Below, piece after piece: positions 1 to 64,000 of a stretch of 64,000 nucleotides of DNA. The position numbers and the translations under genes are program-made. The notes under the pieces are model-generated. The model had not been told where the DNA came from, searched no databases, and saw only the letters and a program-made list of their open reading frames with translations. The number at the start of each line of letters is the position of its first letter. The first letter of the stretch is position 1. The stretch lies in the NCBI RefSeq assembly GCF_024223415.1, contig NZ_CP100500.1. One strand, written 5' to 3'. The DNA comes from Escherichia coli (lineage in GTDB: Bacteria > Pseudomonadota > Gammaproteobacteria > Enterobacterales > Enterobacteriaceae).

Positions 1-602
1 ACGAGGTAGTGAGTAAAAAATGGCAGGGCAGAGCGGTAGTGACCTTCTGTCGTCGCCATATTGGTATTCCGCTGGAGAAAGCGCCAGGGGAGTGGGTACA
101 CAGTGTGGCTGCACCGCATGAGCTACCGGCATTATTGGCGCGTATTTATTTGATCGAGATGGAGAGCGACGATCCTGCTAACGCTCTGACGTCGACGGAC
201 AAAGCGGTCAGCGATAATGACGATATGATGATTCTGGTCGTGGATGATCATCCGATTAACCGACGTCTGCTGGCAGATCAGTTGGGATCGTTGGGCTATC
301 AATGTAAAACCGCGAATGATGGCGTCGATGCGCTTAATGTACTTAGCAAGAATCATATTGATATCGTGCTTAGCGACGTCAACATGCCAAATATGGATGG
401 TTACCGCTTGACGCAACGCATTCGTCAGTTGGGACTGACGTTGCCGGTAATCGGAGTAACTGCTAATGCGTTGGCTGAAGAGAAGCAGCGGTGTCTGGAG
501 TCCGGTATGGACAGCTGCCTCTCGAAGCCGGTAACGCTGGATGTGATAAAACAGACGCTGACGGTATATGCCGAGAGGGTCAGGAAATCGCGGGAATCGT
601 AG
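1..602 (+). CDS. rcsC: Sensor kinase RcsC, C-terminal receiver-domain fragment (5' end lies outside the window)
   Basis: Frame open to window edge; translation contains the response-regulator receiver motif (ILVVDDHPINRRLL...DVNMPNMDGY) and ends ...YAERVRKSRES; convergent with rcsB as in E. coli. Confidence 0.9.
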   Translation, partial: EVVSKKWQGRAVVTFCRRHIGIPLEKAPGEWVHSVAAPHELPALLARIYLIEMESDDPANALTSTDKAVSDNDDMMILVVDDHPINRRLLADQLGSLGYQCKTANDGVDALNVLSKNHIDIVLSDVNMPNMDGYRLTQRIRQLGLTLPVIGVTANALAEEKQRCLESGMDSCLSKPVTLDVIKQTLTVYAERVRKSRES

Positions 603-801
603 GACGGATAAGGTGTTTATGCCGCATCAGGCATTCAGTGCAAATGCCAGATGCGACGCTGACGCGTCTTATCTGGCCTACTTTAATGTAATCTGTTGAA
701 ATAATGGGAATCGTAGGACGGATAAGGCGTTTACGCCGCATCCGGCAATCGGTGCAAATGCCAGATAAGACACTAACGCGTCTTATCTGGCCTACAGGTG
801 A
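603..801. repeat. Two REP/BIME-type palindromic units between convergent rcsC and rcsB
   Basis: Near-identical ~90-bp copies (ggacggataaggtgtttatgccgcatc...gacgcgtcttatctggcctac) at about 603-690 and 710-800. Confidence 0.6.
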
Positions 802-1452
802 TTAGTCTTTATCTGCCGGACTTAAGGTCACTGAAGAGAGATAATTCAGCAGGGCGATATCGTTCTCGACACCCAGCTTCATCATCGCAGATTTCTTCTG
901 GCTACTGATGGTTTTAATACTGCGGTTCAGCTTTTTAGCGATCTCGGTCACCAGGAAGCCTTCCGCAAACAGGCGCAGAACTTCACTCTCTTTTGGCGAG
1001 AGACGCTTGTCACCGTAACCACCAGCACTGATTTTTTCCAACAGGCGAGAAACGCTTTCCGGGGTAAATTTCTTCCCTTTCTGCAGCGCGGCGAGAGCTT
1101 TCGGCAGATCGGTCGGTGCACCTTGTTTCAGCACGATCCCTTCGATATCCAGATCCAATACCGCACTAAGAATCGCCGGGTTGTTGTTCATAGTCAGAAC
1201 AATGATCGACAGGCTTGGGAAATGGCGCTTGATGTACTTGATTAAGGTAATGCCATCGCCGTACTTATCGCCAGGCATGGAGAGATCGGTAATCAACACA
1301 TGCGCATCCAGTTTCGGCAGGTTGTTGATCAGTGCTGTAGAGTCTTCAAATTCGCCGACAACATTCACCCACTCAATTTGCTCAAGTGATTTGCGAATAC
1401 CGAACAAGACTATCGGATGGTCATCGGCAATAATTACGTTCATATTGTTCAT
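802..1452 (-). CDS. rcsB: Response regulator RcsB (LuxR/FixJ family)
   Basis: ORF 802-1497; probable start at MNNMNVIIADDHPIV giving 216 aa; receiver domain plus C-terminal HTH. Confidence 0.95.
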   Translation of the reverse strand: MNNMNVIIADDHPIVLFGIRKSLEQIEWVNVVGEFEDSTALINNLPKLDAHVLITDLSMPGDKYGDGITLIKYIKRHFPSLSIIVLTMNNNPAILSAVLDLDIEGIVLKQGAPTDLPKALAALQKGKKFTPESVSRLLEKISAGGYGDKRLSPKESEVLRLFAEGFLVTEIAKKLNRSIKTISSQKKSAMMKLGVENDIALLNYLSSVTLSPADKD

Positions 1453-1468
1453 GTAATAGGCTACCTTG

Positions 1469-4141
1469 CTACAGCAAGCTCTTGACATAACTGTCAATGT
1501 CGCTGATGTATTTTTCTATTCCTGGAACATCCTTCTCACGAATCAGATGTTCCAGCGTTTCACATAACTGCTTGCCGGGTACCAGATTTAGCATGGCAAA
1601 TACGCCTTTAAGACGATGAGCCGTTTGGGCTAACGCAGCAAAGTCACTGGTTGCTGCTTCAGTATACAGCCTCTTAACATCATCCGGTACTGTGTCTACA
1701 AAGAGCGCATAATAGCCGCTGGCATGGAGTTGCGCATTTTCATCTCCGCCCAGAGGCGATTCTGTCACCTCTTCCTGCGCCAGTTGCACTTCAATTAATT
1801 GTAAGACCGCTTCCTGCATAGCGTTGCTCATATTGAAGTTGACGCACAATTGACCAGGCCCAATTTCTCGTACGCCAGACTCATCATCGCTTAAAAGCAA
1901 GCCAGAGGCAGTAAGATTAGACGGATTATCCGTTAAAAAGATATCATAATCTTGACTAATTAATCTTTCATCGGGTGTGATACAGGTTGCACCCCAATTT
2001 TCTAACTGGCGAGTGACAATATTCCGAATTTCTGCCGAAGTAACATCCACCATTACGCAGACATCATCCAGTAAACGCTCTTCTTCCTCTTCAACTTCCG
2101 GGTCAGCTGCGAGCATTTTGATATGCACAGAGTAGCGTGTACCAAGCCCATCCCGCGTTTTGATGTTTAAATGACCGCCCAGTTTACGTGCCAGTTGATC
2201 GCTCAGCCAGAATGCCAGCGGGTCCGCCTTGCCATAGCGATCGTTTTGGGTCTGGTTGATAAACGGGAAGTGCAAATTATCCATTTCATGAATGCTTACG
2301 CCTTCTCCGGTGTCCAGAATGCGGAACGTCAGGCGGTCTTCGGAGGACTCATCCTGATCAACCTCAAGGGTGATTTTTCCCAATTGCGTTGAGGTCACGG
2401 CATATTGCATCAGTAGCAGCAAAATACGTCGTAAGGCATCGCGATCGCCGCGGCGCATATCGTGTGCTTTCAGATGATTGTTAATCAGCAGTTGCAGACC
2501 TTTACGCTTGATGGCAGGCAACACTGAAGGCACAACTTCATCAATTAAATCCTGCACGGAGAACAGCACCGTCTCACTTTTCCAGCTATCGTCCGCAAGC
2601 ATGTTCGCTAACTGTATTTCATCGACCAGCCGCACCAGCACATCTGCCTGATTCGCCAGTTGTTTGCTTTCCGGGGCGTTGAGTTTAGCCGCGCTCTCCG
2701 CCAGGGACTGTGCAGGTTCTTTCAGCGCATCGCCAATGTTTTTCATAAAGGTCATCCGCCCCTGCTGGTTTTTCTCATACAGACGCTGCGCCTGCTTGAG
2801 TTTCTTGTTTACCAGCACTTCGCGATCCTGATCGCGAATAATGAAAATTTGTGTGCGCGGCGCAACCTGGCTGCGGAACATGCGGATCTCATACAGCTCG
2901 TTATTGATCGTCGCCTGAATAATCCCCTGATGCTGTTCCGCCATGGTGGTGATGTTTTGCAGATTCAAATGCGGCAGCAAATGATCGGCAATTTTGTTAC
3001 TTATGACAGTGCGGTTCGATTCCTGATCGTGAACCAGCAGGCCGAGCGGCAGCAGTGAGACTATCTCTTCATTGATTGCCCGTAAAATGCGCAATTCGTT
3101 ATTGACCGCCGTGCTGGGGACGCTTTCTGTACTGCGGCTGGAGAAATGGCGGAATGTGGTATAGCCAAATAACGCCAGCGCCAGCAAACCGATGTTCAGC
3201 AGCAGTGGCAGCAGAATGTTTTGCAACGTATCCAGCAGTAAGGTGCCATAAGGAACCTGCCAGACCAGTCGCATATCGGTAGAGTTGAGTGCCGAGGAGA
3301 TTTCAATCTTCGTACTGTTAAAGTGGATACTGACGCTATCCGTCCCTTCTTTCTCATTATCATTGTCTCCCGTTGCCGTCGCGTCTGGCTCAAGGCGGAA
3401 ACTGTCCAGCGGCATACCCGGTGGGATCAAATCATTAATCGGCAGATCAAAAGCCACGACCGTTGCCAGATGTCCCGGCTGGTTGAACGTGGTACGCAAG
3501 GTAAAGTAATGACCGTTCTGCCAGGCCAGGCGGCGCATGTTAGAAAAACTTTCGCGTTCATCGAGGGCGTTGGCCTGTTGCAACATCTCTGCACGACGTG
3601 AATCAACAATGTCACTGACGGTCGATTCTTTAAATCCGGAGGTGAGATCTTTGAGGGGCAGGGTTGAGATCAGCACCAGACTGTTATCCTGACCATTCAG
3701 GTAATACATTGACCACGGTACATTTTCTGCGCCCCACAATGTGTCCAGATAGGTGGACATCCGCTGAGTCATCTCAAGCGTTGAGTTGTCGTGAGAGCCA
3801 AAGATTAACGCTTCCGTTTTGCGACGCGGTTTTTCCAGATAGTAGACATCCTGTTTCAGGCGCGTCTCTTGTAAACCTTCGCCGGAGGAGGGGGAGGTCG
3901 TCGCGGCAATGTTGTCGTAGATCTGCCAGGTCACGTAACGCCAGGTATCGACGCGCTTTTGGATAGCGTGGGTAATGTCGACAATCTGGTAACTTTTATC
4001 TTTCAGCCAGGCGTTAACGGCGCTTTGTACCATTACCCCCATCGTCACCAGTAACACAATGATCAACAGTAAAAAGAAGCGGGTAATGCTCCCCGGTAGG
4101 AGTGAAAAGCGGGTCGTGGCCGTTGTCTCTTTCTGACGCAT
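1469..4141 (-). CDS. rcsD: Phosphotransfer intermediate RcsD (YojN)
   Basis: 890-aa ORF directly upstream of rcsB on the same strand; N-terminal membrane segments; length and position match RcsD. Confidence 0.9.
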   Translation of the reverse strand: MRQKETTATTRFSLLPGSITRFFLLLIIVLLVTMGVMVQSAVNAWLKDKSYQIVDITHAIQKRVDTWRYVTWQIYDNIAATTSPSSGEGLQETRLKQDVYYLEKPRRKTEALIFGSHDNSTLEMTQRMSTYLDTLWGAENVPWSMYYLNGQDNSLVLISTLPLKDLTSGFKESTVSDIVDSRRAEMLQQANALDERESFSNMRRLAWQNGHYFTLRTTFNQPGHLATVVAFDLPINDLIPPGMPLDSFRLEPDATATGDNDNEKEGTDSVSIHFNSTKIEISSALNSTDMRLVWQVPYGTLLLDTLQNILLPLLLNIGLLALALFGYTTFRHFSSRSTESVPSTAVNNELRILRAINEEIVSLLPLGLLVHDQESNRTVISNKIADHLLPHLNLQNITTMAEQHQGIIQATINNELYEIRMFRSQVAPRTQIFIIRDQDREVLVNKKLKQAQRLYEKNQQGRMTFMKNIGDALKEPAQSLAESAAKLNAPESKQLANQADVLVRLVDEIQLANMLADDSWKSETVLFSVQDLIDEVVPSVLPAIKRKGLQLLINNHLKAHDMRRGDRDALRRILLLLMQYAVTSTQLGKITLEVDQDESSEDRLTFRILDTGEGVSIHEMDNLHFPFINQTQNDRYGKADPLAFWLSDQLARKLGGHLNIKTRDGLGTRYSVHIKMLAADPEVEEEEERLLDDVCVMVDVTSAEIRNIVTRQLENWGATCITPDERLISQDYDIFLTDNPSNLTASGLLLSDDESGVREIGPGQLCVNFNMSNAMQEAVLQLIEVQLAQEEVTESPLGGDENAQLHASGYYALFVDTVPDDVKRLYTEAATSDFAALAQTAHRLKGVFAMLNLVPGKQLCETLEHLIREKDVPGIEKYISDIDSYVKSLL

Positions 4142-4452
4142 TCGTGTTTATGACCTGTTAAAACTTCGCGAAGTGATAGGGCAGTATAAAGGGTACAGTG
4201 TGAAATTCCAGACTCTTACCTGATTGATGATTCTCTATTCTCCCGTGATATTTATCATCCTGCATTGGGGGAAATAGATGTACAAGCGCCATTTTGCTGT
4301 ACAAATAACCTACAAAAAGCCCAACGAAAATAATTGCAAATAAACAAAGATTGCTGGAAATTATGCTGATGTTAATTATTTGTGAAATAGTTAACAAGCG
4401 TTATAGTTTTTCTCTGGTAGCACAGAATAATGAAAAGTGTGTAAAGAAGGGT

Positions 4453-4545
4453 AAAAAAAACCGGATGCGAGGCATCCGGTTGAAATAGGGGTAAACAGAC
4501 ATTCAGAAATGAATGACGGTAATAAATAAAGTTAATGATGATAGC
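4453..4545 (-). ncRNA. micF: micF antisense sRNA
   Basis: Reverse complement reads GCTATCATCATTAACTTTATTTATTACCGTCATTCATTTCTGAATGTCTGTTTACCCCTATTTCAACCGGATGCCTCGCATCCGGTTTTTTTT with a terminal hairpin and U-run; divergent from ompC. Confidence 0.85.
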
Positions 4546-4879
4546 GGGAGTTATTCTAGTTGCGAGTGAAGGTTTTGTTTTGACATTCAGTGCTGTCAAA
4601 TACTTAAGAATAAGTTATTGATTTTAACCTTGAATTATTATTGCTTGATGTTAGGTGCTTATTTCGCCATTCCGCAATAATCTTAAAAAGTTCCCTTCTA
4701 TTTACATTTTGAAACATCTATAGCGATAAATGAAACATCTTAAAAGTTTTAGTATCATATTCGTGTTGGATTATTCTGCATTTTTGGGGAGAATGGACTT
4801 GCCGACTGATTAATGAGGGTTAATCAGTATGCAGTGGCATAAAAAAGCAAATAAAGGCATATAACAGAGGGTTAATAAC
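4546..4879. promoter_or_regulatory. Divergent micF/ompC control region (OmpR-regulated promoters expected)
   Basis: AT-rich ~330-bp intergenic region between micF and ompC starts; individual binding sites not mapped here. Confidence 0.5.
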
Positions 4880-5992
4880 ATGAAAGTTAAAGTACTGTCC
4901 CTCCTGGTCCCAGCTCTGCTGGTAGCAGGCGCAGCAAACGCTGCTGAAGTTTACAACAAAGACGGCAACAAATTAGATCTGTACGGTAAAGTAGACGGCC
5001 TGCACTATTTCTCCGACAACGATAAGGTTGATGGCGACAAGACCTACATGCGTCTTGGCTTCAAAGGTGAAACTCAGGTTACTGACCAGCTGACCGGTTA
5101 CGGCCAGTGGGAATATCAGATCCAGGGCAACGCTCCTGAAAGCGAAAACAACTCCTGGACCCGTGTGGCATTTGCTGGTCTGAAATTCCAGGACGTTGGT
5201 TCTTTCGACTACGGTCGTAACTACGGCGTTGTTTACGACGTAACCTCCTGGACCGACGTGCTGCCAGAATTCGGTGGCGACACCTACGGTTCTGACAACT
5301 TCATGCAGCAGCGTGGTAACGGCTTCGCGACCTACCGTAACACCGACTTCTTCGGTCTGGTTGACGGCCTGAACTTTGCTGTTCAGTACCAGGGCAAAAA
5401 CGGTAGCGTAAGCGGCGAAGGCATGACCAACAACGGTCGTGATGCTCTTGAGCAGAACGGTGACGGTGTTGGTGGTTCTATCACTTATGACATCGGTGAA
5501 GGCTTCAGCTTCGGTGGTGCGATCTCCAGCTCCAAACGCACCGCAGAGCAGAACAACAGTGCTCGTTTCATCGGTAATGGTGATCGTGCAGAAACCTACA
5601 CTGGTGGTCTGAAATACGACGCTAACAACATCTACCTGGCTGCTCAGTACACCCAGACTTATAACGCAACTCTGGCTGGTGATTTAGGCTGGGCGAACAA
5701 AGCCCAGAACTTTGAAGTGGTTGCCCAGTATCAGTTCGACTTCGGTCTGCGTCCTTCTGTTGCTTACCTGCAGTCCAAAGGTAAAAATCTGAATGCCAAC
5801 ATCGCTGGTCGTACTTACGACGACGAAGATCTGGTGAAATATGTTGATGTTGGTGCTACCTACTACTTCAACAAAAACATGTCCACCTATGTTGATTACA
5901 AAATCAACCTGCTGGACGACAATAACTTCACCCGCGCTGCTGGCATCAACACTGATGACATCGTAGCTCTGGGTCTGGTTTACCAGTTCTAA
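4880..5992 (+). CDS. ompC: Outer membrane porin OmpC
   Basis: 370-aa ORF, signal peptide [21 protein letters not shown], porin motifs, C-terminal ...LGLVYQF; strong SD (gaggg) upstream. Confidence 0.95.
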
Positions 5993-6010
5993 TCTCGATT
6001 TCTATCGAAC

Positions 6011-6034
6011 AAAGGGCCTGCGGGCCCTTTTTTC
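6011..6034 (+). terminator. Rho-independent terminator after ompC
   Basis: Hairpin gggcctgcgggccc followed by a T-run. Confidence 0.6.
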
Positions 6035-6103
6035 ATTGTTTTCAGCGTACAAACTCAGTTTTTTGGTGTACTCTTGCGACCGTTCGCATGAGGATAATCA
6101 CGT

Positions 6104-7159
6104 ATGGAAATAAGCTTTACCCGCGTGGCACTGCTGGCTGCCGCGCTCTTCTTTGTTGGTTGCGATCAAAAACCACAACCCGCCAAAACCCACGCTACTG
6201 AAGTTACCGTTCTTGAAGGCAAAACTATGGGTACCTTCTGGCGTGCCAGCATCCCGGGCATTGACGCCAAACGCAGCGCCGAACTTAAAGAAAAGATTCA
6301 GACCCAGCTGGACGCCGACGATCAGCTGCTTTCGACCTATAAAAAAGATTCCGCGCTGATGCGCTTTAACGATTCGCAAAGTTTATCGCCGTGGCCGATA
6401 AGTGAAGCGATGGCCGAAATCGTCACTACCTCGCTGCGCATTGGCGCAAGGACCGATGGCGCGATGGATATAACCGTCGGGCCGCTGGTGAATCTGTGGG
6501 GCTTTGGCCCGGAACAACAGCCGGTTCAAATTCCGAGCCAGGAACAGATCGATGCGATGAAAGCCAAAACCGGCTTACAGCACCTGACGGTCATTAATCA
6601 GTCGCATCAGCAATATCTGCAAAAAGACCTGCCGGATTTATATGTCGATCTCTCCACCGTCGGTGAAGGTTATGCGGCGGATCACCTGGCACGCTTGATG
6701 GAGCAGGAAGGGATTTCCCGCTATCTGGTGTCGGTGGGCGGCGCGCTGAACAGCCGTGGTATGAACGGTGAAGGCCAGCCGTGGCGGGTAGCGATTCAAA
6801 AGCCAACCGATAAAGAAAATGCGGTTCAGGCCGTGGTGGATATCAACGGTCATGGTATTAGCACCTCTGGCAGCTACCGTAACTATTACGAACTGGACGG
6901 CAAACGTCTTTCCCATGTTATCGATCCGCAAACCGGGCGTCCCATCGAACACAATCTGGTATCTGTGACGGTGATTGCTCCGACGGCGCTGGAAGCCGAT
7001 GCCTGGGATACTGGCTTGATGGTCCTCGGGCCGGAGAAAGCCAAAGAGGTTGTTCGCCGGGAAGGGCTGGCGGTTTATATGATCACCAAAGAAGGCGATA
7101 GCTTTAAAACCTGGATGTCACCACAGTTTAAAAGCTTCCTTGTCAGCGAAAAAAATTAA
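6104..7159 (+). CDS. apbE: FAD:protein FMN transferase ApbE (lipoprotein)
   Basis: 351-aa ORF with lipobox (LFFVGC); position between ompC and ada. Confidence 0.85.
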   Translation: MEISFTRVALLAAALFFVGCDQKPQPAKTHATEVTVLEGKTMGTFWRASIPGIDAKRSAELKEKIQTQLDADDQLLSTYKKDSALMRFNDSQSLSPWPISEAMAEIVTTSLRIGARTDGAMDITVGPLVNLWGFGPEQQPVQIPSQEQIDAMKAKTGLQHLTVINQSHQQYLQKDLPDLYVDLSTVGEGYAADHLARLMEQEGISRYLVSVGGALNSRGMNGEGQPWRVAIQKPTDKENAVQAVVDINGHGISTSGSYRNYYELDGKRLSHVIDPQTGRPIEHNLVSVTVIAPTALEADAWDTGLMVLGPEKAKEVVRREGLAVYMITKEGDSFKTWMSPQFKSFLVSEKN

Positions 7160-7232
7160 AGCGCAAGATTGTTGGTTTTTGCGTGATGGTGGCCGGGCAG
7201 ACTAAAGGCTATCCTTAACCAGGGAGCTGATT

Positions 7233-8297
7233 ATGAAAAACGCCACATGCTTAACTGACGATCAACGCTGGCAATCTGTCTTAGCCCGCGACCCGAATGC
7301 CGACGGCGAATTCGTTTTCGCCGTGCGCACCACAGGCATCTTTTGCCGTCCGTCTTGCCGCGCCAGACATGCTTTGCGGGAAAACGTCTCCTTCTACGCA
7401 AATGCCAGCGAGGCACTCGCCGCCGGATTTCGCCCCTGCAAACGCTGCCAACCTGATAAAGCCAATGCCCAGCAACATCGGTTGGATAAAATCACCCACG
7501 CGTGTCGACTGCTGGAACAGGAAACGCCTGTAACGCTGGAAGCCTTAGCCGACCAGGTGGCGATGAGTCCGTTCCATCTGCATCGGTTGTTTAAAGCGAC
7601 TACCGGAATGACGCCTAAAGCCTGGCAACAGGCCTGGCGCGCTCGCCGTTTGCGCGAATCGCTGGCGAAAGGGGAGAGCGTGAAGACGTCTATTCTTAAT
7701 GCCGGATTCCCCGACAGCAGCAGTTACTACCGCAAAGCCGATGAAACGCTGGGCATGACGGCTAAACAATTCCGTCACGGTGGCGAAAATCTGGCGGTGC
7801 GTTACGCGCTGGCTGATTGTGAGCTGGGTCGTTGCCTGGTGGCAGAAAGCGAGCGGGGGATTTGCGCGATATTGCTGGGCGATGATGACGCGACACTAAT
7901 CAGCGAGTTGCAGCAGATGTTTCCCGCTGCCGACAACGCGCCTGCCGATCTGACGTTTCAGCAACATGTGCGTGAAGTGATCGCCAGCCTCAATCAACGC
8001 GATACGCCGCTGACGTTACCGCTGGATATTCGCGGCACTGCTTTTCAGCAACAAGTCTGGCAGGCACTGCGCACGATACCTTGCGGTGAAACCGTCAGTT
8101 ATCAGCAACTGGCTAACGCCATCGGCAAACCGAAAGCGGTACGGGCCGTTGCCAGTGCCTGTGCCGCCAACAAGCTGGCTATCGTAATTCCCTGTCATCG
8201 AGTGGTCCGTGGTGATGGCACACTTTCCGGTTACCGCTGGGGCGTGTCGCGTAAAGCGCAACTGCTGCGCCGCGAAGCTGAAAATGAGGAGAGGTAA
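7233..8297 (+). CDS. ada: Ada: O6-methylguanine-DNA methyltransferase / transcriptional regulator
   Basis: 354-aa ORF; N-terminal Cys cluster (FCRPSCRARHA), AraC-type HTH, C-terminal PCHRV active site. Confidence 0.9.
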   Translation: MKNATCLTDDQRWQSVLARDPNADGEFVFAVRTTGIFCRPSCRARHALRENVSFYANASEALAAGFRPCKRCQPDKANAQQHRLDKITHACRLLEQETPVTLEALADQVAMSPFHLHRLFKATTGMTPKAWQQAWRARRLRESLAKGESVKTSILNAGFPDSSSYYRKADETLGMTAKQFRHGGENLAVRYALADCELGRCLVAESERGICAILLGDDDATLISELQQMFPAADNAPADLTFQQHVREVIASLNQRDTPLTLPLDIRGTAFQQQVWQALRTIPCGETVSYQQLANAIGKPKAVRAVASACAANKLAIVIPCHRVVRGDGTLSGYRWGVSRKAQLLRREAENEER

Positions 8298-8947
8298 TGT
8301 TGGATCTGTTTGCCGATGCTGAACCGTGGCAAGAGCCACTGGCGGCTGGTGCGGTGATTTTACGGCGTTTTGCTTTTAACGCTGCAGAGCAACTAATCCG
8401 CGATATTAATGACGTTGCCAGCCAGTCGCCGTTTCGCCAGATGGTCACCCCCGGGGGATATACCATGTCGGTGGCGATGACCAACTGTGGGCATCTGGGC
8501 TGGACGACCCATCGGCAAGGTTATCTCTATTCGCCCATTGATCCGCAAACAAATAAACCGTGGCCCGCCATGCCGCAGAGTTTTCATAATTTATGTCAAC
8601 GTGCGGCTACGGCGGCGGGCTATCCAGATTTCCAGCCAGATGTTTGTCTTATCAACCGCTACGCTCCTGGCGCGAAACTGTCGCTGCATCAGGATAAAGA
8701 CGAACCGGATCTGCGCGCGCCAATTGTTTCTGTTTCTCTGGGCTTACCCGCGATTTTTCAATTTGGTGGCCTGAAACGTAATGATCCGCTCAAACGTTTG
8801 TTGTTGGAACATGGCGATGTGGTGGTATGGGGCGGTGAATCGCGGCTGTTTTATCACGGTATTCAACCGTTGAAAGCGGGGTTTCATCCACTCACCACCG
8901 ACTGCCGCTACAACCTGACATTCCGTCAGGCAGGTAAAAAAGAATAA
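8297..8947 (+). CDS. alkB: Alpha-ketoglutarate-dependent dioxygenase AlkB
   Basis: 216-aa ORF overlapping the ada stop (ATG/TAA overlap); HxD...H motif (LHQDKDE). Confidence 0.9.
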   Translation: MLDLFADAEPWQEPLAAGAVILRRFAFNAAEQLIRDINDVASQSPFRQMVTPGGYTMSVAMTNCGHLGWTTHRQGYLYSPIDPQTNKPWPAMPQSFHNLCQRAATAAGYPDFQPDVCLINRYAPGAKLSLHQDKDEPDLRAPIVSVSLGLPAIFQFGGLKRNDPLKRLLLEHGDVVVWGGESRLFYHGIQPLKAGFHPLTTDCRYNLTFRQAGKKE

Positions 8948-9022
8948 AAATAAGAATTATTATTGCTGTGCGCGCGAAGATGTTTAAACTGCGGGCTGTA
9001 ATTCATTGTCCGGGTTTTCTGC

Positions 9023-10666
9023 ATGGAACTTCTTGTACTTGTCTGGCGGCAGTATCGCTGGCCATTTATCAGTGTGATGGCGCTAAGCCTCGCCAGTGCG
9101 GCTTTAGGCATTGGCTTAATTGCTTTTATCAATCAGCGCCTTATCGAAACGGCGGATACCAGTCTGCTGGTGTTGCCGGAGTTTCTGGGATTATTGCTGC
9201 TGTTGATGGCAGTCACTCTCGGATCGCAACTGGCGCTCACCACTTTGGGGCATCACTTCGTTTACCGACTGCGTAGTGAATTTATCAAGCGGATTCTGGA
9301 TACCCACGTCGAGCGCATTGAACAACTCGGTAGCGCCTCGTTGCTGGCGGGATTAACCAGCGATGTGCGCAATATCACCATTGCTTTTGTGCGTCTGCCG
9401 GAACTGGTGCAGGGGATCATTCTCACTATCGGTTCCGCGGCGTATCTGTGGATGCTGTCGGGCAAAATGTTGCTGGTAACGGCTATCTGGATGGCAGTCA
9501 CCATCTGGGGCGGTTTTGTGCTGGTGGCGCGGGTGTACAAACATATGGCGACCCTGCGTGAAACCGAAGACAAGCTGTACACGGATTTTCAAACTGTACT
9601 TGAAGGGCGCAAAGAGCTGACTCTGAACCGGGAACGCGCCGAGTATGTGTTTAACAACCTCTACATTCCTGATGCGCAAGAGTATCGCCATCATATTATT
9701 CGCGCAGACACCTTCCATCTTAGTGCCGTGAACTGGTCAAACATCATGATGCTGGGCGCTATCGGCCTGGTGTTCTGGATGGCGAACAGTCTCGGTTGGG
9801 CTGATACCAACGTTGCCGCGACCTATTCGTTGACGCTTTTATTCCTGCGTACGCCGCTGCTTTCGGCGGTTGGCGCATTGCCGACGCTGCTGACGGCGCA
9901 GGTGGCGTTTAACAAGCTGAACAAATTCGCGCTCGCGCCTTTCAAAGCAGAATTTCCGTGCCCGCAGGCGTTTCCAAACTGGCAAACGCTGGAGCTGCGT
10001 AATGTGACGTTTGCTTATCAGGATAACGCGTTTTCCGTTGGTCCGATTAATCTCACCATCAAACGTGGCGAGCTGCTGTTTCTGATTGGCGGCAACGGTA
10101 GCGGAAAATCGACGCTGGCGATGTTGTTGACGGGCTTGTATCAGCCACAAAACGGCGAAATCTTGCTGGATGGCAAACCTGTCAGCGGCGAACAACCGGA
10201 AGATTATCGCAAACTGTTTTCGGCAGTGTTTACCGATGTCTGGCTGTTTGATCAACTGCTGGGGCCGGAGGGTAAACCCGCTAACCCGCAACTGGTTGAG
10301 AAGTGGCTGGCGCAGCTGAAAATGGCTCATAAGCTTGAGTTAAGCAACGGGCGTATTGTTAACCTGAAGTTATCAAAAGGGCAGAAAAAACGCGTGGCGC
10401 TGTTGCTGGCGCTGGCAGAAGAACGCGATATTATCCTGCTGGATGAATGGGCGGCGGATCAGGATCCACACTTCCGTCGTGAGTTTTATCAGGTGTTGCT
10501 GCCGCTGATGCAGGAGATGGGTAAAACTATTTTCGCTATCAGTCATGATGATCATTACTTTATCCACGCCGACCGCCTGCTGGAAATGCGCAACGGGCAA
10601 CTTAGCGAGCTGACGGGCGAAGAGCGCGATGCTGCTTCGCGTGATGCCGTTGCCCGGACGGCATAA
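9023..10666 (+). CDS. yojI: ABC transporter permease/ATPase YojI
   Basis: 547-aa ORF; N-terminal TM domain, C-terminal Walker A (GGNGSGKST) and ABC signature. Confidence 0.85.
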
Positions 10667-10871
10667 TATTACGACGCTGACCTGGCGGACTGCTGCCGCC
10701 AGGTCAATATGCTACAAATCCCTTCATTTCTAATAACCCTATAATTAATCAACGAAATTATAATGTTTCTAAAATTAGAATATAATTTATAAACATTATT
10801 TAAATGTTGTTACTTAAGTGTTACCGTTGATGCCGCGCAAATCTCACCTGCAATAAAGCGACTAAAAGTAA

Positions 10872-12530
<1,659 letters not shown>

Positions 12531-12534
12531 TGAT

Positions 12535-12927
12535 GTGCCACATCCGGCATGGTATGCCGGATGTGGCGTATGCTGATAAGACGCGCCAGCGTCGCATCAG
12601 GCAACCGGCTTGGGTGTTAGATGTCGGATGCGGCGTAACCGACTTATTCGACCTACGGGGTGGAGCACTTCACAGCGGTGTAGGCCTGATAACACGCGTC
12701 AGCGTCGCATCAGGCAACCGGCTCGGGTGTTAGATGTCGGATGCGGCGTAACCGACTTATTCGACCTACGGGGTGGAGCACTTCACAGCGGTGTAGGCCT
12801 GATAAGACGCGTCAGCGTCGCATCAGGCAACCGGCTCGGACGTTGGATGTCGGATGCGGCGTAACCGCCTTATCCGACCTACGGGGTGGAGCACTTCACA
12901 GCGGTGTAGGCCTGATAACACGCGTCA
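12535..12927. repeat. Tandem BIME/REP array (about three ~130-bp units)
   Basis: Repeated units ...gatgtcggatgcggcgtaaccgacttattcgacctacggggtggagcacttcacagcggtgtaggcctgataa.acgcgtcagcgtcgcatcaggcaaccggctcgg... Confidence 0.7.
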
Positions 12928-12969
12928 TGAACTGCACCCCAAATGTTGGACATAATCTGACATCTGAAG

Positions 12970-13500
12970 GTGCAGTTTATGAAACATTCATTTGAAGTAA
13001 AACTTGCCGCTGTAAATCATTACCTGGCCGGTCATGCAGGCATCATTTCTACGGCAAAACTCTTTCAACTTTCTCACACCAGCCTCTCACACTGGATTAA
13101 TCTTTTTCTTCTTCACGGTCCTCAGGCACTGGATTGCAGACACAAGCGTAGCTATTCTCCTGAAGATAAACTTTGCGTGGTTCTTTATGCTCTCGGGCAT
13201 TCTGAGTCTCTACCCCGGGTAGCTGCCCGGTTTAACATTCCCAGCCACAACATGGTTAAAAACTGGATAAAAGGCTACCGCAAATCTGGTAATGAGGCCT
13301 TTATCAGGCGCAGGAAGGAGAAAAGCATGACCCGTTCTGATGATACCCATGAAAACGAGGCAAACATGACGCCGGAAGAGATGAAGAATGAGCTGCGTTA
13401 TCTTCGCGCAGAAAATGCATATCTGAAAGCCATGCAGGAGCATCTCCTGGAAAAAAAGCGCCAGGAGCTGGAGAAAAAACGAAAGTCATCCAGAGCCTGA
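12970..13500 (+). CDS. IS3-family transposase OrfA (HTH / leucine-zipper part)
   Basis: 176-aa ORF inside the IS, N-terminal HTH, C-terminal coiled-coil (LRYLRAENAYLKAMQEHLLEKK). Confidence 0.8.
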   Translation: MQFMKHSFEVKLAAVNHYLAGHAGIISTAKLFQLSHTSLSHWINLFLLHGPQALDCRHKRSYSPEDKLCVVLYALGHSESLPRVAARFNIPSHNMVKNWIKGYRKSGNEAFIRRRKEKSMTRSDDTHENEANMTPEEMKNELRYLRAENAYLKAMQEHLLEKKRQELEKKRKSSRA

Positions 13501-13604
13501 AGTGCGGACACTGCCAGTCTGACCTGTTAAAGGCTGCAGGGCTGGCCAGAAGCACGCTGTACTACCAGCTGTCACTGCAGAAGGCTAAGGACAAGTATGC
13601 TGAT

Positions 13605-14359
<755 letters not shown>

Positions 14360-14452
14360 GTCAGCGTCGCATCAGGCAACCGGCTCGGGCGTTAGATGTC
14401 GGATGCGGCGTGACCGCTTTATCCAACCTACGGGGTGCCGCACTTCACGGCA
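14360..14452. repeat. REP unit, right flank of the IS insertion
   Basis: gtcagcgtcgcatcaggcaaccggctcgggcgttagatgtcggatgcggcg... continues the interrupted REP. Confidence 0.55.
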
Positions 14453-14454
14453 GT

Positions 14455-14943
14455 TTAGCGAACTACCGCGTTGTCAATTTTCTCTTCCGCCTTCCAGACG
14501 CGGTACTTCACATCTACATTGTCTGGCGTATACACCACGATCGGCAGCTTGCTGTTGTAACGCAGCATTCCAGCATCGCCCAGATACGCGGTGACAAATT
14601 TCTTCTCTTTCTTGCCATCCGGGCAGGCCATCATCGTGGAAACCGGCGAGCTAACTTTATCAAAGACATAATAATCATAGCCCCAGCCTTCCAGCGTTTT
14701 GCTTTCCAGCTTCCCGCCGAGACGATGCAAATTGCAATCGACTTCCAGCGTCTGACCGATTAACAGTTCTACTTTCAGGGTAGATTCATCTTCTTGCGGG
14801 GTTAACTGAATCACCTGACGCTTCATGCCTTTTTCAGCTTGTGGATAAGGCGCGATTTTTTCCAGTGGCTGGACGCTCTCTGCCGCCCAGGCGGAAGTGG
14901 TGGCGAAAGCGGCAAACAATACTGCAGGTAGAATGGTCTTCAT
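14455..14943 (-). CDS. eco: Ecotin (periplasmic serine protease inhibitor)
   Basis: 162-aa ORF with signal peptide [20 protein letters not shown]; sequence recognisable as ecotin. Confidence 0.9.
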
Positions 14944-15349
14944 TTTTTGCTTTCCTTCTTCATTTATAGGTTTGCACCGATGATGTCGCTGAAGGTTAAC
15001 ATATTCATCAGATTTATTAATTTGCTTTATGAATAACTTAAAGAATATTCAGACAATTTTACCTGCTCTTTTAGTGTTAAATTCTGATGAGAGAGCAAAC
15101 CAGCAGAAATATCTCTGGTGAATTAATCGCTATATAAATATATTTATAACCATTTGAAATGTGAGCAAAAGCCCGTTTTTGCCACGCTTCCCGCCACTCT
15201 TTTGATCCTGCTACAGGTTTTACCTCGATCGGGGTATGCATCTTTGACACATCCTTTAATATCTTAGCGGCTATAAAAATGGCTTATTAATTATGCGGTT
15301 TATTTGGTCGCTCTCAATTTTCAGAGCGCGTTAATGATGGAAGGTCAAT
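14944..15349. promoter_or_regulatory. eco/napF divergent intergenic region (nap operon promoter expected)
   Basis: ~400-bp AT-rich region upstream of napF; regulator sites expected from known nap regulation but not mapped. Confidence 0.4.
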
Positions 15350-15844
15350 GTGAAGATTGATGCATCCCGTCGGGGCATACTCACTGGTCGCTGGCGCAAA
15401 GCCAGTAACGGTATCCGTCCGCCCTGGTCCGGTGATGAATCTCATTTTCTGACCCATTGCACCCGCTGCGACGCCTGTATTAATGCTTGTGAAAACAACA
15501 TCCTGCAACGCGGCGCGGGCGGCTATCCGAGCGTTAATTTCAAAAATAACGAGTGCAGCTTCTGTTACGCCTGCGCGCAGGCTTGCCCCGAATCGCTATT
15601 TTCTCCGCGCCACACCAGGGCCTGGGATTTGCAGTTCACCATTGGGGACGCGTGCCTGGCGTATCAGTCAGTTGAATGCCGCCGCTGTCAGGATAGCTGT
15701 GAGCCAATGGCAATTATCTTTCGCCCGACGCTCTCCGGGATCTACCAGCCGCAACTTAATAGCCAACTTTGCAACGGATGTGGAGCATGTGCAGCCAGCT
15801 GTCCGGTATCAGCCATAACTGCGGAGTATCTCCATGCACACTAA
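15350..15844 (+). CDS. napF: Ferredoxin-type protein NapF
   Basis: 164 aa, multiple CxxCxxCxxxCP 4Fe-4S motifs. Confidence 0.9.
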   Translation: MKIDASRRGILTGRWRKASNGIRPPWSGDESHFLTHCTRCDACINACENNILQRGAGGYPSVNFKNNECSFCYACAQACPESLFSPRHTRAWDLQFTIGDACLAYQSVECRRCQDSCEPMAIIFRPTLSGIYQPQLNSQLCNGCGACAASCPVSAITAEYLHAH

Positions 15845-16097
15845 CTGGCAAGTTTGCAGCCTGGTCGTGCAGGCCAAAAGCGAACGAATTTCAGACATCA
15901 GCACCCAACTGAACGCCTTTCCCGGCTGTGAAGTTGCTGTCAGCGACGCGCCGAGCGGTCAGTTGATTGTGGTGGTGGAAGCAGAAGACAGCGAAACGCT
16001 GATCCAAACCATTGAGTCAGTACGCAACGTAGAGGGCGTGCTGGCGGTGTCGCTGGTTTATCACCAGCAGGAAGAGCAAGGTGAGGAAACACCATGA
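15834..16097 (+). CDS. napD: NapA chaperone NapD
   Basis: 87 aa, overlaps napF end and napA start. Confidence 0.9.
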
Positions 16098-18580
16098 AAC
16101 TCAGTCGTCGTAGCTTTATGAAAGCTAACGCCGTTGCGGCCGCTGCGGCGGCTGCCGGTCTCAGCGTGCCGGGCGTTGCCCGCGCCGTTGTTGGTCAGCA
16201 GGAAGCCATTAAATGGGACAAAGCGCCGTGCCGTTTCTGCGGTACTGGTTGCGGCGTTCTGGTCGGAACGCAGCAGGGGCGTGTGGTGGCCTGTCAGGGC
16301 GACCCGGACGCACCGGTTAACCGTGGCCTGAACTGCATTAAGGGCTATTTCCTGCCCAAGATCATGTACGGTAAAGACCGTTTGACGCAGCCGCTGCTGC
16401 GTATGAAAAACGGTAAATATGACAAAGAAGGCGAATTTACCCCAATCACCTGGGATCAAGCCTTCGATGTGATGGAAGAGAAATTCAAAACCGCCCTGAA
16501 AGAAAAAGGGCCGGAATCGATCGGTATGTTCGGTTCTGGTCAGTGGACTATCTGGGAAGGTTATGCCGCGTCCAAGCTGTTTAAAGCGGGCTTCCGTTCG
16601 AACAACATCGACCCGAACGCGCGTCACTGTATGGCGTCGGCAGTAGTTGGCTTTATGCGTACCTTTGGTATGGATGAGCCGATGGGCTGCTATGACGACA
16701 TCGAGCAGGCTGACGCGTTTGTGCTGTGGGGTGCAAACATGGCGGAGATGCACCCGATCCTCTGGTCACGCATCACTAACCGTCGTCTCTCTAACCAGGA
16801 CGTCACCGTGGCGGTGCTTTCAACCTACCAGCATCGTAGCTTCGAGCTGGCGGATAACGGCATCATCTTTACGCCACAGTCTGACCTGGTGATCCTGAAC
16901 TACATCGCCAATTATATCATTCAAAACAATGCGATAAATCAGGACTTCTTCAGCAAACACGTTAACCTGCGCAAAGGGGCGACGGACATCGGCTACGGTT
17001 TACGTCCGACCCATCCGCTGGAAAAAGCAGCGAAGAATCCGGGTTCTGACGCCTCCGAACCGATGAGCTTTGAAGATTACAAAGCCTTCGTTGCTGAGTA
17101 TACGCTGGAAAAAACCGCTGAAATGACTGGCGTACCAAAAGATCAGCTGGAACAACTGGCGCAGCTGTATGCCGATCCGAACAAGAAAGTCATCTCCTAC
17201 TGGACGATGGGCTTCAACCAGCATACTCGTGGCGTGTGGGCCAACAACCTGGTCTACAACCTGCACCTGCTGACCGGCAAAATTTCCCAGCCGGGTTGCG
17301 GTCCGTTCTCCCTGACCGGGCAGCCTTCCGCGTGTGGTACTGCGCGTGAAGTGGGCACCTTTGCTCACCGTCTGCCTGCGGACATGGTGGTAACTAACGA
17401 GAAACATCGTGATATCTGCGAGAAGAAGTGGAATATCCCGAGCGGCACCATTCCGGCAAAAATCGGTCTGCACGCGGTGGCACAAGACCGTGCGCTGAAA
17501 GACGGCAAGCTGAATGTTTACTGGACCATGTGTACCAACAACATGCAGGCCGGGCCGAACATTAATGAAGAGCGTATGCCGGGCTGGCGCGATCCGCGCA
17601 ACTTCATCATCGTCTCCGATCCGTATCCGACAGTCAGTGCGCTGGCAGCGGACTTGATCCTGCCGACCGCAATGTGGGTAGAGAAAGAGGGCGCTTACGG
17701 TAACGCCGAACGCCGTACTCAGTTCTGGCGTCAGCAGGTACAGGCGCCAGGCGAAGCGAAATCGGACCTCTGGCAGTTAGTCCAGTTCTCCCGCCGCTTC
17801 AAAACTGAAGAAGTATGGCCGGAAGAGCTGCTGGCGAAGAAACCGGAACTGCGTGGCAAAACGCTGTACGAAGTTCTGTATGCCACCCCCGAAGTGAGCA
17901 AATTCCCGGTATCCGAACTGGCGGAAGATCAGCTGAACGATGAATCACGCGAGCTGGGCTTCTATCTGCAAAAAGGGCTGTTCGAAGAGTACGCATGGTT
18001 TGGTCGCGGTCACGGTCACGATCTCGCGCCGTTTGATGACTACCACAAAGCGCGCGGTCTGCGCTGGCCGGTGGTGAACGGTAAAGAAACGCAGTGGCGT
18101 TACAGCGAAGGTAACGACCCGTACGTGAAAGCGGGCGAAGGCTATAAGTTCTACGGTAAACCGGATGGTAAAGCGGTGATCTTCGCGCTGCCGTTCGAAC
18201 CGGCGGCAGAAGCACCGGATGAAGAGTACGACCTGTGGCTCTCTACCGGACGCGTCCTGGAGCACTGGCACACCGGCAGTATGACTCGCCGTGTGCCGGA
18301 ACTGCACCGCGCCTTCCCGGAAGCGGTCCTGTTTATTCACCCGCTGGATGCGAAAGCGCGCGATCTGCGCCGTGGCGACAAAGTGAAAGTGGTTTCTCGC
18401 CGTGGCGAAGTGATCTCGATTGTCGAAACGCGCGGTCGTAACCGTCCGCCGCAGGGCCTGGTGTACATGCCGTTCTTCGACGCCGCACAGCTGGTTAACA
18501 AACTGACGCTGGATGCGACCGATCCGCTCTCGAAAGAGACGGACTTCAAGAAGTGCGCGGTCAAACTGGAGAAGGTGTAA
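16094..18580 (+). CDS. napA: Periplasmic nitrate reductase catalytic subunit NapA
   Basis: 828 aa, Tat signal ([20 protein letters not shown]), N-terminal Cys cluster. Confidence 0.95.
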
Positions 18581-18586
18581 GCCATT

Positions 18587-19282
18587 ATGTCCCGGTCAGC
18601 GAAACCTCAAAATGGCCGCCGCCGCTTTCTGCGCGATGTCGTTCGCACAGCAGGCGGGCTGGCTGCCGTGGGTGTGGCGCTGGGGTTACAACAGCAAACC
18701 GCACGCGCATCTGGCGTGCGGTTGCGCCCGCCCGGAGCCATAAACGAGAACGCCTTTGCCAGTGCCTGTGTGCGTTGCGGTCAGTGTGTTCAGGCTTGCC
18801 CTTACGACACCTTAAAACTGGCGACGCTGGCTTCTGGCCTGTCGGCGGGCACGCCATATTTTGTCGCACGGGATATTCCTTGCGAAATGTGTGAGGACAT
18901 TCCGTGCGCCAAAGTGTGCCCGAGCGGTGCGCTGGATCGTGAGATCGAATCGATCGACGAAGCGCGGATGGGGCTGGCGGTACTGGTGGACCAGGAAAAC
19001 TGTCTCAACTTTCAGGGGCTGCGCTGCGATGTTTGTTATCGCGAATGCCCGAAAATTGATGAGGCCATCACCCTAGAGCTGGAGCGCAACACGCGTACCG
19101 GTAAGCACGCCCGCTTTCTGCCGACGGTTCACAGCGACGCCTGTACCGGCTGCGGTAAGTGCGAAAAAGTGTGCGTGCTGGAACAACCGGCAATCAAGGT
19201 GTTACCGCTGTCACTGGCGAAAGGGGAGTTAGGTCACCATTACCGCTTCGGCTGGCTGGAGGGGAACAATGGCAAATCGTAA
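18587..19282 (+). CDS. napG: Ferredoxin-type protein NapG
   Basis: 231 aa, Tat-like N-terminus, four Fe-S Cys motifs. Confidence 0.9.
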
Positions 19283-20132
19283 ACGTGACGCCGGGCGCGA
19301 GGCGCTGGAGAAAAAAGGCTGGTGGCGCAGTCACCGTTGGCTGGTGTTACGTCGCCTTTGTCAGTTCTTCGTGCTGGGGATGTTTTTTAGCGGTCCGTGG
19401 TTTGGTGTGTGGATCTTGCACGGCAACTACAGCAGTAGCCTGTTATTCGACACCGTTCCGCTGACCGATCCGCTGATGACGCTGCAAAGTCTTGCCAGTG
19501 GTCATCTGCCTGCCACGGTGGCGTTGACCGGTGCGGTGATTATCACCGTGCTCTACGCCCTGGCAGGAAAGCGATTATTTTGCAGCTGGGTCTGCCCGCT
19601 GAACCCGATTACCGACTTAGCGAACTGGTTACGCAGGCGCTTTGACCTCAATCAGTCTGCGACGATCCCTCGCCACATTCGCTACGTGCTGTTGGTGGTC
19701 ATTCTGGTGGGATCAGCCTTAACTGGCACGCTCATCTGGGAATGGATCAACCCCGTTTCCCTGATGGGGCGTAGCCTGGTAATGGGCTTCGGCAGCGGCG
19801 CGCTGCTTATTCTCGCGCTGTTTTTATTTGATCTACTGGTCGTTGAACACGGCTGGTGCGGGCACATTTGTCCGGTTGGCGCGCTGTATGGCGTGCTGGG
19901 TAGCAAAGGTGTGATTACCGTTGCGGCCAGCGATCGGCAGAAATGTAACCGCTGTATGGATTGTTTTCATGTTTGCCCGGAACCGCATGTGCTACGTGCC
20001 CCGGTGCTGGATGAACAAAGCCCGGTGCAGGTCACCAGCCGCGATTGCATGACGTGCGGTCGCTGCGTGGATGTCTGTTCTGAGGATGTATTTACAATAA
20101 CTACACGATGGAGTTCGGGAGCGAAATCATGA
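19269..20132 (+). CDS. napH: Membrane ferredoxin-type protein NapH
   Basis: 287 aa, TM segments plus C-terminal Cys clusters. Confidence 0.9.
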
Positions 20133-20578
20133 AAAGCCATGACCTGAAGAAAGCGCTGTGTCAATGGACGGCGATGCTGGCCCTGGTGGTAAGCGGCGCG
20201 GTTTGGGCGGCTAATGGCGTCGATTTTAGCCAGTCGCCGGAAGTATCCGGGACGCAGGAAGGGGCCATTCGGATGCCAAAAGAGCAGGATCGGATGCCGC
20301 TGAACTATGTGAATCAGCCGCCAATGATCCCGCATAGCGTTGAAGGTTATCAGGTAACGACCAATACCAACCGCTGCTTGCAGTGCCACGGTGTCGAAAG
20401 CTATCGCACCACTGGCGCGCCGCGTATCAGTCCTACTCACTTTATGGACAGCGACGGCAAAGTGGGCGCGGAAGTGGCTCCGCGTCGTTATTTCTGTCTG
20501 CAATGTCACGTACCGCAGGCCGATACCGCGCCAATCGTGGGGAATACCTTTACCCCATCAAAAGGTTACGGGAAATAA
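20129..20578 (+). CDS. napB: Dihaem cytochrome c NapB
   Basis: ORF 20108-20578; likely start MKSHDLKK (149 aa); two CxxCH motifs. Confidence 0.85.
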   Translation: MKSHDLKKALCQWTAMLALVVSGAVWAANGVDFSQSPEVSGTQEGAIRMPKEQDRMPLNYVNQPPMIPHSVEGYQVTTNTNRCLQCHGVESYRTTGAPRISPTHFMDSDGKVGAEVAPRRYFCLQCHVPQADTAPIVGNTFTPSKGYGK

Positions 20579-20587
20579 GAGGTTATT

Positions 20588-21190
20588 ATGGGAAATTCTG
20601 ACCGTAAGCCTGGTCTGATTAAGCGCCTGTGGAAATGGTGGCGTACCCCCAGCCGTCTGGCGCTGGGGACGCTGCTGTTGATCGGTTTTGTCGGCGGCAT
20701 CGTCTTCTGGGGCGGCTTTAACACCGGGATGGAAAAAGCCAATACCGAAGAGTTCTGCATTAGCTGCCACGAAATGCGTAACACGGTGTATCAGGAATAC
20801 ATGGATTCCGTGCACTACAACAACCGTAGCGGCGTCCGTGCGACCTGTCCGGATTGTCACGTTCCGCACGAGTTTGTGCCGAAGATGATACGCAAGCTCA
20901 AAGCAAGTAAAGAGCTGTATGGTAAAATTTTTGGCGTTATTGACACGCCGCAGAAATTTGAAGCTCATCGTCTGACGATGGCACAGAATGAGTGGCGGCG
21001 CATGAAGGACAATAACTCGCAGGAGTGCCGTAACTGTCACAACTTCGAGTATATGGATACAACCGCCCAGAAATCGGTTGCCGCGAAGATGCATGACCAG
21101 GCGGTGAAAGATGGGCAAACCTGTATTGATTGCCATAAAGGGATAGCGCACAAGCTGCCCGATATGCGTGAAGTCGAGCCAGGTTTTTAA
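20588..21190 (+). CDS. napC: Tetrahaem cytochrome c NapC
   Basis: 200 aa, N-terminal TM anchor, four CxxCH motifs. Confidence 0.9.
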   Translation: MGNSDRKPGLIKRLWKWWRTPSRLALGTLLLIGFVGGIVFWGGFNTGMEKANTEEFCISCHEMRNTVYQEYMDSVHYNNRSGVRATCPDCHVPHEFVPKMIRKLKASKELYGKIFGVIDTPQKFEAHRLTMAQNEWRRMKDNNSQECRNCHNFEYMDTTAQKSVAAKMHDQAVKDGQTCIDCHKGIAHKLPDMREVEPGF

Positions 21191-21202
21191 CAGGGTTATT
21201 GC

Positions 21203-21826
21203 GTGGGTATGCTTGAAGTCAGAGAGTTACTTTGTGAGCGGGATGAACGAACCTTATTTAGTGGCTTGTCATTTACGCTGAACGCAGGAGAGTGGGTACA
21301 AATCACCGGTAGCAACGGCGCGGGGAAGACAACGCTTCTCCGTTTGCTGACGGGGTTGTCTCGCCCTGACGCAGGCGAGGTTCTCTGGCAAGGGCAGCCC
21401 TTGCATCAGGTACGCGACAGCTACCATCAAAACCTGTTATGGATAGGCCATCAGCCGGGGATCAAAACCCGGCTGACGGCGTTAGAAAATCTGCACTTTT
21501 ATCATCGCGATGGCGATACCGCACAATGTCTGGAAGCCCTGGCGCAGGCCGGGCTTGCCGGATTCGAAGATATTCCGGTAAATCAACTTTCTGCCGGGCA
21601 ACAACGCCGCGTCGCTTTAGCGCGTCTGTGGCTGACCCGTGCCACGTTATGGATCCTCGACGAGCCTTTTACCGCGATTGACGTCAACGGCGTCGATCGT
21701 CTGACCCAGCGTATGGCGCAGCATACGGAGCAGGGGGGGATTGTGATTCTGACTACCCACCAGCCGCTCAACGTTGCTGAAAGTAAAATTCGCCGCATTT
21801 CACTGACGCAAACGAGGGCTGCATGA
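21203..21826 (+). CDS. ccmA: Haem exporter ATPase CcmA
   Basis: 207 aa, Walker [13 protein letters not shown] signature. Confidence 0.9.
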
Positions 21827-22485
21827 TGTTCTGGCGCATTTTCCGTCTTGAGCTGCGCGTAGCGTTTCGCCATAGCGCCGAAATCGCCAACCCGCTGTGG
21901 TTCTTCCTGATTGTAATTACCCTTTTTCCGCTCAGTATCGGTCCGGAGCCGCAACTGCTGGCGCGTATTGCACCGGGCATTATCTGGGTTGCTGCGCTGC
22001 TTTCATCCTTGCTGGCGCTGGAACGACTGTTCCGTGACGATTTGCAGGACGGCAGTCTTGAACAATTGATGTTGTTGCCGTTACCCTTGCCCGCCGTTGT
22101 GCTGGCGAAGGTGATGGCGCACTGGATGGTAACCGGTCTGCCGTTACTCATCCTTTCGCCCCTGGTAGCAATGCTACTGGGAATGGATGTTTATGGCTGG
22201 CAAGTGATGGCGTTAACGCTACTGCTGGGAACGCCTACGCTTGGCTTTCTTGGTGCACCGGGCGTGGCGCTGACAGTGGGACTTAAGCGCGGTGGTGTGC
22301 TGCTCAGCATACTGGTGTTACCGCTGACTATCCCATTACTCATCTTTGCCACCGCCGCGATGGACGCGGCTTCTATGCATTTGCCCGTTGACGGGTATCT
22401 GGCAATTTTAGGCGCGTTGCTGGCAGGCACCGCGACATTAAGTCCTTTTGCGACGGCGGCAGCGTTACGAATCAGCATTCAATAA
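21823..22485 (+). CDS. ccmB: Haem exporter permease CcmB
   Basis: 220 aa, polytopic membrane protein, overlaps ccmA stop. Confidence 0.9.
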
Positions 22486-22526
22486 CGCTGGATTACTGAT
22501 TTTTGTTCGAGTCTGGTATCGAAACT

Positions 22527-23264
22527 ATGTGGAAAACACTGCATCAACTGGCGATCCCACCACGGCTGTATCAAATCTGTGGCTGGTTTATACCGTGGCT
22601 GGCAATTGCCAGTGTGGTCGTGCTTACCGTCGGCTGGATCTGGGGATTCGGCTTTGCTCCGGCTGATTATCAACAGGGAAATAGCTACCGCATTATTTAC
22701 CTGCATGTGCCTGCGGCGATCTGGTCGATGGGCATTTATGCATCAATGGCGGTGGCGGCGTTTATTGGCCTTGTCTGGCAGATGAAAATGGCCAACCTGG
22801 CGGTGGCGGCGATGGCCCCCATTGGTGCCGTGTTTACCTTTATTGCCCTGGTTACCGGCTCTGCATGGGGAAAACCGATGTGGGGCACCTGGTGGGTATG
22901 GGATGCACGTCTGACTTCTGAACTGGTGCTGCTGTTTTTGTATGTGGGTGTGATTGCCCTGTGGCACGCCTTCGACGACCGCCGTCTGGCGGGCCGTGCG
23001 GCAGGTATCCTGGTGCTGATTGGCGTGGTGAATCTGCCGATTATTCATTACTCCGTGGAGTGGTGGAACACCCTGCATCAGGGATCAACGCGGATGCAGC
23101 AAAGTATCGATCCGGCGATGCGTTCGCCGCTGCGCTGGTCGATTTTTGGCTTCCTGCTCCTGTCTGCCACGCTGACGCTGATGCGGATGCGTAATTTGAT
23201 TTTGCTGATGGAAAAACGCCGTCCGTGGGTGAGTGAACTGATACTGAAAAGAGGCCGTAAATGA
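22527..23264 (+). CDS. ccmC: Haem exporter CcmC
   Basis: ORF 22503-23264; likely start MWKTLHQLA (245 aa); WGxxWxWD motif. Confidence 0.85.
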   Translation: MWKTLHQLAIPPRLYQICGWFIPWLAIASVVVLTVGWIWGFGFAPADYQQGNSYRIIYLHVPAAIWSMGIYASMAVAAFIGLVWQMKMANLAVAAMAPIGAVFTFIALVTGSAWGKPMWGTWWVWDARLTSELVLLFLYVGVIALWHAFDDRRLAGRAAGILVLIGVVNLPIIHYSVEWWNTLHQGSTRMQQSIDPAMRSPLRWSIFGFLLLSATLTLMRMRNLILLMEKRRPWVSELILKRGRK

Positions 23265-23470
23265 CCCCTGCATTTGCTTCCTGGAATGAATTTTTCGCAA
23301 TGGGCGGTTACGCCTTTTTTGTCTGGCTGGCGGTGGTGATGACCGTTATTCCGCTGGTGGTTTTGGTCGTGCACTCGGTGATGCAGCATCGCGCAATTCT
23401 GCGTGGTGTGGCGCAACAGCGGGCGCGTGAGGCGCGTTTACGTGCTGCGCAACAGCAGGAGGCTGCATGA
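23261..23470 (+). CDS. ccmD: CcmD
   Basis: 69-aa single-TM protein with overlapping start/stop codons to neighbours. Confidence 0.85.
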
Positions 23471-23946
23471 ATATTCGCCGTAAAAACCGCTTGTGGATTG
23501 CCTGTGCCGTGTTGGCAGGGCTGGCGCTGACTATCGGTCTGGTGCTATATGCGCTGCGCTCGAATATCGATCTCTTTTATACGCCGGGGGAAATTCTCTA
23601 CGGCAAGCGTGAAACTCAGCAGATGCCGGAAGTCGGTCAGCGTCTGCGCGTTGGCGGGATGGTGATGCCGGGTAGCGTGCAGCGCGATCCCAATTCGCTG
23701 AAAGTGACCTTCACCATTTACGATGCTGAAGGCTCAGTGGATGTCTCTTACGAAGGCATTTTGCCGGATCTGTTCCGTGAAGGGCAGGGCGTTGTGGTGC
23801 AGGGCGAGCTGGAAAAAGGCAATCATATCCTCGCAAAAGAAGTGCTGGCGAAACATGATGAAAATTATACGCCGCCAGAAGTTGAGAAAGCGATGGAAGC
23901 TAACCATCGTCGCCCGGCGAGTGTTTATAAGGACCCAGCATCATGA
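23467..23946 (+). CDS. ccmE: Haem chaperone CcmE
   Basis: 159 aa, N-terminal anchor, OB-fold region. Confidence 0.9.
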
Positions 23947-25886
23947 TGCCGGAAATTGGAAACGGGCTGCTGTGCCTGGCGTTAGGGATTGCGCTGCTGC
24001 TGTCCGTGTATCCGCTATGGGGCGTGGCGCGCGGAGATGCGCGCATGATGGCGTCTTCCCGCTTGTTTGCCTGGCTGCTGTTTATGTCTGTGGCTGGCGC
24101 ATTTCTGGTGCTGGTCAATGCTTTCGTGGTCAACAACTTTACCGTCACCTATGTTGCCAGCAACTCCAATACCCAGCTTCCGGTGTGGTATCGCGTGGCG
24201 GCTACCTGGGGCGCGCATGAAGGTTCGCTTCTGCTGTGGGTGCTGCTGATGAGCGGCTGGACCTTTGCGGTGGCGATTTTTAGTCAGCGTATTCCGCTGG
24301 ATATTGTGGCCCGTGTACTGGCGATAATGGGGATGGTCAGCGTCGGCTTTTTGCTGTTCATTCTCTTTACCTCTAACCCGTTCTCACGCACGCTGCCGAA
24401 CTTCCCGATTGAAGGGCGCGATCTTAACCCGCTGTTACAGGATCCGGGGCTGATCTTCCATCCGCCTCTGCTCTATATGGGGTACGTGGGTTTCTCGGTG
24501 GCGTTTGCTTTTGCCATTGCTTCTTTGTTGAGCGGGCGTCTGGACAGCACTTATGCGCGTTTTACTCGTCCGTGGACACTGGCAGCGTGGATCTTTCTGA
24601 CGCTCGGCATTGTGCTCGGTTCCGCATGGGCCTATTACGAACTCGGCTGGGGCGGCTGGTGGTTCTGGGATCCGGTAGAAAACGCCTCATTTATGCCGTG
24701 GTTGGTGGGGACTGCGCTGATGCACTCACTGGCGGTCACTGAACAACGCGCCAGCTTCAAAGCGTGGACATTACTGCTGGCAATCAGTGCCTTCTCGTTG
24801 TGTCTGTTGGGGACTTTCCTCGTGCGTTCCGGCGTGCTGGTATCGGTACACGCGTTTGCGTCTGATCCGGCGCGCGGTATGTTTATCCTCGCCTTTATGG
24901 TGCTGGTGATTGGCGGTTCGCTGCTGCTGTTTGCCGCGCGTGGACACAAAGTTCGCTCACGCGTAAACAATGCGCTGTGGTCGCGGGAATCTCTGCTGTT
25001 AGCGAACAACGTTTTGCTGGTCGCCGCGATGCTGGTGGTGTTGCTGGGGACGCTGCTGCCGCTGGTGCACAAGCAACTGGGACTAGGCAGTATTTCGATT
25101 GGCGAACCGTTCTTCAACACCATGTTTACCTGGCTGATGGTGCCGTTTGCGCTACTGCTGGGTGTCGGTCCTCTGGTGCGCTGGGGGCGCGATCGCCCAC
25201 GTAAAATCCGCAATTTATTGATTATCGCCTTCATCTCTACGCTGGTGCTGTCTCTGCTGTTGCCGTGGCTGTTCGAAAGCAAAGTTGTGGCGATGACGGT
25301 GCTCGGCCTGGCAATGGCCTGCTGGATTGCGGTGCTGGCAATTGCGGAAGCTGCGCTACGTATTTCACGCGGCACGAAAACCACCTTCAGTTATTGGGGG
25401 ATGGTGGCGGCTCACCTGGGGCTGGCAGTGACAATTGTTGGCATTGCCTTTAGCCAGAATTATAGCGTTGAGCGTGATGTGCGCATGAAGTCCGGCGATA
25501 GCGTCGATATTCATGAATATCGCTTCACCTTCCGTGATGTCAAAGAGGTGACTGGCCCGAACTGGCGTGGCGGTGTGGCGACTATCGGCGTAACGCGAGA
25601 GGGTAAACCGGAAACGGTGCTGTATGCGGAAAAACGTTATTACAACACTGCCGGGTCGATGATGACCGAAGCGGCGATTGACGGCGGCATCACCCGTGAC
25701 CTGTACGCCGCGCTCGGTGAAGAACTGGAAAACGGTGCCTGGGCTGTTCGTCTCTACTACAAACCTTTTGTTCGCTGGATCTGGGCGGGCGGGCTGATGA
25801 TGGCGCTGGGCGGGCTGCTGTGCCTGTTTGATCCTCGCTATCGTAAGCGCGTGAGCCCGCCAAAAACTGCGCCGGAGGCTGTATGA
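23943..25886 (+). CDS. ccmF: Cytochrome c haem lyase subunit CcmF
   Basis: 647 aa polytopic membrane protein with the [12 protein letters not shown] motif. Confidence 0.9.
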
Positions 25887-26440
25887 AGCGCAAAGTATTG
25901 TTAATTCCGTTGATTATCTTCCTGGCGATTGCCGCGGCGCTGCTGTGGCAGCTGGCGCGTAATGCCGAAGGGGATGATCCGACCAATCTGGAATCGGCGC
26001 TCATTGGCAAGCCTGTGCCGAAGTTTCGTCTCGAATCACTGGACAATCCGGGGCAGTTTTATCAGGCGGATGTGCTGACTCAGGGCAAACCTGTGCTGCT
26101 TAACGTCTGGGCGACCTGGTGTCCGACCTGCCGTGCGGAACATCAATATCTGAATCAGCTTTCTGCGCAGGGCATCCGCGTGGTCGGCATGAACTATAAA
26201 GACGATCGCCAGAAGGCAATCAGCTGGCTGAAAGAGCTGGGCAATCCTTACGCGCTAAGCCTGTTTGATGGCGACGGCATGTTAGGGCTGGATCTCGGTG
26301 TCTATGGCGCGCCAGAAACGTTCCTTATTGACGGCAACGGCATCATTCGCTATCGCCATGCGGGCGATCTGAATCCTCGCGTCTGGGAAGAAGAGATCAA
26401 GCCGCTGTGGGAGAAATACAGTAAGGAGGCCGCACAATGA
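25883..26440 (+). CDS. ccmG: Thiol:disulfide interchange protein CcmG (DsbE)
   Basis: 185 aa, thioredoxin motif WCPTC. Confidence 0.9.
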   Translation: MKRKVLLIPLIIFLAIAAALLWQLARNAEGDDPTNLESALIGKPVPKFRLESLDNPGQFYQADVLTQGKPVLLNVWATWCPTCRAEHQYLNQLSAQGIRVVGMNYKDDRQKAISWLKELGNPYALSLFDGDGMLGLDLGVYGAPETFLIDGNGIIRYRHAGDLNPRVWEEEIKPLWEKYSKEAAQ

Positions 26441-27489
26441 GGTTTTTATTGGGCGTGCTGATGCTGATGATCTCCGGCTCAGCGCTGGCGACCATCGACG
26501 TGTTGCAGTTTAAAGATGAAGCACAGGAACAACAGTTCCGTCAGCTCACTGAAGAACTGCGCTGCCCGAAATGTCAGAATAACAGCATTGCCGATTCCAA
26601 CTCGATGATTGCCACCGACCTGCGCCAGAAAGTGTATGAACTGATGCAGGAAGGCAAAAGTAAGAAAGAGATTGTCGATTATATGGTGGCGCGTTACGGC
26701 AACTTCGTCACTTACGATCCGCCGTTAACGCCGCTGACCGTGCTGCTGTGGGTGCTTCCGGTAGTGGCTATTGGTATTGGCGGTTGGGTCATTTACGCCC
26801 GCTCGCGGCGTCGGGTACGCGTGGTACCGGAAGCGTTTCCTGAACAAAGCGTGCCGGAAGGTAAGCGTGCCGGATATGTTGTTTATCTGCCGGGTATTTT
26901 AGTGGCGTTAATTGTAGCTGGCGTCAGCTACTACCAGACTGGCAATTATCAGCAGGTGAAAATCTGGCAGCAGGCCACGGCACAGGCTCCGGCGTTGCTG
27001 GACAGGGCGCTGGATCCGAAAGCCGATCCGCTCAACGAAGAAGAGATGTCGCGCCTTGCGCTGGGGATGCGTACTCAACTGCAAAAAAATCCGGGAGATA
27101 TAGAAGGCTGGATTATGTTGGGCCGCGTTGGCATGGCGCTGGGTAACGCCAGTATCGCCACCGATGCATACGCTACTGCGTATCGCCTCGATCCGAAAAA
27201 CAGCGATGCCGCACTGGGTTATGCTGAAGCGTTGACACGTTCATCTGATCCCAACGACAACCGCCTCGGCGGCGAACTGCTGCGCCAGTTGGTGAGAAGC
27301 GACCACAGCAATATCCGTGTGTTAAGCATGTATGCGTTTAATGCCTTTGAGCAGCAGCGATTTGGCGAAGCCGTTGCCGCGTGGGAGATGATGTTGAAAC
27401 TCTTACCTGCCAACGATACTCGCCGTGCGGTGATTGAACGTAGTATCGCGCAGGCGATGCAACATTTGTCGCCGCAGGAGAGTAAATAA
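26437..27489 (+). CDS. ccmH: Cytochrome c maturation protein CcmH
   Basis: 350 aa, N-terminal LRCPKCQN motif, C-terminal TPR-like region. Confidence 0.9.
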   Translation: MRFLLGVLMLMISGSALATIDVLQFKDEAQEQQFRQLTEELRCPKCQNNSIADSNSMIATDLRQKVYELMQEGKSKKEIVDYMVARYGNFVTYDPPLTPLTVLLWVLPVVAIGIGGWVIYARSRRRVRVVPEAFPEQSVPEGKRAGYVVYLPGILVALIVAGVSYYQTGNYQQVKIWQQATAQAPALLDRALDPKADPLNEEEMSRLALGMRTQLQKNPGDIEGWIMLGRVGMALGNASIATDAYATAYRLDPKNSDAALGYAEALTRSSDPNDNRLGGELLRQLVRSDHSNIRVLSMYAFNAFEQQRFGEAVAAWEMMLKLLPANDTRRAVIERSIAQAMQHLSPQESK

Positions 27490-27492
27490 AAA

Positions 27493-27523
27493 GAGGCCCG
27501 ATGGTGATGCCATCGGGCTATTT
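27493..27523. terminator. Bidirectional terminator between ccmH and narP
   Basis: Hairpin gcccgatggtgatgccatcgggc flanked by A-run and T-run. Confidence 0.6.
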
Positions 27524-28171
27524 TTATTGTGCCCCGCGTTGTTGCAGGAACAGAATGGTGGCTGCCACGCGTGAGCGGACATTGAGTTTGCGCAGCAGAT
27601 TGCGAATATGTACTTTTACTGTCTGCTCGGAAATATTCAACACCGAGGCAATCTGTTTATTTGACAGCCCCTGTGCCAGCTCGTGCAGAACATCCAGCTC
27701 GCGCTCCGTCAGCACGCTGAAGGGATCTTCTTCCGCGCCAAACATTTCACGTTCATGTAAGTACTGATTGACGCGTTCGCTAAAGACTTTGCTGCCTTTC
27801 GCTCCGGCACGAATCGCTTCCAGCAACACTTCCGGGTCGCTGTCTTTCAACAGATAACCGTCTGCGCCTGCGTCTATCAGCGCAAAGACATCGCTGGAGG
27901 CATCTGATACGGTCAGGATAATAATTTGCGCGGTAACGCCATCCCTGCGCAAGGCATTGAGGGTATCCAGGCCACTCATACCTTTCATATTGAGATCCAG
28001 CAAGATCACGTCGATATCCAGTCTATTCGCCAGATCGATCGCGCTCGCGCCGTCGCCTGCTTCGGCGACCACTTCAAAGCCACGATCAAGCTCCAGTAAC
28101 TGACGAACACCGCGTCGCATAAGTGGATGATCATCCACAATCATCACCTGAAAAGGCGTTGCTTCAGGCAT
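27524..28171 (-). CDS. narP: Nitrate/nitrite response regulator NarP
   Basis: ORF 27524-28201; probable start MPEATPFQVMIVDDHPLMRRG (215 aa); receiver plus LuxR HTH. Confidence 0.9.
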   Translation of the reverse strand: MPEATPFQVMIVDDHPLMRRGVRQLLELDRGFEVVAEAGDGASAIDLANRLDIDVILLDLNMKGMSGLDTLNALRRDGVTAQIIILTVSDASSDVFALIDAGADGYLLKDSDPEVLLEAIRAGAKGSKVFSERVNQYLHEREMFGAEEDPFSVLTERELDVLHELAQGLSNKQIASVLNISEQTVKVHIRNLLRKLNVRSRVAATILFLQQRGAQ

Positions 28172-28490
28172 AGTAGTCTCCTGAGGTTTTATTAGAATCA
28201 TTATGTTTGAGCGTAGCGTTGGTAACGCTACCAGGCGCGTGAATGTTACCCCATTTTATGTATGGACATGTAGCGAAAACTACAACCTTGTCGTTCGCTT
28301 TGGCATCATTTTCATTATAAAGACGGAATTTTGCATCAGCTTCTCATCAAGAAAAACAACTAAAAAATCAATCACAATACTTGTGCATTTCTTTAAACAG
28401 TTTTTAAAAACTGACTCCGGGTATGGAGCTATGGGTATTTTCTCTACCCAATGCTTTTAACAGCAATTAATTTCATAGGATGAAAGCTCA

Positions 28491-31082
28491 ATGCATCAAT
28501 CTGGTTCTGTTTCTCTTTGTCGTTCCGCAATATCTGTTCTGGTGGCTACAGCGTTATATTCACCCATAGCATTGGCATCAACAGTTGAGTATGGTGAGAC
28601 AGTTGATGGTGTTGTCCTGGAAAAAGATATCCAGCTGGTTTATGGGACCGCCAATAATACGAAAATCAATCCTGGCGGAGAACAGCATATTAAAGAATTT
28701 GGTATAAGTAGTAATACTGAAATTAACGGCGGGTATCAGTACATTGAAATGAATGGCACCGCAGAATACTCAGTATTAAATGATGGTTATCAAATTGTTC
28801 AAATGGGTGGCGCGGCAAACCAGACTACGCTCAATAATGGTGTGCTACAGGTTTATGGCGCGGCGAATGATCCCACGATTAAAGGCGGGCGCTTAATTGT
28901 TGAAAAAGATGGGATTGCCGTCTTTGCCGCTATCGAAAAGGGAGGATTACTGGAGGTTAAAGACGGGGGATTAGCATTTGCGGTAGATCAGAAGGCAGGC
29001 GGTGCTATTAAAGCAACCACGCGGGTCATGGAGGTATTCGGAACAAACCGTCTCGGTCAGTTCGATATCAAGAATGGAATTGCAAACAATATGCTGTTGG
29101 AAAACGGCGGAAGTTTGCGAGTTGAAGAAAATGACTTCGCTTATAATACTACTGTAGATAGTGGCGGCTTACTGGAGGTTATGGATGGCGGGACTGCAAC
29201 TGGCGTTGATAAAAAAGCAGGCGGAAAATTAATTGTCTCAACGAATGCGCTGGAAGTGAGTGGTACAAACAGTAAAGGCCAATTTAGTATAAAAGATGGT
29301 GTGTCAAAAAATTATGAACTGGATGATGGTTCCGGGCTTATTGTTATGGAGGACACGCAGGCCATTGACACTATCCTTGATGAGCATGCCACTATGCAAT
29401 CGCTGGGAAAGGATACTGGGACGAGAGTGCAGGCAAATGCGGTATATGATCTCGGTCGATCAGATCAGAATGGAAGTATCACGTATTCCTCAAAAGCCAT
29501 CTCTGAAAATATGGTTATCAACAATGGCCGCGCTAACGTCTGGGCTGGCACAATGGTTAACGTGTCAGTCAGAGGGAATGATGGCATTCTTGAGGTCATG
29601 AAGCCGCAAATAAATTATGCACCCGCAATGTTGGTGGGTAAGGTAGTGGTTTCTGAGGGCGCTTCTTTTAGAACGCATGGTGCCGTGGATACCAGCAAAG
29701 CGGACGTTTCGCTCGAAAATAGCGTATGGACCATCATTGCCGATATCACTACGACGAACCAAAACACCCTCCTCAACTTAGCCAACCTTGCGATGTCTGA
29801 CGCAAATGTGATTATGATGGATGAGCCAGTGACTCGTTCATCAGTGACGGCAAGTGCGAAAAATTTCATTACGTTGACCACCAATACCCTGTCGGGAAAC
29901 GGCAATTTTTATATGCGTACCGATATGGCTAATCATCAGAGCGATCAGCTCAACGTCACCGGTCAGGCAACAGGTGATTTCAAAATATTCGTGACGGACA
30001 CCGGTGCCAGCCCGGCAGCAGGAGATAGCCTTACACTGGTAACAACGGGCGGCGGTGATGCTGCATTTACGTTGGGCAATGCCGGAGGTGTTGTTGATAT
30101 CGGTACGTATGAATATACCTTGCTGGATAATGGCAACCATAGCTGGAGTCTGGCAGAGAATCGCGCGCAAATTACCCCTTCAACCACTGATGTGCTGAAT
30201 ATGGCGGCCGCACAACCGCTGGTATTTGATGCAGAACTGGACACCGTGCGTGAGCGTCTTGGTAGCGTAAAAGGCGTTAGTTACGATACGGCGATGTGGA
30301 GTTCGGCAATTAACACCCGCAACAACGTGACCACTGATGCGGGAGCTGGTTTTGAGCAAACATTGACGGGCCTGACGCTCGGTATCGATAGCCGTTTCTC
30401 CCGTGAAGAAAGCAGCACAATTCGCGGCTTGTTCTTTGGTTACTCTCATTCTGATATTGGTTTTGATCGCGGCGGCAAAGGCAATGTCGATAGCTATACC
30501 CTGGGTGCTTATGCCGGTTGGGAGCATCAGAACGGTGCCTATGTTGATGGGGTGGTGAAAGTTGACCGTTTTGCCAACACCATCCATGGCAAGATGAGTA
30601 ATGGGGCAACAGCGTTTGGAGATTACAATAGTAACGGCGCGGGTGCTCATGTTGAGAGCGGGTTCCGTTGGGTTGACGGATTGTGGAGTGTTAGACCCTA
30701 TCTGGCCTTTACCGGCTTTACCACAGATGGTCAGGACTACACGTTATCAAACGGCATGCGCGCGGACGTGGGAAATACCCGGATATTACGCGCTGAAGCG
30801 GGAACGGCGGTAAGCTATCACATGGACCTGCAAAACGGTACGACGCTGGAACCCTGGCTGAAAGCCGCCGTGCGTCAGGAATACGCCGATTCTAACCAGG
30901 TGAAAGTTAATGACGATGGCAAATTTAATAATGATGTGGCTGGAACCAGTGGCGTTTATCAGGCTGGGATAAGGTCATCGTTTACCCCGACGTTAAGCGG
31001 TCATTTGTCAGTCAGCTATGGCAATGGCGCAGGGGTAGAATCGCCGTGGAATACCCAGGCGGGTGTGGTCTGGACGTTCTGA
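28491..31082 (+). CDS. yejO: Autotransporter YejO (apparently intact; passenger plus C-terminal beta-barrel)
   Basis: 863-aa ORF with signal peptide, repetitive passenger domain and C-terminal barrel ending ...GVVWTF; adjacent to narP as in E. coli. Confidence 0.8.
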   Translation: MHQSGSVSLCRSAISVLVATALYSPIALASTVEYGETVDGVVLEKDIQLVYGTANNTKINPGGEQHIKEFGISSNTEINGGYQYIEMNGTAEYSVLNDGYQIVQMGGAANQTTLNNGVLQVYGAANDPTIKGGRLIVEKDGIAVFAAIEKGGLLEVKDGGLAFAVDQKAGGAIKATTRVMEVFGTNRLGQFDIKNGIANNMLLENGGSLRVEENDFAYNTTVDSGGLLEVMDGGTATGVDKKAGGKLIVSTNALEVSGTNSKGQFSIKDGVSKNYELDDGSGLIVMEDTQAIDTILDEHATMQSLGKDTGTRVQANAVYDLGRSDQNGSITYSSKAISENMVINNGRANVWAGTMVNVSVRGNDGILEVMKPQINYAPAMLVGKVVVSEGASFRTHGAVDTSKADVSLENSVWTIIADITTTNQNTLLNLANLAMSDANVIMMDEPVTRSSVTASAKNFITLTTNTLSGNGNFYMRTDMANHQSDQLNVTGQATGDFKIFVTDTGASPAAGDSLTLVTTGGGDAAFTLGNAGGVVDIGTYEYTLLDNGNHSWSLAENRAQITPSTTDVLNMAAAQPLVFDAELDTVRERLGSVKGVSYDTAMWSSAINTRNNVTTDAGAGFEQTLTGLTLGIDSRFSREESSTIRGLFFGYSHSDIGFDRGGKGNVDSYTLGAYAGWEHQNGAYVDGVVKVDRFANTIHGKMSNGATAFGDYNSNGAGAHVESGFRWVDGLWSVRPYLAFTGFTTDGQDYTLSNGMRADVGNTRILRAEAGTAVSYHMDLQNGTTLEPWLKAAVRQEYADSNQVKVNDDGKFNNDVAGTSGVYQAGIRSSFTPTLSGHLSVSYGNGAGVESPWNTQAGVVWTF

Positions 31083-31143
31083 TAACAGACAATAAACAGG
31101 CCGTGATGTGTCGCGGTCTGTTTATCGAATTAAATGCAGATAT

Positions 31144-31176
31144 AAAAAAACCAACCTTTACGGTTGGTTTTTTTTG
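31144..31176. terminator. Terminator hairpin after yejO
   Basis: aaaaaaaccaacctttacggttggtttttttt. Confidence 0.6.
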
Positions 31177-31183
31177 GGATTTT

Positions 31184-31196
31184 TGGTCCACGAGAG
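31184..31196. other. Putative distal att site (degenerate repeat of tRNA-Pro 3' end)
   Basis: tggtccacgagag versus tRNA 3' end tggtcggcacgagagg; imperfect, so the exact boundary is uncertain. Confidence 0.35.
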
Positions 31197-31257
31197 TAGT
31201 TTAATTGAGTGTGTAACCACATGATTTTAAATAATATGCTTGATTCAACTTTTAAAT

Positions 31258-31284
31258 CGTATAACCAAACGTATAACTAAAATC
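31258..31284. promoter_or_regulatory. Putative integrase arm-type repeats (left island end)
   Basis: cgtataaccaaacgtataactaaaatc; same motif recurs at 42233-42290 next to int. Confidence 0.4.
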
Positions 31285-31447
31285 ATTTGCTGAAAAAGTG
31301 TACAATTTAAAGGCGAGTTTTCCCAGAGGTTTATTAAACTACGAAAATTTCGTAGTTTGTGAATATATTCCGGCCTGCTGGTTAACAGTCCTCAGATGTG
31401 AGGGATGTAGCCAGCGCAATTTTGCGCTTTGCTTTAATCTCAGTCAG

Positions 31448-31729
31448 TTATCGCCGTAACCGCTCCGGCTTCTTCCAGTGGTACGTAATTTTTTCTTTCT
31501 CCCGATACAGTTCAACGCGGCGATTGTAGGCCAGCATTTCCAGAACGCGGATCCGTATGTCGCGCATATCCACGCCGTTAAGCTCAATACCGTCACGGCG
31601 CATCACCTCAGCAACCACACGCGCATAATTTTCGGCGGTCACGCTGTCCGGCTGCGTGGCCTGTTCGTCAGCCTGCTGGCTGATTCCGGCAACGCGACGG
31701 ATTAATCGCAGTAGTTCGGCTTCTGTCAT
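31448..31729 (-). CDS. Hypothetical protein, cos-adjacent
   Basis: 93-aa ORF, plausible composition; no family recognised. Confidence 0.45.
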   Translation of the reverse strand: MTEAELLRLIRRVAGISQQADEQATQPDSVTAENYARVVAEVMRRDGIELNGVDMRDIRIRVLEMLAYNRRVELYREKEKITYHWKKPERLRR

Positions 31730-31761
31730 TGTGCCCCCATCGTTCTGATAGTCTGGTGTCG

Positions 31762-31836
31762 TCGGGTCCTTCCTGGAATTATGGCCCGTTACGGGGCGTC
31801 GACCTCGCGGTTTTTCGCTATTTATGAGATTTTTTG
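31762..31836 (+). other. Lambda-like cos site, copy 1 (cosQ-cosN-cosB start, + orientation)
   Basis: cgggtccttcctgg...cccgttacg|GGGCGTCGACCT|cgcggtttttcgctatttatgag resembles lambda ACGGGTCCTTTCCGG...GGTTACG|GGGCGGCGACCT|CGCGGGTTTTCGCTATTTATGAAAA (lambda sequence from memory). Confidence 0.6.
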
Positions 31837-32285
31837 AGGGGGTGGTTGTTGTTTAATTGTTTGGTATATCTAATTGATAAGTAAGGTAAAAATAAAATAA
31901 ATACAACAACCTTACGGTGTATTTTGATGTCATTAATGTGAAAAAATTCAATGATATCAAATGGTTTTGTAAAAACATATGGTTGTTGTATCGCGTATTT
32001 GATGGCGTAACAGAAAGTGATTTTTAACTTTACCGCTCTGTAACTACGGATTATTCCATGCTGGCACGGAGAACGGCTACGGCATGACGCCACCCAGCCT
32101 ATACAGAACAGTAAAGCCGATAAATTGTTAATCACGCGCAGCAATGCGTGTGATTTTTGCACACTTCCGGTTAACGGGTACGATGTCCGGTTTGTTTGTA
32201 CATTTTTTGCACATGTCCGGTTCGCAGAAAGCATGTTTTTATATTTTTCATATAGTTAACTTGCAGAGAAACCGGACATGGATCC

Positions 32286-32360
32286 CGAAAAATTTTCATA
32301 AATAGTGAAAACGCGCGAGGTCGACGCCCCGTAACGGGTCCACATGCCGGAAAGGACCCG
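32286..32360 (-). other. Lambda-like cos site, copy 2 (inverted; reads cosQ-cosN-cosB on the minus strand)
   Basis: Minus strand reads cgggtcctttccggcatgtggacccgttacg|GGGCGTCGACCT|cgcgcgttttcactatttatgaaaattttt; closer to lambda than copy 1. Confidence 0.65.
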
Positions 32361-32384
32361 CAAAAAAAGCCGGATTTCTCCGGC
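32361..32384 (-). terminator. Terminator after the capsid-module operon
   Basis: Minus strand gccggagaaatccggc followed by a T-run. Confidence 0.5.
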
Positions 32385-32390
32385 CTTGTC

Positions 32391-32804
32391 TCAGATGGTT
32401 TTCAGTATGCGATCGATGTTGCCGTCATCGACCGGGTTTCTGCCATCGTATGCCATGCCAGCTGATACGGCTTTCGGGCTGTGCATGTCCATAAAGTTTT
32501 CAAAGGCTGAAGTAAGCTGTGGTGCAACCTTCGGGCGTTCCTGCTCTATGGTCATGCTAAGGATGCTTTTAGCCGTACCAACATCGATACAAGGCACGTT
32601 AGCCATTGCACGTAACAGCGGCTGGTAGTCGTCAGATTCATGAAGCGCCATAATCGCATCAGCGCGCTGCTTGTCCTGTTCTTCCAGTTTGTTTAGTCGG
32701 TGTATGGCCTCGTAGGTTGATAAACCTCTGTCAGCCATTGCCCGCGCTTCGGCTTTAAATTTACTCGCCAGCGGTAGCGTCATGATACTTTCATTCGTTG
32801 CCAT
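32391..32804 (-). CDS. Hypothetical protein, last gene of the capsid-module operon
   Basis: 137-aa ORF immediately downstream of the gpD-like gene; no family recognised. Confidence 0.55.
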   Translation of the reverse strand: MATNESIMTLPLASKFKAEARAMADRGLSTYEAIHRLNKLEEQDKQRADAIMALHESDDYQPLLRAMANVPCIDVGTAKSILSMTIEQERPKVAPQLTSAFENFMDMHSPKAVSAGMAYDGRNPVDDGNIDRILKTI

Positions 32805-32816
32805 CGTTCCCCCTGC

Positions 32817-33152
32817 TTATCGGGCCAGCGGCTGAACGGATACGCCGGAACCCGCAAAGGCGGCGCATTTTTTCGCATCGGTGTCGACGCTGTCAGGCCA
32901 GTTAACGGCGGCAATATTGAATATCCCCGTTTTGTAACACTGTGCTGATTTCTGCTTTGACGTGTCCACGGGGTGCGAAGTCAGATAAACAGCTTTGCCA
33001 GATTCCTGACCATCCCACGCCTTAAACTCGCCATTGTCTGCCAGCATCAGCGGGGTAAATTCCTGAATAACGCCAGCATCAGCGGCAAAATGTACCAGCG
33101 TCGTGGATACCTGCTGGCTGCCTGCAAATAACTCAATATATGGAGCGTCCAT
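32817..33152 (-). CDS. Head decoration protein, lambda gpD-like
   Basis: 111 aa; conserved blocks shared with lambda gpD as recalled (TPLMLxD...AWDG...YKxGxF...WP...KKxAFAG). Confidence 0.65.
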   Translation of the reverse strand: MDAPYIELFAGSQQVSTTLVHFAADAGVIQEFTPLMLADNGEFKAWDGQESGKAVYLTSHPVDTSKQKSAQCYKTGIFNIAAVNWPDSVDTDAKKCAAFAGSGVSVQPLAR

Positions 33153-33163
33153 AGAATCCCCCG

Positions 33164-34219
33164 TTAAGCAATTTTGACGGTAACAAATTTGCGAATATCT
33201 GCCGGTACCGGCTGCGGTGCGCTGTGCGTCTGCACGTACTCAATCGCCGGATCGCCGTCCTCAATCCAGTTTTTCGGGTAGTACATGTTTTGCGTTGCGC
33301 CCGTTCTTACCGCTTCCTGATCCATAATCGCACCATATGCCACAAGCCCTTTATTGTTGGTGTTACCCAGGACAAGCAAATCAGGCTCAAGGAAATATTT
33401 TTCGGTGCCGTCGCTGTCAGTGTATTTGCCGGAATAGACGATAAGGGCCAGATCACCAAGATAGCCTTTAAAGCTCACCACTTCGCCCAGGTTTTTACAG
33501 GCCAGCTCGGCGGCGGATTCTGAGCCACGGTAAAGATCGTACAGTTCACGGAATTTTTTAAAGCTGCGTAATGTGCGCCATGCCTCACCGCCCATAATCA
33601 TGACGTTGGCGGGGCAACCTGCCTGATCAGCATAAAGCTCGATGTCATAGATTGGGTCGTGCATGTCTTTATCCTGCTGGGACCATTTTTTACCACTGGC
33701 CTGCTGTATGATGCAGTTTTCCGGTATTTTCCAGTCGATTTCATAGCGTTCTATGCCTTCGCCCTCAATGATGTTTTTTCCGGTCGTTACCGCATTCACC
33801 GCCAGCCATTCCACGCGCGCCTTAATGGCGTTTATCTGGCGGCGCATGTTGCCAGTAATCAGGCGCATACGGCGGTAAGTTGGATCGTTAAGCTGTGCCG
33901 GATCTTCTCCAGCCATGCGCATGATGGTCTTTGTTGGATCGATTTCGTGCTTTGGCTTCATGTAGCCTGGTTTAATCGTGCTGGTTTCGTACCCTTTATC
34001 GCGCTGGACCTGACTACCCACCATAGGAGAACAGAACGCTGACATCGTAACCTCTTCAATGTCCAGGGTGTCCAGCATGATGTTTTGGGTGTTGAAGGTC
34101 GCCACGTTCGGGAAAAACAGCGTGGTAAACAGCGGACTAAATTTAAATTCCGAAATATCCCCGCGATTCAGGTACGCGAAAAGCTGGTTAGTTGTAAGTG
34201 CCGTTGCTTTGCCTGTCAT
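33164..34219 (-). CDS. Major capsid protein, lambda gpE-like
   Basis: 351 aa; blocks shared with lambda gpE as recalled (FKFxPLF, PGYMKPKHE, DPxYRRMR, YSGxY, YPKNW, GDPA). Confidence 0.8.
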   Translation of the reverse strand: MTGKATALTTNQLFAYLNRGDISEFKFSPLFTTLFFPNVATFNTQNIMLDTLDIEEVTMSAFCSPMVGSQVQRDKGYETSTIKPGYMKPKHEIDPTKTIMRMAGEDPAQLNDPTYRRMRLITGNMRRQINAIKARVEWLAVNAVTTGKNIIEGEGIERYEIDWKIPENCIIQQASGKKWSQQDKDMHDPIYDIELYADQAGCPANVMIMGGEAWRTLRSFKKFRELYDLYRGSESAAELACKNLGEVVSFKGYLGDLALIVYSGKYTDSDGTEKYFLEPDLLVLGNTNNKGLVAYGAIMDQEAVRTGATQNMYYPKNWIEDGDPAIEYVQTHSAPQPVPADIRKFVTVKIA

Positions 34220-34425
34220 TATTCACCTCCGTGAACCTGATTGATACCCAGCGCCGCACGTAAATAGGTACGCACCTGCCAGCCTGTTGACGGCTCAACC
34301 ATCGCCAGCGGATCAAGTCCTGCCGCAATGCCTGCTTTTACATTCTGCTGGTGGCGTTCCTTGAGCGCCTCCACGATGTCGGGGCTTATGTAGACCGTCA
34401 CCCCGCCTTTTTTCTCTTCTGCCAT
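34219..34425 (-). CDS. Hypothetical small protein, first gene of the capsid-module operon
   Basis: 68-aa ORF whose stop overlaps the gpE-like start. Confidence 0.45.
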   Translation of the reverse strand: MAEEKKGGVTVYISPDIVEALKERHQQNVKAGIAAGLDPLAMVEPSTGWQVRTYLRAALGINQVHGGE

Positions 34426-34592
34426 AGTCAGAAATTCCTCTTTGACTTAAAAAATCATAACTGGATGTTCATCCAGTCCTGATTATAATCATGATTGCAT
34501 TTTGCGCAACAATATTGAGTTACGTTGCAAATTATGAAATGATTATCCCGATCATGTGTGCCAGTGCACCATAAAAAACCTCGTATACAAAA

Positions 34593-34660
34593 GCCCGATA
34601 AGCCCCCTGTGACCTTATCGGGCTTTTTTTAGGCGTAAAAAAGCCGGATTGCTCCGGCTT
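34593..34660. terminator. Pair of terminator hairpins between the finO-like gene and the capsid operon
   Basis: gcccgataagccccctgtgaccttatcgggc + T-run, and agccggattgctccggct preceded by an A-run. Confidence 0.5.
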
Positions 34661-34683
34661 CGTCTCTTCATGTGGTCAGGGTT

Positions 34684-35268
34684 TTATGCTTTCCGTACGC
34701 CCGAGGAACTGGCATTTTTCAGAATAATATTATGCCCTGCTGGTGGCTTACCGTTATGCTTATTTTCTGCCTTCATGTTTCTGCGCTCCTGCTGTTTTTT
34801 CTTCATCTCATCCAGTCGCTTCCCCGCGTTCAACTGGTGCTCCTGTGTCACCTCCCCGCACGGATGGCCTTTCAGGTCGTAACGCACGCCACCAGCCATC
34901 AGGGAACGGTAATATCGCACTGAACTGACATAATACGCCAGCGTTGCGCGAAGCGCTCCCTGACCTAATGAAATACCTCTCGCAGTAATATCCTCCATCA
35001 GGTCATCAAATATGCCAACCTTAAGCGGTCTGGGCGATTCCTGGCTGAAAAGTTCAGGCCAGAGCGCGGCAAGGCGTTCAACGCGTCTGATATTTTTTTT
35101 CCGGCTCTTTTCTGATTTGCGTTTTGCTGCCGTCTTCTGTTGTGTTTTCTGCTCGCGGCTCTGCTTTTGCGCTGGTGTGGTTTTATCCGGCTGTTCAGCC
35201 TCCTGCGTCTTTTTCTGCGGTGTGCCGTATATGCCTTTTGGTTTTCGGTTAATGGTCAGCTTTGTCAT
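34684..35268 (-). CDS. FinO/ProQ-domain RNA-binding protein with a basic N-terminal extension
   Basis: Likely start MTKLTINRKPK (SD ggggagaa upstream); C-terminal region shares blocks with the ProQ N-terminal FinO domain as recalled (LWPELF, RPLKVGIFDDL, DLxGxPCGE). Confidence 0.65.
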   Translation of the reverse strand: MTKLTINRKPKGIYGTPQKKTQEAEQPDKTTPAQKQSREQKTQQKTAAKRKSEKSRKKNIRRVERLAALWPELFSQESPRPLKVGIFDDLMEDITARGISLGQGALRATLAYYVSSVRYYRSLMAGGVRYDLKGHPCGEVTQEHQLNAGKRLDEMKKKQQERRNMKAENKHNGKPPAGHNIILKNASSSGVRKA

Positions 35269-35347
35269 GTTCTCCCCCTTTGTGCTGTTCCACCAGCGGC
35301 ATCTGCTACCCCGTGTCGCTCCCGCTGGTGTCGTGTTTCCCCGCCTG

Positions 35348-35668
35348 TTAATAACCGTCATCATTTACGTTATCAGGGTAATCACGCCATATTTCATCAG
35401 TAAGCGACGGTAGCCCCATCTGTTGTATTGTCCTGTCTGCGGCCCTTCTGACTGCGTGAACATCATAACGGTTTTCAGGTATCGGGCGCTTTGCCTTCCT
35501 GATACATTCCCTTGCTCTCATTGCCGCAAGTTCTCTGTGCCTGTCTTCCTGAAGAGTAATCATCACATCCTGCCACCTTCTGGCAGCCCGTCGCCACAGT
35601 CCCCTGCTCTCGAGTTCTTCTGCTGTCGCGTCGCTTATTGTCCGGTTCTTCGGTGTGCTGTTGTTCAT
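35348..35668 (-). CDS. PerC-family transcriptional activator-like protein
   Basis: 106 aa with AEELESRGLWRRAARRWQDVM, resembling the conserved PerC/Pch motif as recalled. Confidence 0.5.
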   Translation of the reverse strand: MNNSTPKNRTISDATAEELESRGLWRRAARRWQDVMITLQEDRHRELAAMRARECIRKAKRPIPENRYDVHAVRRAADRTIQQMGLPSLTDEIWRDYPDNVNDDGY

Positions 35669-35685
35669 GTTGCTCCCCGCCTGAT

Positions 35686-36096
35686 TCAGAAGGGTATATC
35701 ATCTCCGTAGGGGTCATCGCCTCCCGCTGGTGGCTCATTCCCCTGTGTGCCTGTGGTTTTGCGTCTGTTCCCGCCATGACGTGCCGCACGCGCACTGATT
35801 ACGCTGTCTGCGATAACCTGCCAGCCCTGCCGCGTTTCCCCGTTCTGTCCGGTCCACTGGCTCACCTGCATGTTACCCGCCACGCTCAGGAGTTCACCTT
35901 TGCGGTGCTTTGCCAGTGCTTCGGCCTGTCTGCCAAACGCCAGCACAGATAACCACATCGTCGCCGTTCCGTCATCTGCCTGGCTGCACGGAAGGGGGAC
36001 CGCCATACTCGCCATCGCCATTTGTGTCCCCTTGCTGGTGGTCTTTAACTGCGGGTCAGCCACCAGCCGCCCGTAAGCCGCTATCTGTGCTGTCAT
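35686..36096 (-). CDS. ssb: Single-stranded DNA-binding protein (phage-type SSB)
   Basis: 136 aa; OB-fold pattern (GRLVADPQLK...WLSVLAFGRQAE...) and acidic C-terminal tail GDDIPF typical of SSB. Confidence 0.7.
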   Translation of the reverse strand: MTAQIAAYGRLVADPQLKTTSKGTQMAMASMAVPLPCSQADDGTATMWLSVLAFGRQAEALAKHRKGELLSVAGNMQVSQWTGQNGETRQGWQVIADSVISARAARHGGNRRKTTGTQGNEPPAGGDDPYGDDIPF

Positions 36097-36344
36097 GCTG
36101 TATGCTCTCCGGTTTTAACGTTGATGGTTGTCACCTGTTCCGCTCCGGCAATCTCCCGTTCTGTCAGCGTGGCAAAATTTGCCGCTACCGTTGTCATGAA
36201 TGCGCTTATCAGTTCGGGATGTGCTTTCGCGTATCCTTCTCCCGCGTGGCGGTCTATCGTTCTGATTGCCACCTTTAAGGCGTGCTCTGTCATGTCTAAC
36301 GCTTTATATTTTGGCGCTGTCTTATCTCTGGTTTTTCTGTTCAT
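36093..36344 (-). CDS. Hypothetical protein
   Basis: ORF 36093-36374; likely start MNRKTRDK, just downstream of the iterons. Confidence 0.45.
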   Translation of the reverse strand: MNRKTRDKTAPKYKALDMTEHALKVAIRTIDRHAGEGYAKAHPELISAFMTTVAANFATLTEREIAGAEQVTTINVKTGEHTA

Positions 36345-36560
36345 TCCCCACCACTCCCCACTTTTGCTCCCCACTTTTTAAATTCCCCACTTGCTCCCCA
36401 CCTCGTTTTTTGAGTGAATCTAATGCTTTGTTTTTCATTGCGTTTTTTACTCCCCACTTTTTTGGATGTATACAGGTGGGAAAGTGGGGAATTATGTTTC
36501 AATTTTGTTAAATTCCCCACTCTCCCCACTTTTACTACCCACTTTTTACAGTGGGTAAAC
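36344..36560. repeat. Iteron cluster, putative island replication origin
   Basis: At least nine direct and inverted copies of (a/c)TCCCCAC(TTTT), e.g. actccccactttt, gctccccactttt, attccccacttg, plus inverted gtgggaaagtgggga, next to the primase/helicase gene. Confidence 0.6.
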
Positions 36561-37961
36561 ATCATCCCCATCGACACAAATCACGCCGTCTTTTTCCAGC
36601 TTGGACAGCCAGCGCCGGAAGTGCTTCATCTCATACCCCAGCTTTTTCATATCGTCGCGGAGAAGGGCGATAGTGCATGGCTCTTTGTGTGCCGTCCGCG
36701 TTCTGATGCACTGCCATAGCGCGGTATGGTTTTCCGTCTTGTTGCCTGCCTCCTCGATGCGCTCCAGTTCAACGGGAGAGCGCGGCTTATCAACCACCAC
36801 CAGCGACGTGATTAACTCCCCGTCAGCGTCGGTAAAAAGCTCCACCACGCGTAAATCGTAGGCGGCCTCTTTCAGTTCCTCCGCGTCCTTCATTTTGGTG
36901 CAGGATATAACCAGGGCTTTACTGTCTGCACCTTCTCGGCGAATACGGTATTCAGCGTCCAGAGATGCACGAAATGCACTGGAACCACGCGCCCCCTTTG
37001 TTTCATCCTTGCCGGAATGGTGGACCACCAGCACCGTGGCCCCTGTGCGTCGTTTCAGGTCGTCACATCCACGGATAAACGCCCCCATATCCCGCGCGTC
37101 ATTTTCATCATTACCGCCAAAGCAACGCGCCAGCGTATCCAGAATAATCATGCGTACCGGTTTACCCGTTTCCCGTTCAACCTGGCGGGAAGCGATAACC
37201 ATTTCATCAACATCAAGCGGGGCTGCCGGAAAAATCGGGCGGTTTACCAGGTACAGATTTTTCACCCGTTCATCATTAACGATTTCCCATGCCTTGATAC
37301 GACGGGGGACACCAATGCCACCTTCACCGACAACATACATCACCGAACCATGCGCCACCCTGCGGCCTCCCCAGTGGCGCCCCGTGGCAACATGACACGC
37401 CCAGGAACACGCAAGGAATGATTTATAGGAACCGCTCGCACCGTATGTGCTGCACAATGAATTAGCCGGAATCACGCCCTTAACGACATAATCAAGCTGT
37501 GTGTCGTATCCTGCAGATCCAATGCTCATGGGTAGCGTGGTTTTTCGCTGGCTGTATTGCTCATCAGTAAGTATTTCCCCGCGCTCTGCCTGTTCGCGGA
37601 TCCGTTGCAGGTAGTCGCGCCATTCCTCCCGCTTCTGGCTGTGCATTCCCTCGGGGTAATAACTCGCATCCCGTATACCTGCCGCCGCCAGTTTTTGCCC
37701 GATGGCATTAATATTTGATGGCTTGATGTGGCCTGCCTTGTACAGCCGGACACAATAGCGACCATCGTCGATAATTTTCAGGTCTGCCAGTTCGTCAAGC
37801 TGACTGTCTCCCAGCCATACTGGCGGGACGTTATCGCCAGCAAGTCGCCCGTCCTGTTCCTGCCATTGTTTTGCGTGCGCCCAGGCATCACTACCTGCAA
37901 AAATAATGACTTCGGTCATTTTGTTGTGTGGCTGTTTTTTTAAGTTCGGTGCCAGTTTCAT
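36546..37961 (-). CDS. Replication protein: putative primase/helicase (RecA-like NTPase, AAA_25/RepA-like)
   Basis: 471 aa; P-loop-like GASGSYKSF and Walker B-like MIILDTLARCF; position typical of satellite pri-rep genes. Confidence 0.55.
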   Translation of the reverse strand: MKLAPNLKKQPHNKMTEVIIFAGSDAWAHAKQWQEQDGRLAGDNVPPVWLGDSQLDELADLKIIDDGRYCVRLYKAGHIKPSNINAIGQKLAAAGIRDASYYPEGMHSQKREEWRDYLQRIREQAERGEILTDEQYSQRKTTLPMSIGSAGYDTQLDYVVKGVIPANSLCSTYGASGSYKSFLACSWACHVATGRHWGGRRVAHGSVMYVVGEGGIGVPRRIKAWEIVNDERVKNLYLVNRPIFPAAPLDVDEMVIASRQVERETGKPVRMIILDTLARCFGGNDENDARDMGAFIRGCDDLKRRTGATVLVVHHSGKDETKGARGSSAFRASLDAEYRIRREGADSKALVISCTKMKDAEELKEAAYDLRVVELFTDADGELITSLVVVDKPRSPVELERIEEAGNKTENHTALWQCIRTRTAHKEPCTIALLRDDMKKLGYEMKHFRRWLSKLEKDGVICVDGDDVYPL

Positions 37962-38257
37962 TTTTTATCCCTGAATCCGTTAATCATGGTTTTCATCTTC
38001 TGAATATTGGCGCGTGCTTTCTCCCTGCTGGTTGGTTTACTGCGGGGCGCTGCCTGTACCAGAGAAAAATCACGCCGGAACTGATAAACAGGCATCACGC
38101 AGTCATATTCGTAGCCATCACGGCGGTAAGTGATGCGCCGTTCTGCCACGCCTTTAATCGTTACCGTACCGCCGTAGTTATCACGGAAAATATCGCCGGG
38201 ACGGATTTCAGGCCGAGCGGGGCCGCTGGCAGTAAAGCCAGAATTTTTCTTTTTCAT
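37958..38257 (-). CDS. Hypothetical protein
   Basis: 99-aa ORF overlapping the primase start (ATGA). Confidence 0.45.
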   Translation of the reverse strand: MKKKNSGFTASGPARPEIRPGDIFRDNYGGTVTIKGVAERRITYRRDGYEYDCVMPVYQFRRDFSLVQAAPRSKPTSREKARANIQKMKTMINGFRDKK

Positions 38258-38261
38258 GGTT

Positions 38262-38462
38262 TTATTTTCCTGTCAGTGATTCCGGCTTTATTCCGGCGCG
38301 AATACAGGCTTCAGAAAAAAAAGCCAGAGAACCAATAACCTCATTATTTCTAAGGCGGCATTGCGATTTCACTTTCCCTTTATCCAGGAATATCAAAACG
38401 CGCCCCGTATAATCAGATGGCACATTAAGCACTACAGGTAAGTGCGCTTCATGATTATTCAT
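38262..38462 (-). CDS. Hypothetical small protein
   Basis: ORF 38262-38531; likely start MNNHEAH (66 aa). Confidence 0.35.
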   Translation of the reverse strand: MNNHEAHLPVVLNVPSDYTGRVLIFLDKGKVKSQCRLRNNEVIGSLAFFSEACIRAGIKPESLTGK

Positions 38463-38742
38463 GGCTAACCACCTCCTGGAATTTTCTTCTGTAACGCGCC
38501 TCTGCCACATATTCAGCATAGTCCGACGCAATATTGAGAATATCGCTACCCGTTCCTGAATGTTCGGCGGTTTCCAGTAAAAAACATGCAGCTTTTACCA
38601 TGTCAGCAACACATAACAGCGCAATATCTGTATCTTCCGGTGTGCCATCAAATTCCTGTTTCAGGGCATTAAAACGATCATCACGCATAACCCCATATTC
38701 ACAATCAGCAATCAGGATGGCTTTGGCCTCATTCAGTGCCAT
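38455..38742 (-). CDS. Hypothetical protein (C-terminal, protein-like part of a 595-aa stop-free frame; true start uncertain, could extend to about 38898)
   Basis: Last ~95 codons of frame 38455-40242 are acidic and helix-like; upstream part looks non-protein-like. Confidence 0.4.
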   Translation of the reverse strand: MALNEAKAILIADCEYGVMRDDRFNALKQEFDGTPEDTDIALLCVADMVKAACFLLETAEHSGTGSDILNIASDYAEYVAEARYRRKFQEVVSHE

Positions 38743-38896
38743 ATCAGCGGTAAGCTGTGCGTAGGCCAGCAAATGCGGGATTATTGCCCCTGTATATTCC
38801 GGCTCTCTGATAATGTGGTCGGATGTGTTGATTAAATAGTTTGTGCGAAAAATGCACCTGTAACCATCAGTTAACAACGGATATACAGGGGGGACC

Positions 38897-39067
38897 ATGA
38901 ATGATAAGGGGGTGCCGTTTGATGTGCTCCTGCAAAAGCTGAATGCTGCACGCGCCGCAAGGGAACGTGAGCGCATGAGTAATAACCCTGTCCCTCCTGA
39001 ATTACCTCGCCCTGAACATTTTCCGCTTGAGGATTTCATCAGGGGACGAATCCGAACAAAACGATAA
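38897..39067 (+). CDS. Small ORF a (56 aa); paralogous to ORF c
   Basis: MNDKGVPFDVLLQKLNAARAARERERMSNNPVPPELPRPEHFPLEDFIRGRIRTKR; G-rich SD-like sequence upstream; shares the FPLE-FI / RERER motif with ORF c. Confidence 0.3.
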   Translation: MNDKGVPFDVLLQKLNAARAARERERMSNNPVPPELPRPEHFPLEDFIRGRIRTKR

Positions 39068-39310
39068 CCGCCGCCGTGATATGAGGCATCACGACGCAAT
39101 GCATTACAGGTGAGCACCATGAACAAATCCATATTATCCCCCACAGTTCTGGACGTAAACACAAAGCAGCGACAGATATTATTACGCGCCGTCATTAAAG
39201 CCAGACACGAGAAATTAAACCAAATCTTAAAATAAGATACGCCGCTACCGCTGTAAGTCTTCATCAGAAACAGAAAACGCCAGAGCAGATGAGCACGGAG
39301 GTAACTCTTT

Positions 39311-39505
39311 ATGAAAATAAACGAATCAGGGGAAATTACCGAAGCCAGCGTGGTACGCCAGCGGAGGCGGGAACGACGGGTACGGCCCCCCGCGCCATCC
39401 GATAATTTCCCGCTTGAGCGCTTCATCAGTGAACGGCCCCGCATACGCTGGAACGGCACAACCCCATACCCCGAGGAGAGACAGACAAAAAACAAACAGC
39501 GATGA
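39311..39505 (+). CDS. Small ORF c (64 aa); paralogous to ORF a
   Basis: SD ggagg 8 nt upstream; contains RRRERRVRPPAPSDNFPLERFISERP. Confidence 0.3.
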   Translation: MKINESGEITEASVVRQRRRERRVRPPAPSDNFPLERFISERPRIRWNGTTPYPEERQTKNKQR

Positions 39506-39681
39506 TGAAATCTGGAGGCCAATACCATCACGCAGCCATCAGGAGATTGCTGACGCGCTTCCTGTTCGCTGGTGGCCTCGATGGTAATCACGCGCGGTTG
39601 TGCAGTGCTCAGGGCGATAAAACGCCACACAAAGGCCGTTTGTGTGTGCGCAAGGCGTGGGGTATGCTGTGTTCCAGCCAT
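39460..39681 (-). CDS. Icd-like (host cell division inhibitor-like) protein; 3' end undefined because the frame has no stop until 38455
   Basis: Strong SD (aggag, 9-nt spacer) before ATG at 39681; MAGTQHTPRLAHTQTAFVWRFIALS...TSEQEARQQ... resembles Icd-like proteins of satellite elements as recalled. Confidence 0.35.
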
Positions 39682-39808
39682 AATCGTTACTCCTGTTAAC
39701 GGTTTGGTTAGACGCCCTGCATGTGTGCCACCACTGCGGGGCGTTGTTTTTGTGGTGTCATTGGTATACATTGTCACCTTAATGGCATTATCACTACAGA
39801 GGTTTATC

Positions 39809-39985
39809 ATGTCAACCAATGACAACAAAAAAGAAAGATTTTCCGTACAACTACGCCTAGACGCAGATTTGTTCGAGCGTTTAAGTATTGCCATGAAAGA
39901 AGATGGCGACGATAACCGATCTGGATGGATCAAAAGGCTTTTACGACGCGAATTAGATAAACGCGGCATTGAGTCAAAAAGCTGA
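39809..39985 (+). CDS. Ribbon-helix-helix (Arc/Mnt-like) DNA-binding protein
   Basis: 58 aa; ERFSVQLRLDADLFERLSIAMKEDGDDNRSGWIKRLLRRE parallels the Arc repressor pattern (beta-strand then two helices) as recalled. Confidence 0.5.
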   Translation: MSTNDNKKERFSVQLRLDADLFERLSIAMKEDGDDNRSGWIKRLLRRELDKRGIESKS

Positions 39986-40078
39986 CAGCCAACCAGCAAG
40001 CCAGCACACTGATCACATTGCCCACCAGCCGCAAATGTGGCATTGTTGGTGATGCTTTTGTTTTCCCTTGTTCCCACT

Positions 40079-40108
40079 GGCGACCCTTTTGCGGTCGCCT
40101 TTGTTTTG
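40079..40108 (+). terminator. Rho-independent terminator after the RHH gene
   Basis: ggcgacccttttgcggtcgcc + tttgtttt. Confidence 0.55.
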
Positions 40109-40202
40109 CCTGTTATCCGGCAATTGTGGCGCTTCGCCACACGGTTTATATAACCCCACTGCTCAGATTCATTTTTTGCGCAGTAGGTTAATTGTTCGCA
40201 AG

Positions 40203-40231
40203 GGCGGCTCCTTATCGGGGCCGCTTTTTTC
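40203..40231 (+). terminator. Second plus-strand terminator before alpA
   Basis: gcggctccttatcggggccgc + tttttt. Confidence 0.5.
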
Positions 40232-40256
40232 GTGTTTGTCATATCTGTGATACCCG

Positions 40257-40463
40257 TTAAGCAGCCGTTCCGCGTGCTTCCTGTTCGCGTTCTTTCTGCC
40301 AGGCCAACACATCATCCTCATACCATCCGCGACGGCGTAAACCAACGCGAAAACCCTGCGGAAATTCTCCGGCGTTGATCATGCTTTGCAGCGTGCTGTC
40401 TGCCTTGATGTGGATAATTTTTTTTACTTCCTGGCGAAAGATAATTTTTCTGATTGCTTCCAT
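40257..40463 (-). CDS. alpA: AlpA-family regulator / excisionase-like protein
   Basis: 68 aa; HTH region LQSMINAGEFPQGFRVGLRRRGWYEDDVLAW typical of AlpA-family proteins. Confidence 0.7.
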   Translation of the reverse strand: MEAIRKIIFRQEVKKIIHIKADSTLQSMINAGEFPQGFRVGLRRRGWYEDDVLAWQKEREQEARGTAA

Positions 40464-40593
40464 CGTGATTTACCTTGTGAATCCGGTGTATTCCGGTGAC
40501 AAATACGGTAAATCATCGGATATGGGTAAAAACAGTTCCCACCGTTTTTAAACGGTATACACCGTTTTTTATATTGATGATTTGAAATGGAAT

Positions 40594-40622
40594 TATAAAA
40601 AAAGCGGCATTTCTGCCGCTTC
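40594..40622 (-). terminator. Terminator between the int-proximal ORF and alpA
   Basis: Minus strand agcggcagaaatgccgct followed by a T-run. Confidence 0.45.
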
Positions 40623-40630
40623 CAGGATTG

Positions 40631-40882
40631 TTACCGCCATTTTTTGGGCCTGCCTCCGATCTTCATAGATGCCGGACGTACGACCTTATCAATACTTACC
40701 GCCAGATTTCTGGAAGCGCCACGGGATACCAGAAAATCTACTACCTGTTTTTTTGATGGGGCCGTCGTCCTGTCCTCCGGATCGTAGGTTGACCAAAATT
40801 CATGCTGAACCATCAGGGCCAGTTGCAGCCCGTCGCAATTGCATCTGATATTTTTTTGCATCTTAACGGTTTCATGTTTCAC
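40631..40882 (-). CDS. Hypothetical protein between int and alpA
   Basis: 83-aa ORF with basic C-terminus (GGRPKKWR). Confidence 0.4.
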   Translation of the reverse strand: MKHETVKMQKNIRCNCDGLQLALMVQHEFWSTYDPEDRTTAPSKKQVVDFLVSRGASRNLAVSIDKVVRPASMKIGGRPKKWR

Positions 40883-40959
40883 GGCCTTGTCGTTAAATTT
40901 GATGCAATTATACGACGGTTTTACATGGTTTTCGTAGTTTTTACTGGTTTTCTGTACAG

Positions 40960-42219
40960 CTACACGGCTCGGATACCCCTTTTACCACTGGCGAGGGTTA
41001 CGCCCGTCGCCGCAGCCTCGACAAATTCGCCCCACCAGCGCATCAGCACGATGCGTTTTTCTATGTAGTTGCTCCGGTTGTATGCCCGTCTAACTTCGTT
41101 GGTGTCGACGTGGGCAAGTGCCGCCTCTATTACGTCCGGCTCGAATCCTTCCTCGTTCGCTGCTGTGCTGAATATGGCGCGTAATCCATGAGACACCAGC
41201 ACGCCAGCGAATCCCATACGCCGCAATGCTGCGTTAGCTGTCTGGCTGTTCATCGGCTGCTGTGGGTCTTTCAGACTTGGGAAAACGTAATTGCGGTGGT
41301 GGCTGATTGGTTTCATGGCCTCCAGCACCGCCATAGCCTGACCGGAAAGCGGGATAACGTGATCCCTGCGCATCTTCATGCGTCCGGCAGGTATCGTCCA
41401 TTGCTTCGCGTCCAGGTTGATTTCATCCCACCGCGTTGATGACGCTTCGGCGGGACGGGTTACGGTCAGTAACTGCCATTCAATCAGTAATCTGGTCTGC
41501 CGTTCTGTTGCCGATACTGATAAAGCCTGCATAAGCTCGGGCAGCTGTTCGGGGCGGATTGTTGGCATATGTTTTTTTACAGGTGAGGGAAACGCCTTAC
41601 GCACATTCATAGCCGGATTGGCATCAATCAGCCCACTGTTGGCGGCGTAATCCATTACCTCATTAACGCGCTGTAAAACCCGCTTGAGTGTTTCCAGGTT
41701 GCCGCGCTCCTTGATGGGGGTAAGCACTTCAACGAACCTTCGGGCGGTGAGGGTATCTATTGGCGTGTTGCCGATGAACGGGAATACATATTTATCCAGC
41801 GAACGCCAGATGTCTTTAATCGTGTTGGGGGCCAGATTCTGGCTGATTTTCACCTGGTACCATGCCGCCGCCACATTTTCGAACGTGTTCCCTTGTCTTC
41901 GGGCCTCTGTCTCTCTTTTTTGCCTCTCGTGGTCCTGCGGGTCAGTTCCGGCACTGATTAACGTCCTGTACTCGCTACGGCGTTTTCTGGCATCAGCCAG
42001 GGAAACATCTTCAAGCGATCCAAAACTCAGCAATATTCTTTTTTTGTCCGATGGTCGGTAGTAGGAAAATCTCCAGAGTTTTGATCCAGACGGTTTGACC
42101 AGGAGAAAAAGCCCTCCGCCGTCCTGCAGGGTGTACTCCTTTTGCGCTGGTCTGGCTGCTTTGATCTGCACTGTGGTTAATGGGTGTGTTTTTCTCGCCA
42201 TATGTCTATGATTCCACAC
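40960..42219 (-). CDS. int: Tyrosine recombinase / integrase (P4-type)
   Basis: 419 aa adjacent to tRNA-Pro; N-terminal arm-binding region (LFLLVKPSGSKLWRFSYY) and C-terminal catalytic domain (HGLRAIFST...LAHV...RAYNRSNY). Confidence 0.9.
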   Translation of the reverse strand: MWNHRHMARKTHPLTTVQIKAARPAQKEYTLQDGGGLFLLVKPSGSKLWRFSYYRPSDKKRILLSFGSLEDVSLADARKRRSEYRTLISAGTDPQDHERQKRETEARRQGNTFENVAAAWYQVKISQNLAPNTIKDIWRSLDKYVFPFIGNTPIDTLTARRFVEVLTPIKERGNLETLKRVLQRVNEVMDYAANSGLIDANPAMNVRKAFPSPVKKHMPTIRPEQLPELMQALSVSATERQTRLLIEWQLLTVTRPAEASSTRWDEINLDAKQWTIPAGRMKMRRDHVIPLSGQAMAVLEAMKPISHHRNYVFPSLKDPQQPMNSQTANAALRRMGFAGVLVSHGLRAIFSTAANEEGFEPDVIEAALAHVDTNEVRRAYNRSNYIEKRIVLMRWWGEFVEAAATGVTLASGKRGIRAV

Positions 42220-42232
42220 GAAAAAACAGGGT

Positions 42233-42290
42233 TTTAGTTATACGGCTTTAGTTATACGTCAGCCCGTATAACTAAACGTATAACTAAAAA
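42233..42290. promoter_or_regulatory. Cluster of putative integrase arm-type sites
   Basis: ttagttatacg x2 (inverted) and cgtataactaaacgtataactaaaa between int and the tRNA. Confidence 0.4.
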
Positions 42291-42419
42291 ATCCGGCTGA
42301 TAGCTTATAAATCCGGTGATGTTCGGTGACTAAAAAACATAAAAAAACCCGCCAATCAAGTGATTAGCGGGTTATCCCTGTCTTATCCGGTGCTTTCCGG
42401 TGATATCCGGTGGGCGATT

Positions 42420-42496
42420 TGGTCGGCACGAGAGGATTTGAACCTCCGACCCCCGACACCCCATGACGGTGCGCTACCAGGCTGCGCTACGTGCCG
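42420..42496 (-). tRNA. proL: tRNA-Pro (proL-type)
   Basis: Reverse complement reads CGGCACGTAGCGCAGCCTGGTAGCGCACCGTCATGGGGTGTCGGGGGTCGGAGGTTCAAATCCTCTCGTGCCGACCA (77 nt, cloverleaf-compatible). Confidence 0.9.
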
Positions 42497-42570
42497 ACTC
42501 GTGGCTGTTAATACTACCGTTTTCCACACCGATTGCAAGTAAGATATTTCGCTAACTGATTTATAATTAA

Positions 42571-44331
42571 TCAGTTAGCGATAAAACGCTTCTCGTCTGT
42601 CAGTACTTGCAATAACAAACTTAACTGTGGTTTTTCATCTTTCACTCTTTCACCACGTAAGTTGTAAGTGCGGTATTTACCGTTATTGTTCAGCACCAGC
42701 GTCTTTTTCGGGGTGGTAATTGCCAGCGTATCGTTATCCGCTGCGGTAACCCAGTAATGACGGCGTTGAGGGTTGAACAAATCCTGACCTTGCGAATATT
42801 CGCTGGCAGGTGTGCTGACATGTAGCAGGCGTTGCATCAGCGTCGTCATCAGATCGGTATGATCAGTCAGCGCATTAATACGCTGCGCCGGCGTGCCTGG
42901 CCAGTGAATCACTAATGGCACCTGCAGGTGACCGTGGGACCAGTCAAAGGTTTCTTCCTCTTCGCTCAGTGGAATACCCCGACCGGCAGTGATAATCACC
43001 ACCGTATTGCCCAGTTTGCCAGAATCACGCAGTGCATTGAGCACGCGGTTGATCTGGTCATCGACATTGCCTGCCGCCCGGCTATATTTCCGTGCAAATG
43101 CCTGCTGATTGCTGTCGTCAATGTTGGTGCCATTGAAAGAGACCCACGAGAACCAGCGGTTATCTTCTTGTGCGTAGCGTCCCAGCCAGTTGATCCACTG
43201 CGTGGCGGTCTGCTCGTCGGATTGGGTGCGTACGCTCGGCATCGAGAAATCTGACAACAATGCCTGACGATAAAGCGGACTGGTAAAGCCATCTGACGAG
43301 AATAGGCCCAACTGATAGCCTTGCTGGTTGAGAGCGGTAATTAACGCCGCAGGCGTACGGGTCGACAGAATGCCGTCCATATAGCTCGGTGAGATGCCAT
43401 AGAACAGGCCAAAGATGCCGTTGTCTGTAGTGTTGCCGGAGCTCATATGGCGCGTGAACGAAATATTTTGCTCAGCAAAACCTGCCAGCGCAGGCATCTG
43501 CTTCTCGAAGCGTGAGTAGTTCAGGCCATCGACAGTAATCAACAAGACATTCTGCCCGGTGCCCATATCGCGATAGCGCAGTTCGCTTAACGGATACTGA
43601 ACGGAAACGGCGTCTGGATTACCTTGCTCAATAAGACGGCGTTGATACTCCTGTGCATCAAGCAGGCCATGCTTTTCAAGAAAACGTCGCGCCGTCATCG
43701 GGTACGAAAGCGGCAGGTTAGCGCGCTGCATGGTGATCGGGCGATAGAAGTTGGCATCGGCCCAGATATACACCACATGCGAGGCGATAAAGGCGATAAA
43801 TAAGAATGCGGCCAGCGGACGCGCGAAGCGCCGACGACGCGTCAGGCTGCGCAGCTTTTGCCAGCTCCACGTCGCAAACACCAGTTCAAGCAATAAAATA
43901 ACCGGCACGCTGATGAACATCAGCTGCCAGTCGCGCGCCATCTCATTTTCGTCTGGGTTGATAACCAGTTGCCAGACGATGGGATTAAGATGGAGATGGA
44001 AACGAGTAAAGACTTCGCTATCGATCAGTAATAGCGTCATTCCCGCCGTTGCCAGAATGACGGACAAAAACCTCATCAGCCTCTGGGAGCCGACGATAAA
44101 GGTCAGCGGGAAGAGGATCAGCAAGTAGGTGGCGAACACCAGGAAGCTGAAATGGCCGATAATGCTTACGTAGGAATAAATGCGACCAGCAAGCGTGGTC
44201 GGCCAGTCGGCGATAAACAGGTAACGGCTGCCAATGACGAGCGAAAGCAGAATATTGAACAGTGCAAACCAGTGCCCCCAACTGACCATCTGGGAGACTT
44301 TTTCACGGTAGCGCTGACGATGAGTTACCAT
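42571..44331 (-). CDS. yejM: Inner membrane protein YejM (LapC), sulfatase-like
   Basis: 586 aa, N-terminal TM helices and periplasmic sulfatase-like domain. Confidence 0.9.
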   Translation of the reverse strand: MVTHRQRYREKVSQMVSWGHWFALFNILLSLVIGSRYLFIADWPTTLAGRIYSYVSIIGHFSFLVFATYLLILFPLTFIVGSQRLMRFLSVILATAGMTLLLIDSEVFTRFHLHLNPIVWQLVINPDENEMARDWQLMFISVPVILLLELVFATWSWQKLRSLTRRRRFARPLAAFLFIAFIASHVVYIWADANFYRPITMQRANLPLSYPMTARRFLEKHGLLDAQEYQRRLIEQGNPDAVSVQYPLSELRYRDMGTGQNVLLITVDGLNYSRFEKQMPALAGFAEQNISFTRHMSSGNTTDNGIFGLFYGISPSYMDGILSTRTPAALITALNQQGYQLGLFSSDGFTSPLYRQALLSDFSMPSVRTQSDEQTATQWINWLGRYAQEDNRWFSWVSFNGTNIDDSNQQAFARKYSRAAGNVDDQINRVLNALRDSGKLGNTVVIITAGRGIPLSEEEETFDWSHGHLQVPLVIHWPGTPAQRINALTDHTDLMTTLMQRLLHVSTPASEYSQGQDLFNPQRRHYWVTAADNDTLAITTPKKTLVLNNNGKYRTYNLRGERVKDEKPQLSLLLQVLTDEKRFIAN

Positions 44332-44350
44332 AACCTGTTATCTGTTTCCC

Positions 44351-44578
44351 TTAGTGCGCTTTGTCTTCGTTGATAGAGGACTGTAAGGCGCGGGCAAAAG
44401 AGTTGGCAATTGCCTGGCGTTGGGCCGGGGCAATGCTGGTGTTGATAAGGTTAGTGACCATGTTGCCTAACACCATCAGGGAAAGGTCGGTCGGAGCCTT
44501 ATGTTTTTCCAGTACGTTGAGCAGCTCTGCGAGCAATTGTTCAACCTGTTCATCACTGTAGCGGGAAATTTGTGGCAT
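44351..44578 (-). CDS. yejL: UPF0352 protein YejL
   Basis: 75-aa ORF upstream of yejM on the same strand. Confidence 0.85.
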
Positions 44579-44759
44579 AAATCGAAATCAGTTAGTTGAT
44601 GAAAGGGCAACATATTACCGTAGCAACGGTTTTTTTTCTGCTTTTTTATGCGTTAAATCATTCTCGTTACGCTGCCTTCTGTAAAATGACCGCCATCTTT
44701 TATTGCGTCGCTTAACCGGCGGTGGTTGAATACCGCCCGGTCTTAAAGGAGAGTTTATC

Positions 44760-45767
44760 ATGAGTCTGGATATCAACCAGATTGCTCTGCACCAGCTTAT
44801 CAAGCGTGATGAGCAGAACCTTGAGCTGGTGTTGCGCGATTCATTGCTGGAACCGACAGAAACCGTCGTTGAGATGGTGGCAGAACTGCATCGGGTCTAT
44901 AGCGCCAAAAATAAAGCTTACGGCTTGTTTAGCGAAGAGAGTGAACTGGCGCAGACGCTGCGCTTACAGCGTCAGGGCGAAGAGGACTTTCTGGCATTTA
45001 GCCGCGCGGCAACCGGTCGCCTGCGTGACGAATTAGCGAAATATCCTTTTGCTGACGGTGGATTCGTGCTGTTTTGCCACTACCGTTATCTGGCGGTGGA
45101 GTATCTGCTGGTGGCAGTTCTGAGCAACCTGAGCAGTATGCGCGTTAACGAAAATCTCGACATCAACCCAACCCATTATCTTGATATCAATCATGCGGAT
45201 ATTGTTGCGCGTATCGATTTAACCGAATGGGAAACCAATCCAGAGTCGACCCGCTATCTCACTTTCCTGAAAGGGCGAGTAGGGCGCAAAGTGGCGGATT
45301 TCTTTATGGATTTCCTCGGGGCCAGCGAAGGATTGAACGCGAAAGCGCAAAACCGTGGGCTGTTGCAAGCGGTTGATGATTTCACTGCCGAAGCACAACT
45401 GGATAAAGCAGAGCGACAGAACGTGCGCCAGCAGGTTTATAGCTACTGTAATGAGCAGCTGCAGGCAGGCGAAGAGATCGAACTGGAATCGCTGTCGAAA
45501 GAGCTGGCAGGCGTCAGCGAAGTGAGCTTCACGGAGTTTGCGGCTGAAAAAGGCTACGAACTGGAAGAGAGCTTCCCGGCAGACCGTAGCACACTGCGTC
45601 AGTTGACGAAGTTTGCCGGTAGCGGCGGTGGCTTGACTATTAATTTTGATGCGATGCTGTTGGGCGAACGGATTTTCTGGGATCCGGCGACCGATACCCT
45701 GACTATTAAAGGCACGCCGCCGAATTTGCGCGATCAATTGCAGCGCCGGACGTCCGGCGGCAATTAA
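44760..45767 (+). CDS. yejK: Nucleoid-associated protein YejK (NdpA)
   Basis: 335-aa ORF divergent from yejL. Confidence 0.9.
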
Positions 45768-45861
45768 TCGGTTTTGTGTTATGAATGCCAGATGCGGCGT
45801 GAACGCCTTATCTGGCCTGCAAAAAATAGCAATATCGTAATCAGGCATAATCTGCAGATAC

Positions 45862-45890
45862 AAAAAACCCCGCCGGAGCGGGGTTTTTTA
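45862..45890. terminator. Bidirectional terminator between yejK and rplY
   Basis: aaaaaaccccgccggagcggggtttttt. Confidence 0.6.
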
Positions 45891-45905
45891 CAACTTATTC
45901 AGCAA

Positions 45906-46298
<393 letters not shown>

Positions 46299-46314
46299 TC
46301 AATCAAAACTACCA

Positions 46315-48075
46315 TTAACCGCGTAATTCGTGTGCCCGACGAAAACGACCTTCGTAATCGAACACTTTTTCACGCACTTGCCAGTACTGACCTTTCATGC
46401 GGGCAACGACAAAATCCGGGTGTCGCAATAAGGCTTGCTGGGCGAGGATATCGGCGGCGGTGATCCAGCGCAGAGGGATGCCCGGTGTGCGCGTATGCGG
46501 GCGGATAAAAAGCTGCTCGAAGGCAGTTCGCTGGGCGGGCGTTTGCAGACGGAAACGCTCACTCACATCCGCGCCGTCTTCATCGTAATAGGTGATTTTC
46601 AACCATTCGCCTTTCTCGTCGTGCCCATGCTGCAAAGACATGCCGCTACAGCGTAATACCAGCGCATCTTTCAGTCGTAGCGCCGCTTTTAACATATCAT
46701 CCGGATCAACCAGTACCGTGTCACATTCGCGGCAGCGGCGAGCGGCAATATCATTTTCTGCGTTACATTGCGGGCAATTTTTAAAACGGAAACGGAAGTC
46801 ACACTGTTCGCGATGACCGTCGTCATCTTCAAACCATCCCTGACAGCGGCGACCAAAGTGTTCAATCAATGTCCCGTCGGCGGTCGTTTTCCCCCAAAAG
46901 GTGTTGGCAAAACCGCAGGCAGGGCAGAAAACCTGTACCGGAACGTTGTCACTTTTGCCTTTCGGTGTACCAACTTCCGGCGCGTAGAGATCGTGAGGAT
47001 TACCCGCATAATCAAGAATTAAGCAATCAGTCTTGCCAGGAGCGAGACGCAGACCGCGCCCGACAATTTGTTGGTAAAGACTCACTGATTCGGTAGGGCG
47101 CAGAATGGCGATAAGATCGACGTGCGGGGCGTCAAATCCGGTGGTCAGTACCGCGACGTTGACCAGATAGCGAAAACGCTGGGCTTTAAAATCTTCAATT
47201 AACACATCGCGCTCAGCGCCGGGGGTGTCGCCAGTAATCAGTGCAGCATCTTCGGCGGGTAGTAATCCCACAATCTCTTTTGCGTGTTCAACGGTGGCGG
47301 CGAAAATCATCACCCCTTTGCGCGTTGCAGCAAACTCCATAATCTGGCTGATGATGTGCGGGGTAATACGTTGTTGTTTTTTTAGCTCGCGGTTGAGATC
47401 GGCTTCGCTGAATAGCCCGTTACTCTGTGCCTGCAAGCGGCTGAAATCGTATTGCACTACTGGCATATCCAGTCGTTCTGGCGGCGTCAGATAGCCGTGT
47501 TTAATCATATAACGCAGCGGCAGTTCATAAATGCAGTCACGGAAAAGGGCTTTCTCATCGCCGCGTACCATGCCGTGATAATGGAACTGGTAGATCCAGC
47601 CTTTGCCCAGTCGAAAAGGCGTGGCAGTCAGCCCCAGCAGGCGTAAGTGGGGATTCACTTTTGTCAGGTGAGTGAGGATTTGCTGATACTGGCTCTCTTC
47701 ATCGTCACCAATACGGTGACATTCATCGACAATCAACAGCGAAAATTCACCCTGAAAGGCATCAAGATTACGGGCGACCGACTGCACGCTGCCAAATACC
47801 ACTTTACCGTGGCTCTCTTTGCGCTTTAGCCCGGCGGCAAAAATATCGGCTTCCAGCCCCAGCGCCTGATACTTTGCATGGTTTTGCGCCACCAGTTCTT
47901 TAACGTGTGCCAGCACCAGCACGCGACCACGAGCCAGCCGCGCAAGTTCCGCTATCACCAGGCTTTTACCTGCACCGGTGGGCAGCACGATAACGGCAGG
48001 GGTTTTATGATGACGAAAATGGTTGAGCGTGGCATCCACGGCTTCTTGCTGATATGGGCGAAGTGTAAAAATCAT
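46315..48075 (-). CDS. radD: ATP-dependent helicase RadD (YejH)
   Basis: 586 aa, Walker A LPTGAGKS, DExH box LIVDECH, C-terminal zinc-finger Cys motifs. Confidence 0.9.
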
Positions 48076-48224
48076 GGTCTCGCGTAGGTAGATTATTCTG
48101 CTAATAGTATGCCACGGATCTTTTTCCCTTGAGGGATGTTATTAGACCGCTATACTGGGCAGACAACAGTTCAGATTTTCGGGTCATTACCCGACCTCCG
48201 TTTTTTACAGGCAAAATCACACAC

Positions 48225-48920
48225 ATGCGACTTGATAAATTTATCGCACAGCAACTCGGCGTTAGCCGTGCTATTGCCGGGCGTGAAATCCGCGGCAATC
48301 GTGTCACCGTCGATGGCGAAATCGTCCGTAATGCAGCGTTCAAACTGCTTCCTGAACATGATGTCGCTTATGATGGCAACCCGCTGGCGCAGCAACACGG
48401 TCCACGTTACTTCATGCTCAATAAGCCTCAGGGCTATGTTTGCTCCACGGACGACCCTGATCACCCAACGGTGCTCTATTTTCTAGATGAACCAGTGGCG
48501 TGGAAACTGCACGCCGCAGGGCGGCTGGATATCGATACCACCGGTCTGGTGCTAATGACTGATGATGGTCAGTGGTCGCACCGCATTACTTCTCCGCGCC
48601 ATCATTGCGAGAAGACCTATCTGGTGACGCTGGAATCACCCGTAGCTGACGATACGGCAGAGCAATTTGCTAAAGGCGTGCAGCTGCATAACGAAAAAGA
48701 TCTCACTAAGCCGGCGGTGCTGGAAGTGATTACCCCAACGCAGGTTCGTCTGACCATCAGCGAAGGGCGTTATCATCAGGTGAAACGCATGTTCGCCGCT
48801 GTGGGTAACCATGTGGTTGAGCTGCATCGTGAACGTATTGGCGGCATTACGCTGGATGCTGATTTAGCCCCCGGTGAATATCGTCCGTTAACTGAAGAAG
48901 AAATTGCCAGCGTCGTCTAA
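48225..48920 (+). CDS. rsuA: 16S rRNA pseudouridine516 synthase RsuA
   Basis: ORF 48129-48920; likely start [15 protein letters not shown] (231 aa); S4 domain plus pseudouridine synthase core. Confidence 0.85.
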
Positions 48921-48947
48921 CTTTTCAATGACTTTCAGGAGCCCGTT

Positions 48948-50138
48948 GTGACCACCCGACAGCATTCGTCGTTTGCTATTGTTTTTATCCTTGGCCTGCT
49001 GGCCATGTTGATGCCGCTGTCGATTGATATGTATCTGCCCGCGCTACCGGTAATTTCAGCGCAGTTTGGCGTACCGGCGGGCAGTACGCAGATGACCCTC
49101 AGTACTTATATTCTGGGCTTTGCGTTGGGGCAGTTAATCTACGGGCCGATGGCAGACAGCTTCGGGCGTAAGCCGGTGGTTCTTGGCGGTACGCTGGTGT
49201 TTGCCGCCGCCGCGGTGGCGTGTGCGTTGGCACAAACCATCGATCAGCTGATTGTGATGCGTTTCTTCCACGGGCTGGCGGCGGCTGCGGCCAGCGTGGT
49301 TATCAACGCCTTGATGCGTGATATCTACCCGAAAGAAGAGTTCTCGCGGATGATGTCGTTTGTCATGCTGGTGACAACCATTGCACCGCTGATGGCACCG
49401 ATAGTTGGCGGCTGGGTGCTGGTGTGGCTGAGCTGGCATTACATCTTCTGGATCCTCGCCGTGGCGGCGATTTTGGCTTCGGCAATGATCTTCTTTCTGA
49501 TCAAAGAAACCTTACCACCGGAGCGTCGCCAGCCTTTTCACATTCGTACCACTATTGGTAACTTTGCGGCGCTGTTCCGCCATAAACGTGTCCTGAGCTA
49601 CATGCTTGCCAGTGGTTTCAGCTTTGCCGGGATGTTCTCGTTCTTAAGCGCCGGACCGTTTGTCTACATTGAAATTAACCACGTCGCGCCGGAAAACTTT
49701 GGTTATTACTTTGCACTAAACATTGTTTTCCTGTTCGTGATGACCATCTTTAATAGCCGCTTCGTCCGCCGTATTGGCGCGTTAAATATGTTCCGCTCTG
49801 GGTTGTGGATACAATTTATTATGGCAGCGTGGATGGTCATCAGTGCGCTGCTGGGGCTGGGATTTTGGTCGCTGGTGGTTGGCGTTGCGGCGTTTGTGGG
49901 CTGCGTGTCGATGGTGTCATCCAATGCGATGGCGGTCATTCTTGATGAGTTTCCCCATATGGCGGGAACGGCATCTTCGCTGGCAGGAACCTTCCGTTTT
50001 GGCATAGGGGCAATTGTTGGCGCATTGCTTTCTCTTGCGACCTTTAACTCTGCATGGCCGATGATTTGGTCAATTGCATTCTGCGCAACCAGCTCCATTC
50101 TCTTCTGTCTGTACGCCAGTCGGCCGAAAAAACGGTGA
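48948..50138 (+). CDS. bcr: MFS efflux transporter Bcr
   Basis: 396-aa 12-TM MFS protein. Confidence 0.9.
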
Positions 50139-50470
50139 TCTATTGCACAACGAGGAAGCTAAAAGGCTTCCTTTGTTGATGCATGTCAACCACAAATCTA
50201 TCATTCCCCCGATATATGTTTATTTTATGTAAAATCAATTTATGTAAAAAGTCACATCATTGTAGTTAAAAAGGTTGAGTTAGATCGCAGAAACGGGTAC
50301 ATATAGCCCCGCAAACGTGACCACGCCCGCAGATATTACTTAAATCAGAGCCATAGAGGCCACGCAGGCGAGGCATCAATCTTTACGATCTGTATAAAGA
50401 CGGATTGTTGATGATGTGTTAAAATTGATGTAAACAAATTGTGAAGTAAATGTGCTTCCGGGGAAAATAA

Positions 50471-50815
50471 GTGACTTCATTACAACTCTCAATCGTCCAT
50501 CGACTGCCGCAGAACTATCGCTGGTCTGCTGGTTTCGCAGGTTCGAAGGTTGAACCGATTCCGCAAAATGGACCGTGCGGTGACAACAGCCTGGTGGCGC
50601 TTAAATTGCTTAGCCCGGATGGTGATAATGCATGGTCGGTGATGTATAAACTAAGCCAGGCGTTAAGCGACATCGAAGTTCCATGTTCGGTGCTGGAGTG
50701 TGAAGGTGAGCCGTGCCTGTTTGTAAATCGCCAGGACGAGTTTGCTGCAACATGCCGATTGAAAAATTTTGGTGTGGCAATTGCCGAACCCTTTTCAAAC
50801 TACAATCCTTTTTAA
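50471..50815 (+). CDS. yejG: Uncharacterised protein YejG
   Basis: 114-aa ORF between bcr and yejF. Confidence 0.8.
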
Positions 50816-50818
50816 GCG

Positions 50819-52408
50819 TCAGCTCAACGCCAGTAGCTGACGCGTATACTCCTGCTGCGGTGTGGCAAACACGCGCGCGCACGGTCCTTGTTCCACTACT
50901 TCCCCTTGTCGCAGTACGATAACCTGATGACATAACGCGCGGACAACGTGCAAATCATGGCTGATAAACAAATAGGCCAGTTGATGCTTTTGTTGCAATG
51001 ATTTCAATAGCGTTAATATTTGCGCCTGTACCGTTTTGTCGAGTGATGATGTCGGTTCATCAAGTATGATCAGCGAGGGCTTAAGAATTAATGCCCTGGC
51101 AATCGCAATACGTTGTCGCTGACCACCAGAGAACTCCGCCGGATAACGGTGGCGTGTTTCAGGATCTAATCCCACTTCATGCATCACGGCTATCACTTGT
51201 TGTTCGCGTTGTGCGGCAGAAAGCGTCGGCTGGTGAACCCGTAAGCCTTCCTCAATAATCTGCAAAACGTTGAGTCGTGGGTTGAGCGAGGAGTTTGGAT
51301 CCTGAAATACCACCTGAATGCGATGACGAATAGGTAACAGCTGGCGGCGATTTAAATTTTGCAGTGGCTGACCGTCAAAGATGATGCTGCCCTGAGAATT
51401 AATCAGTCGCAGCAGCGCCAGTCCCGTCGTGCTTTTCCCGGAACCGGACTCGCCCACTAAACCCAGTGTTTCACCCGCCCGTAACGTAAAACTGATGTTT
51501 TTCACCACCACATTATGATCCACAATGCGCTTCAAAATCCCTTTGCGAATGGGGAAGGCAACCTGAAGCTGTTCAACATCCAGCAACGTTGAGGCAGGTT
51601 CTGGCAATGGCACCGGGTCGCCTGACGGTTCACTGTTGAGTAGCTTTTGTGTGTAAGGATGAGTGGGTGAGGCAAATAGCGTAGCGGCGTTATTTTGCTC
51701 GACACAGCGACCGTTTTGCATTACCGCCACGCGGTGGGCCAGTTTTCTGACAATGCTGAGATTATGAGTAATAAACAGCATGCCCATATTCAGCTCGCCT
51801 TGCAGTTCGCGCAACAGCTGTAAAATCTGCGCCTGGACAGAGACGTCCAGTGCGGTGGTCGGTTCATCGGCAATTAATAATTCCGGTCGCGTTAACAGTG
51901 CCATCGCAATCATCACCCGCTGGCGTTCGCCGCCGGAGAGCTGATGCGGATAATCTGTCAGCCGTTTTGCCGCCTGGCGGATACCGACGCGATCAAGGCA
52001 GTTAAGAATTTCGCCACGAGCCGCTTCCCGACGCATCCCGCGGTGGAGTGAAAGCACTTCATAAAGCTGTTTTTCCAGGGTATGCAATGGATTTAACGAC
52101 ACCATCGGCTCCTGAAAAATCATGGCGATCTTATTACCGCGTACACCGCGCAACGTTTGATCGCTGGCATGAAGCAGCGATTCGCCATGAAAACGAATAT
52201 CGCCGGAGAGATATTCAACCGGCGGGGAAGGGAGCAGGCGTAAAATTGACAGCGCGGTAACGCTTTTGCCTGAACCTGACTCACCCACCAGCGCCAGCGT
52301 TTCGCCAGCCTCAATCTGTAGTGAAACATCATTTACTACTGTACGTACGGTTTGCTGATGGCGAAAACCCACCGACAAATCTTCAATCGCTAACAGAGTT
52401 TGCGTCAT
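50819..52408 (-). CDS. yejF: ABC transporter ATPase YejF (two ATP-binding domains)
   Basis: ORF 50819-52456; probable start [11 protein letters not shown] (529 aa); duplicated Walker A (GESGSGKS). Confidence 0.9.
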
Positions 52409-52409
52409 G

Positions 52410-53435
52410 CTACACCGCCTTATTAGGATCAAATGCGTCGCGGACGGCTTCACCAATAAAGATCAGCAAAGACAATAATATCGCCACCGACAAGAAGGCG
52501 GTGATCCCAAGCCACGGGGCCTGAAGGTTATTTTTCCCTTGTAACAGCAGTTCACCGAGTGACGGTGAACCGAGCGGCAGACCGAAGCCGAGGAAATCGA
52601 GTGAGGTCAGGGTGGTTATCGAACTACATAAAATAAACGGTAAAAAGGTGAGGGTCGCGACCATGGCATTAGGCAACATATGACGCAGGATGATACTGCG
52701 ATCGCTGACGCCAAGCGCCTGCGCCGCACGAATGTAGTCGAAATTACGGGTACGTAAAAACTCCGCCCGCACCACGCCGACCAGACTCATCCAGCCAAAC
52801 AAGACAGTAATTGCCAGCAGCCACCAGAAGTTAGGCTGTACGACGCTGGAAAGTAAAATAATCAAAAACAGCGTCGGCATCCCCGACCATACTTCAATAA
52901 AGCGCTGCCCCCAGAGATCGACCTTACCGCCGTAATAGCCTTGTAGCGCCCCCGCCAGCACGCCCATCACGCTGGAACAAAGAGTCAGCATCAGGCCAAA
53001 CAGAACCGAGATCCGCGTGCCATAGAGAATACGTGCCAGCACATCGCCGCCGTTGGCATCCGTTCCCAGCCAGTTTTGCCGGGAGGGGGGAGAAGGGAAG
53101 GGCTTATCGGTAGCAAAGTTGATACTGGTAGCACCAAAGCGAATCGGTGCCCACAGTACCCAGCCATTATTTTCCAGCCGTTGTTTCAGCCACGGGTCCT
53201 GATAATCAGCCTGACTTGCCAGAGGGCCGCCAAAATCGCTTTCACTGTAATTTTTCAACAACGGGAAATACCAACTGCCGTCATAACGCACCAGCAACGG
53301 TTTATCGTTGGCGATAAGTTCAGAACACAAACTCAAACCAAACAAAACGAGGAAAATCCATAACGACCAGTAGCCGCGACGGTTATGGCGAAAACGCGCC
53401 CAACGGGTCTGATTGACGGGGCTGAGTCGCGACAT
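52410..53435 (-). CDS. yejE: ABC transporter permease YejE
   Basis: 341-aa polytopic permease. Confidence 0.9.
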   Translation of the reverse strand: MSRLSPVNQTRWARFRHNRRGYWSLWIFLVLFGLSLCSELIANDKPLLVRYDGSWYFPLLKNYSESDFGGPLASQADYQDPWLKQRLENNGWVLWAPIRFGATSINFATDKPFPSPPSRQNWLGTDANGGDVLARILYGTRISVLFGLMLTLCSSVMGVLAGALQGYYGGKVDLWGQRFIEVWSGMPTLFLIILLSSVVQPNFWWLLAITVLFGWMSLVGVVRAEFLRTRNFDYIRAAQALGVSDRSIILRHMLPNAMVATLTFLPFILCSSITTLTSLDFLGFGLPLGSPSLGELLLQGKNNLQAPWLGITAFLSVAILLSLLIFIGEAVRDAFDPNKAV

Positions 53436-54529
53436 TAACGTCCCTCAAAATCTATACGCGGATCGACCAGCGTATAGCTGATATCACTGACAATATTCAG
53501 CAGCAGGCCAATCAGGGTGAAAATATACAAGGTACCAAACATTACAGGATAATCGCGCGAGACGGTCGCTTCGTAGCCCAGTAAGCCAAGACCATTGAGT
53601 GAAAACATCACCTCAATCAGCAGCGAGCCGGTAAAAAACATGCTGATAAACGTCGCCGGAAAACCGGCAATCACCAGCAGCATGGCGTTGCGGAACACAT
53701 GTTTCCAGAGAATATTTTTTTCACTTACCCCTTTCGCACGCGCGGTCACCACGTATTGCTTGCGCACTTCATCAAGGAATGAGTTTTTTGTCAGCATAGT
53801 CAGCGCCGCAAAGCCACCAATCACCGTCGCCAGCACCGGCAGCGTGATATGCCACAGATAATCGGTGATTTTCTGATACCACGGCAGCGAATCAAAGTTA
53901 GCGGAAACCAGGCCGCGTAGAGGGAACAGGTCGAAATAGCTGCCGCCTGCGAAGAAGACAATCAGCAGGATGGCAAACAAAAAGGCCGGAATGGCGTAGC
54001 CGATGATGATAAATGCGCTACTCCAGACGTCAAAGCGGCTCCCATTATAAACAGCTTTGCGAATGCCTAACGGAATCGACACCAGATAGATAATCAGCGT
54101 GCTCCACAATCCGAGGGTGATGGAAACCGGCAGACTGTCTTTAATCAGCGTCAGCACCGAGGCGCTGCGAAACAGGCTATCGCCAAAATCAAAGCGGATG
54201 TAGTCCCAGAGCATTTTGAAGTAACGTTCATGGATCGGCTTATCGAAACCGTAGCGATGAGTGATCTCGGCGATCACTTCTGGATCTAATCCGCGTCCGC
54301 CACGGTAATTACTGTCGCTGATATTGCCGACACCCGTTTGCGCATGGCTGGCACGAACACCTTCACCGCCTGCGCCGGGTAATACTCCGGCATTACCAAA
54401 CTCAATGGCGGCGATGGCCTGGTCGACCGGACCGCCAGGCGCAATTTGCACGATGAAAAAGTTGATAGTGATAATCGCCCATAACGTTGGGATCACCAGC
54501 AACAGACGGCGAATCAGATAAGCGCCCAT
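53435..54529 (-). CDS. yejB: ABC transporter permease YejB
   Basis: 364-aa polytopic permease. Confidence 0.9.
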
Positions 54530-56350
54530 CTACTCTCCCTGTTGTCTGGCTGACGGCAGTTTGGCCGCTTTATTAACGTCATACCACCAGGTATCGATAC
54601 CCAGGCTGTAAACAGGGCGTACAGCGGGTTGGGAGAATTTATCCCACCAGGCGAGACGGTCTTCCGCCATGTACCACATTGGCAGCATGTAATAATTCCA
54701 CGTTAATACGCGATCCAGTGCTCGCCCCAACGGCAGTAATTTTTCTTTATTTCCCTGCGCGGCAATAATTTGGTTGATCAGCGAGTCGATAACCGGGCTT
54801 TGCACGCCGGGGGCATTATAAGTGGAATTGATATATTCCGATGACCAGGAAATCTGTAAATCGGAACTGGGCCACGGCATCGCCCGCCATACGCGCGGCA
54901 TCATGTCATAGTCGCGATTGCGCATGCGGTTGGTGATTTGCGAGTTATCCACCTTGCGAATGTCCATGTTGATACCCAGCCGTTGCAGGCTGTACTGGAA
55001 CGGCAATACCCACTGACTATTGCTGCTTGCAGGAAGCAATAATTCAAAGCTGAGCGGCTGACCCGTAGTGGCATTAACGCGTTGCTGACCTTTCAGCACC
55101 CAGCCTGCTTCGTTAAGAAGTTTGTCGGCTTTTAACAGGTTGTCACGATCGTAGCCATCGCCTTTAGATACCGGCGGCTGGTAGATTTGTGTGAAGACTT
55201 CTGACGGTAGATCTTTTTTCATTGGTGCCAGAAGCACCAGCTCCGCGGCGTCGGGGTAATTTCTGGCCGCGTATTCGGTATTCTGAAAATAACTGTTCGT
55301 GCGACTCCAGGCATTGTAAAACAACGCCTTGTTCATCCATTCAAAGTCAAAGGCGAGGGTGATTGCTTCCCGGACCCGGCGATCGCTGAATACCAGACGT
55401 TGGATATTAAACGCCAGCCAGCGCGTATCCTGGGCTGATTCGTTCTTTTGCTCATCTTTGATGATGTATTTTTTATCGAAATTTTTACCGGTATAACGCG
55501 TGGCCCAGTTTTTAGCGTCGTTTTCCATACGCAAATCAAAAGCACCTGCTTTAAACGCTTCAAAGGCGACATTATCATCGAGGTAATAATCGTAGCGAAT
55601 GGTGTCGAAATTCCAGCGTCCACGGTTTACCGGTAAGTTTGCTGCCCAGTAATCTTTCACGCGGGAATAGACAATATTTTGCCCCATTTTCCAGGACGTA
55701 ATTCGGTACGGACCACTGGCAAGCGGAGGCGTGGCGAGCGGATCGCTAAGTTTGTGATCCTTCCAGTACTTTTCTGGAAATACCGGCAGCGAAAACAGAC
55801 TCAACATATCTTCTTTGCCGGGTTTAGCTAACTCAATGCGCACGGTTAACGGCGCAATGGCTTTGACGGTGGTGCCTTTGTAGACCAGACGAAATTGCGG
55901 CACGCCTTCGGTCATAAATTTTTGAAAAGTAAACTCTACATCGCGGGCAGTAATGGGCGAACCATCATGAAAACGGGCGCGCGGATTAATAGCGACCTCC
56001 ACCCAGGAATAATCGTCAGCATAGCGTGCACTTTCAGCAATCAGCGGGTAATAACTGCCTGGTTCGTCATCGGAAGTCGTAAATAGCGTGTCGTACAGCT
56101 GCTCGGTGCGTGCGCCCGGGTTGCCGCGCAGTGCATAGCGGTTGAAATTATCGAAGGTACCGAGGGCTGACAACGTTATCTGCCCACCTTTTGGCGCGGC
56201 GGGGTTCACATAATCAAAATGGTTGAAATTAAACGCGTACCGGGGTTCGCCCAGCACGGCAAAGACATAGCTTTCCTTGATAGCCTGCGCCTGCGCACCA
56301 AAGGTGAACAGAGCGATAAACAGCAGCAGTATGCGCACAATCATCTGCAA
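54530..56350 (-). CDS. yejA: Periplasmic substrate-binding protein YejA
   Basis: 606-aa ORF with signal peptide (start may be 2 codons downstream). Confidence 0.9.
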
Positions 56351-56425
56351 CGGATTTCCTTTTACTCATCATTAGCCGCAATCCGGCATGCTTTCACTAT
56401 GAATAATAAGGGACGTAAGCACACC

Positions 56426-57982
56426 TTACCACTGCGGCGTATACGGTTTCTTCAGCCAGCGGACAAAATCGTCCAGCGGTAACGGGCGACTAATCCAGTA
56501 GCCTTGCATGAAATTAACGCCGCGTTCGCTTAGCCATCGCGCCTGTTCCGGCGTTTCGACCCCTTCAGCAACCGTCAGCATATTGAGGCGTTTCGCCAGC
56601 GTCAGCACCGCGTCAAGTACGGGGGAAGTGATCGTTTCCGTACCGATGGCGTTGATAAATCCACGGTCAATTTTCAGATAATCGAGCGTAAAACGCTCAA
56701 GATAGATAAGCGCGCTGTGCCCGGTGCCGAAGTCATCAATAGCAATTTCTATGCCGACCGAGTGCAGCCAGGCGAAGAGTTGTGTGGCTTCTTGCTCTTT
56801 CAGCATATCGCGCTCGGTAATTTCCAGCACAATCTGGAAATGGTGTGCGGGTAGGGAAGTGAGCAGTTTCTGGATATCTGCTTTAAAGCTTTCGCTGTGC
56901 AGATGGTCCGGCGCAATGTTAATGCCAAATTTGACGCCTACCGGCAGAACTTTTTCTAATTCTGCGGCATCGCGGGCAATTAACTCAAACAGGTGCTGAG
57001 TCAGCGGCACAATCATCTTTTGCGATTCGGCAAAGTTAATGAAGGCATCCGGGGGAATTTCTCCCGCGACAGGATGCCGCCAGCGTAGCAGTACTTCCAG
57101 GCCCGTTACTCGCAAAGCTTGTGTATCCACCACCGGTTGATACGCCACGTAAAATTGTTCGCGCTTGATGGCGGTCATGATTTCTCTGCCGGGGCGCATA
57201 CGTACGCTCATCAGGTAATAGCAGAGCAGGCCAACGACAGTTCCACTCATGCCGCCCAGTAAAAATGCGTACCACACATCGTTCCATGTCCAGTCATCTG
57301 CATAAAGCCGAACGGTCAGAGGAATGCCCGCAATTTTAGTTTCACGGACTGGCATGTCGGTTAATTCGTTAACGTTCATCAAACGTGAAGAAAAGGTAGA
57401 TAGCGCAGTATTGCCAATAATGAGGGCGACGCCATCGTAATCTTCCTGCCGTGAACTATAAAAGAGTGAAGGCGTCAGGTTGAGATTCAGAGCGGCAAAG
57501 ACGCCGCTATTTTTCAGCAAAGGGTTGCGATACCAGATGACGATTGCGGGTTTGTTCGGCACCATCGGCGTGCCGGGTAAGATCGCCATATCGACATTTT
57601 TATTAATGTCGAGCGCCGGAATCAATTCATTGAGTGGAATGTCCATCTCACCGGTCGCAGATGAACAGAATGTTTTTTTATCTTTCACCAGCACAAACGT
57701 ACGGACATTCATGCTAAACGCCGCGCGGGCGGTCAGTTCGGGGTTAGCCTGCTGGCAGGTATCTAAGGTCAGCGGCTGAAGCCGGTCAGTAGTGGATTTC
57801 AGGTCGGCAAAATAGGTATCGAGATACTTTTGTACGTCGGTAATCAGTGTGTCGTATTTGACTTCGTGCTTATGCCAGGCCACCAAAAACTGAAGGCAGC
57901 TCACCAGTATCGCAATCATCACGCCTGCAACAATGCAGGTAAGCAGGAGCTTACGTCCAGAATTGGGAGCGCGTATGAACAT
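56426..57982 (-). CDS. pdeN: Cyclic-di-GMP phosphodiesterase PdeN (Rtn), EAL domain
   Basis: 518 aa, N-terminal TM/periplasmic region and C-terminal EAL domain. Confidence 0.85.
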   Translation of the reverse strand: MFIRAPNSGRKLLLTCIVAGVMIAILVSCLQFLVAWHKHEVKYDTLITDVQKYLDTYFADLKSTTDRLQPLTLDTCQQANPELTARAAFSMNVRTFVLVKDKKTFCSSATGEMDIPLNELIPALDINKNVDMAILPGTPMVPNKPAIVIWYRNPLLKNSGVFAALNLNLTPSLFYSSRQEDYDGVALIIGNTALSTFSSRLMNVNELTDMPVRETKIAGIPLTVRLYADDWTWNDVWYAFLLGGMSGTVVGLLCYYLMSVRMRPGREIMTAIKREQFYVAYQPVVDTQALRVTGLEVLLRWRHPVAGEIPPDAFINFAESQKMIVPLTQHLFELIARDAAELEKVLPVGVKFGINIAPDHLHSESFKADIQKLLTSLPAHHFQIVLEITERDMLKEQEATQLFAWLHSVGIEIAIDDFGTGHSALIYLERFTLDYLKIDRGFINAIGTETITSPVLDAVLTLAKRLNMLTVAEGVETPEQARWLSERGVNFMQGYWISRPLPLDDFVRWLKKPYTPQW

Positions 57983-58085
57983 GATTCCGTTAATTTCCTG
58001 AAATTACGACAACATTTAAAAGATAACAATGACCGGACTATAGCCTGGATCAAGACGCGGAAACATCATTTTCTCTGATGAATGA

Positions 58086-58116
58086 AAACAAAAAAGCACT
58101 GCCTAAGCAGTGCTTT
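58086..58116 (-). terminator. Terminator after mepS
   Basis: Hairpin aagcactgcctaagcagtgctt followed by a T-run on the minus strand. Confidence 0.55.
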
Positions 58117-58162
58117 CAGTTAACTCGTCAGGATAGCCAAGGGATTGCATCCAAACGGTTTA

Positions 58163-58729
58163 TTAGCTGCGGCTGAGAACCCGGCGTGCTTCGTTGTAAC
58201 GCTTCTTCCAGTACGGTTCATTCATGCTGGAAATAATAACACCACTGCTGGTGGAAGCATGGACAAACTGATTGTTGCCGATATAAATACCGACATGGCG
58301 TCCCGTTGAACCGGCACGGAACAGAACTAAATCACCCGTACGCAAATTACTGCGGGAAACAGATTTACCCATTTCCTGCTGTTCGTAAGTCGAACGCGGA
58401 AGTTCTAAGCCAAATTGCTCACGGAATGTACGCTGTACGAAACCAGAACAATCGATACCTTTTTTAGTGCTGCCGCCCAGACGATAACGTACGCCTTTCC
58501 AGTCAGCATACTGATCCATAATTCGCGATTTTACGTCGACATTACGAACCAGGTTTTCAAATTCATCCTGAGAAGCTTGCAGTGATGATGTTTCACTACC
58601 CACTGCACGTGTCTCAGGATGCATATTCTTTGCGGTGTTATTTGCACTACATGCAGAAAGCAGAACCGCTACTGCAATCGCGGGGATCCCGCGCAAGATA
58701 TATCTCAAAATCGGTTGAGATTTGACCAT
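58163..58729 (-). CDS. mepS: Murein DD-endopeptidase MepS (Spr), NlpC/P60 lipoprotein
   Basis: 188 aa, lipobox LLSAC, NlpC/P60 Cys and His motifs. Confidence 0.9.
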
Positions 58730-59140
58730 GTTGTTTGTTTTCCCTTGAAGTCCTTAACGACAAATATCGTTATAAAAAAATGCCAAGCGACACGAGACTA
58801 ATTACCTGGGCATGTTGAAACAATTCCTTAAGGCCAAATCTGTGGACTAACGCACAAAATTATATGCTGTGAGGATAATCTACCGCCGAGGCAAAACGAG
58901 TTCGAGATTACCCGATTGGTGCGGTCTTGGCGAGCGGTTTTACATGATTTTTTATAAGAAAAAGTGATACAGAAAGTTAATAAGCGGGATTGGTCAATTA
59001 AAGTACGATTGAGTGAAACGCATGCAATCCATTCATTTACTTAGAGAATGATTTTTGCTTTCGATGGATGAAAGCACGGTGCGCATCATCAGGATTATCC
59101 TCACTATAAAAATAAACCTGATGATGTTAATTACTGTGAG

Positions 59141-59854
59141 TTATTTGTTTTGGAAATGTTTGTTTTTTCCCGGTAGTGATTTGTCAAAAAAGGTGATTAA
59201 TCGATCACTTAATGGCGTCAGCAACACCCAGGGCAAACCGATCAATATCACGGTCATCGAACCGACAATGATGTCAGTAAACCAGTGTGCGCCAATCATT
59301 ACTCTGGGAAACGCAAAAACCACAAAAATAATAAGGGCGATAAGACCTGCAACTTTGCCGAAATAACGCCACATGAATGCCGAAAAAATAAGCAGCATCA
59401 TGCCGTGATCGCCGGGAAAGCTATCTCGTGAGGCATCTTTCGTGGGGACAGAGAGCAGTTCGCTGACGCAGTTAATATCGGTAAAAGTCAATGTTGGGCT
59501 GGCCCGTTTTACAGGAATTAATGCCTGACCCAGCTGGTTTAATACCACTGCAGTTAATAGCATGACCAGACCAATAATCACGATACGTCGTCTGCCTGGG
59601 GCGTTTTCTTTCAGCCAGAAACTCAGCATCAACATTCCCATCGCCAGCAGTGAACAACCGTCGAAAGCGCGATTGTTGGTCAATGCAACCAGCCACAAAA
59701 AGGCCTTACTTTCGACCAGTTTCTGATTAAAGAAATAAAAAATATCCGCATCAATCGGCAACCAGAATCCATGATTAACGGGAATATACCAGGAAAGAAA
59801 CAGCGCGAGGCCGACAATATTCAACAACACTATTTGCGGCAAATTTTTAATCAT
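59141..59854 (-). CDS. lpxT: Lipid A 1-diphosphate synthase LpxT (YeiU)
   Basis: ORF 59141-59890; probable start MIKNLPQIVLL (237 aa); PAP2 membrane protein. Confidence 0.85.
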   Translation of the reverse strand: MIKNLPQIVLLNIVGLALFLSWYIPVNHGFWLPIDADIFYFFNQKLVESKAFLWLVALTNNRAFDGCSLLAMGMLMLSFWLKENAPGRRRIVIIGLVMLLTAVVLNQLGQALIPVKRASPTLTFTDINCVSELLSVPTKDASRDSFPGDHGMMLLIFSAFMWRYFGKVAGLIALIIFVVFAFPRVMIGAHWFTDIIVGSMTVILIGLPWVLLTPLSDRLITFFDKSLPGKNKHFQNK

Positions 59855-59892
59855 ATTTTCTCTAATTATCTTACTGAAAAACGCAGGCAACC

Positions 59893-60879
59893 TTACGCGG
59901 TAGTCGCTAAACGAAGCTTCAACAGCGCGCTCTGCAAGGCATTCCAGTCAGCTTCGCTGCTGGAAATCAGCTCAATACGGCTGTCCGGTGGCGCAACGTT
60001 TTGCGTTTCAATGTGCAGGTCATCGCCCTGACGGTTGATTCGCACCAGCCCTTCGGGAATACGCAGCACGCCTTTGACGCGTTCCACCGGTGCAAGTCGC
60101 GCCCATTCCAGAATGCCAATGGTGTCGAATACCGTATCAGCGTCGAATATCCAGCCGCAGGCCTGATGTCCTTGTCCACTGTTCAGACTGCGACGCCAGC
60201 GTTGATGCTCTGGCAGGCTTAACGCTGCTAACCCTTTTTTCACGACATGCTGATGAGAATGCGCGGCGCTGGCGGGCAACTCGGCTAAATTGCGACGCGG
60301 CAAATCCAGAAGATGACCGTCAACTTTCCCATGCTCACTGTGAATTAATTGCCGATCGCCACCATTTTGCTGCCACCAGCGCTGTAGCGCTTGCTCGCTT
60401 TCAGGTGTCGCACGGTCGGATTTATTGGCGACAATGATGTCTGCGGCAGCCAGCTGGTCACGGAAGTTTTCATTGCTGGCGCTTTTTTCGGCCAGCAGCA
60501 GGCGTGGATCGAGAATGCACAACGTGGCGCGTAGATCTATCCACGGTTCATAGACTGGTGCGGTTAACAGATCGAGGATCTGTTTCGGATGGCCCAGCCC
60601 AGTCGGCTCTATCAACAAGCGGTCTGGTTTTCCCTGACGCAGTAAGGTATTCAACCCTACCTGCATGGGTAAACCATTAACGCAGCACATGCAGCCGCCG
60701 GGGATCTCTTTCAGCAATGCGCCGCTATCGGCGAGCAAAGCACCATCAATTCCGACTTCCCCAAATTCATTAACCAGTACCGCCCATTTTTCGTTGGGAT
60801 CTTTATGGGCTAACAGATGAAGAATCGACGTGGTTTTCCCGCTGCCGAGAAAACCGGTGATGAGGTTGGTCCTGGTCAC
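59893..60879 (-). CDS. yeiR: Zinc-binding GTPase YeiR (CobW/COG0523)
   Basis: 328 aa, P-loop GFLGSGKTT and CxCC metal-binding motif. Confidence 0.9.
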   Translation of the reverse strand: MTRTNLITGFLGSGKTTSILHLLAHKDPNEKWAVLVNEFGEVGIDGALLADSGALLKEIPGGCMCCVNGLPMQVGLNTLLRQGKPDRLLIEPTGLGHPKQILDLLTAPVYEPWIDLRATLCILDPRLLLAEKSASNENFRDQLAAADIIVANKSDRATPESEQALQRWWQQNGGDRQLIHSEHGKVDGHLLDLPRRNLAELPASAAHSHQHVVKKGLAALSLPEHQRWRRSLNSGQGHQACGWIFDADTVFDTIGILEWARLAPVERVKGVLRIPEGLVRINRQGDDLHIETQNVAPPDSRIELISSSEADWNALQSALLKLRLATTA

Positions 60880-60996
60880 AACGGCTCCGCAATACTCTGG
60901 TAAGTTAACTGAGCGTTAATCCTGGCTAAAAACGGCAGAAAAGAGAAGGGGAGAGCGGACGAAGGCGAGTTTCATCCGCTTTAACCGCAGAAATCG

Positions 60997-62472
60997 TTAA
61001 ATTTTGAGGGTGTTTAATAGCGCCTGATGTGCGCCGAATTGTACGATTTGTTGCCAGGCTTGTTCGATGGCCTGCACAAAATGCGGGTTATCTGGCAGAT
61101 CATCACCGAAAACTTCACGCAGGGAAAGCAGGGCGGTGACGCGTTGTTCACTGCTGCTGCCCGCAACAAGTTCGCGAATTTTATCGCTAAGCGGATCGCG
61201 AACATCAATGGCATTTCCGGCATCATCAACGCCGCTGACGTAACGCATCCAGCCTGCAACGCCTAATGCCAGCAACGACCAGTCCGTTTCGCGCCCCAGA
61301 TGTATGCGAATACCTGCCAGCATGCGTTGCGGTAATTTCTGGCTGCCATCCATCGCGATTTGCCAGGTCTTATGTTTCAGCGCCGGATTAGCAAAACGTG
61401 CAATTAACTTATCCGAATATTGTGTTAAATCGACATCTTTAATCCGCAGTGTCGGCGCTTGCTCATCCAGCATTAATGTTCTGGCAGCATGGCGAAATGC
61501 GCGATCCTGCATGCAATCACTGATATGGGCGAATCCTGAGAGGTAACCCAGATAAGCGAGAAAAGAGTGGCTGCCATTAAGCATACGCAGTTTCATCTCT
61601 TCCCATGGCAGGACATCATTCACCATTTGTACACCTGCGACTTCCCAGGCAGGACGCCCAGCGACGAAGTTATCTTCCACCACCCACTGGATAAACGGTT
61701 CGCAGCTAATCGCGCAGGGATCATTTACCCCCAGATGCTGGCTGATTTCTGCCAGTGATTCGTCGGTTGCAGCCGGAACAATGCGGTCGACCATGGTTCC
61801 CGGAAAACTGACGTGTTCTTTTATCCACCCGGCGAGTTCTGGCGAACGTTTTTCTGCCATTCCCAGCACCGCGTTTTTCACCACATGGCCATTGTCGGGA
61901 ATATTGTCGCAGGAGAGCACGGTAAACGGTGTAAGGCCGCGCTCACGGCGGCGTTTCAGTGCTTCGACGAGAATACCCGGTGCGGAGTGAGGTTCTTCAG
62001 GGGTTTGTAGATCGTGAATAATCCGCGGATTGCTGGTGTCGAGTGCACCGGTGGCCGGGTCAATACAATAGCCTTTTTCGGTAATCGTCAGGGAAACAAT
62101 TGCCACCTGTGGCTCGCAAAATTTCTCAATAATTGCCGCTAAGGAATCCAGTTTTGCATTCAGGCATTCGTGAACGGCACCGACAATTATCGCCTGATTG
62201 CCGTCCGCCCCTTTCTCCAGCACGGTATATAAATGGTTCTGTGCGCGGAGCTGGCTCATCAGTTGATCACCGCTGAACAAGCTGATTTCACAGATCCCCC
62301 AGTCGCCGCCCTGGGCATTCAGCACACGATCGGTCAGTAACGCCTGATGTGCGCGGTGAAAGGCTCCAAAGCCAAAATGAACGATACGTGATTGCAACTG
62401 CTGGCGATCGTAGCGTGGAGCGTGTACATGATGCGGGAGCGTAACGGAGGCGATTGTATTCATAGGAGTCAC
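60997..62472 (-). CDS. yeiQ: Mannitol dehydrogenase-family oxidoreductase YeiQ
   Basis: 491 aa, NAD-binding Rossmann N-terminus. Confidence 0.85.
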   Translation of the reverse strand: MTPMNTIASVTLPHHVHAPRYDRQQLQSRIVHFGFGAFHRAHQALLTDRVLNAQGGDWGICEISLFSGDQLMSQLRAQNHLYTVLEKGADGNQAIIVGAVHECLNAKLDSLAAIIEKFCEPQVAIVSLTITEKGYCIDPATGALDTSNPRIIHDLQTPEEPHSAPGILVEALKRRRERGLTPFTVLSCDNIPDNGHVVKNAVLGMAEKRSPELAGWIKEHVSFPGTMVDRIVPAATDESLAEISQHLGVNDPCAISCEPFIQWVVEDNFVAGRPAWEVAGVQMVNDVLPWEEMKLRMLNGSHSFLAYLGYLSGFAHISDCMQDRAFRHAARTLMLDEQAPTLRIKDVDLTQYSDKLIARFANPALKHKTWQIAMDGSQKLPQRMLAGIRIHLGRETDWSLLALGVAGWMRYVSGVDDAGNAIDVRDPLSDKIRELVAGSSSEQRVTALLSLREVFGDDLPDNPHFVQAIEQAWQQIVQFGAHQALLNTLKI

Positions 62473-62685
62473 GTCTTAGTAACGATTAATTAACAATGAC
62501 AGTGTAAAGTTATATGACAGCAATTGAAATTGGTCTGGATTGTTAATGCGATGAAGTGTGAGGGCGATCAATCAACGAGTGAAAATTGAGGGCGTAAGGT
62601 GTTCAGGAAGCGCAAAATAGAAGATTGGTATAATAAATTAAAAAAGGGACAGCCTGAGCTATCCCTTTTCTGCATGCGGCTGAAG

Positions 62686-63258
62686 TTAGTCAGCACGCCC
62701 CATATAACGGCGTTCTTCGATATGGATACGAATTTTTTCGCCCGGGCTTAAATATTCTGGTACCTGAATCACCAGACCAGTGCTCAATGTCGCCGGTTTG
62801 TTACGGGCGCTTGCAGATGCCCCTTTGATGCCTGGTGCGGTTTCAACGATTTCCAGATCAACGGTCTGCGGCAGCTCAAGCGCCAGCAGTTGACCGTCCC
62901 AGGTCAGCACCTGCATGTCCGGCATGCCGCCCTCTGGCATAAACAGCAACTCTTCTTCAATCTGATCTTTGGTGAAGGTATACGGGGTATAGTCTTCTTT
63001 ATCCATAAAGACATATTCGTTGCCATCGACATAGGAGAAGTCAACGTAACGGCGGGTCAGCGTCACGGTGTCAACGATATCATCACCTTTGAAACGCTCT
63101 TCTACTTTCAGCCCGGTACGGACATCAGAAAAACGCATTTTGTACAGCGTAGCGGCACCGCGGGCAGTGGGCGACTGAATATCAATGTCCTTAACCAGCA
63201 GCAGTTTGCCGTTGTAATTCAGTACCATACCTTTTTTAATTTCGTTCGCTCTTGGCAT
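62686..63258 (-). CDS. yeiP: Elongation factor P-like protein YeiP
   Basis: ORF 62686-63513; probable start [13 protein letters not shown] (190 aa); EF-P fold. Confidence 0.85.
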
Positions 63259-63412
63259 CGAAAAATTCCTGTAGTCGAAAATGTCAAAAATATCGCGACA
63301 AAGTACTCGCGACGGGCCTTTCGGGCAAGTGGTATTCGCACTTTTGCTGGTGCAAAAAAGGTGGTACTGTGCGCGCTCATCAATCCGGTGGTTAACCTTA
63401 AGAGAACAACGT

Positions 63413-63667
63413 ATGGAATGCCGTCCGGGTTGCGGGGCGTGTTGCACTGCCCCTTCAATTTCCAGCCCTATTCCCGGTATGCCTGATGGCAAGCCCGCCA
63501 ATACTCCCTGCATTCAGCTTGATGAACAGCAACGCTGTAAAATTTTCACCTCGCCACTGCGGCCGAAAGTCTGTGCAGGCTTACAAGCCAGCGCTGAAAT
63601 GTGCGGTAACTCGCGTCAGCAGGCAATGACCTGGCTTATCGATCTGGAAATGCTGACCGCGCCTTAA
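63413..63667 (+). CDS. yeiW: YeiW (UPF0153 Cys-rich protein)
   Basis: ORF 63281-63667; probable start [11 protein letters not shown] (84 aa). Confidence 0.75.
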
Positions 63668-64000
63668 ACATCTTTAATCCGCAGTAAGCAAAACAGAGTG
63701 GCGATAATCATCACCATCGCAAACCAGAACACAGCGTGATAATTCCAGATCTCGGCGACGATGCCCGCCACTGATCCTGCGATGATCCAGCCCACGCGCG
63801 ACGTGTTGGTATAGAGCGTGGTGGCTGAACCCGCTTGACCGGGCATCAGATCCTGAAAATAGAGCATCCCGATGCCGCCCAGAATGCCAATAAAAATAGC
63901 ATTTAGCAGCTGCAAGCCCAACAGAATGGCAGGTGAATGCGCCATCAGCATTCCTGCGTAAAAACAGACGCCACCCACGGCAGCAACGCGCATTAAGAAA
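63664..64000 (-). CDS. setB: Sugar efflux transporter SetB, C-terminal fragment (5' end lies beyond the window)
   Basis: MFS C-terminal TM helices; frame runs to the window edge. Confidence 0.7.

Follow-up and report, generated by a model that had tools for sequence, protein, structure and literature searches.

A FinO/ProQ-family protein and a candidate alpA-antisense RNA element on a PICI-type phage satellite of Escherichia coli

FinO-domain proteins of enterobacteria and their mobile elements

Three FinO-domain proteins have been studied in enterobacteria: ProQ, the chromosomal RNA chaperone of E. coli and Salmonella, FinO of F-like plasmids, and FopA (YafB) of the IncI1 plasmid pCol1B9 (ColIb-P9). 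The satellite-encoded branch described here adds a fourth. Binding to the base of an intrinsic terminator and its U-tail is the shared mode of FinO-domain proteins (PMC9977716; PMC12001967), and terminators of the ProQ type have A-U pairs or pyrimidine mismatches below the stem (PMC12001967). A Tyr/Arg pair (Y70/R80 in ProQ, Y146/R157 in FopA) is essential for RNA binding, according to the statement in PMC7491321 that cites Pandey 2020. The two characterised element-borne members act mainly on RNAs of their own element, FinO on FinP/traJ and FopA on Inc/repZ (PMC9977716; PMC7491321), and the main ligand of FopA is its own element's antisense RNA (PMC7491321).

Plasmid- and phage-borne members are acknowledged in general terms in a FinO-family review and in the FopA paper (PMC9977716; PMC7491321), and a proQ-like gene paired with a PerC-like gene was listed in 2010 for the tRNA-Pro island of strain 042 (PMC2808357). 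Induction of phage-inducible satellites of the PICI type requires alpA, the master activator (10.1101/2022.09.08.507074; PMC6092414). Three papers on the PICIs of E. coli discuss AlpA, PerC and RgdR, and the FinO-family gene is absent from them (PMC6092414; PMC11773190; 10.1101/2022.09.08.507074). No characterisation of the satellite FinO branch was found in the literature searched.

The satellite protein shares with plasmid FinO a FinO domain that has a long basic helix on its N-terminal side and a further helix on its C-terminal side, and its gene, like that of FinO, is a dispensable and potentially trans-acting mobile-element gene that ends a long operon. It differs in being only 33-35% identical over the domain and in scoring below the cut-off of the FinO-specific model (NF010317), and its carrier is not a conjugative plasmid but a satellite without tra genes and without a FinP/traJ pair. 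ProQ is the best domain sequence match (5NB9, E=4e-18, ~37% identity). In contrast to ProQ, however, the satellite protein lacks the linker and the Tudor-like C-terminal domain, ends 31 residues past the FinO domain, has a basic N-terminal extension and stays below the cut-off of the ProQ model (NF003434); ProQ is also encoded by a core gene, whereas the satellite gene is accessory and multi-allelic. With FopA it has in common the location on a mobile element, the basic N-terminal region and the absence of the ProQ C-terminal domain, but identity (30% over 115 residues) does not extend beyond the FinO domain, there is no relation between the N-termini, and no replication control of the Inc/repZ type is seen; an identical satellite protein is found with different replicases.

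Two chromosomal relatives share the fold. RocC of Legionella (7RGT/7RGU) and NMB1681 of Neisseria (3MW6) superimpose with a TM-score of 0.8-0.85 on the target and a core rmsd of ~2.1-2.5 Å, and the structure of RocC with a bound terminator provides the RNA-binding mode assumed for the satellite protein. These proteins are ~30% identical to it, carry other extensions, and have known partners (RocR) that are absent from the island. By description, the episomal satellites of Vibrio (cf-PISP; PMC13230959) can be likened to the present case, in that a putative ProQ/FinO-like gene is carried by a phage satellite; they differ in being plasmid-like episomes with parA/repA, and their gene has been read as a maintenance function (PMC13230959).

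The host island

The window (the whole stretch of DNA analysed, 64 kb, to which all coordinates refer) belongs to the E. coli chromosome and matches strain Ch1 at 100% identity. An island of ~11 kb lies between yejO and tRNA-Pro/yejM, its - strand genes following in the order integrase, small ORF, AlpA-like HTH protein, a 595-aa "Icd-like" region (mis-annotated), DUF4222 protein, RepA-family helicase, PHROG-1231 protein, SSB, PerC, FinO, terminators, 68-aa ORF, major capsid protein, head-decoration protein and three hypothetical proteins. In every annotated FinO-bearing PICI examined, the SSB gene (here 35686..36096, - strand) precedes the PerC/FinO pair. A PICI is typically an island of about 10-15 kb at a specific att site, with int, alpA, a divergent pair of regulators, a primase/helicase replicon and a module for packaging or for redirecting capsids, and free of tail and lysis genes. 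Integrase, AlpA-like HTH, DUF4222, RepA helicase and SSB genes, capsid and decoration genes and the tRNA-Pro site are PICI traits, as is the divergent regulator (a strong - strand promoter opposite an RHH ORF of the + strand); as known here from its genes, the island belongs with the PICI-type satellites.

Homology runs in two directions. The capsid module, helicase, DUF4222 and SSB genes match O-island 51/CP-933C of O157:H7 at 82-92%, and the segment comprising terminator T1, FinO, PerC and SSB matches, at ~97%, a TerS-type PICI at the cspD/clpS site, which encodes an identical FinO protein. On these homologies the island is a mosaic satellite. A first-pass annotation of this DNA had assigned the gene to a satellite and had placed it between replication/regulatory genes and a capsid operon; the PICI gene content and the mosaic homology to O157 OI-51 and TerS-type PICIs bear out the assignment, and the gene order (RepA-type helicase and SSB on one side, capsid and decoration genes on the other) agrees with the placing. 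A comparison of the tRNA end with the far island end gave no att repeats of at least 10 nt, a PADLOC search gave no defence-system matches, and an Rfam search of the island matched the flanking tRNA-Pro alone.

The segment 32817-34425 (- strand) comprises no more than genes for a lambda-E-like major capsid protein and a head-decoration protein, together with small ORFs. Terminase large subunit, portal and protease genes are not annotated in the island, nor was a small terminase gene found there, though O157 OI-51 has one. On this gene content the island is unlike the fully capsid-forming cf-PICIs described for EcCIEDL933.

The FinO-family protein

The full - strand ORF extends over 34684-35364. 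The true start is the ATG at 35268, which makes the gene 34684..35268 (- strand) and its product 194 aa long. This start was chosen because a Shine-Dalgarno sequence read from the DNA, AGGGGGAG (35272..35279, - strand), lies 3 nt before it, because the aligned homologues all start with the peptide MTKLTINRKPKG, and because RefSeq places the start identically (WP_029400542.1, 194 aa, "ProQ/FINO family protein"). Assignment to the FinO/ProQ family draws on profile, structure-sequence, alignment and model matches. Pfam PF04352 (ProQ/FINO) matches residues 63-163 at E=1.7e-26 and nearly over its full length (model positions 8-107 of 109). The NCBIfam models for ProQ (NF003434; 2.7e-21, 76.4 bits, below the curated cut-off of 127) and for FinO (NF010317; 4.3e-21, 75.6 bits, below the curated cut-off of 136, the alignment spanning positions 43-181 of 186) also match. 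Sequence matches in the PDB include, besides the N-terminal domain of ProQ (5nb9), FinO (1dvo, 2e-15), RocC (7rgt, 2e-12) and NMB1681.

An AlphaFold model, for which an alignment of 23 sequences served as input, has a pLDDT of 84-97 over residues ~50-170 and consists of a long N-terminal helix (39-69), a compact FinO core and a long C-terminal helix (142-172), with residues 1-37 and 173-194 disordered. When the model was used as query against the PDB in Foldseek, all 26 matches at E<=0.001 were to FinO-family structures (FinO, RocC, NMB1681 and Lpp1663 only), with FinO 1dvo on top (145 aligned columns). The predicted model thus supports a FinO-domain fold, and the architecture that it suggests, a basic N-terminal extension with long flanking helices, is most like that of FinO rather than of ProQ.

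Y119 and R129, which correspond to ProQ Y70 and R80, are invariant across the 23 aligned sequences (ProQ among them). Also invariant in the alignment are the equivalents of ProQ K35, D41, L57, Y64 and P87-C88-G89, and those of R58 and R69 are kept; ProQ K54 and R62 are not conserved, being replaced by Q103 and A111 in the satellite protein. On the whole of the evidence, a functional FinO-domain RNA-binding protein encoded on a PICI is a secure prediction.

The domain (residues 63-163) is preceded by a basic, K/R/Q-rich extension (residues 1-62) with the conserved N-terminal peptide MTKLTINRKPKGIYG and followed by a basic tail of 31 residues (164-194). The extension contains 14 K, 6 R and 8 Q and has a net charge of +15 and a pI of 10.96; the pI of the whole protein is 10.3. 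Between alleles, dN/dS is 0.2-0.4 in extension and core alike, and the gene is therefore under purifying selection. The first-pass annotation had recognised a FinO/ProQ-domain protein with a Lys/Arg/Gln-rich N-terminal extension and had proposed a profile search as the check, with the lack of a FinO-domain match as the refuting outcome. The PF04352 match, the PDB sequence matches and the exclusively FinO-family structural matches confirm the domain, and the extension is present as described. What needs correction is the position: the FinO-like domain fills the central half of the protein and not its C-terminal half. No other FinO-domain ORF was found in the 64-kb window.

Distribution

DNA related to the PerC-FinO-SSB segment was found by megablast in 636 of 5,426 complete E. 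coli genomes. With sensitive blastn and the FinO gene as query, 1,613 of the 5,426 (about 30%) have matches, a count that includes some records matching flanking terminator DNA alone, and a single E. coli genome can hold up to 10 matching places. The protein search gave 136 clusters at 90% identity; the 120 listed among them are 37-99% identical, all with the Pfam assignment PF04352, and their named sources are Escherichia, Shigella, Salmonella and Citrobacter. Distant paralogues, often frameshifted, lie beside AlpA/YagK genes in CP4-like islands, and truncated copies of the FinO-family gene exist. In a set of one genome per species, E. albertii provides the sole close relative and the remaining matches are distant FinO-family proteins. 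True phages contribute little (relatives at 30-36% identity in 5 of 50,697 records), and viral contigs contain near-identical copies only. At 30-37% identity to ProQ, FinO and FopA, these proteins are, by sequence comparison, a separate and fast-diversifying branch tied to PICIs and related islands. The ProQ/FinO-family annotation is already in databases; the branch itself is common yet unstudied.

Terminators and the optional PerC-FinO cassette

The FinO gene is the last of the early (replication) operon and lies directly upstream of an intrinsic terminator, T1 (AAGCCGGAGCAAUCCGGCUUUUUU; 34634..34662, - strand), identified by fold and conservation. Its hairpin (-18.6 kcal/mol, z=-2.85) lies 22 nt past the FinO stop codon and was found by folding; a consensus terminator scanner did not pick it up. 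The same T1 sequence also ends the early operon in loci L002 and L005 and in the O157 island L004, which has no FinO gene, and homology breakpoints at 34637 and 34659 fall within it. Since the same terminator ends the early operon of an island without the gene, T1 is not a FinO-specific signal; on this pattern of conservation it is an operon terminator and a recombination junction between modules. The gene had been credited with a terminator of its own: a hairpin does stand 3' of it, but exclusive ownership is to be rejected.

Beyond T1 lies T2 (34573..34631), a bidirectional terminator-like hairpin that belongs to the capsid module and was recognised by folding and conservation. It has a stem of 13-14 bp with a 5' A-run and a 3' U-run on either strand, folds with z=-3.15 (- strand) and -3.57 (+ strand), and is 89% conserved in O157:H7 islands. 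Upstream of the FinO gene, the 79-nt spacer that separates it from the PerC-family regulator gene (35348..35668, - strand) folds into a hairpin (35291..35330, - strand; -21 kcal/mol, z=-2.66) with a 9-bp stem (CACCAGCGG/CCGCUGGUG); ~12 nt separate it from the FinO Shine-Dalgarno sequence that follows.

The PerC and FinO genes are paired in a cassette (34660-35685) that L004, L020 and L123 lack or have replaced. In the O157 island L004, PerC is of another allele, and two small ORFs stand where FinO would be. Neither PerC nor FinO is present in two metagenomic PICIs in which int, alpA, primase, DUF4222 and SSB genes were detected, and in one of these the capsid gene follows ~300 nt past SSB. Gene order varies between islands (SSB-PerC-FinO or SSB-FinO-PerC). 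Judged from these gene contents, PerC and FinO are an optional cassette, and the FinO gene is accessory, with no core satellite function.

A candidate RNA element beside alpA

At the other end of the early region, conservation and covariation point to a noncoding element on the + strand (40003..40110), a candidate ligand of the satellite protein. It comprises a conserved 17-nt motif, CACATTGCCCACCAGCC (40014-40030, + strand), then a variable hairpin, then a terminator, GGCGACC..GGTCGCC-TTTGTTTT (40079-40107, + strand). The element lies directly 3' of a small RHH/YlcI-like ORF (39812-39985) and adjoins the alpA stop codon, so that - strand transcripts leaving alpA are antisense to it. Of 16 unique copies, 13 have the 17-nt motif without any change, and the neighbouring AlpA proteins share 27-76% identity; by this measure the element is better conserved than its coding neighbours. 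The terminator, recognised by RNAalifold, is the only supported structure within the element and includes 2 compensatory pairs. Together with T1 and T2 it is of the ProQ type by the criteria of PMC12001967, and host ProQ could therefore bind these terminators too.

The element occurs in 1,282 of 5,426 E. coli genomes. Rfam, searched with the island and with the alpA-RHH spacer, has no family that matches it. Identity with the CI RNA of P4 was considered and rejected; the cI region of P4 holds the equivalent position, and there is no homology between the two. No trans target of the 17-nt motif was found in the 64-kb window at up to 3 mismatches. A convergent - strand terminator past the element, had it been conserved, would have been another feature of the region, but it is clear in the present island alone.

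Among the element-bearing PICI loci with enough sequence on the FinO side, 9 of 12 also have the FinO gene and 3 do not. The element is found without FinO in L020, L123 and probably L090, and L004 (without FinO) has a variant of it. Strict co-occurrence of gene and element is thus rejected, and so is co-variation of their alleles, an identical FinO protein occurring with both element variants.

Two further features of this region may be recorded. The greater part of the 595-aa "Icd-like" RefSeq ORF (38455-40242, - strand) is apparently spurious; the ORF crosses noncoding hairpins and is antisense to the 57-aa + strand RHH ORF (39812-39985), which itself matches NikR-RHH and YlcI/YnfO_N weakly. 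On the - strand there is a near-consensus promoter (TTGACA-17-GATAAT, 39787-39815), and a promoter-like site of the + strand (39782-39810) overlaps with it. From its sequence, the region 39782-39985 resembles a divergent switch in which the repressor mRNA is nearly leaderless.

What the satellite protein may act on

The first-pass annotation had suggested control of island or helper transcripts, or interference with host ProQ networks; the comparative data, which show an optional cassette, do not discriminate between these. The tentatively preferred reading, at a probability of roughly 0.4, is that the protein acts on terminator-bearing RNAs of the satellite itself, the alpA-antisense element first among them. 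Self-directed action is what the precedents of FinO and FopA lead one to expect. The domain with its key residues, the FinO-like architecture, the purifying selection, the conservation of the element beside alpA and the presence of a FinO gene in 9 of 12 element-bearing loci also count in its favour. By extension from the family, the satellite protein would bind the base of intrinsic-terminator hairpins and the 3' U-tail by way of its concave-face pocket (predicted to involve Y119/R129 together with R107, R118 and K83), and its long basic N-terminal helix and tail would shield the bound RNA and speed RNA-RNA pairing. The element at 40003-40110 would be the leading ligand, antisense as it is to alpA transcripts, and T1 of the protein's own operon a second possible one. 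The protein would, in this way, tune the PICI induction switch in the manner of FinOP, possibly in trans across co-resident satellites. The likeness to FinP/traJ and FinO is one of position: an antisense element beside alpA and a FinO gene at the far end of the operon.

An explicit version of this proposal would have the optional FinO protein stabilise the repressor-side 40003-40110 RNA and pair it with alpA transcripts, the outcome being a trans-acting 'fertility inhibition' between satellites. In this detailed form the proposal is unlikely to be correct. Since the terminator hairpin is common to satellites, trans action between co-resident or incoming ones is possible. Several observations count against self-directed action more generally: the element is a backbone feature that is present also in satellites without FinO; its alleles do not co-vary with those of the protein, which in identical form accompanies both variants and different replicases; host ProQ could serve the same terminators; and the early operon is presumably silent before induction. 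A host-directed role would account equally well for the partnership with PerC, a regulator for which host targets are reported.

Such a role is possible, if somewhat doubtful. PerC and FinO would then be cargo that reprograms host or helper-phage expression after transcription, and the protein would either behave as a truncated ProQ, binding many sRNAs and 3'UTRs that have terminators, or compete for these with host ProQ. Gain and loss of FinO and PerC as a cassette, with otherwise similar satellites lacking both, is consistent with cargo, as are the association of an identical protein with different replication and packaging modules, the many alleles, and the occurrence of several copies together (as many as 10 matching places in a single genome). 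Genes of the PerC/RgdR type on PICIs target the host LEE and motility (PMC11773190; PMC3378721), a functional link between ProQ and PerC in EPEC is cited in PMC12426089, and the domain is slightly nearer ProQ than FinO. On the other hand, the precedents of FinO and FopA favour RNAs of the element, the satellite protein is without the linker and the Tudor-like C-terminal domain of ProQ, two of the basic ProQ residues (K54 and R62) have been replaced, and the sequence names no host or helper target.

Distinctly less probable is a role in protecting 3' ends. Bound to T1 (perhaps also to T2), the protein would shield the early-operon mRNA from 3' exonucleases, a positive feedback that would boost expression of the replication module once the satellite is induced. 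The FinO gene or the FinO-PerC pair always closes the early operon and is followed immediately by T1; both T1 and T2 show at their base the A-U extension that is typical of 3' ends protected by ProQ; and ProQ stabilises many mRNAs through their terminators (PMC9977716). But T1 is conserved just as well in the O157 island that has no FinO gene, and so is independent of FinO; terminators of this kind would already be recognised by host ProQ; and the conserved basic N-terminal extension, which in FinO is associated with RNA pairing activity, would be left without an explanation. That the protein is a replication accessory acting with the adjacent SSB on ssDNA or RNA-primer structures, or a decaying passenger without current function, is very improbable: the SSB gene is invariably adjacent, the paralogues of CP4-like islands are often frameshifted and truncated copies exist, but the dN/dS values and the invariant RNA-pocket residues indicate a maintained FinO-type function, a FinO domain has no precedent in DNA replication, and some satellites that share the SSB and the replicase are without a FinO gene.

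If the satellite protein does act on the element's own RNAs, the consequence would be for PICI induction, which has so far been described only at the level of transcription (AlpA) and to which an RNA chaperone and an alpA-antisense element would add a post-transcriptional layer; the protein and the element would also be a natural system for following RNA choice by FinO domains inside one cell. If host or helper RNAs turn out to be the targets, the gene would represent a new kind of satellite cargo beside PerC and RgdR. The satellite FinO gene is of moderate interest, chiefly as an experimentally tractable lead.

Other features of the island

The DUF4222 protein (99 aa; 37958-38257, - strand) has R-P-G-D at residues 19-22. 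RgdR, the LEE/motility regulator of O-island 51, is likewise 99 aa long (PMC3378721) and has RGD at 20-22, and the DUF4222 protein is probably a member of its family. The idea that the FinO protein itself is RgdR is rejected: RgdR is the 99-aa product of another gene, probably the DUF4222 ORF.

The capsid operon has an apparent promoter of its own (34440-34509, - strand; -35 TTGCGC, 16-nt spacer, -10 TATAAT), the -10 element of which lies inside the palindrome GATTATAATC. This region could be a leader attenuator. Directly after yejO, a strong terminator-like hairpin (31102-31174, + strand) resembles the Rfam OrzO-P antitoxin RNA at a sub-threshold score (27.9 bits; gathering score 60); it is probably the yejO terminator.

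An inverted pair of GGGCGTCGACCT (31794-31805, + strand; 32318-32329, - strand), one mismatch from the lambda cohesive-end sequence, lies near the far island end, and the TerS-type PICI L002 carries the exact lambda sequence, GGGCGGCGACCT, directly after T1; both are probable cos sites.

Follow-up and report, generated by a model that had tools for sequence, protein, structure and literature searches.

PerC-family regulators and their mobile carriers

EPEC PerC (BfpW), encoded in the perABC operon of the EAF plasmid pMAR2, and EHEC PchA, PchB and PchC, encoded by lambdoid prophages next to lysis or effector genes, activate LEE1. For PchA, activation consists in the removal of silencing by H-NS, StpA and Hha, in a study that looked for contact with DNA and H-NS in cell extracts rather than with purified Pch, and in which H-NS did not co-precipitate (PMC4764244). 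LEE1 activation is, by contrast, not a feature of PchE (ECs_1588), the group 3 member encoded on Sp7 of strain Sakai (O-island 51, CP-933C, in EDL933), which is reported to have, like PchD, little effect on LEE (PMC6265319). Its documented effects lie elsewhere: ler-independent repression of csgD and curli, and higher flagellar expression. Within the family they are known for PchE alone, and they were obtained largely by over-expression from plasmids (PMC6265319, PMC7369912). Its gene stands in the order RgdR (ECs_1581), primase, ECs_1586, ssb (ECs_1587), pchE (ECs_1588), head genes (PMC3378721), and is read as part of a polycistronic ECs1586-ssb-pchE RNA that starts 10 nt upstream of ECs1586, as mapped by 5' RACE and RNA-seq (PMC7369912); pchE is expressed without induction, and its expression is reduced by an SOS-inducing drug (PMC7369912, PMC6265319).

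A further member, EcCIMP1_025, is encoded by EcCIMP1, a helper-dependent PICI of E. coli MP1, and represses LEE1-lux in Citrobacter rodentium, for which its authors suggested an ANR-like repressor (PMC11773190). They identified no phage-like structural genes on EcCIMP1, and found the presence of PerC to vary among EcCIMP1-like elements (PMC11773190); RefSeq names DNA-ejection and lytic-transglycosylase genes in EcCIMP1, but no capsid gene. PerC alleles occur on some Gram-negative PICIs (PMC6092414, PMC11773190), and a PerC-family gene on an E. coli satellite is already standard annotation as well as a published PICI feature. What, then, does a new member add, when its homologues activate, repress or ignore one and the same promoter? 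One modest point concerns where its gene sits and how it is exchanged there.

A divergent member of the family

The window analysed here comprises 64,000 nucleotides of Escherichia coli DNA (NCBI RefSeq assembly GCF_024223415.1, contig NZ_CP100500.1). From its letters alone, the original prediction had picked out one short open reading frame as a PerC-like activator carried by a satellite, which could act either on late genes of the island or on host genes. The frame starts with ATG on the minus strand 17 nt after the ssb stop codon and encodes 106 residues (ORF listing of the window), including LESRGLWRRAARRWQDVM, in which GLWRRAARRW occupies residues 23-32; we refer to the product as PerC106. 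The identical protein in RefSeq, WP_001066127.1, is named 'PerC family transcriptional regulator' and comes from strain GF4 (chicken meat), which carries a 100% identical 11-kb island. No second PerC copy was found within the window.

The family assignment held throughout. PF06069 (PerC) matches residues 11-100 over profile positions 2-90 of 90 with 93.5 bits (E 9.5e-27), far above the curated gathering cut-off of 22.6 bits, and is the only significant Pfam-A match of the protein; PchE, PerC and Pch themselves score between 143 and 153 bits (PchE 152.8). The best PHROG, phrog_994 (E 9.4e-28), covers the same span, and three further PHROG 'transcriptional activator' families match the N-terminal half only. 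An exhaustive search of representatives returned 123 clusters, with a single low-complexity false positive among them (P0076, 4669 aa), and a word-indexed homologue search gave eight close relatives. When the protein was aligned with 57 representatives from the exhaustive search and five relatives from fetched loci (63 sequences), four positions proved invariant (R26, R27, A28 and W32) and nine were conserved in at least 90% (D13, A16, L19, E20, G23, R31, C55, A76 and G85); PerC106 has all of them, and with them the N-terminal block D..A..LE..G(L/F)(W/Y)RRA..RW and the single conserved cysteine of the family. Its size and its all-helical prediction agree with a family of small helical proteins of about 60-130 aa, the representative relatives being mostly 60-140 aa long; in the AlphaFold model (pLDDT 82), helices span residues 14-22, 25-38, 42-59 and 70-83. 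Foldseek with this model gave no match with E below 0.8, and a sequence search of solved structures returned no PerC relative, the best E of 0.046 being a chance match. That both the reading frame and the family match are real, far beyond chance, is confirmed.

The ANR/Aar relationship proposed for EcCIMP1_025 was considered separately. With five PerC proteins as the check set (EcCIMP1_025, PerC106, PchE, EPEC PerC and group-1 Pch), only PerC reached E 0.05 in Pfam, and the relationship was rejected; the two other matches, Bud13 and MCM4_WHD, were at chance level (E about 0.07).

Among the characterised relatives, PerC106 shares family and size class, as well as the invariant LExxG(L/F)(W/Y)RRAAxRW and a location on mobile DNA, with EPEC PerC and PchA/B/C, from which it differs in genetic setting and to which its identity is low (35% to EPEC PerC, 34% to group-1 Pch). 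It is 37% identical to EcCIMP1_025, which also lies on the strand of its island's operons but towards the distal end of the island, well away from the replicase, and not after ssb. Its nearest characterised relative is PchE, of the same Pfam family, with 47% identity over all 90 PchE residues, including a C-terminal DEIWR(D/N)YPD; PerC106 is longer at both ends, by 10 residues at the N terminus and by an acidic tail of six (VNDDGY), and has W25 where PchE has Y. The two genes occupy like slots, directly after a small gene and ssb, downstream of an RgdR-like gene and a replicase, and upstream of head genes. Two differences set the surroundings apart: after PerC106 comes a ProQ/FinO gene with no counterpart in Sp7, and the window island pairs a RepA-type helicase with lambda-type capsid, decoration and scaffold proteins, where Sp7 has a primase and a full HK97-type packaging module. 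Is PerC106 then simply PchE? By position, directly after the satellite ssb in a small-gene-ssb-pch unit, it behaves as a group 3 Pch, but close identity to PchE is wanting: E. coli PchE alleles are mostly at least 90% identical at the DNA level, whereas PerC106 reaches 47% at the amino-acid level and blastn aligns no part of the segment 34660-35685 with Sakai Sp7 over as much as 100 nt. It is therefore filed as PchE-like, not as PchE, and is the positional counterpart of PchE in a separate allele class. PerC106 is, in short, a rare and divergent allele of a known kind of gene in a known position.

The carrying island

The satellite part of the original prediction is equally well borne out. The island (Table 1) lies between yejO and yejM, is bounded by 25-bp direct repeats that differ at one position (31258-31282 and 42265-42289), adjoins tRNA-Pro(ggg) at 42420-42496 and has all its genes on the minus strand. 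It combines integrase, AlpA, a RepA-type helicase, an iteron origin, ssb and capsid genes over 11 kb, within the range of about 10-15 kb usual for PICIs, at a specific site, and Pfam and RefSeq annotation show no portal, protease, adaptor, terminase, tail or lysis genes in it. The backbone of int, alpA, RgdR-like gene, replicase, iteron origin and ssb is common to Gram-negative PICIs and cf-PICIs such as EcCICFT073 and EcCIEDL933. The island nevertheless differs from cf-PICIs, whose set of capsid, protease, portal, adaptor/connector, terS and terL/HNH is incomplete here, where the head genes encode just a gpE-like capsid, a gpD-like decoration and a Nu3-like protein; terS, too, is absent, unlike in its sisters. 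Judged by gene content, its architecture is that of a PICI/P4-like satellite with part of a head module. Rfam, run over the island, found tRNA only, and neither a P4 CI-type RNA nor any other known RNA. A role in defence was rejected as well, as PADLOC, run on ten island proteins with PerC and ProQ among them, gave no match.

Table 1. Coordinates of the PerC106 gene, its transcription unit and the carrying island within the window
Feature	Coordinates	Strand	Basis or remark
perC-family gene, divergent PchE-like allele	35348..35668	-	ORF list; Pfam PF06069; RefSeq WP_001066127.1
perC ribosome-binding site GGGGAG	35673..35678	-	Read from sequence; 4 nt 5' of ATG
Small conserved gene, 83 aa (RefSeq start), first cistron	36093..36344	-	phrog_1231; equivalent of Sakai ECs_1586
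Satellite ssb, directly upstream of perC, same unit	35686..36096	-	Pfam SSB E 6.7e-16; 82% identical to Sakai ECs_1587
perC-proQ spacer, 79 nt	35269..35347	-	Repeat search; sequence
ProQ/FinO-domain gene, 194 aa (RefSeq start), second cassette gene	34684..35268	-	Pfam PF04352 E 2.1e-26; WP_029400542.1
perC-proQ cassette, only segment without homologue in five sister islands	34660..35685	-	blastn map; annotations
Two intrinsic-terminator hairpins, end of early unit	34589..34661	-	Sequence; alignment with Nissle
Capsid-operon control region, outside the PerC unit	34426..34588	-	Sequence; about 95% conserved in Nissle
Iteron-rich, AT-rich replication origin (CCCCACT repeats; families D1, D2, D8)	36335..36548	.	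GC 0.40
AAA_25/RepA-type helicase	36546-37961	-	Pfam
DUF4222 protein, RgdR-like	37958-38257	-	75% identical to Sakai RgdR (ECs_1581)
Poorly defined region	38262-40242	-	
alpA	40257-40463	-	Weak AlpA match; RefSeq name AlpA
Integrase	40960-42219	-	Three integrase domains
Carrying satellite island, about 11 kb	31258..42289	-	25-bp direct repeats; beside tRNA-Pro(ggg)

Within the island, perC stands third in a unit of four cistrons, hyp-ssb-perC-proQ, that runs from the iteron origin to the twin terminators. The origin region reaches the start of the small gene, and by analogy with Sakai the promoter of the unit presumably lies there. Because iteron sequences differ with replicase type among the sister islands, and the origins cannot be aligned with Sakai, the mapped start of pchE is not transferable base for base. 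The last cistron encodes a ProQ/FinO-domain protein that reaches the NCBIfam cut-off of neither ProQ nor FinO. The spacer in front of it contains a 9-bp inverted repeat (35291-35299/35322-35330) and a degenerate copy of the 3' end of ssb (repeat D5, 35319-35341 versus 35721-35743, 78%), a scar left by the recombination event from which the cassette arose.

An exchangeable slot behind the satellite ssb

A blastn mosaic map against five sister islands (MS 21-1, STEC2018-607, Nissle 1917, JNE181771 and Sakai Sp7) shows the element to be a mosaic. The int-alpA segment is 99% identical in the three closest tRNA-Pro sister islands and 93% in a fourth; all five, Sp7 included, match the small gene and ssb at 83-89% identity; and the four lambda-type sister islands match 32296-34659, which spans the capsid operon, its control region and the terminators, at 92-94%. 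The perC-proQ segment in between has no blastn counterpart in any of the five. At the same place after ssb, the islands of MS 21-1 and STEC2018-607, which share the tRNA-Pro site, carry a 99% PchE, and Nissle 1917 and JNE181771 carry nothing, the first terminator hairpin of Nissle following directly 3' of ssb. The two genes perC and proQ thus form a discrete cassette that has been inserted behind ssb, ahead of the terminator of ssb.

Counts over 5426 complete E. coli genomes give the slot some breadth. The satellite ssb was found in 1780 of them, at roughly 2300 loci, and a pchE-like gene in 965, about one in six; about half of the genomes with the satellite ssb also have a pchE-like gene. At a coverage of at least 80%, the ssb-pchE-promoter junction is present in 411 genomes, and a PerC-less junction that leads straight from ssb to the capsid promoter in at least 167. 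The PerC106 allele itself (at least 90% nucleotide identity) is confined to 51 genomes. In E. coli satellites, PerC-family genes hold a fixed but exchangeable place behind ssb at the close of its unit, where alleles with no more than 47% identity can stand in for one another or be missing.

Does PerC106 switch on the capsid operon?

Downstream of the cassette lies the capsid operon of four genes, the first for a 68-aa protein and the next three, in order, for a lambda gpE-like major capsid protein, a gpD-like decoration protein and a Nu3-like protein of 137 aa; the sole functional match of the last is to the C-terminal (scaffold) part of a head-protease family. The predicted promoter has a -35 TTGCGC at 34509-34504, a 16-nt spacing and a -10 TATAAT at 34487-34482, and no stretch of the island core is richer in AT than the one that holds it (GC 0.375). 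Directly after it follow an 8-bp hairpin (34478-34459) and a U-run, an arrangement which suggests that the operon is controlled by antitermination through a helper function. The control region gave no blastn match to phage late promoters among 50,697 phage records, so the antitermination idea is read from the anatomy of the region.

The original prediction had also entertained a late-gene role, in which PerC106 would activate the capsid operon from the promoter region 34426-34590. There is something to recommend it: perC stands immediately upstream of the operon and its product would be made before the capsid proteins, and the weak -35, next to a perfect -10 in an AT-rich setting, is the kind of site that is open to anti-silencer action. 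The comparative evidence speaks the other way. Nissle and JNE181771, whose islands have no PerC gene, retain the stretch 34426-34630 and the capsid operon at 92-95% identity, and these PerC-less sister islands with a retained capsid operon, together with the many PerC-less junctions counted above, argue against a dedicated activator. One and the same PchE allele, moreover, accompanies two unrelated capsid modules, one lambda-type and one HK97-type (Sakai Sp7), and PerC occurs in EcCIMP1-type elements for which no capsid gene is named. Two terminators separate perC-proQ from the operon, the first of which recurs after the capsid operon (repeat D4), and the hairpin and U-run point to antitermination instead. 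We therefore consider the late-gene role improbable, although a PerC protein may act on the operon in trans from a co-resident element.

What might PerC106 do?

If not the capsid operon, what are its targets? Our favoured reading, which we would place about midway between doubt and belief, is that PerC106 is a functional, divergent PerC/Pch member that modulates H-NS-bound host promoters in trans, with outputs of the PchE type, and travels on the satellite as conversion cargo. On this account, the unit would be transcribed from the origin promoter, as for pchE in Sakai, and an origin promoter implies that the level of the protein would be low while the island is integrated and higher during its replication. 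The product would be a roughly 12-kDa, four-helix, TPR-like hairpin that lacks a helix-turn-helix and exposes an invariant basic face formed by R26, R27, R31 and W32; an invariant N-terminal hairpin of basic character defines the family. Like PchA, it might join AT-rich promoters bound by H-NS, StpA and Hha and remodel the silencing complex, and in this way retune host genes for surface and behaviour, csgD/curli and flhDC/flagella being the best guess. It would then be moron-like, a conversion gene that the satellite carries outside its packaging programme. Action on host genes is, by analogy with homologues, better supported than activation of the capsid operon.

The divergence within the family is a consideration of its own that weighs against this host-gene reading: PchE, the only characterised close relative, is 47% identical, and members that are similarly divergent from one another act oppositely, or not at all, on a single promoter. 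The label 'PerC-like activator' is affected in the same way. Its family half stands, but 'activator' is not established, because homologues activate, repress or ignore LEE1. A narrower possibility is that PerC106 is a classical virulence activator of LEE1/ler, or of an equivalent master regulator, like EPEC PerC and PchA-C. Membership of the same Pfam family with all invariant residues is in keeping with it, and some PICI-borne PerC homologues have been reported to activate LEE (PMC6092414). The identity to PerC and group-1 Pch is, however, just 34-35%; PchE is reported to have little effect on LEE, and EcCIMP1_025 represses LEE1 (PMC11773190); and the nine of the 51 genomes that carry copies at least 99% identical come mainly from chicken and chicken meat. 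Such a role is, in our estimation, very improbable. Could the gene, at the other extreme, be an inert passenger, a by-product of recombination with no current function? The ssb scar between perC and proQ and the loss of terS from the island would fit, as would the fate of the other 42 of the 51 genomes, in which the best copy is a 92% allele; in both records examined this allele belongs to a remnant, ssb-perC-proQ', that is flanked by IS elements and has a truncated proQ. But the reading frame is intact, its ribosome-binding site is good and all invariant residues are kept. The comparison with the 92% allele gives a dN/dS of 0.38, and none of the 14 substitutions touches residues 11-39, so that the core is unchanged even in the remnant copies, a pattern that shows purifying selection on the gene and makes the passenger reading, to our minds, highly improbable.

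A role in the life cycle of the satellite deserves more room, since a gene found so often in satellite replication operons could equally serve the element's own cycle. PerC106 might counter H-NS at the AT-rich promoters or the origin of the satellite itself, or modulate the expression of a helper phage, with any virulence effect being secondary. In a scan of one genome per species, all 46 PerC loci belonged to Enterobacterales, and in at least 17 of them the gene directly upstream is on the same strand and encodes a satellite-type primase, ssb or ProQ, in most cases with int and alpA beyond it. The ssb gene itself adjoins PerC at 10 of the loci, the median gap being 15 bp, and the order ssb-ProQ-PerC recurs in Escherichia albertii (L014), Leclercia (L022) and Pantoea (L032). 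The frequent company of a pchE-like gene with the satellite ssb in E. coli and the place of perC within a replication-associated unit beside the origin fit the same role. Several observations fit it poorly. Many sister islands that look intact have nothing in the slot, PerC is variable among EcCIMP1-like elements (PMC11773190), and pchE expression drops, rather than rises, upon SOS induction (PMC6265319, PMC7369912). The remaining loci of the scan are heterogeneous in setting, and the family is also present on 241 plasmid records, in one of which a Pch-type copy adjoins prophage lysis genes, as well as in very few deposited phages. A life-cycle role is thus possible, though we hold it to be unlikely. 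A wider version would have the whole family consist primarily of Enterobacterales satellite components, belonging to an origin-proximal small-gene-ssb-perC unit that is sometimes joined by ProQ/FinO into a two-level cassette and that counters H-NS silencing of satellite or helper at induction; PerC and PchA-C would then be later exaptations. This scenario we regard as quite unlikely and offer as speculation.

Implications

Two points follow. The presence of a PerC106 gene should be read neither as evidence of virulence nor as a capsid-operon switch. And if the family at large acts on H-NS-silenced DNA, as PchA does, satellites would be frequent vehicles for rewiring the surface and motility genes of their hosts, a form of rewiring that would not surprise specialists.

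The perC-proQ cassette and its relatives

The partner of perC in its cassette is a ProQ/FinO-domain gene whose product scores under the NCBIfam cut-offs of ProQ and FinO alike. Adjacency of ProQ and PerC genes is seen again in satellites of Escherichia albertii, Leclercia and Pantoea (comparison loci L014, L022 and L032), there in the order ssb-ProQ-PerC. Judged from its sequence, the perC-proQ spacer, which carries a degenerate copy of the ssb 3' end, looks like a recombination scar left by cassette assembly. A 92% allele of perC, the top match in 42 genomes, sits in both records examined (L003 and L004, 8687-9573) within an ssb'-perC-proQ' fragment between remnants of IS5 and IS66, and the island hosting this fragment is decayed and adjoins ynjA. 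In most strains carrying the intact island, a second match shows up at another place in the chromosome. A separate observation concerns NZ_CP148430.1 (12,152 bp), deposited as a non-mobilizable plasmid: its gene content, including a DUF927 primase, a PerC-family gene and an integrase, is that of an EcCIMP1-like PICI, and the record may represent a satellite that has excised and circularised.

Coordinates of features on the island
Feature	Position	Strand	Remark
595-aa ORF	38455-40242	-	'Icd-like' per RefSeq in the identical island of strain GF4
Best sigma-70-like site of the island	39815 to 39787	-	TTGACA-17-GATAAT; within 595-aa ORF
ProQ/FinO-domain gene	34684-35268	-	Pfam E 2.1e-26; downstream of perC, same cassette
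Degenerate ssb 3'-end copy	35319-35341 vs 35721-35743		78%; in perC-proQ spacer (35269-35347)
9-bp inverted repeat	35291-35299 / 35322-35330		in perC-proQ spacer
Capsid-operon control region	34426-34588	-
Capsid-operon promoter	-35 34509-34504; -10 34487-34482	-	TTGCGC; TATAAT
Hairpin, then U-run	34478-34459; 34458-34449	-	directly after capsid promoter
73-nt inverted repeats	31763-31835 and 32288-32360		84% complementary

The 'Icd-like' frame and the RgdR homologue

Is the 595-aa frame a gene at all? Its product, which looks low-complexity, has no Pfam match, small plus-strand ORFs overlap it, and in the equivalent region of the sister islands a YlcI/YnfO-family protein is annotated on the plus strand. 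The region is mostly without homology to the sister islands. The frame is probably an annotation artefact laid over a P4-like immunity region, even though an Rfam search of the region found no known RNA. The DUF4222 protein (37958-38257, minus strand) is 75% identical to RgdR (ECs_1581), known from the literature to regulate type III secretion and motility. An RGD motif at residues 20-22 is reported to be functionally important; the protein in the window, by contrast, reads PGD there.

The slot behind the capsid operon

Downstream of the capsid operon, the 73-nt repeats bracket an AT-rich segment of 452 nt, and the whole stretch is inverted, at 95% identity, in the STEC2018-607 island (L011 1929-2526). 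In other sister islands (L010 2740-3282, L002 3551-4093) terS occupies the equivalent slot, and the strand it lies on differs between JNE181771 and Nissle 1917. From such comparisons, the slot looks prone to inversion. A small-terminase gene is absent from 31730-32390 in this copy, whereas Nissle, MS 21-1 and JNE181771 have one, and the packaging ability of this copy is therefore uncertain.

Control of the early unit and the capsid operon

The iterons at the origin (CCCCACT units, 36335-36548), whose sequence varies with replicase type among the sister islands, extend to the very start codon of the first, small gene in the ssb-perC unit, and replicase binding there could thus influence transcription of this gene. 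One terminator hairpin ends both the early unit (34637-34666) and the capsid operon (32363-32392), the two copies being 90% identical over 30 nt. The Nissle island has a capsid control region that is about 95% conserved; blastn of the region against phage records gave no match. Here the hairpin and U-run precede the ribosome-binding site of a 68-aa gene, and this layout of a promoter followed by a terminator suggests that the capsid operon may be under helper-dependent antitermination.

Follow-up and report, generated by a model that had tools for sequence, protein, structure and literature searches.

A conserved repeat array beside a RepA-type helicase gene as the probable replication origin of an EcCICFT073-type PICI in Escherichia coli

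Introduction

Between the replication gene of an Escherichia coli phage satellite and the gene downstream of it lies a run of short, closely spaced repeats, and the question raised by this locus is whether these repeats are the replication origin of the island, a set of regulatory sites for the genes that follow, or something else altogether. A sequence-only reading of this DNA had proposed an iteron-type origin bound by the island replication protein. Here we describe the array, the island that carries it, the adjacent Rep protein and the equivalent loci in E. coli and other genera of the Enterobacterales, and weigh the explanations against each other.

Results

The window, by which we mean the whole 64-kb stretch of DNA that was analysed, contains 22 copies of CCCCAC on its two strands, and nine of these lie within about 184 nt at 36345-36529, eight on the + strand and one on the - strand. 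The octamer TCCCCACY is similarly concentrated, with 9 of its 11 copies in the window falling in the array. With the rest of the 64-kb window as the background rate, 0.044 copies of CCCCAC are expected per 217 nt, and the Poisson probability of nine or more is 1.7e-18. Three degenerate copies lie in register with these: TACCCAC (36536-36542) and, on the + strand, GTGGGAA (36476-36482) and GTGGGT (36551-36556). When six diverged E. coli islands were aligned with this one, 11 positionally conserved repeats were resolved, nine direct and two inverted, with a core of GTGGGGA on the gene strand (-). The earlier count of at least nine CCCCAC copies in direct and inverted orientation is thus borne out, as is their irregular spacing, which within clusters varies from 8 to 16 nt for a core of 7-9 bp.

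The whole array, a putative ori (36345-36542, -), occupies the interval from the rep stop codon to the next start codon. It begins 4 nt past the stop codon (36546-36548, -), directly downstream of rep as had been claimed, and ends at the ATG (36344) of an 83-aa gene. Direct repeats 1-3 form a rep-proximal cluster (36514-36542, -) consisting of GTGGGTA at 36536-36542 and GTGGGGA at 36523-36529 and 36514-36520. Beyond the 23-bp AT-rich spacer B (36491-36513), which separates repeats 3 and 4, are the inverted repeats 4 and 5 (36476-36490, +), with GTGGGGA at 36484-36490 and GTGGGAA at 36476-36482. A central TGTATACA palindrome (36467-36474) sits between inverted repeat 5 and direct repeat 6 (GTGGGGA, 36451-36457, -), and the 49-bp AT-rich spacer A (36402-36450) lies between repeats 1-6 and the rep-distal cluster of direct repeats 7-11 (36345-36401, -); these are all GTGGGGA and start at 36395, 36384, 36368, 36355 and 36345, the last touching the ATG of the next gene. 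The palindrome and both spacers are flanked by repeats. GC content falls to 31% in spacer A and 13% in spacer B, compared with 50% for the island, in agreement with the AT-rich context first described. The palindrome, which loci from E. coli, Xenorhabdus, Gilliamella, Rahnella and Klebsiella retain in the form (C)TGTATAYA or GCATATATAC, is a candidate for the first site of DNA melting, while spacer A is a candidate DNA-unwinding region.

The inverted GTGGGT copy at 36551-36556 falls within the rep coding sequence and was rejected as a twelfth repeat; because CCCAC is retained there in island L009, in which the repeats read CTCAC, this copy is probably kept by coding constraint rather than as a binding site. 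The region was also considered as peptide-coding, in open reading frames at 36341-36577 (-) and 36266-36511 (+), and this was rejected on the basis of single-nucleotide indels between islands (alignment columns 29 and 128) and of the RefSeq annotation, which has no gene there. Searches of 36300-36600 for DnaA-box and IHF consensus sequences gave no match, and a promoter and terminator scan returned neither a sigma-70-like promoter nor a terminator in or beside the array. Across the entire island the sole Rfam match was the tRNA, the array having none, and a DNA search of a phage collection with the array region was likewise negative. When the array is folded as single-stranded DNA, hairpins are predicted (z = -3.1), owing to the inverted repeat copies.

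The array lies in an 11.0-kb PICI (31257-42290, -) with att repeats at 31257-31283 and 42264-42290, located beside yejM and adjoining tRNA-Pro(GGG) (42420-42496). The att copies resemble the yejM-luxR core TTTGTAGTTATACGTTTGGTTATACGG of Table S1 in Fillol-Salom et al. (2018), and the size and site are those of the EcCICFT073 type (~8-12 kb, a specific att site, direct repeats). The genes are all on the - strand, in the order int (40960-42219), HTH, Icd-like, DUF4222, rep, the repeats, the 83-aa gene (36093-36344; phrog_1231), SSB, PerC, ProQ, capsid and decoration; this is the unidirectional EcCICFT073-type module order of int, alpA-like HTH, (pri-)rep, ori and then interference or capsid genes, the HTH protein having a weak AlpA match (E = 0.0035). 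Gene order is shared with EcCICFT073 and with the published EcCIATCC25922; the latter also has an integrase and an HTH protein of identical accession, and the island is identical to E. coli strain 135 over the stretch compared. A lambda cosN-like sequence, GGGCGTCGACCTCG, with one mismatch in 14 and lambda-like flanks, is present in two copies (31794-31807 and 32316-32329), and constitutes a putative helper-type cos sequence of the kind expected in the EcCICFT073 type. On the strength of its gene order, Int and HTH accessions, att core and size, the host element is, as judged from its sequence, an 11.0-kb EcCICFT073-type PICI. The island-encoded SSB (35686-36096, -; Pfam SSB, E = 6.7e-16) is likely to be an accessory replication factor.

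The rep gene (36546-37961, -) encodes a protein of 471 aa, labelled 'helicase RepA family protein' in RefSeq, in which we distinguish three parts: residues 1-130, at the N-terminus, form an alpha/beta domain that matches no family, residues ~150-395 a helicase domain with a RecA fold resembling RepA, and residues ~400-471 a predicted C-terminal winged-helix domain. Rep matches the RecA-like Pfam family AAA_25 (E = 8.6e-44), and comparison of its AF2 model (pLDDT 81.8) by Foldseek gave a target TM-score of 0.71 to RSF1010 RepA (1g8y); the best structural matches were RSF1010 RepA, RAD51/RadA, KaiC, T7 gp4 and Twinkle. A sequence search of the PDB returned a marginal match to RSF1010 RepA only (E = 0.0086). 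Pfam searches with the N-terminal 140 aa and the C-terminal 72 aa found nothing significant, Rep has no Rep_3-type Pfam match, and it is not matched by TIGR01613, D5_N or Pox_D5, whereas the Rep of CFT073 is. From the profile match and the model, Rep is a RecA-fold, RSF1010-RepA-like helicase. The helicase half of the 'primase/helicase' label first given to this gene therefore stands, and the primase half does not: no primase domain was detected in Rep by Pfam and profile searches, so that priming must come from outside the protein.

The predicted winged-helix domain (residues 400-471; 36549-36764, -) was assigned from the AF2 models and Foldseek. It is modelled with a pLDDT of 87 and comprises helices 410-424, 431-440 and 448-457 with a beta-hairpin; Foldseek matches, at modest E-values of 0.014-0.2, were HrcA, PcaR, Fur, LexA, DtxR, MecI and the ORC/MCM8 WH. 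Codons 442-451 (GYEMKHFRRW; 36609-36638, -) specify the turn and the start of the predicted recognition helix.

Arrays were found in all seven diverged E. coli loci. The Rep proteins of these seven islands are 62-94% identical and the same 11 repeat positions are retained, those of the rep-proximal repeats 1-3 included, while the copies change in concert from island to island, reading GTGGGGA, GTGAGG, GTGAGTA or GTGGGCA. In other Enterobacterales genera, 45 of 66 rep homologues are followed by an array, defined as a 7-mer present in at least five exact copies in the 350 nt past the stop codon, compared with 3 of 757 control windows; a further 13 of the 66 loci have three or fewer exact copies of any 7-mer and represent decayed, truncated or distant homologues. 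The sequence-only reading implied that related islands with the same rep should possess the repeats, and this is the pattern observed. Homologues of the E. coli 83-aa gene, ssb and DUF4222 were undetected in the cross-genus loci that retain the repeats; thus the repeats accompany rep. On a 16,971-bp circular Klebsiella 'plasmid' with int, capsid and terminase genes, the sole annotated replication gene is likewise a rep homologue, and its repeats are laid out in the same way.

Changes in the repeat core go together with changes in the motif formed by residues 442-451 of Rep. All 22 loci with the motif K-N have GTGAG, and all nine array-bearing loci with K-H have GTGGG (two K-H loci are without a recognisable array); xKKF, which has a one-residue insertion, is paired with TGGGGGA in 23 of 26 loci, and RKSF with GTGCGGCA in four of four loci and in the Klebsiella episome. 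Shared ancestry confounds this co-variation, in which the independent switches that can be counted are few. The N-type Rep of E. coli island L007 groups among the E. coli H-types, which implies that its H/N switch is separate from that of Xenorhabdus. In the AF2 model the motif falls at the N-terminal end of helix 3 in the predicted winged-helix domain, and the residue that co-varies with core base 4, H447 in the present Rep, is just before the predicted recognition helix. The comparative data support the view that the repeats behave as cognate sites of the adjacent Rep. The idea that co-resident islands must differ in repeat specificity was rejected: Xenorhabdus hominickii loci L019, L021 and L026 all have GTGAGGA and the same Rep motif, as do X. 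anantnagensis loci L018 and L020.

Discussion

We conclude, with a probability of roughly 0.85, that the array is the replication origin of the 11-kb EcCICFT073-type PICI integrated beside tRNA-Pro/yejM. The observed basis for this reading is the repeats themselves, their position, their conservation near rep and their co-variation with it; that such a layout would act as an origin is taken by analogy from the EcCICFT073-family literature. In Fillol-Salom et al. (2018, ISME J, PMC6092414) the E. coli PICI ori is placed immediately 3' of pri-rep, with two iteron sets around an AT-rich region, the rep-ori segment of EcCICFT073 was shown to maintain a plasmid, and EcCICFT073 provides a precedent for helper-dependent induction, autonomous replication and high-frequency transfer. 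The proposal of an iteron-type origin served by the island Rep gains support from this family layout, the cross-genus arrays and the Rep co-variation. Helper-independent replication after induction, which had also been predicted, may be expected by analogy with EcCICFT073, where Rep belongs to a different family (D5/P4-type).

The present locus is like EcCICFT073 in island architecture, att class, size and the location of the ori immediately 3' of rep, and in having short repeats of both orientations in two groups that flank AT-rich DNA. It is unlike EcCICFT073, which has the only functionally tested ori in the family, in that the latter combines a D5_N/DUF5906/P4-family Rep with GGTAGAYA repeats; the equivalent 300 nt beside that different Rep contains 11 copies of TCTACC/GGTAGA. 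Among the PICIs listed in PMC6092414, EcCI11368.1, EcCI11128, EcCI042 and EcCIRM12579 share the RepA-type rep gene with the present island, which is itself not named there; EcCIRM12579 has an N-type Rep and a GTGAGG-type ori. The Rep accession of EcCI11368.1 and EcCI11128 is that of L006, the repeats of which are GTGGGGA. The array is most likely an origin, of a kind already described for the E. coli PICI family; the finding is correct but ordinary, and leaves understanding unchanged, as the origin type has been published.

In the mechanism that we propose, induction and excision of the island would lead to production of the 471-aa Rep, whose C-terminal winged helix would recognize the 11 GTGGGGA-core repeats, with H447 reading the fourth base. 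Once assembled on the clusters of direct repeats and on the divergent repeat pair that surrounds TGTATACA, Rep would open the palindrome and the AT-rich spacers; the RecA-fold, RSF1010-RepA-like helicase domain would then load itself on the opened DNA without DnaA, and the circle would be copied by host primase, host polymerase and the island SSB. Of these steps, we infer the binding of the winged helix to the repeats, the melting site, the self-loading of Rep and the independence from DnaA.

The SaPI replication module (Ubeda et al.; Mir-Sanchis lab, NAR 2022, PMC9371898) likewise has 6-12 short repeats right after rep, oppositely oriented copies around an AT-rich centre (here 11 positions, with repeats 4-5 inverted) and a C-terminal winged helix, which in our case is predicted, and by analogy a similar self-loading, DnaA-independent logic might be expected here. 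SaPI Reps, however, are SF3 or SF6 (AAA+) helicases without sequence homology to the present Rep, with its RecA-fold AAA_25/RSF1010-RepA-like core, and the present host is Gram-negative. Given this AAA_25/RecA-fold core, Rep would work in a SaPI-like manner without belonging to the SF3/SF6 families. In P4 alpha, a helicase and C-terminal origin binding to short repeated octamers are combined in one polypeptide. The present island shares with P4 (ori/crr type I repeats) the status of an E. coli phage satellite with helicase and origin-binding activities, the latter predicted here, in a single polypeptide; P4 alpha differs in being a P4-family primase with an SF3 helicase, TIGR01613 being matched by the CFT073 Rep and not by the present Rep, and P4 differs in its two separated repeat regions (ori and crr), as opposed to one compact array, and in its gene content. 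Among solved structures, RSF1010 (IncQ) RepA comes closest to the fold of the helicase core, and RSF1010 too has iterons adjoining AT-rich DNA. Its origin is recognized by a separate RepC and primed by RepB', in contrast to the fusion of winged helix and helicase in the present Rep, and the sequence similarity of the two proteins is marginal. Unlike classical iteron plasmids (Rep_3/pi/TrfA), the locus has no Rep_3/RepA-WH1-WH2 initiator by Pfam, no 17-22-bp phased iterons and no DnaA-box consensus in 36300-36600.

To a more specific and more tentative proposal we would give slightly less than even odds as a whole: that Rep is a bacterial helicase of the SF4 type (RecA-fold, RSF1010-RepA-like) whose fused winged helix enables it to self-load at its own origin, that an N-cap code determines origin specificity, and that new replicon specificities arise by single substitution with concerted change of the repeats. 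Under the code, which is part of this joint proposal, His447 would specify G, Asn A, Lys with the one-residue insertion GG, and Ser/Gly C at base 4 of GTGNGGA. To our knowledge, a self-loading helicase with a fused winged helix has been characterized for SF3 and SF6 staphylococcal-island Reps only. If the proposal is true, one substitution together with concerted repeat change would yield new replicon specificities among Enterobacterales satellites. The finding draws its additional value from the natural co-variation of one Rep position with one repeat base, which amounts to a directly testable specificity rule.

With repeat 11 touching the start codon that follows, Rep might by binding there control gene expression in addition to, or in place of, initiating replication. 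Taken to its limit, the repeats would be Rep-binding sites with a mainly regulatory role, as an operator, a roadblock or in 'handcuffing' copy control of the 83-aa gene, ssb and perC onward, and initiation would take place elsewhere. The contact with the ATG at 36344, the Shine-Dalgarno-like GGGGAG cores and the placement of the array between two co-directional genes are all compatible with this, and plasmid iterons commonly have a dual role. We nevertheless consider a mainly regulatory array improbable: the AT-rich spacers and the conserved palindrome between oppositely oriented repeats form an origin-like anatomy, there is no sigma-70-like promoter to control, the array is retained in other genera despite different downstream genes, and, in PMC6092414, the same location was shown to be needed for plasmid maintenance in the same island family.

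Fainter still is the chance that the repeats are sites for another island or helper-phage protein, such as an AlpA-like activator or repressor, at a late-operon promoter-operator unrelated to Rep. Although the array lies between genes, ahead of a gene block, and the island encodes several small DNA-binding proteins, the core and the Rep C-terminal motif vary together in ~60 loci, the repeats stay with rep where homologues of the 83-aa gene, ssb and DUF4222 were undetected, and where the same Int and HTH occur in islands with a D5-type Rep, the repeats are quite different. The 83-aa protein, SSB and DUF4222 were rejected as repeat binders, having no homologue in the cross-genus array loci; DUF4222 moreover occurs alongside D5-type Reps whose repeats are different. 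A packaging signal is required in any PICI, and cosB regions have repeated terminase-binding sites, which could recommend the array as a cos or pac recognition site for packaging of the satellite; we give this next to no credence, since the lambda cosN-like sequences lie elsewhere and the repeats follow the rep allele. Chance clustering, or functionless low-complexity sequence, has the shortness of the motif as its sole point and is equally negligible, being already refuted at the level of sequence comparison by the Poisson probability, the positional conservation with concerted change and the excess of cross-genus arrays over controls.

Reading the array as the origin would place the ori of a phage satellite that is very common in E. 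coli, its rep-ori type occurring in 624 of 5,426 complete genomes. Such a placement is an aid to island annotation and to satellite-derived vectors, and would imply that RecA-fold helicases, too, serve PICIs as initiators. The genes of such islands carry RefSeq labels such as 'hypothetical' and 'helicase RepA family'.

The repeat array and its conservation in E. coli

The octamer TCCCCAC(T/C) recurs along the + strand of 36344-36560. The array of 11 repeat positions (36345-36542), read as GTGGGGA on the - (gene) strand, extends from 4 nt past the stop codon (36546-36548) of the 471-aa replication gene, rep (36546-37961, -), to the ATG (36344) of an 83-aa gene (36093-36344, -). Nine of the 22 copies of CCCCAC on both strands of the 64-kb window lie inside 36346-36529, eight on the + strand and one on the - strand; the background rate in the remainder of the window gives a chance expectation of 0.044 per 217 nt (P(≥9) = 1.7e-18). 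The array also holds nine of the window's 11 TCCCCACY octamers, and two imperfect copies, TACCCAC (36536) and GTGGGAA (36476), are in register with the exact ones. Spacers are AT-rich, with a GC content of 31% at 36402-36450 and 13% at 36491-36513, compared to 50% for the island. The sequence-only reading had described a cluster of CCCCAC repeats in an AT-rich setting, and these counts bear out both points at the positions it gave.

Comparison of seven E. coli loci, with Rep proteins 62-94% identical to that of the window, shows that the intergenic region aligns in register and keeps the 11 repeat positions. In gene-strand order they run as direct repeats 1-3, an AT spacer, inverted repeats 4 and 5, the palindrome TGTATACA, direct repeat 6, an AT-rich spacer of 49 bp and direct repeats 7-11. 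The repeat cores vary in concert inside each island: GTGGGGA in the window, L005 and L006; GTGAGG in L007 and L008, including O157:H7; GTGAGTA in L009; and GTGGGCA in L010 and L011. Indels of one nucleotide distinguish the islands and exclude a coding function for the array. An extra inverted copy within the end of rep (36551-36556) probably reflects codon constraint, since CCCAC persists there in L009 despite the CTCAC repeats of this locus.

In gene-strand orientation, GGGGAGTGGTGGGGAATG is the sequence of repeats 10 and 11 (36345-36361), directly before the start codon of the 83-aa gene; these putative binding sites would therefore double as Shine-Dalgarno-like sequences, and Rep bound to them might tie replication to expression of the operon downstream.

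Co-variation of the Rep C-terminal domain with the repeats

The C-terminal 72 residues of Rep hold the motif G-x-x-x-K-X-F-x-R-W (GYEMKHFRRW at residues 442-451 of the window protein), and its variable residues follow the repeat core. K-H is paired with GTG-G-GG/GC in 9/9 loci having arrays, K-N with GTG-A-GG/GT in 22/22 loci, x-K-K-F, which has a one-residue insertion, with TGGGGGA in 23 of 26 loci, R-K-S-F with GTGCGGCA in 4/4 loci and a Klebsiella episome, and R-R-G-F with GTGCGCA in one locus; K-N-M-R and K-H-L-K accompany GTGAGTA and GTGGGCA, respectively. Six positions of the C-terminal domain distinguish L007 from L005, H447N among them, and base 4 of the core is A instead of G in every copy of its repeats. 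Pairwise identities group L007 among the E. coli H-type sequences, distant from the Xenorhabdus N-types, so that the H/N switch seems to have occurred at least twice.

AlphaFold models had a pLDDT of 81.8 for full-length Rep and 87.1 for the C-terminal domain alone. The latter adopts a predicted helix-helix-helix-hairpin winged-helix fold, with helix 3 spanning residues 448-457, which places residue 447 at its N-cap. Foldseek matched the domain to HrcA, PcaR, Fur, LexA, DtxR, MecI and the winged-helix domains of ORC and MCM8, with probabilities of 0.8-1.0 for most of those listed and modest E-values. From these data we infer that the winged-helix domain of Rep binds the repeats.

Conservation across genera

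One genome per species was scanned for relatives of the helicase plus C-terminal part, which yielded 72 loci. Relatives in other genera, including Xenorhabdus, Hafnia, Kosakonia, Kluyvera, Serratia, Pectobacterium, Erwinia, Morganella and Gilliamella, share 50-72% identity. Absence of the repeats from related islands, which the sequence-only reading had named as evidence against it, is not what we observe: at least five exact copies of one 7-mer lie within 350 nt past the stop codon in 45 of 66 usable loci, versus 3 of 757 control windows drawn from these loci. The repeats fall into the classes GTGAGGA, GTGGGGA, (G)TGGGGGA, GTGCGGCA and GTGCGCA, and several loci below this threshold retain decayed copies with a central (C)TGTATAYA or GCATATATAC element. 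Homologues of the genes neighbouring rep in E. coli (those for the 83-aa protein, SSB and DUF4222) were not detected in the other-genus loci, save two weak DUF4222 matches, and the N-terminal part also varies, with Rep relatives of ~350, 455-471 or 700 aa. By this comparison, the conserved unit kept together is the helicase, the C-terminal domain and the repeats.

Rep homologues with decayed, truncated or missing arrays were found at L022, L028, L047, L062, L063, L066-L068 and L070, and these loci may represent defective islands. At L047 the rep reading frame continues beyond the usual stop, at L028 most of the array has apparently been lost, and no array can be recognised at L066 and L067 (K-H motif). 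Several islands per genome are present in Xenorhabdus hominickii (L019, L021, L026) and X. anantnagensis (L018, L020). These co-resident islands share the Rep motif VKNFS and the repeat class GTGAGGA, so that a Rep made by one island could activate the origins of the other islands; they show no visible divergence driven by incompatibility.

Rep combines a RecA-type motor with a shared N-terminal module

Rep matches Pfam AAA_25 (E = 8.6e-44) and carries the RefSeq name 'helicase RepA family protein'. Residues ~150-395 form a RecA-type ATPase fold in the predicted structure; relative to target length the best structural match is the RSF1010 RepA hexameric helicase (1g8y, target TM-score 0.71), to which sequence similarity is marginal, followed by RAD51/RadA, KaiC, T7 gp4 and Twinkle. 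The N-terminal 130 residues are modelled as an alpha/beta domain with no family match in Pfam. Of the initial label 'primase/helicase', the helicase part therefore stands and the primase part is unsupported.

The nucleotide sequence of the first 118 codons (37608-37961) shares 94% identity with the beginning of a 'DNA primase family' gene (D5-type) from a different E. coli island, and 70-76% with many further genes, including the DUF927-type. The 94% identity identifies the N-terminal domain, at the level of sequence, as a module common to different Rep types.

The window island belongs to the EcCICFT073-type PICI family

The genes around the array are all on the - strand. In the direction of transcription, rep is preceded by a tyrosine integrase, a small HTH gene (weak AlpA match), a 595-aa 'Icd-like' ORF and DUF4222; the array is followed by the 83-aa gene, SSB, PerC, ProQ/FinO, a lambda-gpE-like major capsid protein and a head decoration protein. 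E. coli strain 135 is 100% identical over the compared stretch. Att-like repeats at 31257-31283 and 42264-42290 delimit an 11.0-kb element adjoining tRNA-Pro(GGG) and yejM. Gram-negative phage-inducible chromosomal islands (PICIs) were defined by Fillol-Salom et al. 2018 (PMC6092414); several of those in their Table S1 occupy a 'yejM-luxR' site and have the att core TTTGTAGTTATACG..., the core also found here. Gene order is shared with EcCICFT073 (L003:32931-43655), where int, HTH, Icd-like, DUF4222 and pri-rep are followed, after a gap, by a small gene and then by SSB, PerC, capsid and decoration genes, and the integrase and HTH accessions of EcCIATCC25922 are identical to those of the window island. 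Because att core, gene order and accessions match, the island is a member of the EcCICFT073-type PICI family.

While the window encodes a RepA-type helicase, the replication protein of CFT073 and ATCC25922 is a 584-aa D5_N/DUF5906/Pox_D5 protein of the P4-family primase type. The RepA-type rep is not new to the family and is common: it is also present in EcCI11128, EcCI11368.1, EcCI042 and EcCIRM12579 (PICIs of PMC6092414), and a rep-plus-array query was covered to at least 80% in 624 of 5,426 complete E. coli genomes.

The 595-aa ORF (38455-40242, -) is named 'host cell division inhibitor Icd-like protein' in RefSeq. Residues 188-246 match a phage repressor family and residues 474-594 phrog_2512; in related PICIs this stretch is divided into small genes (Icd-like of ~66 aa, YlcI/YnfO and hypotheticals), and the ORF may be a fusion or an annotation artefact.

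The array as a probable replication origin

In PICIs the origin is the region immediately 3' of the replication gene, where two iteron sets lie on either side of AT-rich DNA; the EcCICFT073 rep-ori segment kept a temperature-sensitive plasmid at the restrictive temperature, and deletion of rep or ori led to lost or reduced plasmid maintenance (PMC6092414). The equivalent 300 nt of EcCICFT073 contain 11 of the 16 TCTACC/GGTAGA copies in 45 kb; the layout is thus like that of the window, while repeat and Rep both differ. Together with the conservation of the array beside rep and its co-variation with the Rep motif, this precedent supports the proposal of an iteron-type origin bound by the island replication protein. 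As repeat 11 lies right against the start codon of the 83-aa gene, the putative Rep binding could instead be purely regulatory; an origin is favored by precedent in the family, by the AT-rich spacers and by the palindrome lying between divergent repeats. A dual role in origin function and regulation is plausible by analogy with plasmid iterons. Searches for sigma-70-like promoters, terminators, Rfam families, DnaA boxes and IHF sites gave no match within the array.

For an origin of this kind, helper-triggered induction and excision would be followed by occupancy of the repeats by Rep winged-helix domains and melting of the divergent pair around TGTATACA with its flanking AT-rich DNA. RepA-like helicase rings would then self-load without DnaA, and replication would be completed by host primase and polymerase with the island SSB. 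The array would work similarly to SaPI and PICI origins, but Rep belongs neither to the SF3/SF6 SaPI Rep families nor to the P4-alpha-type proteins, and the replicon is not a classical Rep_3 iteron plasmid. This kind of origin and PICIs with a RepA-type Rep are already published; some novelty lies only in the residue-to-base co-variation and the RecA-fold nature of the PICI initiator, of which we found no earlier description in the literature searched.

Circular records and cos-like sequences

CP018459.1 (L088), a circular record of 16,971 bp, was deposited as a plasmid of Klebsiella pneumoniae. It carries int, capsid, head-tail adaptor and terminase genes and a Rep homologue, with no further annotated replication gene. 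Downstream of this rep, GTGCGGCA repeats are arranged as in the window, and CTGTATACA is likewise present. The record looks like a capsid-forming satellite in circular form; it fits an extrachromosomally replicating satellite using the RepA-type rep-ori replicon, although it could alternatively be a product of assembling excised circles. Another excised PICI may be represented by NZ_CP148328.1, an E. coli 'plasmid' of 10,790 bp that carries DUF4222 and a primase-like gene.

Two lambda-like cos regions, at 31786-31830 (+) and 32285-32335 (-), sit outside the array, in inverted orientation ~520 bp apart and close to the non-integrase end of the island. The core GGGCGTCGACCTCG has one mismatch to lambda cosN and is followed by a lambda-like TTTTCGCTATTTATGA... 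flank. Between both copies, GTCCGGTT-type repeats at 32168-32280 could serve as terminase-binding sites.

Follow-up and report, generated by a model that had tools for sequence, protein, structure and literature searches.

Genes and features of the interval between alpA and the replication genes

The window (the whole stretch of 64,000 nucleotides of Escherichia coli DNA that was analysed) carries an island of about 11 kb, a PICI/P4-type satellite at tRNA-Pro. It has a leftward operon int - alpA - interval - DUF4222 - RepA helicase, and its zones follow the same four-zone order as Gram-negative PICIs, own capsid gene included. In the interval the minus strand has one frame that is open for 595 codons (38455..40242; 618 codons from stop to stop, 38455-40311), as the preliminary description had reported. 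The only stop of this frame over 38455-40311 is the terminal one; its two sister frames on the minus strand contain 33 and 40, and those of the plus strand 27, 18 and 28. In the identical sequence of E. coli Ch1, PGAP labels the whole of 38455..40242 on the minus strand as an 'Icd-like protein' (WP_244567439.1). An identical copy of the island is present in the E. coli strains Ch1, GF4 and 135. The open frame begins at 40311, within alpA (40257..40463, minus strand; AlpA/Vis-family helix-turn-helix), and the alpA stop lies 14 nt upstream of the first ATG of the long ORF at 40242, upstream of which no clear Shine-Dalgarno sequence was found. Entry into the long frame from alpA by programmed -1 frameshifting was considered and rejected; the 3′ end of alpA has no slippery heptamer.

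Only two parts of the long ORF have homologues, namely an Icd-like domain (39505-39681) and a phrog_2512 domain (38458-38823). The Icd-like or Kil-like domain (39505..39681, minus strand) is nested in frame and lacks its usual stop, such that the frame runs 349 codons beyond it; most relatives stop 56-58 codons after the start of the match. Its ATG at 39681 has AGGAG 8 nt upstream (39694-39690). Residues 204-245 match NF033153 phage_ICD_like with an E value of 3.8e-14 and 52.5 bits (cut-off 25), a match that covers no more than 42 residues out of 595; phrog_6196 and phrog_1743 align with residues 188-246. The Icd-like start with a strong Shine-Dalgarno sequence noted earlier is thus borne out. 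About 100 nt upstream of this ATG, inside the long ORF, there is a predicted sigma-70 promoter-like site, TTGACA-17-GATAAT (39787..39815, minus strand; 11 of 12 matches), flanked by a 24-nt inverted repeat with 83% complementarity (39748-39771 and 39809-39832) that is a putative operator. The first 187 codons of the long ORF lie upstream of this predicted internal promoter.

The last 147 codons (38455..38898, minus strand; ATG 38898) form a phrog_2512-type gene, with residues 474-594 matching phrog_2512 at E 4.7e-49. The last ~95 codons had been described as protein-like; this is correct in kind, though the protein-like part is longer. The tail corresponds to two genes of 79 aa and 77 aa in relatives, here fused in one frame, and the genes downstream of the Icd-like part are phrog_2512, phrog_340 and DUF4222. 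The gene chain is tight, as the tail stop overlaps the ATG of the next gene (38462) by 8 nt and DUF4222 and the helicase start overlap by 4 nt. It may be noted that the region 38783-38853 is homologous to a stretch just upstream of isrK in the related island L006; no hexamer pair passed the promoter scan when a PLE-like promoter was sought there.

Between the Icd-like part and the next gene lies a 606-nt block (38899..39504), hereafter the middle block. It stands in place of about 110 nt of the common relatives, with the homology breaking at 38817 and 39503. We found it in 9 of 5426 complete E. coli genomes, every copy being at least 99.8% identical, and in three identical or near-identical IMG/VR contigs; none was found in plasmids and phages. 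Divergent copies were sought for a dN/dS analysis of the block, and no informative variation was obtained.

Opposite the first 187 codons the plus strand carries a ribbon-helix-helix gene, two terminators and a candidate small RNA. The 58-aa product of the first (39809..39985, plus strand) is a putative repressor with a weak match to YlcI/YnfO (NF041551; 17.2 bits, E 0.0039, against a cut-off of 30 bits) and a match to the NikR N-terminal ribbon-helix-helix (E 0.0012). At the same position relatives have a YlcI/YnfO (59.7 bits) or an Arc-like gene, and like these prophage regulators the 58-aa gene diverges from the icd promoter; unlike them it falls below the family cut-off, and its DNA binding is putative. 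Intrinsic terminator T1 (40079..40107, plus strand) ends this plus-strand gene module, and its stem shows compensatory changes across relatives (one pair is CG in 12 and GC in 6). Terminator T2, a hairpin with a T-run (40200..40232, plus strand), lies opposite codons 4-15 of the long ORF. It would form the end of a candidate small RNA of about 72 nt (40161..40232, plus strand), complementary to the long ORF at its 5′ end. An extended -10 element TGATATAAT precedes this candidate in 17 of 18 variants and here reads TTATATAAC (40146-40154).

Conservation of the open frame across related islands

Our survey covered 88 related loci in 64 sequence clusters. An in-frame open stretch of at least 140 codons upstream of the Icd-like gene was present in 55 of the 64 clusters, although these loci are related by descent and recombination and the statistics are not independent. 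The stretch is typically 250-420 codons long, about 300 across the loci, and starts from the end of alpA. The other two frames upstream of the Icd-like gene are open for only 2-24 codons; the per-locus chance of the long stretch is 1e-4 to 1e-12. In 9 of 10 short cases there is another open frame of 232-401 codons which ends 4-203 nt before icd. Since the short cases keep another long frame up to icd, it is continuous translatability that is conserved and not a fusion protein. Divergent islands also have long open frames, with 689 codons in L003, 393 in L004, 401 in L005, 623 in L006 and 413 in L008. In 240 of 253 gene-frame records the antisense gene has the same fixed codon phase relative to the open frame, with the third codon positions of the two strands opposite each other. 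Ordinary genes of the window carry 0.037 stops per codon in the same antisense phase; therefore, the low-stop long frame is not a normal shadow-ORF effect.

The long ORF could also be a functionless accident, a recent in-frame mosaic that was over-called, in which only the Icd-like, phrog_2512 and plus-strand genes matter. The rarity and near clonality of the middle block would fit such an origin, as would the neutral codon-usage scores (-0.09 over the first 187 codons and -0.01 over the middle, where real genes score 0.1-0.3) and the want of homologues for the parts that look untranslated. Indels also split the frame in one IMG/VR copy (L010) and in E. coli B771. Yet the 389 non-genic codons without a stop have a chance of about 1e-8 at the stop rate of the sister frames, the openness recurs in clusters with different inserted genes, and most exceptions have a second frame abutting icd. 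Even the split upstream frame of E. coli B771 ends just 4-5 nt before the icd ATG. We regard an accident as unlikely for the ORF as a whole, and the long frame is not due to chance. For the middle block itself, since all copies found are nearly clonal, the openness may have been inherited from an earlier eta-type context, together with an in-frame junction chance of about 1 in 9, rather than selected in place.

The long ORF is not one protein

Another reading takes the ORF as a genuine multi-domain protein, either of the domain-swapping 'Bro-network' type or an Icd-like fusion. In its favor, PGAP calls the whole ORF and two segments have protein homologues. Also, Mageeney et al. 2023 (PMC10111431) assign P4 eta and the PICI genes found at this place to the Bro network and describe their segments as shuffled. 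Their 'Bro zone' of Gram-negative PICIs is the same alpA-to-primase/helicase zone, with long and highly mosaic ORFs, some of which have C4/isrK homologues. But where domain-swapping proteins are seen in that account, Pfam detected none of the Bro-network domains (ANT, Bro-N, KilA-N, Phage_ASH and others) in the ORF of the window. Searches of this ORF with PHROGs, NCBIfam and Pfam gave no Ant, KilA or Bro domain, and residues 1-187 and 247-448 had no match in these three collections; Pfam returned zero families for the 595-aa ORF even at E≤10.

Besides the lack of any match beyond the two small domains, the ORF spans a predicted promoter, two opposite-strand terminators with structure-preserving changes and antisense genes of recognized families. 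The equivalents in L006 and P4 cross RNA genes detected by Rfam, and some relatives hold the upstream track in a frame other than that of icd. In the N-terminal region the amino-acid identity to relatives (54-77%) is lower than the DNA identity (73-94%). A multi-domain protein is accordingly quite improbable, and the 595-codon ORF is not one protein. The minus frame outside the Icd-like and phrog_2512 parts seems to be selected for openness only and not for its amino-acid sequence. This suggests that much of the mosaic consists of opposite-strand genes and RNA or terminator elements beneath a frame that is merely open.

Small genes opposite the middle block

The middle block is antisense to three members of a small-protein family, which we call F-x-L-E-x-F after its C-terminal motif, one of them a pseudogene. 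The members are p56 (38897..39067, plus strand; motif HFPLEDFI), the pseudogene p41 (39119..39292, plus strand; in-frame TAA stops at 39233 and 39254) and the divergent p64 (39311..39505, plus strand; motif NFPLERFI). Together with the 58-aa gene they account for the four plus-strand ORFs described earlier, all of which are present in one frame (starts congruent to 2 mod 3) with a G-rich sequence resembling a Shine-Dalgarno 3-8 nt upstream of each. The ~30-nt repeat also reported there is found at 39018-39048 and 39405-39435 (31 nt, 81% identity); another copy, the third, lies degraded at 39248-39267 and gives the degraded motif PL*VFI of p41. This repeat encodes the conserved C-terminal motif of the family.

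The proposed paralogy of two of the small ORFs is weak on a pairwise basis (BLASTP E 0.074) and becomes convincing only through the wider family. We obtained 28 representatives at 50% identity, all of 41-100 aa and with conserved ends. The members are hypothetical proteins of E. coli satellites, and the general pattern is an ORF of 52-94 aa opposite icd, in which a helix rich in Arg, Lys and Glu precedes F-[AP]-L-[ED]-x-F-[LIV]. An HMM built without the window sequences placed p56 (E 7.5e-4) and p64 (E 0.023) at the top of the six-frame pieces of 6.5 kb, though these are weak matches. On reading p41 through its stops, the product has 44% identity over 55 aa (E 5e-14) with that of L006 3067-3270. 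The exact p56 protein occurs in public gene calls (P0045), and the contigs encoding it comprise identical copies, one deletion variant and one low-coverage contig with homopolymer indels. In a collection of 5.8 billion proteins p64 had no word match, and the minus-strand translation retrieved nothing beyond the near-identical long ORF. When 100,044 species genomes were scanned for the motif, there were 51 matches, which is about the chance expectation; the sole enterobacterial match (L105) was unrelated. Annotation pipelines mostly overlook the F-x-L-E-x-F genes, as they give preference to the long antisense ORF.

A degraded longer plus-strand gene, one of the possibilities offered earlier, does not agree with these alignments, as each plus ORF aligns to a complete separate protein of 52-94 aa with its own start and stop; degradation is confined to the middle one (39119-39235) with its two in-frame stops. 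The idea of overlapping sense and antisense genes fares better. The plus ORFs belong to real families and the minus frame is stop-free in nearly all related islands, though outside the Icd-like and phrog_2512 parts the idea does not seem to hold for the minus-strand protein sequence.

The third possibility, repeated RNA targets of a P4/P1-type immunity circuit, was not upheld, as the repeat encodes a protein motif and no C4, c4-a1b1 or isrK element was found by Rfam in the window region 35000-43000 (E≤1). Rfam does detect such elements in the relative L006 and in P4. A C4/CI RNA in the conserved region after alpA was likewise rejected for lack of an Rfam match. So was the possibility that the minus strand of the repeat forms a hammerhead-like element (CUGAUGA...GAAA), for which there is no conserved helix II and no Rfam match.

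It remains to weigh whether the plus-strand ORFs are mere shadows, with the 31-nt repeat and its leader acting as protein-binding or RNA-pairing elements of an immunity or replication circuit. The motif Leu codon is CTT in 20 of 21 variants, a conservation of DNA beyond the need of the protein, a leader of about 50 nt is conserved ahead of several repeat copies, and the codon-usage score of p64 is negative. Codon-usage scoring could not separate the strands in the middle block. The third positions are common to both frames, so conservation alone cannot separate them. We nevertheless consider shadow ORFs very unlikely, as the N- and C-termini, starts, stops and lengths are conserved down to 50% identity, pN/pS is lower in the plus frame (0.35) than in the eta frame (0.65), the other third positions of the motif vary freely, Rfam gives no C4, isrK or c4-a1b1 in the window, and shadows normally favor a different phase. 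The A>T skew over the middle block, +0.2 to +0.38, also speaks for real plus-strand genes.

Comparison with known phage immunity systems

In P4, an open frame of 217 codons (8168-8821) starts at the 3′ end of vis, crosses isrK, c4-a1b1 and C4 and closes with the kil stop. Kil is formed by its last 64 residues, which match NF033153 (76 bits) and phrog_1743; at the level of sequence, P4 Kil is shown to belong to the Icd-like family. The eta/kil arrangement resembles that of the window in having an AlpA-family gene (vis), a long ORF from its end, an internal promoter, an in-frame Kil/Icd gene and replication genes, and in both cases the long frame crosses non-protein elements. We propose that the promoter-like site at 39815-39787 is the equivalent of P4 PLE. 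There are also differences. The eta frame has about 198 codons, ends at the kil stop and contains no opposite-strand genes, whereas that of the window has 595 codons, no longer has the icd stop and continues into the gene that follows, with an opposite-strand ribbon-helix-helix gene, terminators and a three-gene array within the track. The CI/C4 RNA and the seqA/isrK targets, which are central to P4 immunity, are absent from the window.

The immI operon of P1/P7 (c4 antisense RNA - icd - ant) reportedly exerts transcriptional control via translational repression. The likeness here lies in a small Icd-family gene whose translation is coupled to downstream expression, an untranslated leader leading to Rho termination. 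The window differs in lacking a C4 RNA, the a/b target sites and any homologue of the antirepressor gene ant. The link to P4 and P1 in the preliminary description was rightly sensed, except that the P4 eta/kil precedent for the long frame was missed. For this precedent, translation of eta prevents premature transcription termination in P4 (Forti et al. 1999, J Bacteriol 181:5225, in the form summarised in PMC10111431).

A probable translated read-through track

On balance we favor the reading that the long frame is the satellite-island counterpart of the P4 nested eta/kil arrangement, that is, a translated read-through track, and we hold this to be probable. It is apparently the passage of ribosomes, and not the encoded protein, for which the frame stays open. 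On the model of P4, ribosomes on the track would shield read-through transcripts from the alpA side against Rho, so that the replication genes could be reached, and transcripts from the internal promoter would be translated from the icd-like ATG only. In the rare variant present here the 606-nt block would have replaced the icd stop and the junction of icd with the next gene, in frame at both ends. Translation would then carry on as far as 38455, where the stop overlaps the start of the following gene, and the coupled chain would stay unbroken down to the helicase. The ribbon-helix-helix protein would probably repress the internal promoter via the inverted repeat that flanks it. As the window has no C4/CI RNA with its targets, the termination signal that eta overrides in P4 is absent here, and any polarity would need generic Rho action or convergent transcription. 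Judged by GC skew, the minus transcript has no obvious C-rich tract at which Rho could load. A strong internal promoter could also render the upstream read-through dispensable.

More tentatively, and with rather more doubt than confidence, the same may apply to the whole enterobacterial satellite class. The interval from alpA to the replication genes would be one ribosome track of several hundred codons, selected to be stop-free with its amino acids unconstrained, and regulatory and small-protein genes would lie opposite in a fixed phase, third position facing third position, which leaves both strands room to evolve. On this view, many RefSeq entries of 150-700 aa named 'Icd-like', 'ash family' or Bro-type would represent translated spacers and not proteins. 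Induction would hinge on read-through that translation protects, opposed by convergent transcription and by a small cis-antisense RNA at the 5′ end of the track.

The track explains a puzzling annotation, the 595-aa RefSeq 'Icd-like protein', along with many similar ones of 150-700 aa, and F-x-L-E-x-F is defined as a small and narrow protein family. Also, the regulatory zone of Gram-negative PICI-type satellites is tied to the experimentally studied eta/kil anti-termination device of P4. Overlap by real antisense genes on a kilobase scale is tolerated by this device, and probably constrained by it, with the codon phase fixed. Should the track be translated, it would be a clean natural case of an open frame selected without selection on the protein, and would offer a testable switch for satellite induction.

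The open frame on the minus strand

The preliminary description had reported a long ORF on the minus strand at 38455-40242 (595 codons) and this was found to be present, the stop-to-stop span being 618 codons. Over this span the frame has no internal stop as against 33 and 40 in the sister minus frames; its openness is real and far beyond chance. In the PGAP annotation the whole ORF is a single 'host cell division inhibitor Icd-like protein'. Yet only two stretches have homologues, namely residues 188-246 (39505-39681), which are Icd-like (NF033153, phrog_6196, phrog_1743), and residues 474-594, which match phrog_2512; a Pfam search of the ORF gave no match. The minus-frame amino-acid identity to relatives (54-77%) is lower than the DNA identity (73-94%), which argues against selection on the protein. 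Stops have been purged from this frame, the Icd-like domain is nested within it, and the genes form an abutting or overlapping chain, whereby the alpA stop is followed after 14 nt by the ATG at 40242, the long-ORF stop has an 8-nt overlap with the ATG that follows, and DUF4222 one of 4 nt with the helicase start.

In L006, the largely unrelated island of E. coli Z1323MEC0001, a 596-aa minus ORF also runs from the alpA end to the Icd-like part, traversing four plus-strand genes and the isrK, c4-a1b1 and C4 RNA elements detected by Rfam, and the related loci L003, L004, L005 and L008 have open frames of 393-689 codons at the equivalent place. In a survey of 88 loci, which form 64 clusters at 95% identity, we measured how far the frame of the Icd-like match stays open on its upstream side. 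This open stretch is at least 140 codons long in 55 of the 64 clusters, typically 250-420, while the remaining two frames reach a stop after 2-24 codons; from the sister-frame stop rate, the chance of such a stretch is 1e-4 to 1e-12 per locus. In loci where alpA was located, the usual opening point of the frame lies within that gene, ~35 nt from its 3′ end. A second frame of 232-401 codons, ending 4-203 nt before icd, was found in 9 of 10 short cases, and in E. coli B771 the upstream frame stop lies 4-5 nt before the icd ATG. The conserved feature is therefore an unbroken translatable path and not a fusion protein. The antisense genes that could be recognised comprise three ribbon-helix-helix types, a SWIM protein, a 158-aa protein and the F-x-L-E-x-F family; they all share a single phase to this path, with third positions facing each other, in 240 out of 253 records. 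Ordinary genes of the window have 0.037 stops per codon in this phase as against 0.024 in the codon-aligned phase; therefore the openness is not the usual shadow-ORF effect.

Plus-strand genes and the middle block

The four plus-strand ORFs noted earlier were all found, in a common frame and with Shine-Dalgarno-like sequences, and the repeat noted with them is 31 nt long (81% identity) with a third, degraded copy. An HMM of the F-x-L-E-x-F family, built without window sequences and searched against all six-frame pieces of the island, ranked p56 (38897-39067, E 7.5e-4) and p64 (39311-39505, E 0.023) at the top. The pseudogene p41 (39119-39292), read through two in-frame TAA codons, aligns across 55 aa with the first member in L006 at 44% identity (E 5e-14), and as its second stop replaces the motif Glu, the third DNA repeat is degraded. 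The four plus-strand genes of L006 are PGAP-called, 62-82 aa long, and end in F-A-L-E/D-x-F-L/V; since this divergent island carries four such genes, the content of the middle block (38899-39504) can be understood. The family, annotated by NCBI as 'hypothetical protein', is present in most of 80 IMG/VR loci, antisense to icd in every case. In a set of 1.84 billion proteins, clustering at 50% identity leaves no more than 28 representatives of it, each 41-100 aa long and conserved at both the N- and the C-terminus. Within the family the plus frame has a pN/pS of 0.35 as against 0.65 for the minus frame, and the block has the A>T skew typical of plus-strand coding. It may be noted that the motif Leu codon (39023-39031, 39410-39418 and members in L003-L095) reads CTT in all but one of 21 distinct DNA variants, while neighbouring third positions vary and CTT is not demanded by the minus frame; CTTGAG is conserved at the DNA level. 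Upstream of several of these ORFs there is also a leader of ~50 nt that is conserved (…GAGGCATCACGACGCAATGCATTACAGG…; 39053-39118 in the window, 3001-3058 and 3548-3588 in L006), so that the repeat unit is leader plus gene.

The window stretch carrying the long ORF is 100% identical to E. coli strains Ch1 and GF4. Homology to the common relatives L004, L005 and L008 ends at 38817 and restarts at 39503, with ~685 nt standing in for ~110 nt; their Icd-like gene (68-122 aa) has a normal stop and overlaps the next small gene. Of 5426 complete E. coli genomes only 9 have the block, which was also met in a few contigs of metagenomic or viral origin; every copy is at least 99.8% identical. We suggest that in the window variant the F-x-L-E-x-F array was brought in behind icd by recombination, with an in-frame junction on either side, whereby translation from 40242 or 39681 would now continue to 38455 and coupling to the next gene would be kept. 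All copies being nearly identical, the openness of the block may instead be simply inherited from an earlier position in an eta-type track, as in L006. Of the other options in the preliminary description, a degraded longer plus-strand gene and repeated RNA target elements are without support, since the 31-nt repeat corresponds to the C-terminal motif that is conserved in the small-protein family of these ORFs, and an Rfam search of 35000-43000 did not find C4, isrK or c4-a1b1. Overlapping genes was the right option in a qualified sense: the plus-strand genes belong to real families, but the minus frame, its Icd-like and phrog_2512 parts apart, seems to be selected for its openness only.

At 38455-38898 the relatives L004, L005 and L008 carry two overlapping genes (79 and 77 aa) in different frames, the counterparts of which are fused in a single frame in the window, as in PHROG 2512 (154 aa); the split form and the fused form are both found in nature. 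The first ~40 codons of this gene (38783-38853, minus strand) have 77% DNA identity to L006 2884-2954, directly upstream of isrK/c4-a1b1, which is the place of PLE in P4. This segment may hold a second promoter of the PLE kind, though no hexamer pair passed in a promoter scan.

Island setting

The satellite island of ~11 kb is inserted in the E. coli chromosome at tRNA-Pro(GGG) (42420-42496), adjoining yejM. The minus strand carries all of its backbone genes, namely integrase (40960-42219), alpA (40257-40463), a 66-aa gene between the long-ORF interval and DUF4222 (37958-38257), a RepA-family helicase (36546-37961) and, past it in this order, SSB, PerC, ProQ/FinO, major capsid and decoration genes. 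This order is the four-zone layout of Gram-negative PICIs as given by Mageeney et al. (PMC10111431). Between ~31200 and 36500 (L001 1779-6890) the island has its own lambda E-type major capsid gene, a head-decoration gene and ProQ/FinO-family and PerC-family genes; in this it is like the published PICIs that bear capsid genes and like EcCIMP1, which encodes PerC (PMC10111431, PMC11773190). In another island copy (L147; GCA_044694505.1, DBBFWC010000007.1) a 1.49-kb deletion, equivalent to 37171-38659, fuses the phrog_2512-type gene, at its middle, with the C-terminal part of the helicase, and replication of this copy is therefore probably defective. Upstream of alpA, in its promoter region, a minus-strand terminator (40623-40600) precedes a perfect 18-nt palindrome AAACGGTATACACCGTTT (40550-40567), a possible regulator-binding site, followed by a partial repeat AAAACGGTGGGAAC.

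Upstream elements and the phage P4 precedent

A near-consensus promoter (TTGACA-17-GATAAT) is predicted at 39815-39787 (minus strand), downstream of residues 1-187, with a 24-nt inverted repeat on both sides. Antisense to these residues, on the plus strand, are a 58-aa ribbon-helix-helix-like gene (39809-39985) and two intrinsic terminators, at 40079-40107, the stem of which has compensatory changes among relatives, and at 40200-40232. A conserved stretch here has the extended -10 TGATATAAT in 17 of 18 variants and reads TTATATAAC in the window. As this -10 and the terminator suffice, we consider a candidate plus-strand RNA of ~72 nt ending at the second terminator (40143-40232 with its -10), antisense to the first ~25 codons; it may be only weakly made in the window because of the mutated -10. 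A hairpin (40125-40141) lies directly upstream.

In phage P4, vis (AlpA-family, 8764-9030) is followed by an open frame (8168-8821) that begins at the vis end, traverses isrK/seqA, c4-a1b1 and the CI (C4) RNA gene, and has as its terminal part the 64-65-aa Kil. Kil matches NF033153 (76 bits) and phrog_1743, and BLASTP against the window Icd-like domain gave E 3e-4. Translation of P4 eta prevents premature transcription termination (Forti et al. 1999, as cited by Mageeney et al., PMC10111431). Gene order, nesting and the internal promoter (predicted in the window) are alike; unlike P4, the track here lacks C4/seqA elements, has opposite-strand genes within it and has lost the icd stop. On this model, transcripts from alpA would be translated along the track, shielded from Rho and the convergent plus-strand module, and would reach the replication genes, whereas those from the internal promoter would be translated solely from ATG 39681; the ribbon-helix-helix protein may repress this promoter via the inverted repeat. 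An 'ash family protein' pseudo-CDS called by PGAP in L006 (2592-3143) overlaps an Rfam C4 antisense-RNA match (2619-2706, 69 bits), and P4 eta translated across the CI RNA gene (8420-8507) yields the same Gly/Pro-rich motif; annotations as 'ash family' may in large part stem from C4/CI RNA genes read as protein inside eta-type frames.

The proposed device is of a kind known from P4 eta/kil, and the 'Bro zone' of PICIs has been described; the form found here is new and more extreme. That such a track, free of stops and with antisense genes locked in phase to it, is general has apparently not been stated before, nor has a new reading of the long ORFs annotated as 'Icd-like', 'ash' or Bro-type; both are directly testable.

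Follow-up and report, generated by a model that had tools for sequence, protein, structure and literature searches.

A predicted P22 immI-like switch, with a candidate ribbon-helix-helix repressor and a candidate antisense RNA, in a Gram-negative PICI of Escherichia coli

The replication of plasmids pMV158 (CopG/RNAII) and R1 (CopB/CopA) is under dual negative control by a small transcriptional repressor of the ribbon-helix-helix (RHH) type and a translation-blocking antisense RNA. These plasmid copy-control repressors are co-transcribed with rep and are not divergent from it, whereas the locus described here belongs to an integrated satellite, no plasmid is involved, and the gene for the RHH protein is divergent. 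Among the alleles of this RHH gene, one matched a CopB-type RepA regulatory model (E = 0.007) and another matched RepB-RCR_reg (E = 0.002), neither of them significantly. In the immI region of phage P22, the operator lies at overlapping divergent promoters, as in the layout found here.

Further features link the locus to P22 immI, where a small RHH repressor (Mnt, Arc) is likewise encoded divergently from the controlled operon and where sar, like the candidate sRNA reported below, is a short cis-antisense RNA over the operon ribosome-binding site (PMC2629481). In silico, we found both a divergent RHH gene with an operator-like element at overlapping promoters and an antisense RNA over the ribosome-binding site. 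The locus differs from P22 immI in that no significant Mnt/Arc homology was detected (Pfam Arc E about 0.04 at best), in that P22 regulates an antirepressor (ant) and the genes regulated here are Icd-like and satellite replication genes, and in that the antisense RNA, unlike sar, targets the first gene and the whole leader.

In P1/P7 immI and in P4, an Icd-like ORF is likewise the first in an operon held off by an RNA of the 77-nt class (PMC3632133, PMC10111431). The P4 immunity region has the same position as the present module, between alpA/vis and the replication genes (PMC10111431), and some Gram-negative PICIs carry C4/isrK RNAs at that position (PMC3632133, PMC10111431). C4/CI RNAs are processed from the sense leader and have repeated target sites, whereas the candidate RNA here lies on the opposite strand, and unlike the C4/CI systems the present module has a predicted protein repressor as well. 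The Rfam models of C4 (RF01695) and IsrK (RF01394) were unmatched at E ≤ 1 on both strands of 31000-42600. In the SaPIs, Stl/Rpr has the same position and orientation, with int to one side and the replication operon, from which it is divergent, to the other (PMC6092414). Stl is a large helix-turn-helix protein derepressed by helper proteins, whereas the protein studied here is a 58-aa RHH protein without sequence or size similarity to it; AlpA activation has no SaPI counterpart. Gram-negative PICIs have no known global repressor, and the paper that founded this group left the question of such a repressor open and presented only the activator AlpA (PMC6092414).

The island and its 58-aa RHH gene

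The window, i.e., the whole 64-kb stretch of E. coli DNA that was analysed, contains an EcCICFT073-type Gram-negative PICI of ~11 kb inserted at tRNA-Pro(ggg) between yejO and yejM. The int and alpA genes are followed by a replication module and by capsid/decoration genes, with a specific att site, and the gene order is the same as in EcCICFT073 and the O157:H7 island. A gene for a ProQ/FinO-family protein is also part of the island. The capsid (c1499) and decoration (c1500) genes have been described previously (PMC6092414), as has the role of AlpA as PICI activator (PMC6092414). The preliminary description of this DNA had proposed a Gram-negative PICI-like setting with a small RHH gene transcribed toward alpA, and both proposals agree with the int/alpA/replication/capsid order at tRNA-Pro and with the features listed here.

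39797..39801, plus strand: Shine-Dalgarno sequence of the RHH gene, AGAGG, at 7 nt from the ATG, read from the sequence
39809..39985, plus strand: RHH-fold gene, 58-codon ORF, 58-aa protein MSTNDNKKERFSVQLRLDADLFERLSIAMKEDGDDNRSGWIKRLLRRELDKRGIESKS
40079..40099, plus strand: first good intrinsic terminator 3′ of the RHH gene, 7-pair stem (6 G-C) followed by TTTGTTTT
40200..40228, plus strand: strong terminator directly before the alpA 3′ end, without a T-run on the minus strand
40257..40463, minus strand: alpA, known PICI activator family, convergent with the RHH gene; annotated by PGAP at the identical locus

The RHH gene had been thought to end at a clean terminator. Terminator-like hairpins are indeed present at the two positions listed, but the first of them starts 94 nt past the RHH stop codon, so that this claim is only roughly right.

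Judged by its substitution pattern, the ORF 39809-39985 is a genuine conserved gene, since its frame is under purifying selection with a pN/pS of 0.135 compared with 0.32-4.4 in the other frames. The predicted fold of the protein is ribbon-helix-helix, with the beta-strand, helix, and helix of the RHH superfamily in ~45 residues. These data support the RHH gene as originally called. RefSeq annotates a different product, a 595-aa minus-strand PGAP ORF (38455-40242), of which the plus-strand ORF would be a mere shadow. This long ORF is stop-free over 1788 nt, and most relatives likewise have an open antisense frame across the RHH gene. It is, however, confined to ~9 genomes, all of which have one rare insertion; Icd-like proteins elsewhere have 64-66 aa and start at positions equivalent to 39681; the substitutions track the plus-strand frame; and the minus-strand promoter described below falls within the supposed ORF. 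We therefore rejected the 595-aa ORF as a real protein and consider it almost inconceivable that there is no RHH gene. The gene is usually left without annotation: it is overlain by an antisense "Icd-like" call in the RefSeq annotation of the three genomes sharing the allele of the window, and likewise in every sampled row of 337 genomes with the O157:H7 allele.

The protein of the window gave no match to a curated family: the E value with Pfam RHH_1 was 0.032, NCBIfam returned NikR and YlcI_YnfO_N, both under cutoff, and a PDB sequence search returned NikR at E = 1 only. When 19 family members were compared with Pfam, the best sub-threshold matches were RHH_10 (0.008), RHH_1 (0.017), and Arc (0.041), and searches of PHROGs and PADLOC also gave nothing beyond sub-threshold RHH-type matches. 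A profile search of 1.84 billion representative proteins recovered 46 clusters at E ≤ 0.001, among which no annotated distant relative surfaced; on this sequence evidence, the family is a narrow one. Among NCBIfam families, YlcI/YnfO (NF041551) was matched best, though weakly, by RHH classes B-D (18.7-21.6 bits); for class A, to which the window's protein belongs, this family ranked second after NikR (17.2 bits compared with a 30-bit cutoff). True YlcI/YnfO members occupy the same slot in EcCICFT073 (59 aa, 67 bits) and in the copy of the present island carried by strain B771 (60 bits). An hhalign comparison of the type-A family with the CFT073 protein showed no relation (probability 0.7%), and a literature search found no published function for YlcI/YnfO.

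The RHH slot has the same syntenic place in a Pasteurella cf-PICI-like record (Pmp8), in O157:H7, and in the prototype EcCICFT073. Among 78 IMG/VR loci with 2.5-kb flanks, 51 had alpA downstream of the RHH gene in the opposite orientation, and 46 had an Icd-like gene upstream. Gene context also bears on the alternative, raised in the preliminary description, of a toxin-antitoxin-type antitoxin, which here would be of type II. We rejected this reading because there is no partner gene: in the window, terminators and then the convergent alpA come next after the RHH gene, with no gene between position 39985 and alpA and no co-transcribed partner. Elsewhere the neighbours vary; a second gene is missing from most relatives (found in 8/78) and from other genera, and it has no PADLOC or NCBIfam match. 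An antitoxin role is thus highly improbable.

Divergent promoters and paired operator-like elements

The region between the RHH gene and the divergent Icd-like gene contains two promoters, one of them a candidate, and two operator-like elements.

39511..39681, minus strand: Icd-like gene (5′ part), which opens the regulated operon; Shine-Dalgarno sequence AGGAG 39694-39690, start 39681
39787..39815, minus strand: near-consensus sigma-70 promoter of the Icd-like/replication operon; -35 TTGACA 39815-39810, -10 GATAAT 39792-39787
39744..39772, plus strand: candidate RHH-gene promoter; -35-like TTGTTT 39744-39749, -10-like TACATT 39767-39772, predicted start near 39779
39753..39777, no strand: operator-like element O1, the 25-mer GGTGTCATTGGTATACATTGTCACC, with the conserved core CATTGGTATACATTG at 39759-39773
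39809..39832, no strand: operator-like element O2, inverted copy of O1, containing the palindrome TGTCAACCAATGACA (39810-39824)

The gap to the Icd-like start at 39681 on the minus strand measures exactly 127 bp (39682-39808), as stated previously, and the promoter-like sequence noticed within it can now be specified as a minus-strand promoter that agrees with the consensus at 11/12 positions, with a 17-nt spacer and a predicted start near 39780. RHH codons 1-3, read in reverse complement, supply its -35 hexamer TTGACA. TTGACA was present at these codons in 60/60 unique related regions, of which, as the regions had been chosen by an [AG]TGTCA anchor, only the final A counts as independent evidence. 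In most of the 60 regions a -10-like hexamer is located 16-18 nt from TTGACA. The start context ATGTCAAC is retained across all RHH classes and the remainder of the N-terminus is divergent, a pattern which, at the sequence level, fits a DNA-level constraint imposed by the -35 hexamer. The presence of so strong a promoter within a quiescent island argues that a repressor is needed.

The genes regulated by this promoter encode the Icd-like protein, a DUF4222 protein, and the RepA helicase, and only in a few relatives does an ORF6N/Bro-like gene come next. The Icd-like protein matched NCBIfam phage_ICD_like with 53 bits (cutoff 25) over residues 17-58. Compared with the intact 64-66-aa proteins of O157, CFT073, and a further related locus (L019), it is without its normal C-terminus and stop codon in this island, which were lost through a rare 0.7-kb insertion, and the RHH module may therefore control a partly decayed operon here. 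For the RHH gene itself, the -10-like TACATT lies inside O1 and the -35-like TTGTTT overlaps the U-tract of the sRNA described below. This candidate matches the consensus poorly, and a consensus promoter scan did not report it; for this reason we infer rather than detect a promoter at this position. A plus-strand TAnnnT -10-like hexamer was found at -46 to -42 in 43/60 unique regions.

The preliminary description had singled out the 25-mer now called O1 as a partially palindromic element. It is present at 39753-39777 and forms part of an operator-like pair, but its palindrome alone is at chance level: 8/12 arm positions match, which was equalled or bettered in 816/2000 dinucleotide shuffles (41%) of the 127-nt region, and we discarded the palindrome as a signal in its own right. 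The inverted segments 39748-39771 and 39809-39832, on the other hand, are complementary at 20/24 positions (83%), a value reached in 0/500 shuffles. O1 is located at about +4 to +27 of the minus-strand promoter, O2 overlaps the RHH start codon (codons 1-8) and the -35/spacer of the same promoter, and the pair thus brackets it. The core TGGTRTACATTG of O1 is conserved across genera, with GTACATT unchanged among 11 type-A loci of different genera. Many single type-A O1/O2 pairs are matched at only 10/12 positions, a level common among shuffles. Within the 64-kb window the O1 core occurs only once, and further operator copies were not found, including at the alpA and int promoters.

Comparison of ~90 related loci revealed a two-copy palindrome particular to each RHH specificity class and placed at the same two positions in every class; the palindromes vary together with the N-terminal arm and beta-strand of the RHH protein.

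Class KERxxVQLRL: palindrome CAWTGKWRTACATTG
Class KRSPxYQMRL: palindrome ATGGTAATTACCAT, two copies
Class KTDQYQxRL: palindrome TGTAATTACA, two to three copies
Class RSPQFPMRL: palindrome GGTATATACC
Loci L012 and L014: each with its own palindrome

The allele-specific second copies adjoin the ATG in related loci. When the 12-mer adjoining the ATG was compared with upstream sequences, the second copy in its own locus scored a mean of 9.5/12 versus 7.4/12 in other classes, and in 47/60 loci the self score was at or above the 90th percentile of the other-class scores. Such class-matched palindromes constitute, as far as sequences can tell, repressor/operator co-variation and are the strongest support for the operator reading. 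The divergent repressor/operator layout suggested for this locus was thereby supported comparatively, with different RHH classes having different palindromes at the same positions.

A candidate antisense RNA over the Icd-like leader

Seventy-seven of the 127 intergenic bases correspond, on the evidence of conserved structure, to a plus-strand candidate sRNA that the preliminary description had overlooked.

~39676..39752, plus strand: candidate cis-antisense sRNA, ~77 nt, with 5′ stem-loop, GGUUAGA, terminator, and U-tract
39663..39668, plus strand: -10 box TATGCT of the sRNA, inside Icd-like codons 5-7

The 5′ stem-loop (39676-39709) covers the complement of the Icd start codon and Shine-Dalgarno sequence and is followed by the single-stranded GGUUAGA, a terminator hairpin (39711-39745), and the U-tract. 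The transcript would be expected to begin at an invariant A (39676) and to end in the U-tract near 39752. The RNA is perfectly complementary to the leader, Shine-Dalgarno sequence, and start codon of the Icd-like operon. Within the -10 pattern TAnnnT, the T, the A, and the final T were invariant in 17/17 and in 45/45 distinct sequences. The distance between the -10 box and the RNA structure is fixed; the amino acids encoded there are variable, and the Icd start codon is displaced by 6 nt from one subfamily to another.

The structure predicted by RNAalifold has compensatory changes at 11/22 pairs, and 93.3% of the alignment cells were paired compared with 30-46% when the structure was slid; with 57 distinct sequences, 95.2% of the cells were paired and 14/21 pairs were compensatory. 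The strand was assigned from the number of G-U cells (65 on the plus strand, 4 on the minus strand) and from the MFE of -34.4 kcal/mol (z -4.4) versus -23.9 kcal/mol (z -2.5) for the minus strand. A C4-like structure of the minus-strand leader was ruled out by the G-U versus A-C count and the folding energies. A covariance model scored 82.8 bits in the window and matched in ~76/78 independent loci, ~60 nt upstream of the RHH gene. Homologous copies are present in O157:H7 EDL933/Sakai and in CFT073 (L020 17845-17925 and L021 855-773). An Rfam scan of both strands of 31000-42600 (E ≤ 1) returned a tRNA and two weak chance-level matches only, none of them over 39676-39752. Since most of the intergenic region is a conserved candidate gene for an antisense sRNA, the switch would have at least two repressing components.

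In blastn searches, the module of sRNA and Icd 5′ part was found in ~1029/5426 complete E. coli genomes (about one in five), compared with 22 for the RHH allele of the window. The homology ends right after the terminator U-tract, and what appear to be remnants of islands in Kosakonia, Erwinia, and Leminorella still carry the module. These observations would suit a scheme in which the sRNA is the real immunity factor, silencing a toxic Icd-like cell-division inhibitor in the style of a type I toxin-antitoxin system or of P22 sar, and the RHH protein only autoregulates or insulates. Yet every sRNA copy examined has an RHH-like gene with its own operators downstream, the RHH loci carry the sRNA almost without exception, and O2 covers the -35/spacer of the operon promoter and not the RHH promoter alone. 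We consider this scheme unlikely.

A proposed dual switch and its significance

We favour, with a probability of roughly 0.6, a P22 immI-like dual control of the PICI early/replication operon by the RHH repressor and the cis-antisense RNA. The RHH protein would bind, as dimers, to two inverted copies of its own operator. Occupancy of O2 would block the -35/spacer of the operon promoter and overlap the RHH start, and occupancy of O1 would lie just past the operon start site, over the likely -10 of the RHH gene. Binding would thus silence the Icd-like/replication operon and place the RHH gene under the control of its own product. Transcripts escaping repression would be blocked in translation or destabilised by the constitutive 77-nt sRNA. 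Induction would consist of AlpA-driven leftward transcription from alpA, which would cross the RHH gene in the antisense direction and continue into the operon. The immunity region of P4 is read through from a late promoter located upstream (PMC10111431).

In EcCICFT073, overexpressed AlpA alone causes induction (PMC6092414), so that induction could, strictly speaking, be explained without a repressor. This observation also speaks against the RHH protein being an Stl-like master repressor in the full sense, with AlpA acting downstream of it, as does the finding that the operator is single in the window and absent at the alpA and int promoters. With its 58 aa, an RHH protein moreover has little surface to which a dedicated anti-repressor could bind, although other modes of regulation are known for proteins of the Arc and Mnt type. 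Such a master repressor would agree with the layout, which is like the divergent rpr/stl of Gram-positive PICIs (PMC6092414), with the allelic diversity of the RHH protein, which resembles heteroimmunity, and with the fact that the phage signal switching on alpA was not given (PMC6092414). On balance we regard it as quite unlikely, and retain dual control by repressor and antisense RNA as the preferred reading.

The regulatory logic proposed here is known; the setting and the RNA family are new. A literature search, in which few subscription-journal papers were covered, found no account of an RHH repressor/antisense RNA module in PICIs. The analysis supplies a specific candidate repressor masked by annotation, operators for several specificity classes together with a near-consensus target promoter, and a second, RNA-level candidate repressor without an Rfam family, and the RHH alleles form a natural swap set for specificity. 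Taken together, the RHH gene and the antisense sRNA probably form the off-switch that Gram-negative PICIs were thought to lack. More tentatively, Gram-negative PICIs of the classical EcCI type, and at least some capsid-forming ones, might possess a dedicated immunity module of heteroimmune RHH alleles with matching operators and a new antisense sRNA family over the Icd-like leader, flipped by AlpA read-through or by a helper factor acting on the RHH protein; allele identity would then decide which islands coexist or cross-repress. The dual-switch model, if correct, would explain the silence of the satellites, the override of this silence by AlpA, and the mosaicism between alpA and the replication genes.

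The RHH gene and the island that carries it

The 58-aa ribbon-helix-helix (RHH) ORF lies exactly at the coordinates of the preliminary description, and it is unannotated in the three genomes carrying the sequence at 100% identity. PGAP annotates instead a 595-aa minus-strand "Icd-like protein" (38455-40242) antisense across it. Over 13 homologous loci drawn from various genera, pN/pS was 0.135 in the plus-strand RHH frame, with 24/9/39 variable columns by codon position, compared to values from 0.32 to 4.4 for the remaining five frames. These substitution patterns established that the coding strand over the RHH gene is the plus strand, and the reading of the ORF as no gene was rejected because of them. 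The island, which comprises about 11 kb of the E. coli chromosome and is flanked by yejO and tRNA-Pro(ggg)/yejM, has the following order from right to left.

40960-42219, minus strand: integrase, the rightmost island gene, followed by a small hypothetical gene
40257-40463, minus strand: alpA
39809-39985, plus strand: RHH gene
start at 39681, minus strand: Icd-like ORF
further leftward: DUF4222, RepA-family helicase, SSB, PerC, ProQ/FinO-family protein
left end: lambda-E-like major capsid protein and head-decoration protein

This order is that of EcCICFT073, the prototype Gram-negative PICI, for which capsid (c1499) and decoration (c1500) genes were described (PMC6092414), and is identical to that of an O157:H7 island between phoQ and roxA; the "PICI-like" context proposed previously is therefore correct. 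At the left island edge, 31102-31174 (plus strand) gave a weak Rfam match to the OrzO-P RNA antitoxin family (27.9 bits versus a gathering score of 60; E 0.48), probably driven by the terminator hairpin of this stretch.

The 595-aa ORF (1788 nt without a stop) is, judged by locus comparison, an accident of this lineage: in it, sequence antisense to the RHH gene is joined to the genuine 5' part of the Icd-like gene and to the 3' half of a gene downstream. Intact Icd-like proteins have 64 to 66 aa; here the C-terminus and stop codon are swapped for a segment of about 0.7 kb, which just 9 of 5426 E. coli genomes possess and whose frame happens to stay open up to the junction with the downstream 3' half. 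The first regulated gene is damaged in this particular island. Comparison with the sister island of strain MDP9-27 placed the segment at 38818-39520, where it replaces the Icd-like 3' end, one gene of 77 aa, and half of another of 154 aa. An internal repeat in the segment can be read as two small plus-strand ORFs (38897-39067 and 39311-39505) with the common motif FPLExFI..R.R, neither of which matched any family. Annotations of O157:H7 genomes show a pseudogene of Icd-like type over the corresponding antisense stretch and omit the RHH gene in every sampled row of 337 genomes; the Icd-like annotation across the RHH gene looks like a self-propagating error.

The RHH family is narrow, with only 46 clusters at E<=0.001 among 1.84 billion representative proteins, and all members bearing a name are labelled "hypothetical." The window protein failed curated family membership, scoring 17 bits against YlcI/YnfO (cutoff, 30 bits). 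In EcCICFT073, and also in the copy of this island carried by strain B771, the RHH slot is filled by true YlcI/YnfO members; hhalign found no relation between them and the window's RHH class, which it joined with the O157 class at 98% probability. With groups that hhalign did not relate sharing one slot, this slot behaves like an exchangeable immunity cassette. An antitoxin role, offered earlier as an alternative, was rejected, since the RHH gene has no partner gene.

Operators and the operon promoter

We compared 13 loci from species genomes, several E. coli islands, the Pasteurella cf-PICI-like record Pmp8, and 78 IMG/VR contigs. In all collected loci the RHH-like gene starts with ATGTCAAC (Met-Ser-Thr); the next ~15 residues are divergent, and the C-terminal helix is conserved (DGDxx..W[IM]KRxLRxEL). 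Each RHH class has its own palindrome, always in at least two copies, one about 40 to 50 bp upstream of the ATG and one abutting or overlapping it.

Operator-like elements by N-arm/beta-strand class of the RHH protein
KERxxVQLRL: CAWTGKWRTACATTG
KRSPxYQMRL: ATGGTAATTACCAT
KTDQYQxRL: TGTAATTACA
RSPQFPMRL: GGTATATACC
KKASAPFQLRL: TTGTCATTCGAT...ATCAAATGACAA
KGNKQIALRV: CAAGTGTCATACACTTG and GGTGTCTGACAC

The 12-mer abutting the ATG matched its upstream second copy in its own locus at a mean of 9.5/12 positions, compared to 7.4/12 in loci of other classes, and the self score reached at least the 90th percentile of the other-class scores in 47 of 60 unique loci. Such co-variation of the DNA-reading part of the protein with nearby repeated palindromes is the trace expected of a repressor and its operators, and it is mainly for this reason that we accept, from sequence comparison, the core idea of an RHH repressor with an operator.

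The palindrome originally singled out, a 25-mer at 39753-39777, is by itself no better than chance (8/12 arm positions, equalled in 41% of shuffled intergenic regions), but the element overlapping it belongs to a real inverted pair, whose copies are complementary at 20/24 positions (equalled in 0/500 shuffles). A minus-strand promoter with an 11/12 consensus match lies between and over both copies.

39748-39771: O1, holding most of the 25-mer
39809-39832: O2, the inverted copy
39815-39810, minus strand: -35 TTGACA of the operon promoter, followed by a 17-nt spacer
39792-39787, minus strand: -10 GATAAT

The -35 hexamer is contained in the reverse complement of ATGTCAA, i.e., RHH codons 1 to 3, so that O2 spans the -35/spacer region plus the RHH start codon and O1 spans about +4 to +27 of the operon transcript. 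An opposite-strand TTGACA was present in 60/60 unique regions, of which only the final A is independent evidence, as the regions were chosen via an [AG]TGTCA anchor; most also have a -10-like hexamer at a 16- to 18-nt spacing.

A candidate antisense sRNA in the intergenic region

The preliminary description had missed a further element: all loci have, between the Icd-like start and O1, a small hairpin, a GGTTAGA motif, and a longer hairpin with a T-run. RNAalifold of 17 sequences gave three helices with compensatory changes in 11/22 pairs; 93.3% of cells were paired, compared to 30 to 46% with the 3' partners slid, and the covariation score was 0.414 versus 0.193 in shuffles (0/500). G-U cells numbered 65 on the plus strand (A-C mismatches on the minus strand) versus 4 the other way, and the folding energy of the window RNA is -34.4 kcal/mol (z -4.4) for the plus strand, compared to -23.9 (z -2.5) for its complement. 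A covariance model based on these 17 sequences had one match in the 64-kb window (39673-39753, 82.8 bits) and matched ~76 of the 78 IMG/VR loci, which were outside the build, on the RHH strand ~60 nt upstream of the RHH ATG. Among 57 distinct sequences, in an alignment fitted to the model, 95.2% of cells pair and 14/21 pairs are compensatory.

At 10 to 5 bases upstream of the model start, a TAnnnT hexamer has T, A, and T invariant in 45/45 distinct sequences, and an invariant A stands at the expected transcription start (window 39676). This hexamer is part of the Icd-like coding sequence, where the encoded residues differ widely, and is still invariant between two subfamilies whose Icd start codon is shifted by 6 nt. 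The simplest reading is an sRNA of ~77 nt, from 39676 to ~39752, that has an intrinsic terminator and an extended -10-type promoter of its own and would be perfectly complementary to the operon leader, Shine-Dalgarno sequence (AGGAG, 39694-39690), and start codon. FinO-type proteins are chaperones of antisense RNA pairing on plasmids, and the island's ProQ/FinO-family protein (34684-35268, minus strand, by PGAP annotation of the identical locus; without annotation in the O157 and CFT073 islands) could aid the island's own sRNA. Rfam 15 (E<=1) gave no match to the sRNA region, not even to C4 or IsrK, the families by which P4-type immunity RNAs are recognised in certain PICIs (PMC10111431).

Immunity could instead be due to the sRNA by itself, with the RHH protein a mere autoregulator; the sRNA/Icd 5' block occurs in ~1029 of 5426 E. 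coli genomes, with homology stopping at the terminator. Against this, O2 is located on the operon promoter's -35/spacer, and in the copies examined the sRNA is always followed by an RHH-like gene.

Some loci vary this arrangement. Two RHH genes of different classes follow one sRNA copy in tandem in Tenebrionibacter and Kosakonia arachidis (comparison loci L012, 5801-6168, and L014, 5713-6165), the upstream gene with its own palindromes. Extra or displaced sRNA copies in a few IMG/VR contigs (L068, 1623-1704; L070, 1729-1810; L091, 3578-3657) suggest tandem satellites or duplicated control modules. Five loci from Kosakonia, Erwinia, and Leminorella (L003, L004, L005, L013, L014) hold a block of RHH gene, sRNA, small Icd-like gene, and ~105-aa gene, and no int, alpA, or replication gene could be recognised within 6 kb of it. 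They look like island remnants keeping only the control module, which would fit an addiction-like role, a toxic Icd-like gene being checked by the sRNA.

A proposed switch and its relatives

The operon promoter is intrinsically strong, and a silent island therefore needs it repressed. In the switch that we propose, with RHH repressor and sRNA acting together, RHH protein on O2 and O1 would stop transcription at initiation and in early elongation, and the sRNA would catch operon transcripts escaping repression. The best candidate RHH promoter (plus strand) has its -10, TACATT, at 39767-39772 inside O1 and a -35 overlapping the sRNA U-tract; a plus-strand -10-like hexamer occurs at this position in 43/60 regions. 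The RHH gene would be autoregulated, and the two divergent promoters, starting within a base or two of each other, would be mutually exclusive.

AlpA expression depends on the helper phage, and AlpA overexpression alone leads to excision and replication (PMC6092414). The hairpin after alpA is a terminator for the plus strand only, and the stretch from alpA to the operon lacks a strong minus-strand terminator. Transcription driven by AlpA could therefore pass across the RHH gene in the antisense direction, where collision would reduce RHH expression, and then enter the operon, its transcripts titrating the sRNA. P4 offers a parallel, in that its immunity region is transcribed through from a late promoter lying upstream (PMC10111431). 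A full Stl-like role for the RHH protein, with derepression by a helper protein, is less probable, its one support being the matching layout. All functional claims for the RHH/sRNA module are drawn from sequence.

The 270-nt gap between the RHH and alpA stop codons (39986-40256) contains four plus-strand hairpins and the short direct repeats GCAAATGTGGC and GCAATTGTGGC. EcCICFT073, O157, and MDP9-27 have an extra small plus-strand gene (57 to 67 aa; motif EHESERFAPCAF) at this position, which is deleted in the window island with its 3' flank CCCACCAGCCGCAAATGTGGCATTGTTGG conserved.

By analogy, the closest known system in logic and layout is the P22 immI region, which combines the RHH repressors Mnt and Arc with sar, an antisense RNA controlling ant (PMC2629481). 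P1/P7/P4 immunity shares the Icd-like first gene and an RNA repressor of the 77-nt class (PMC3632133 and, as far as its references go, PMC8546580). Their RNA, however, is sense-encoded and of the C4/IsrK families, neither of which matches the window sRNA. Plasmid copy-control pairs such as CopG/RNAII exert dual control of replication genes, as proposed for the island; matches toward copy-control proteins were sub-threshold only. For Gram-negative PICIs the global repressor was described as unclear (PMC6092414), and only Bro-network proteins and C4/isrK RNAs were listed for this zone (PMC10111431); the openly accessible literature searched holds no description of an RHH repressor or cis-antisense RNA in them. 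Switches of this kind are well known; what appears to be new is the occurrence of one in this setting, together with the families of both the protein and the RNA.
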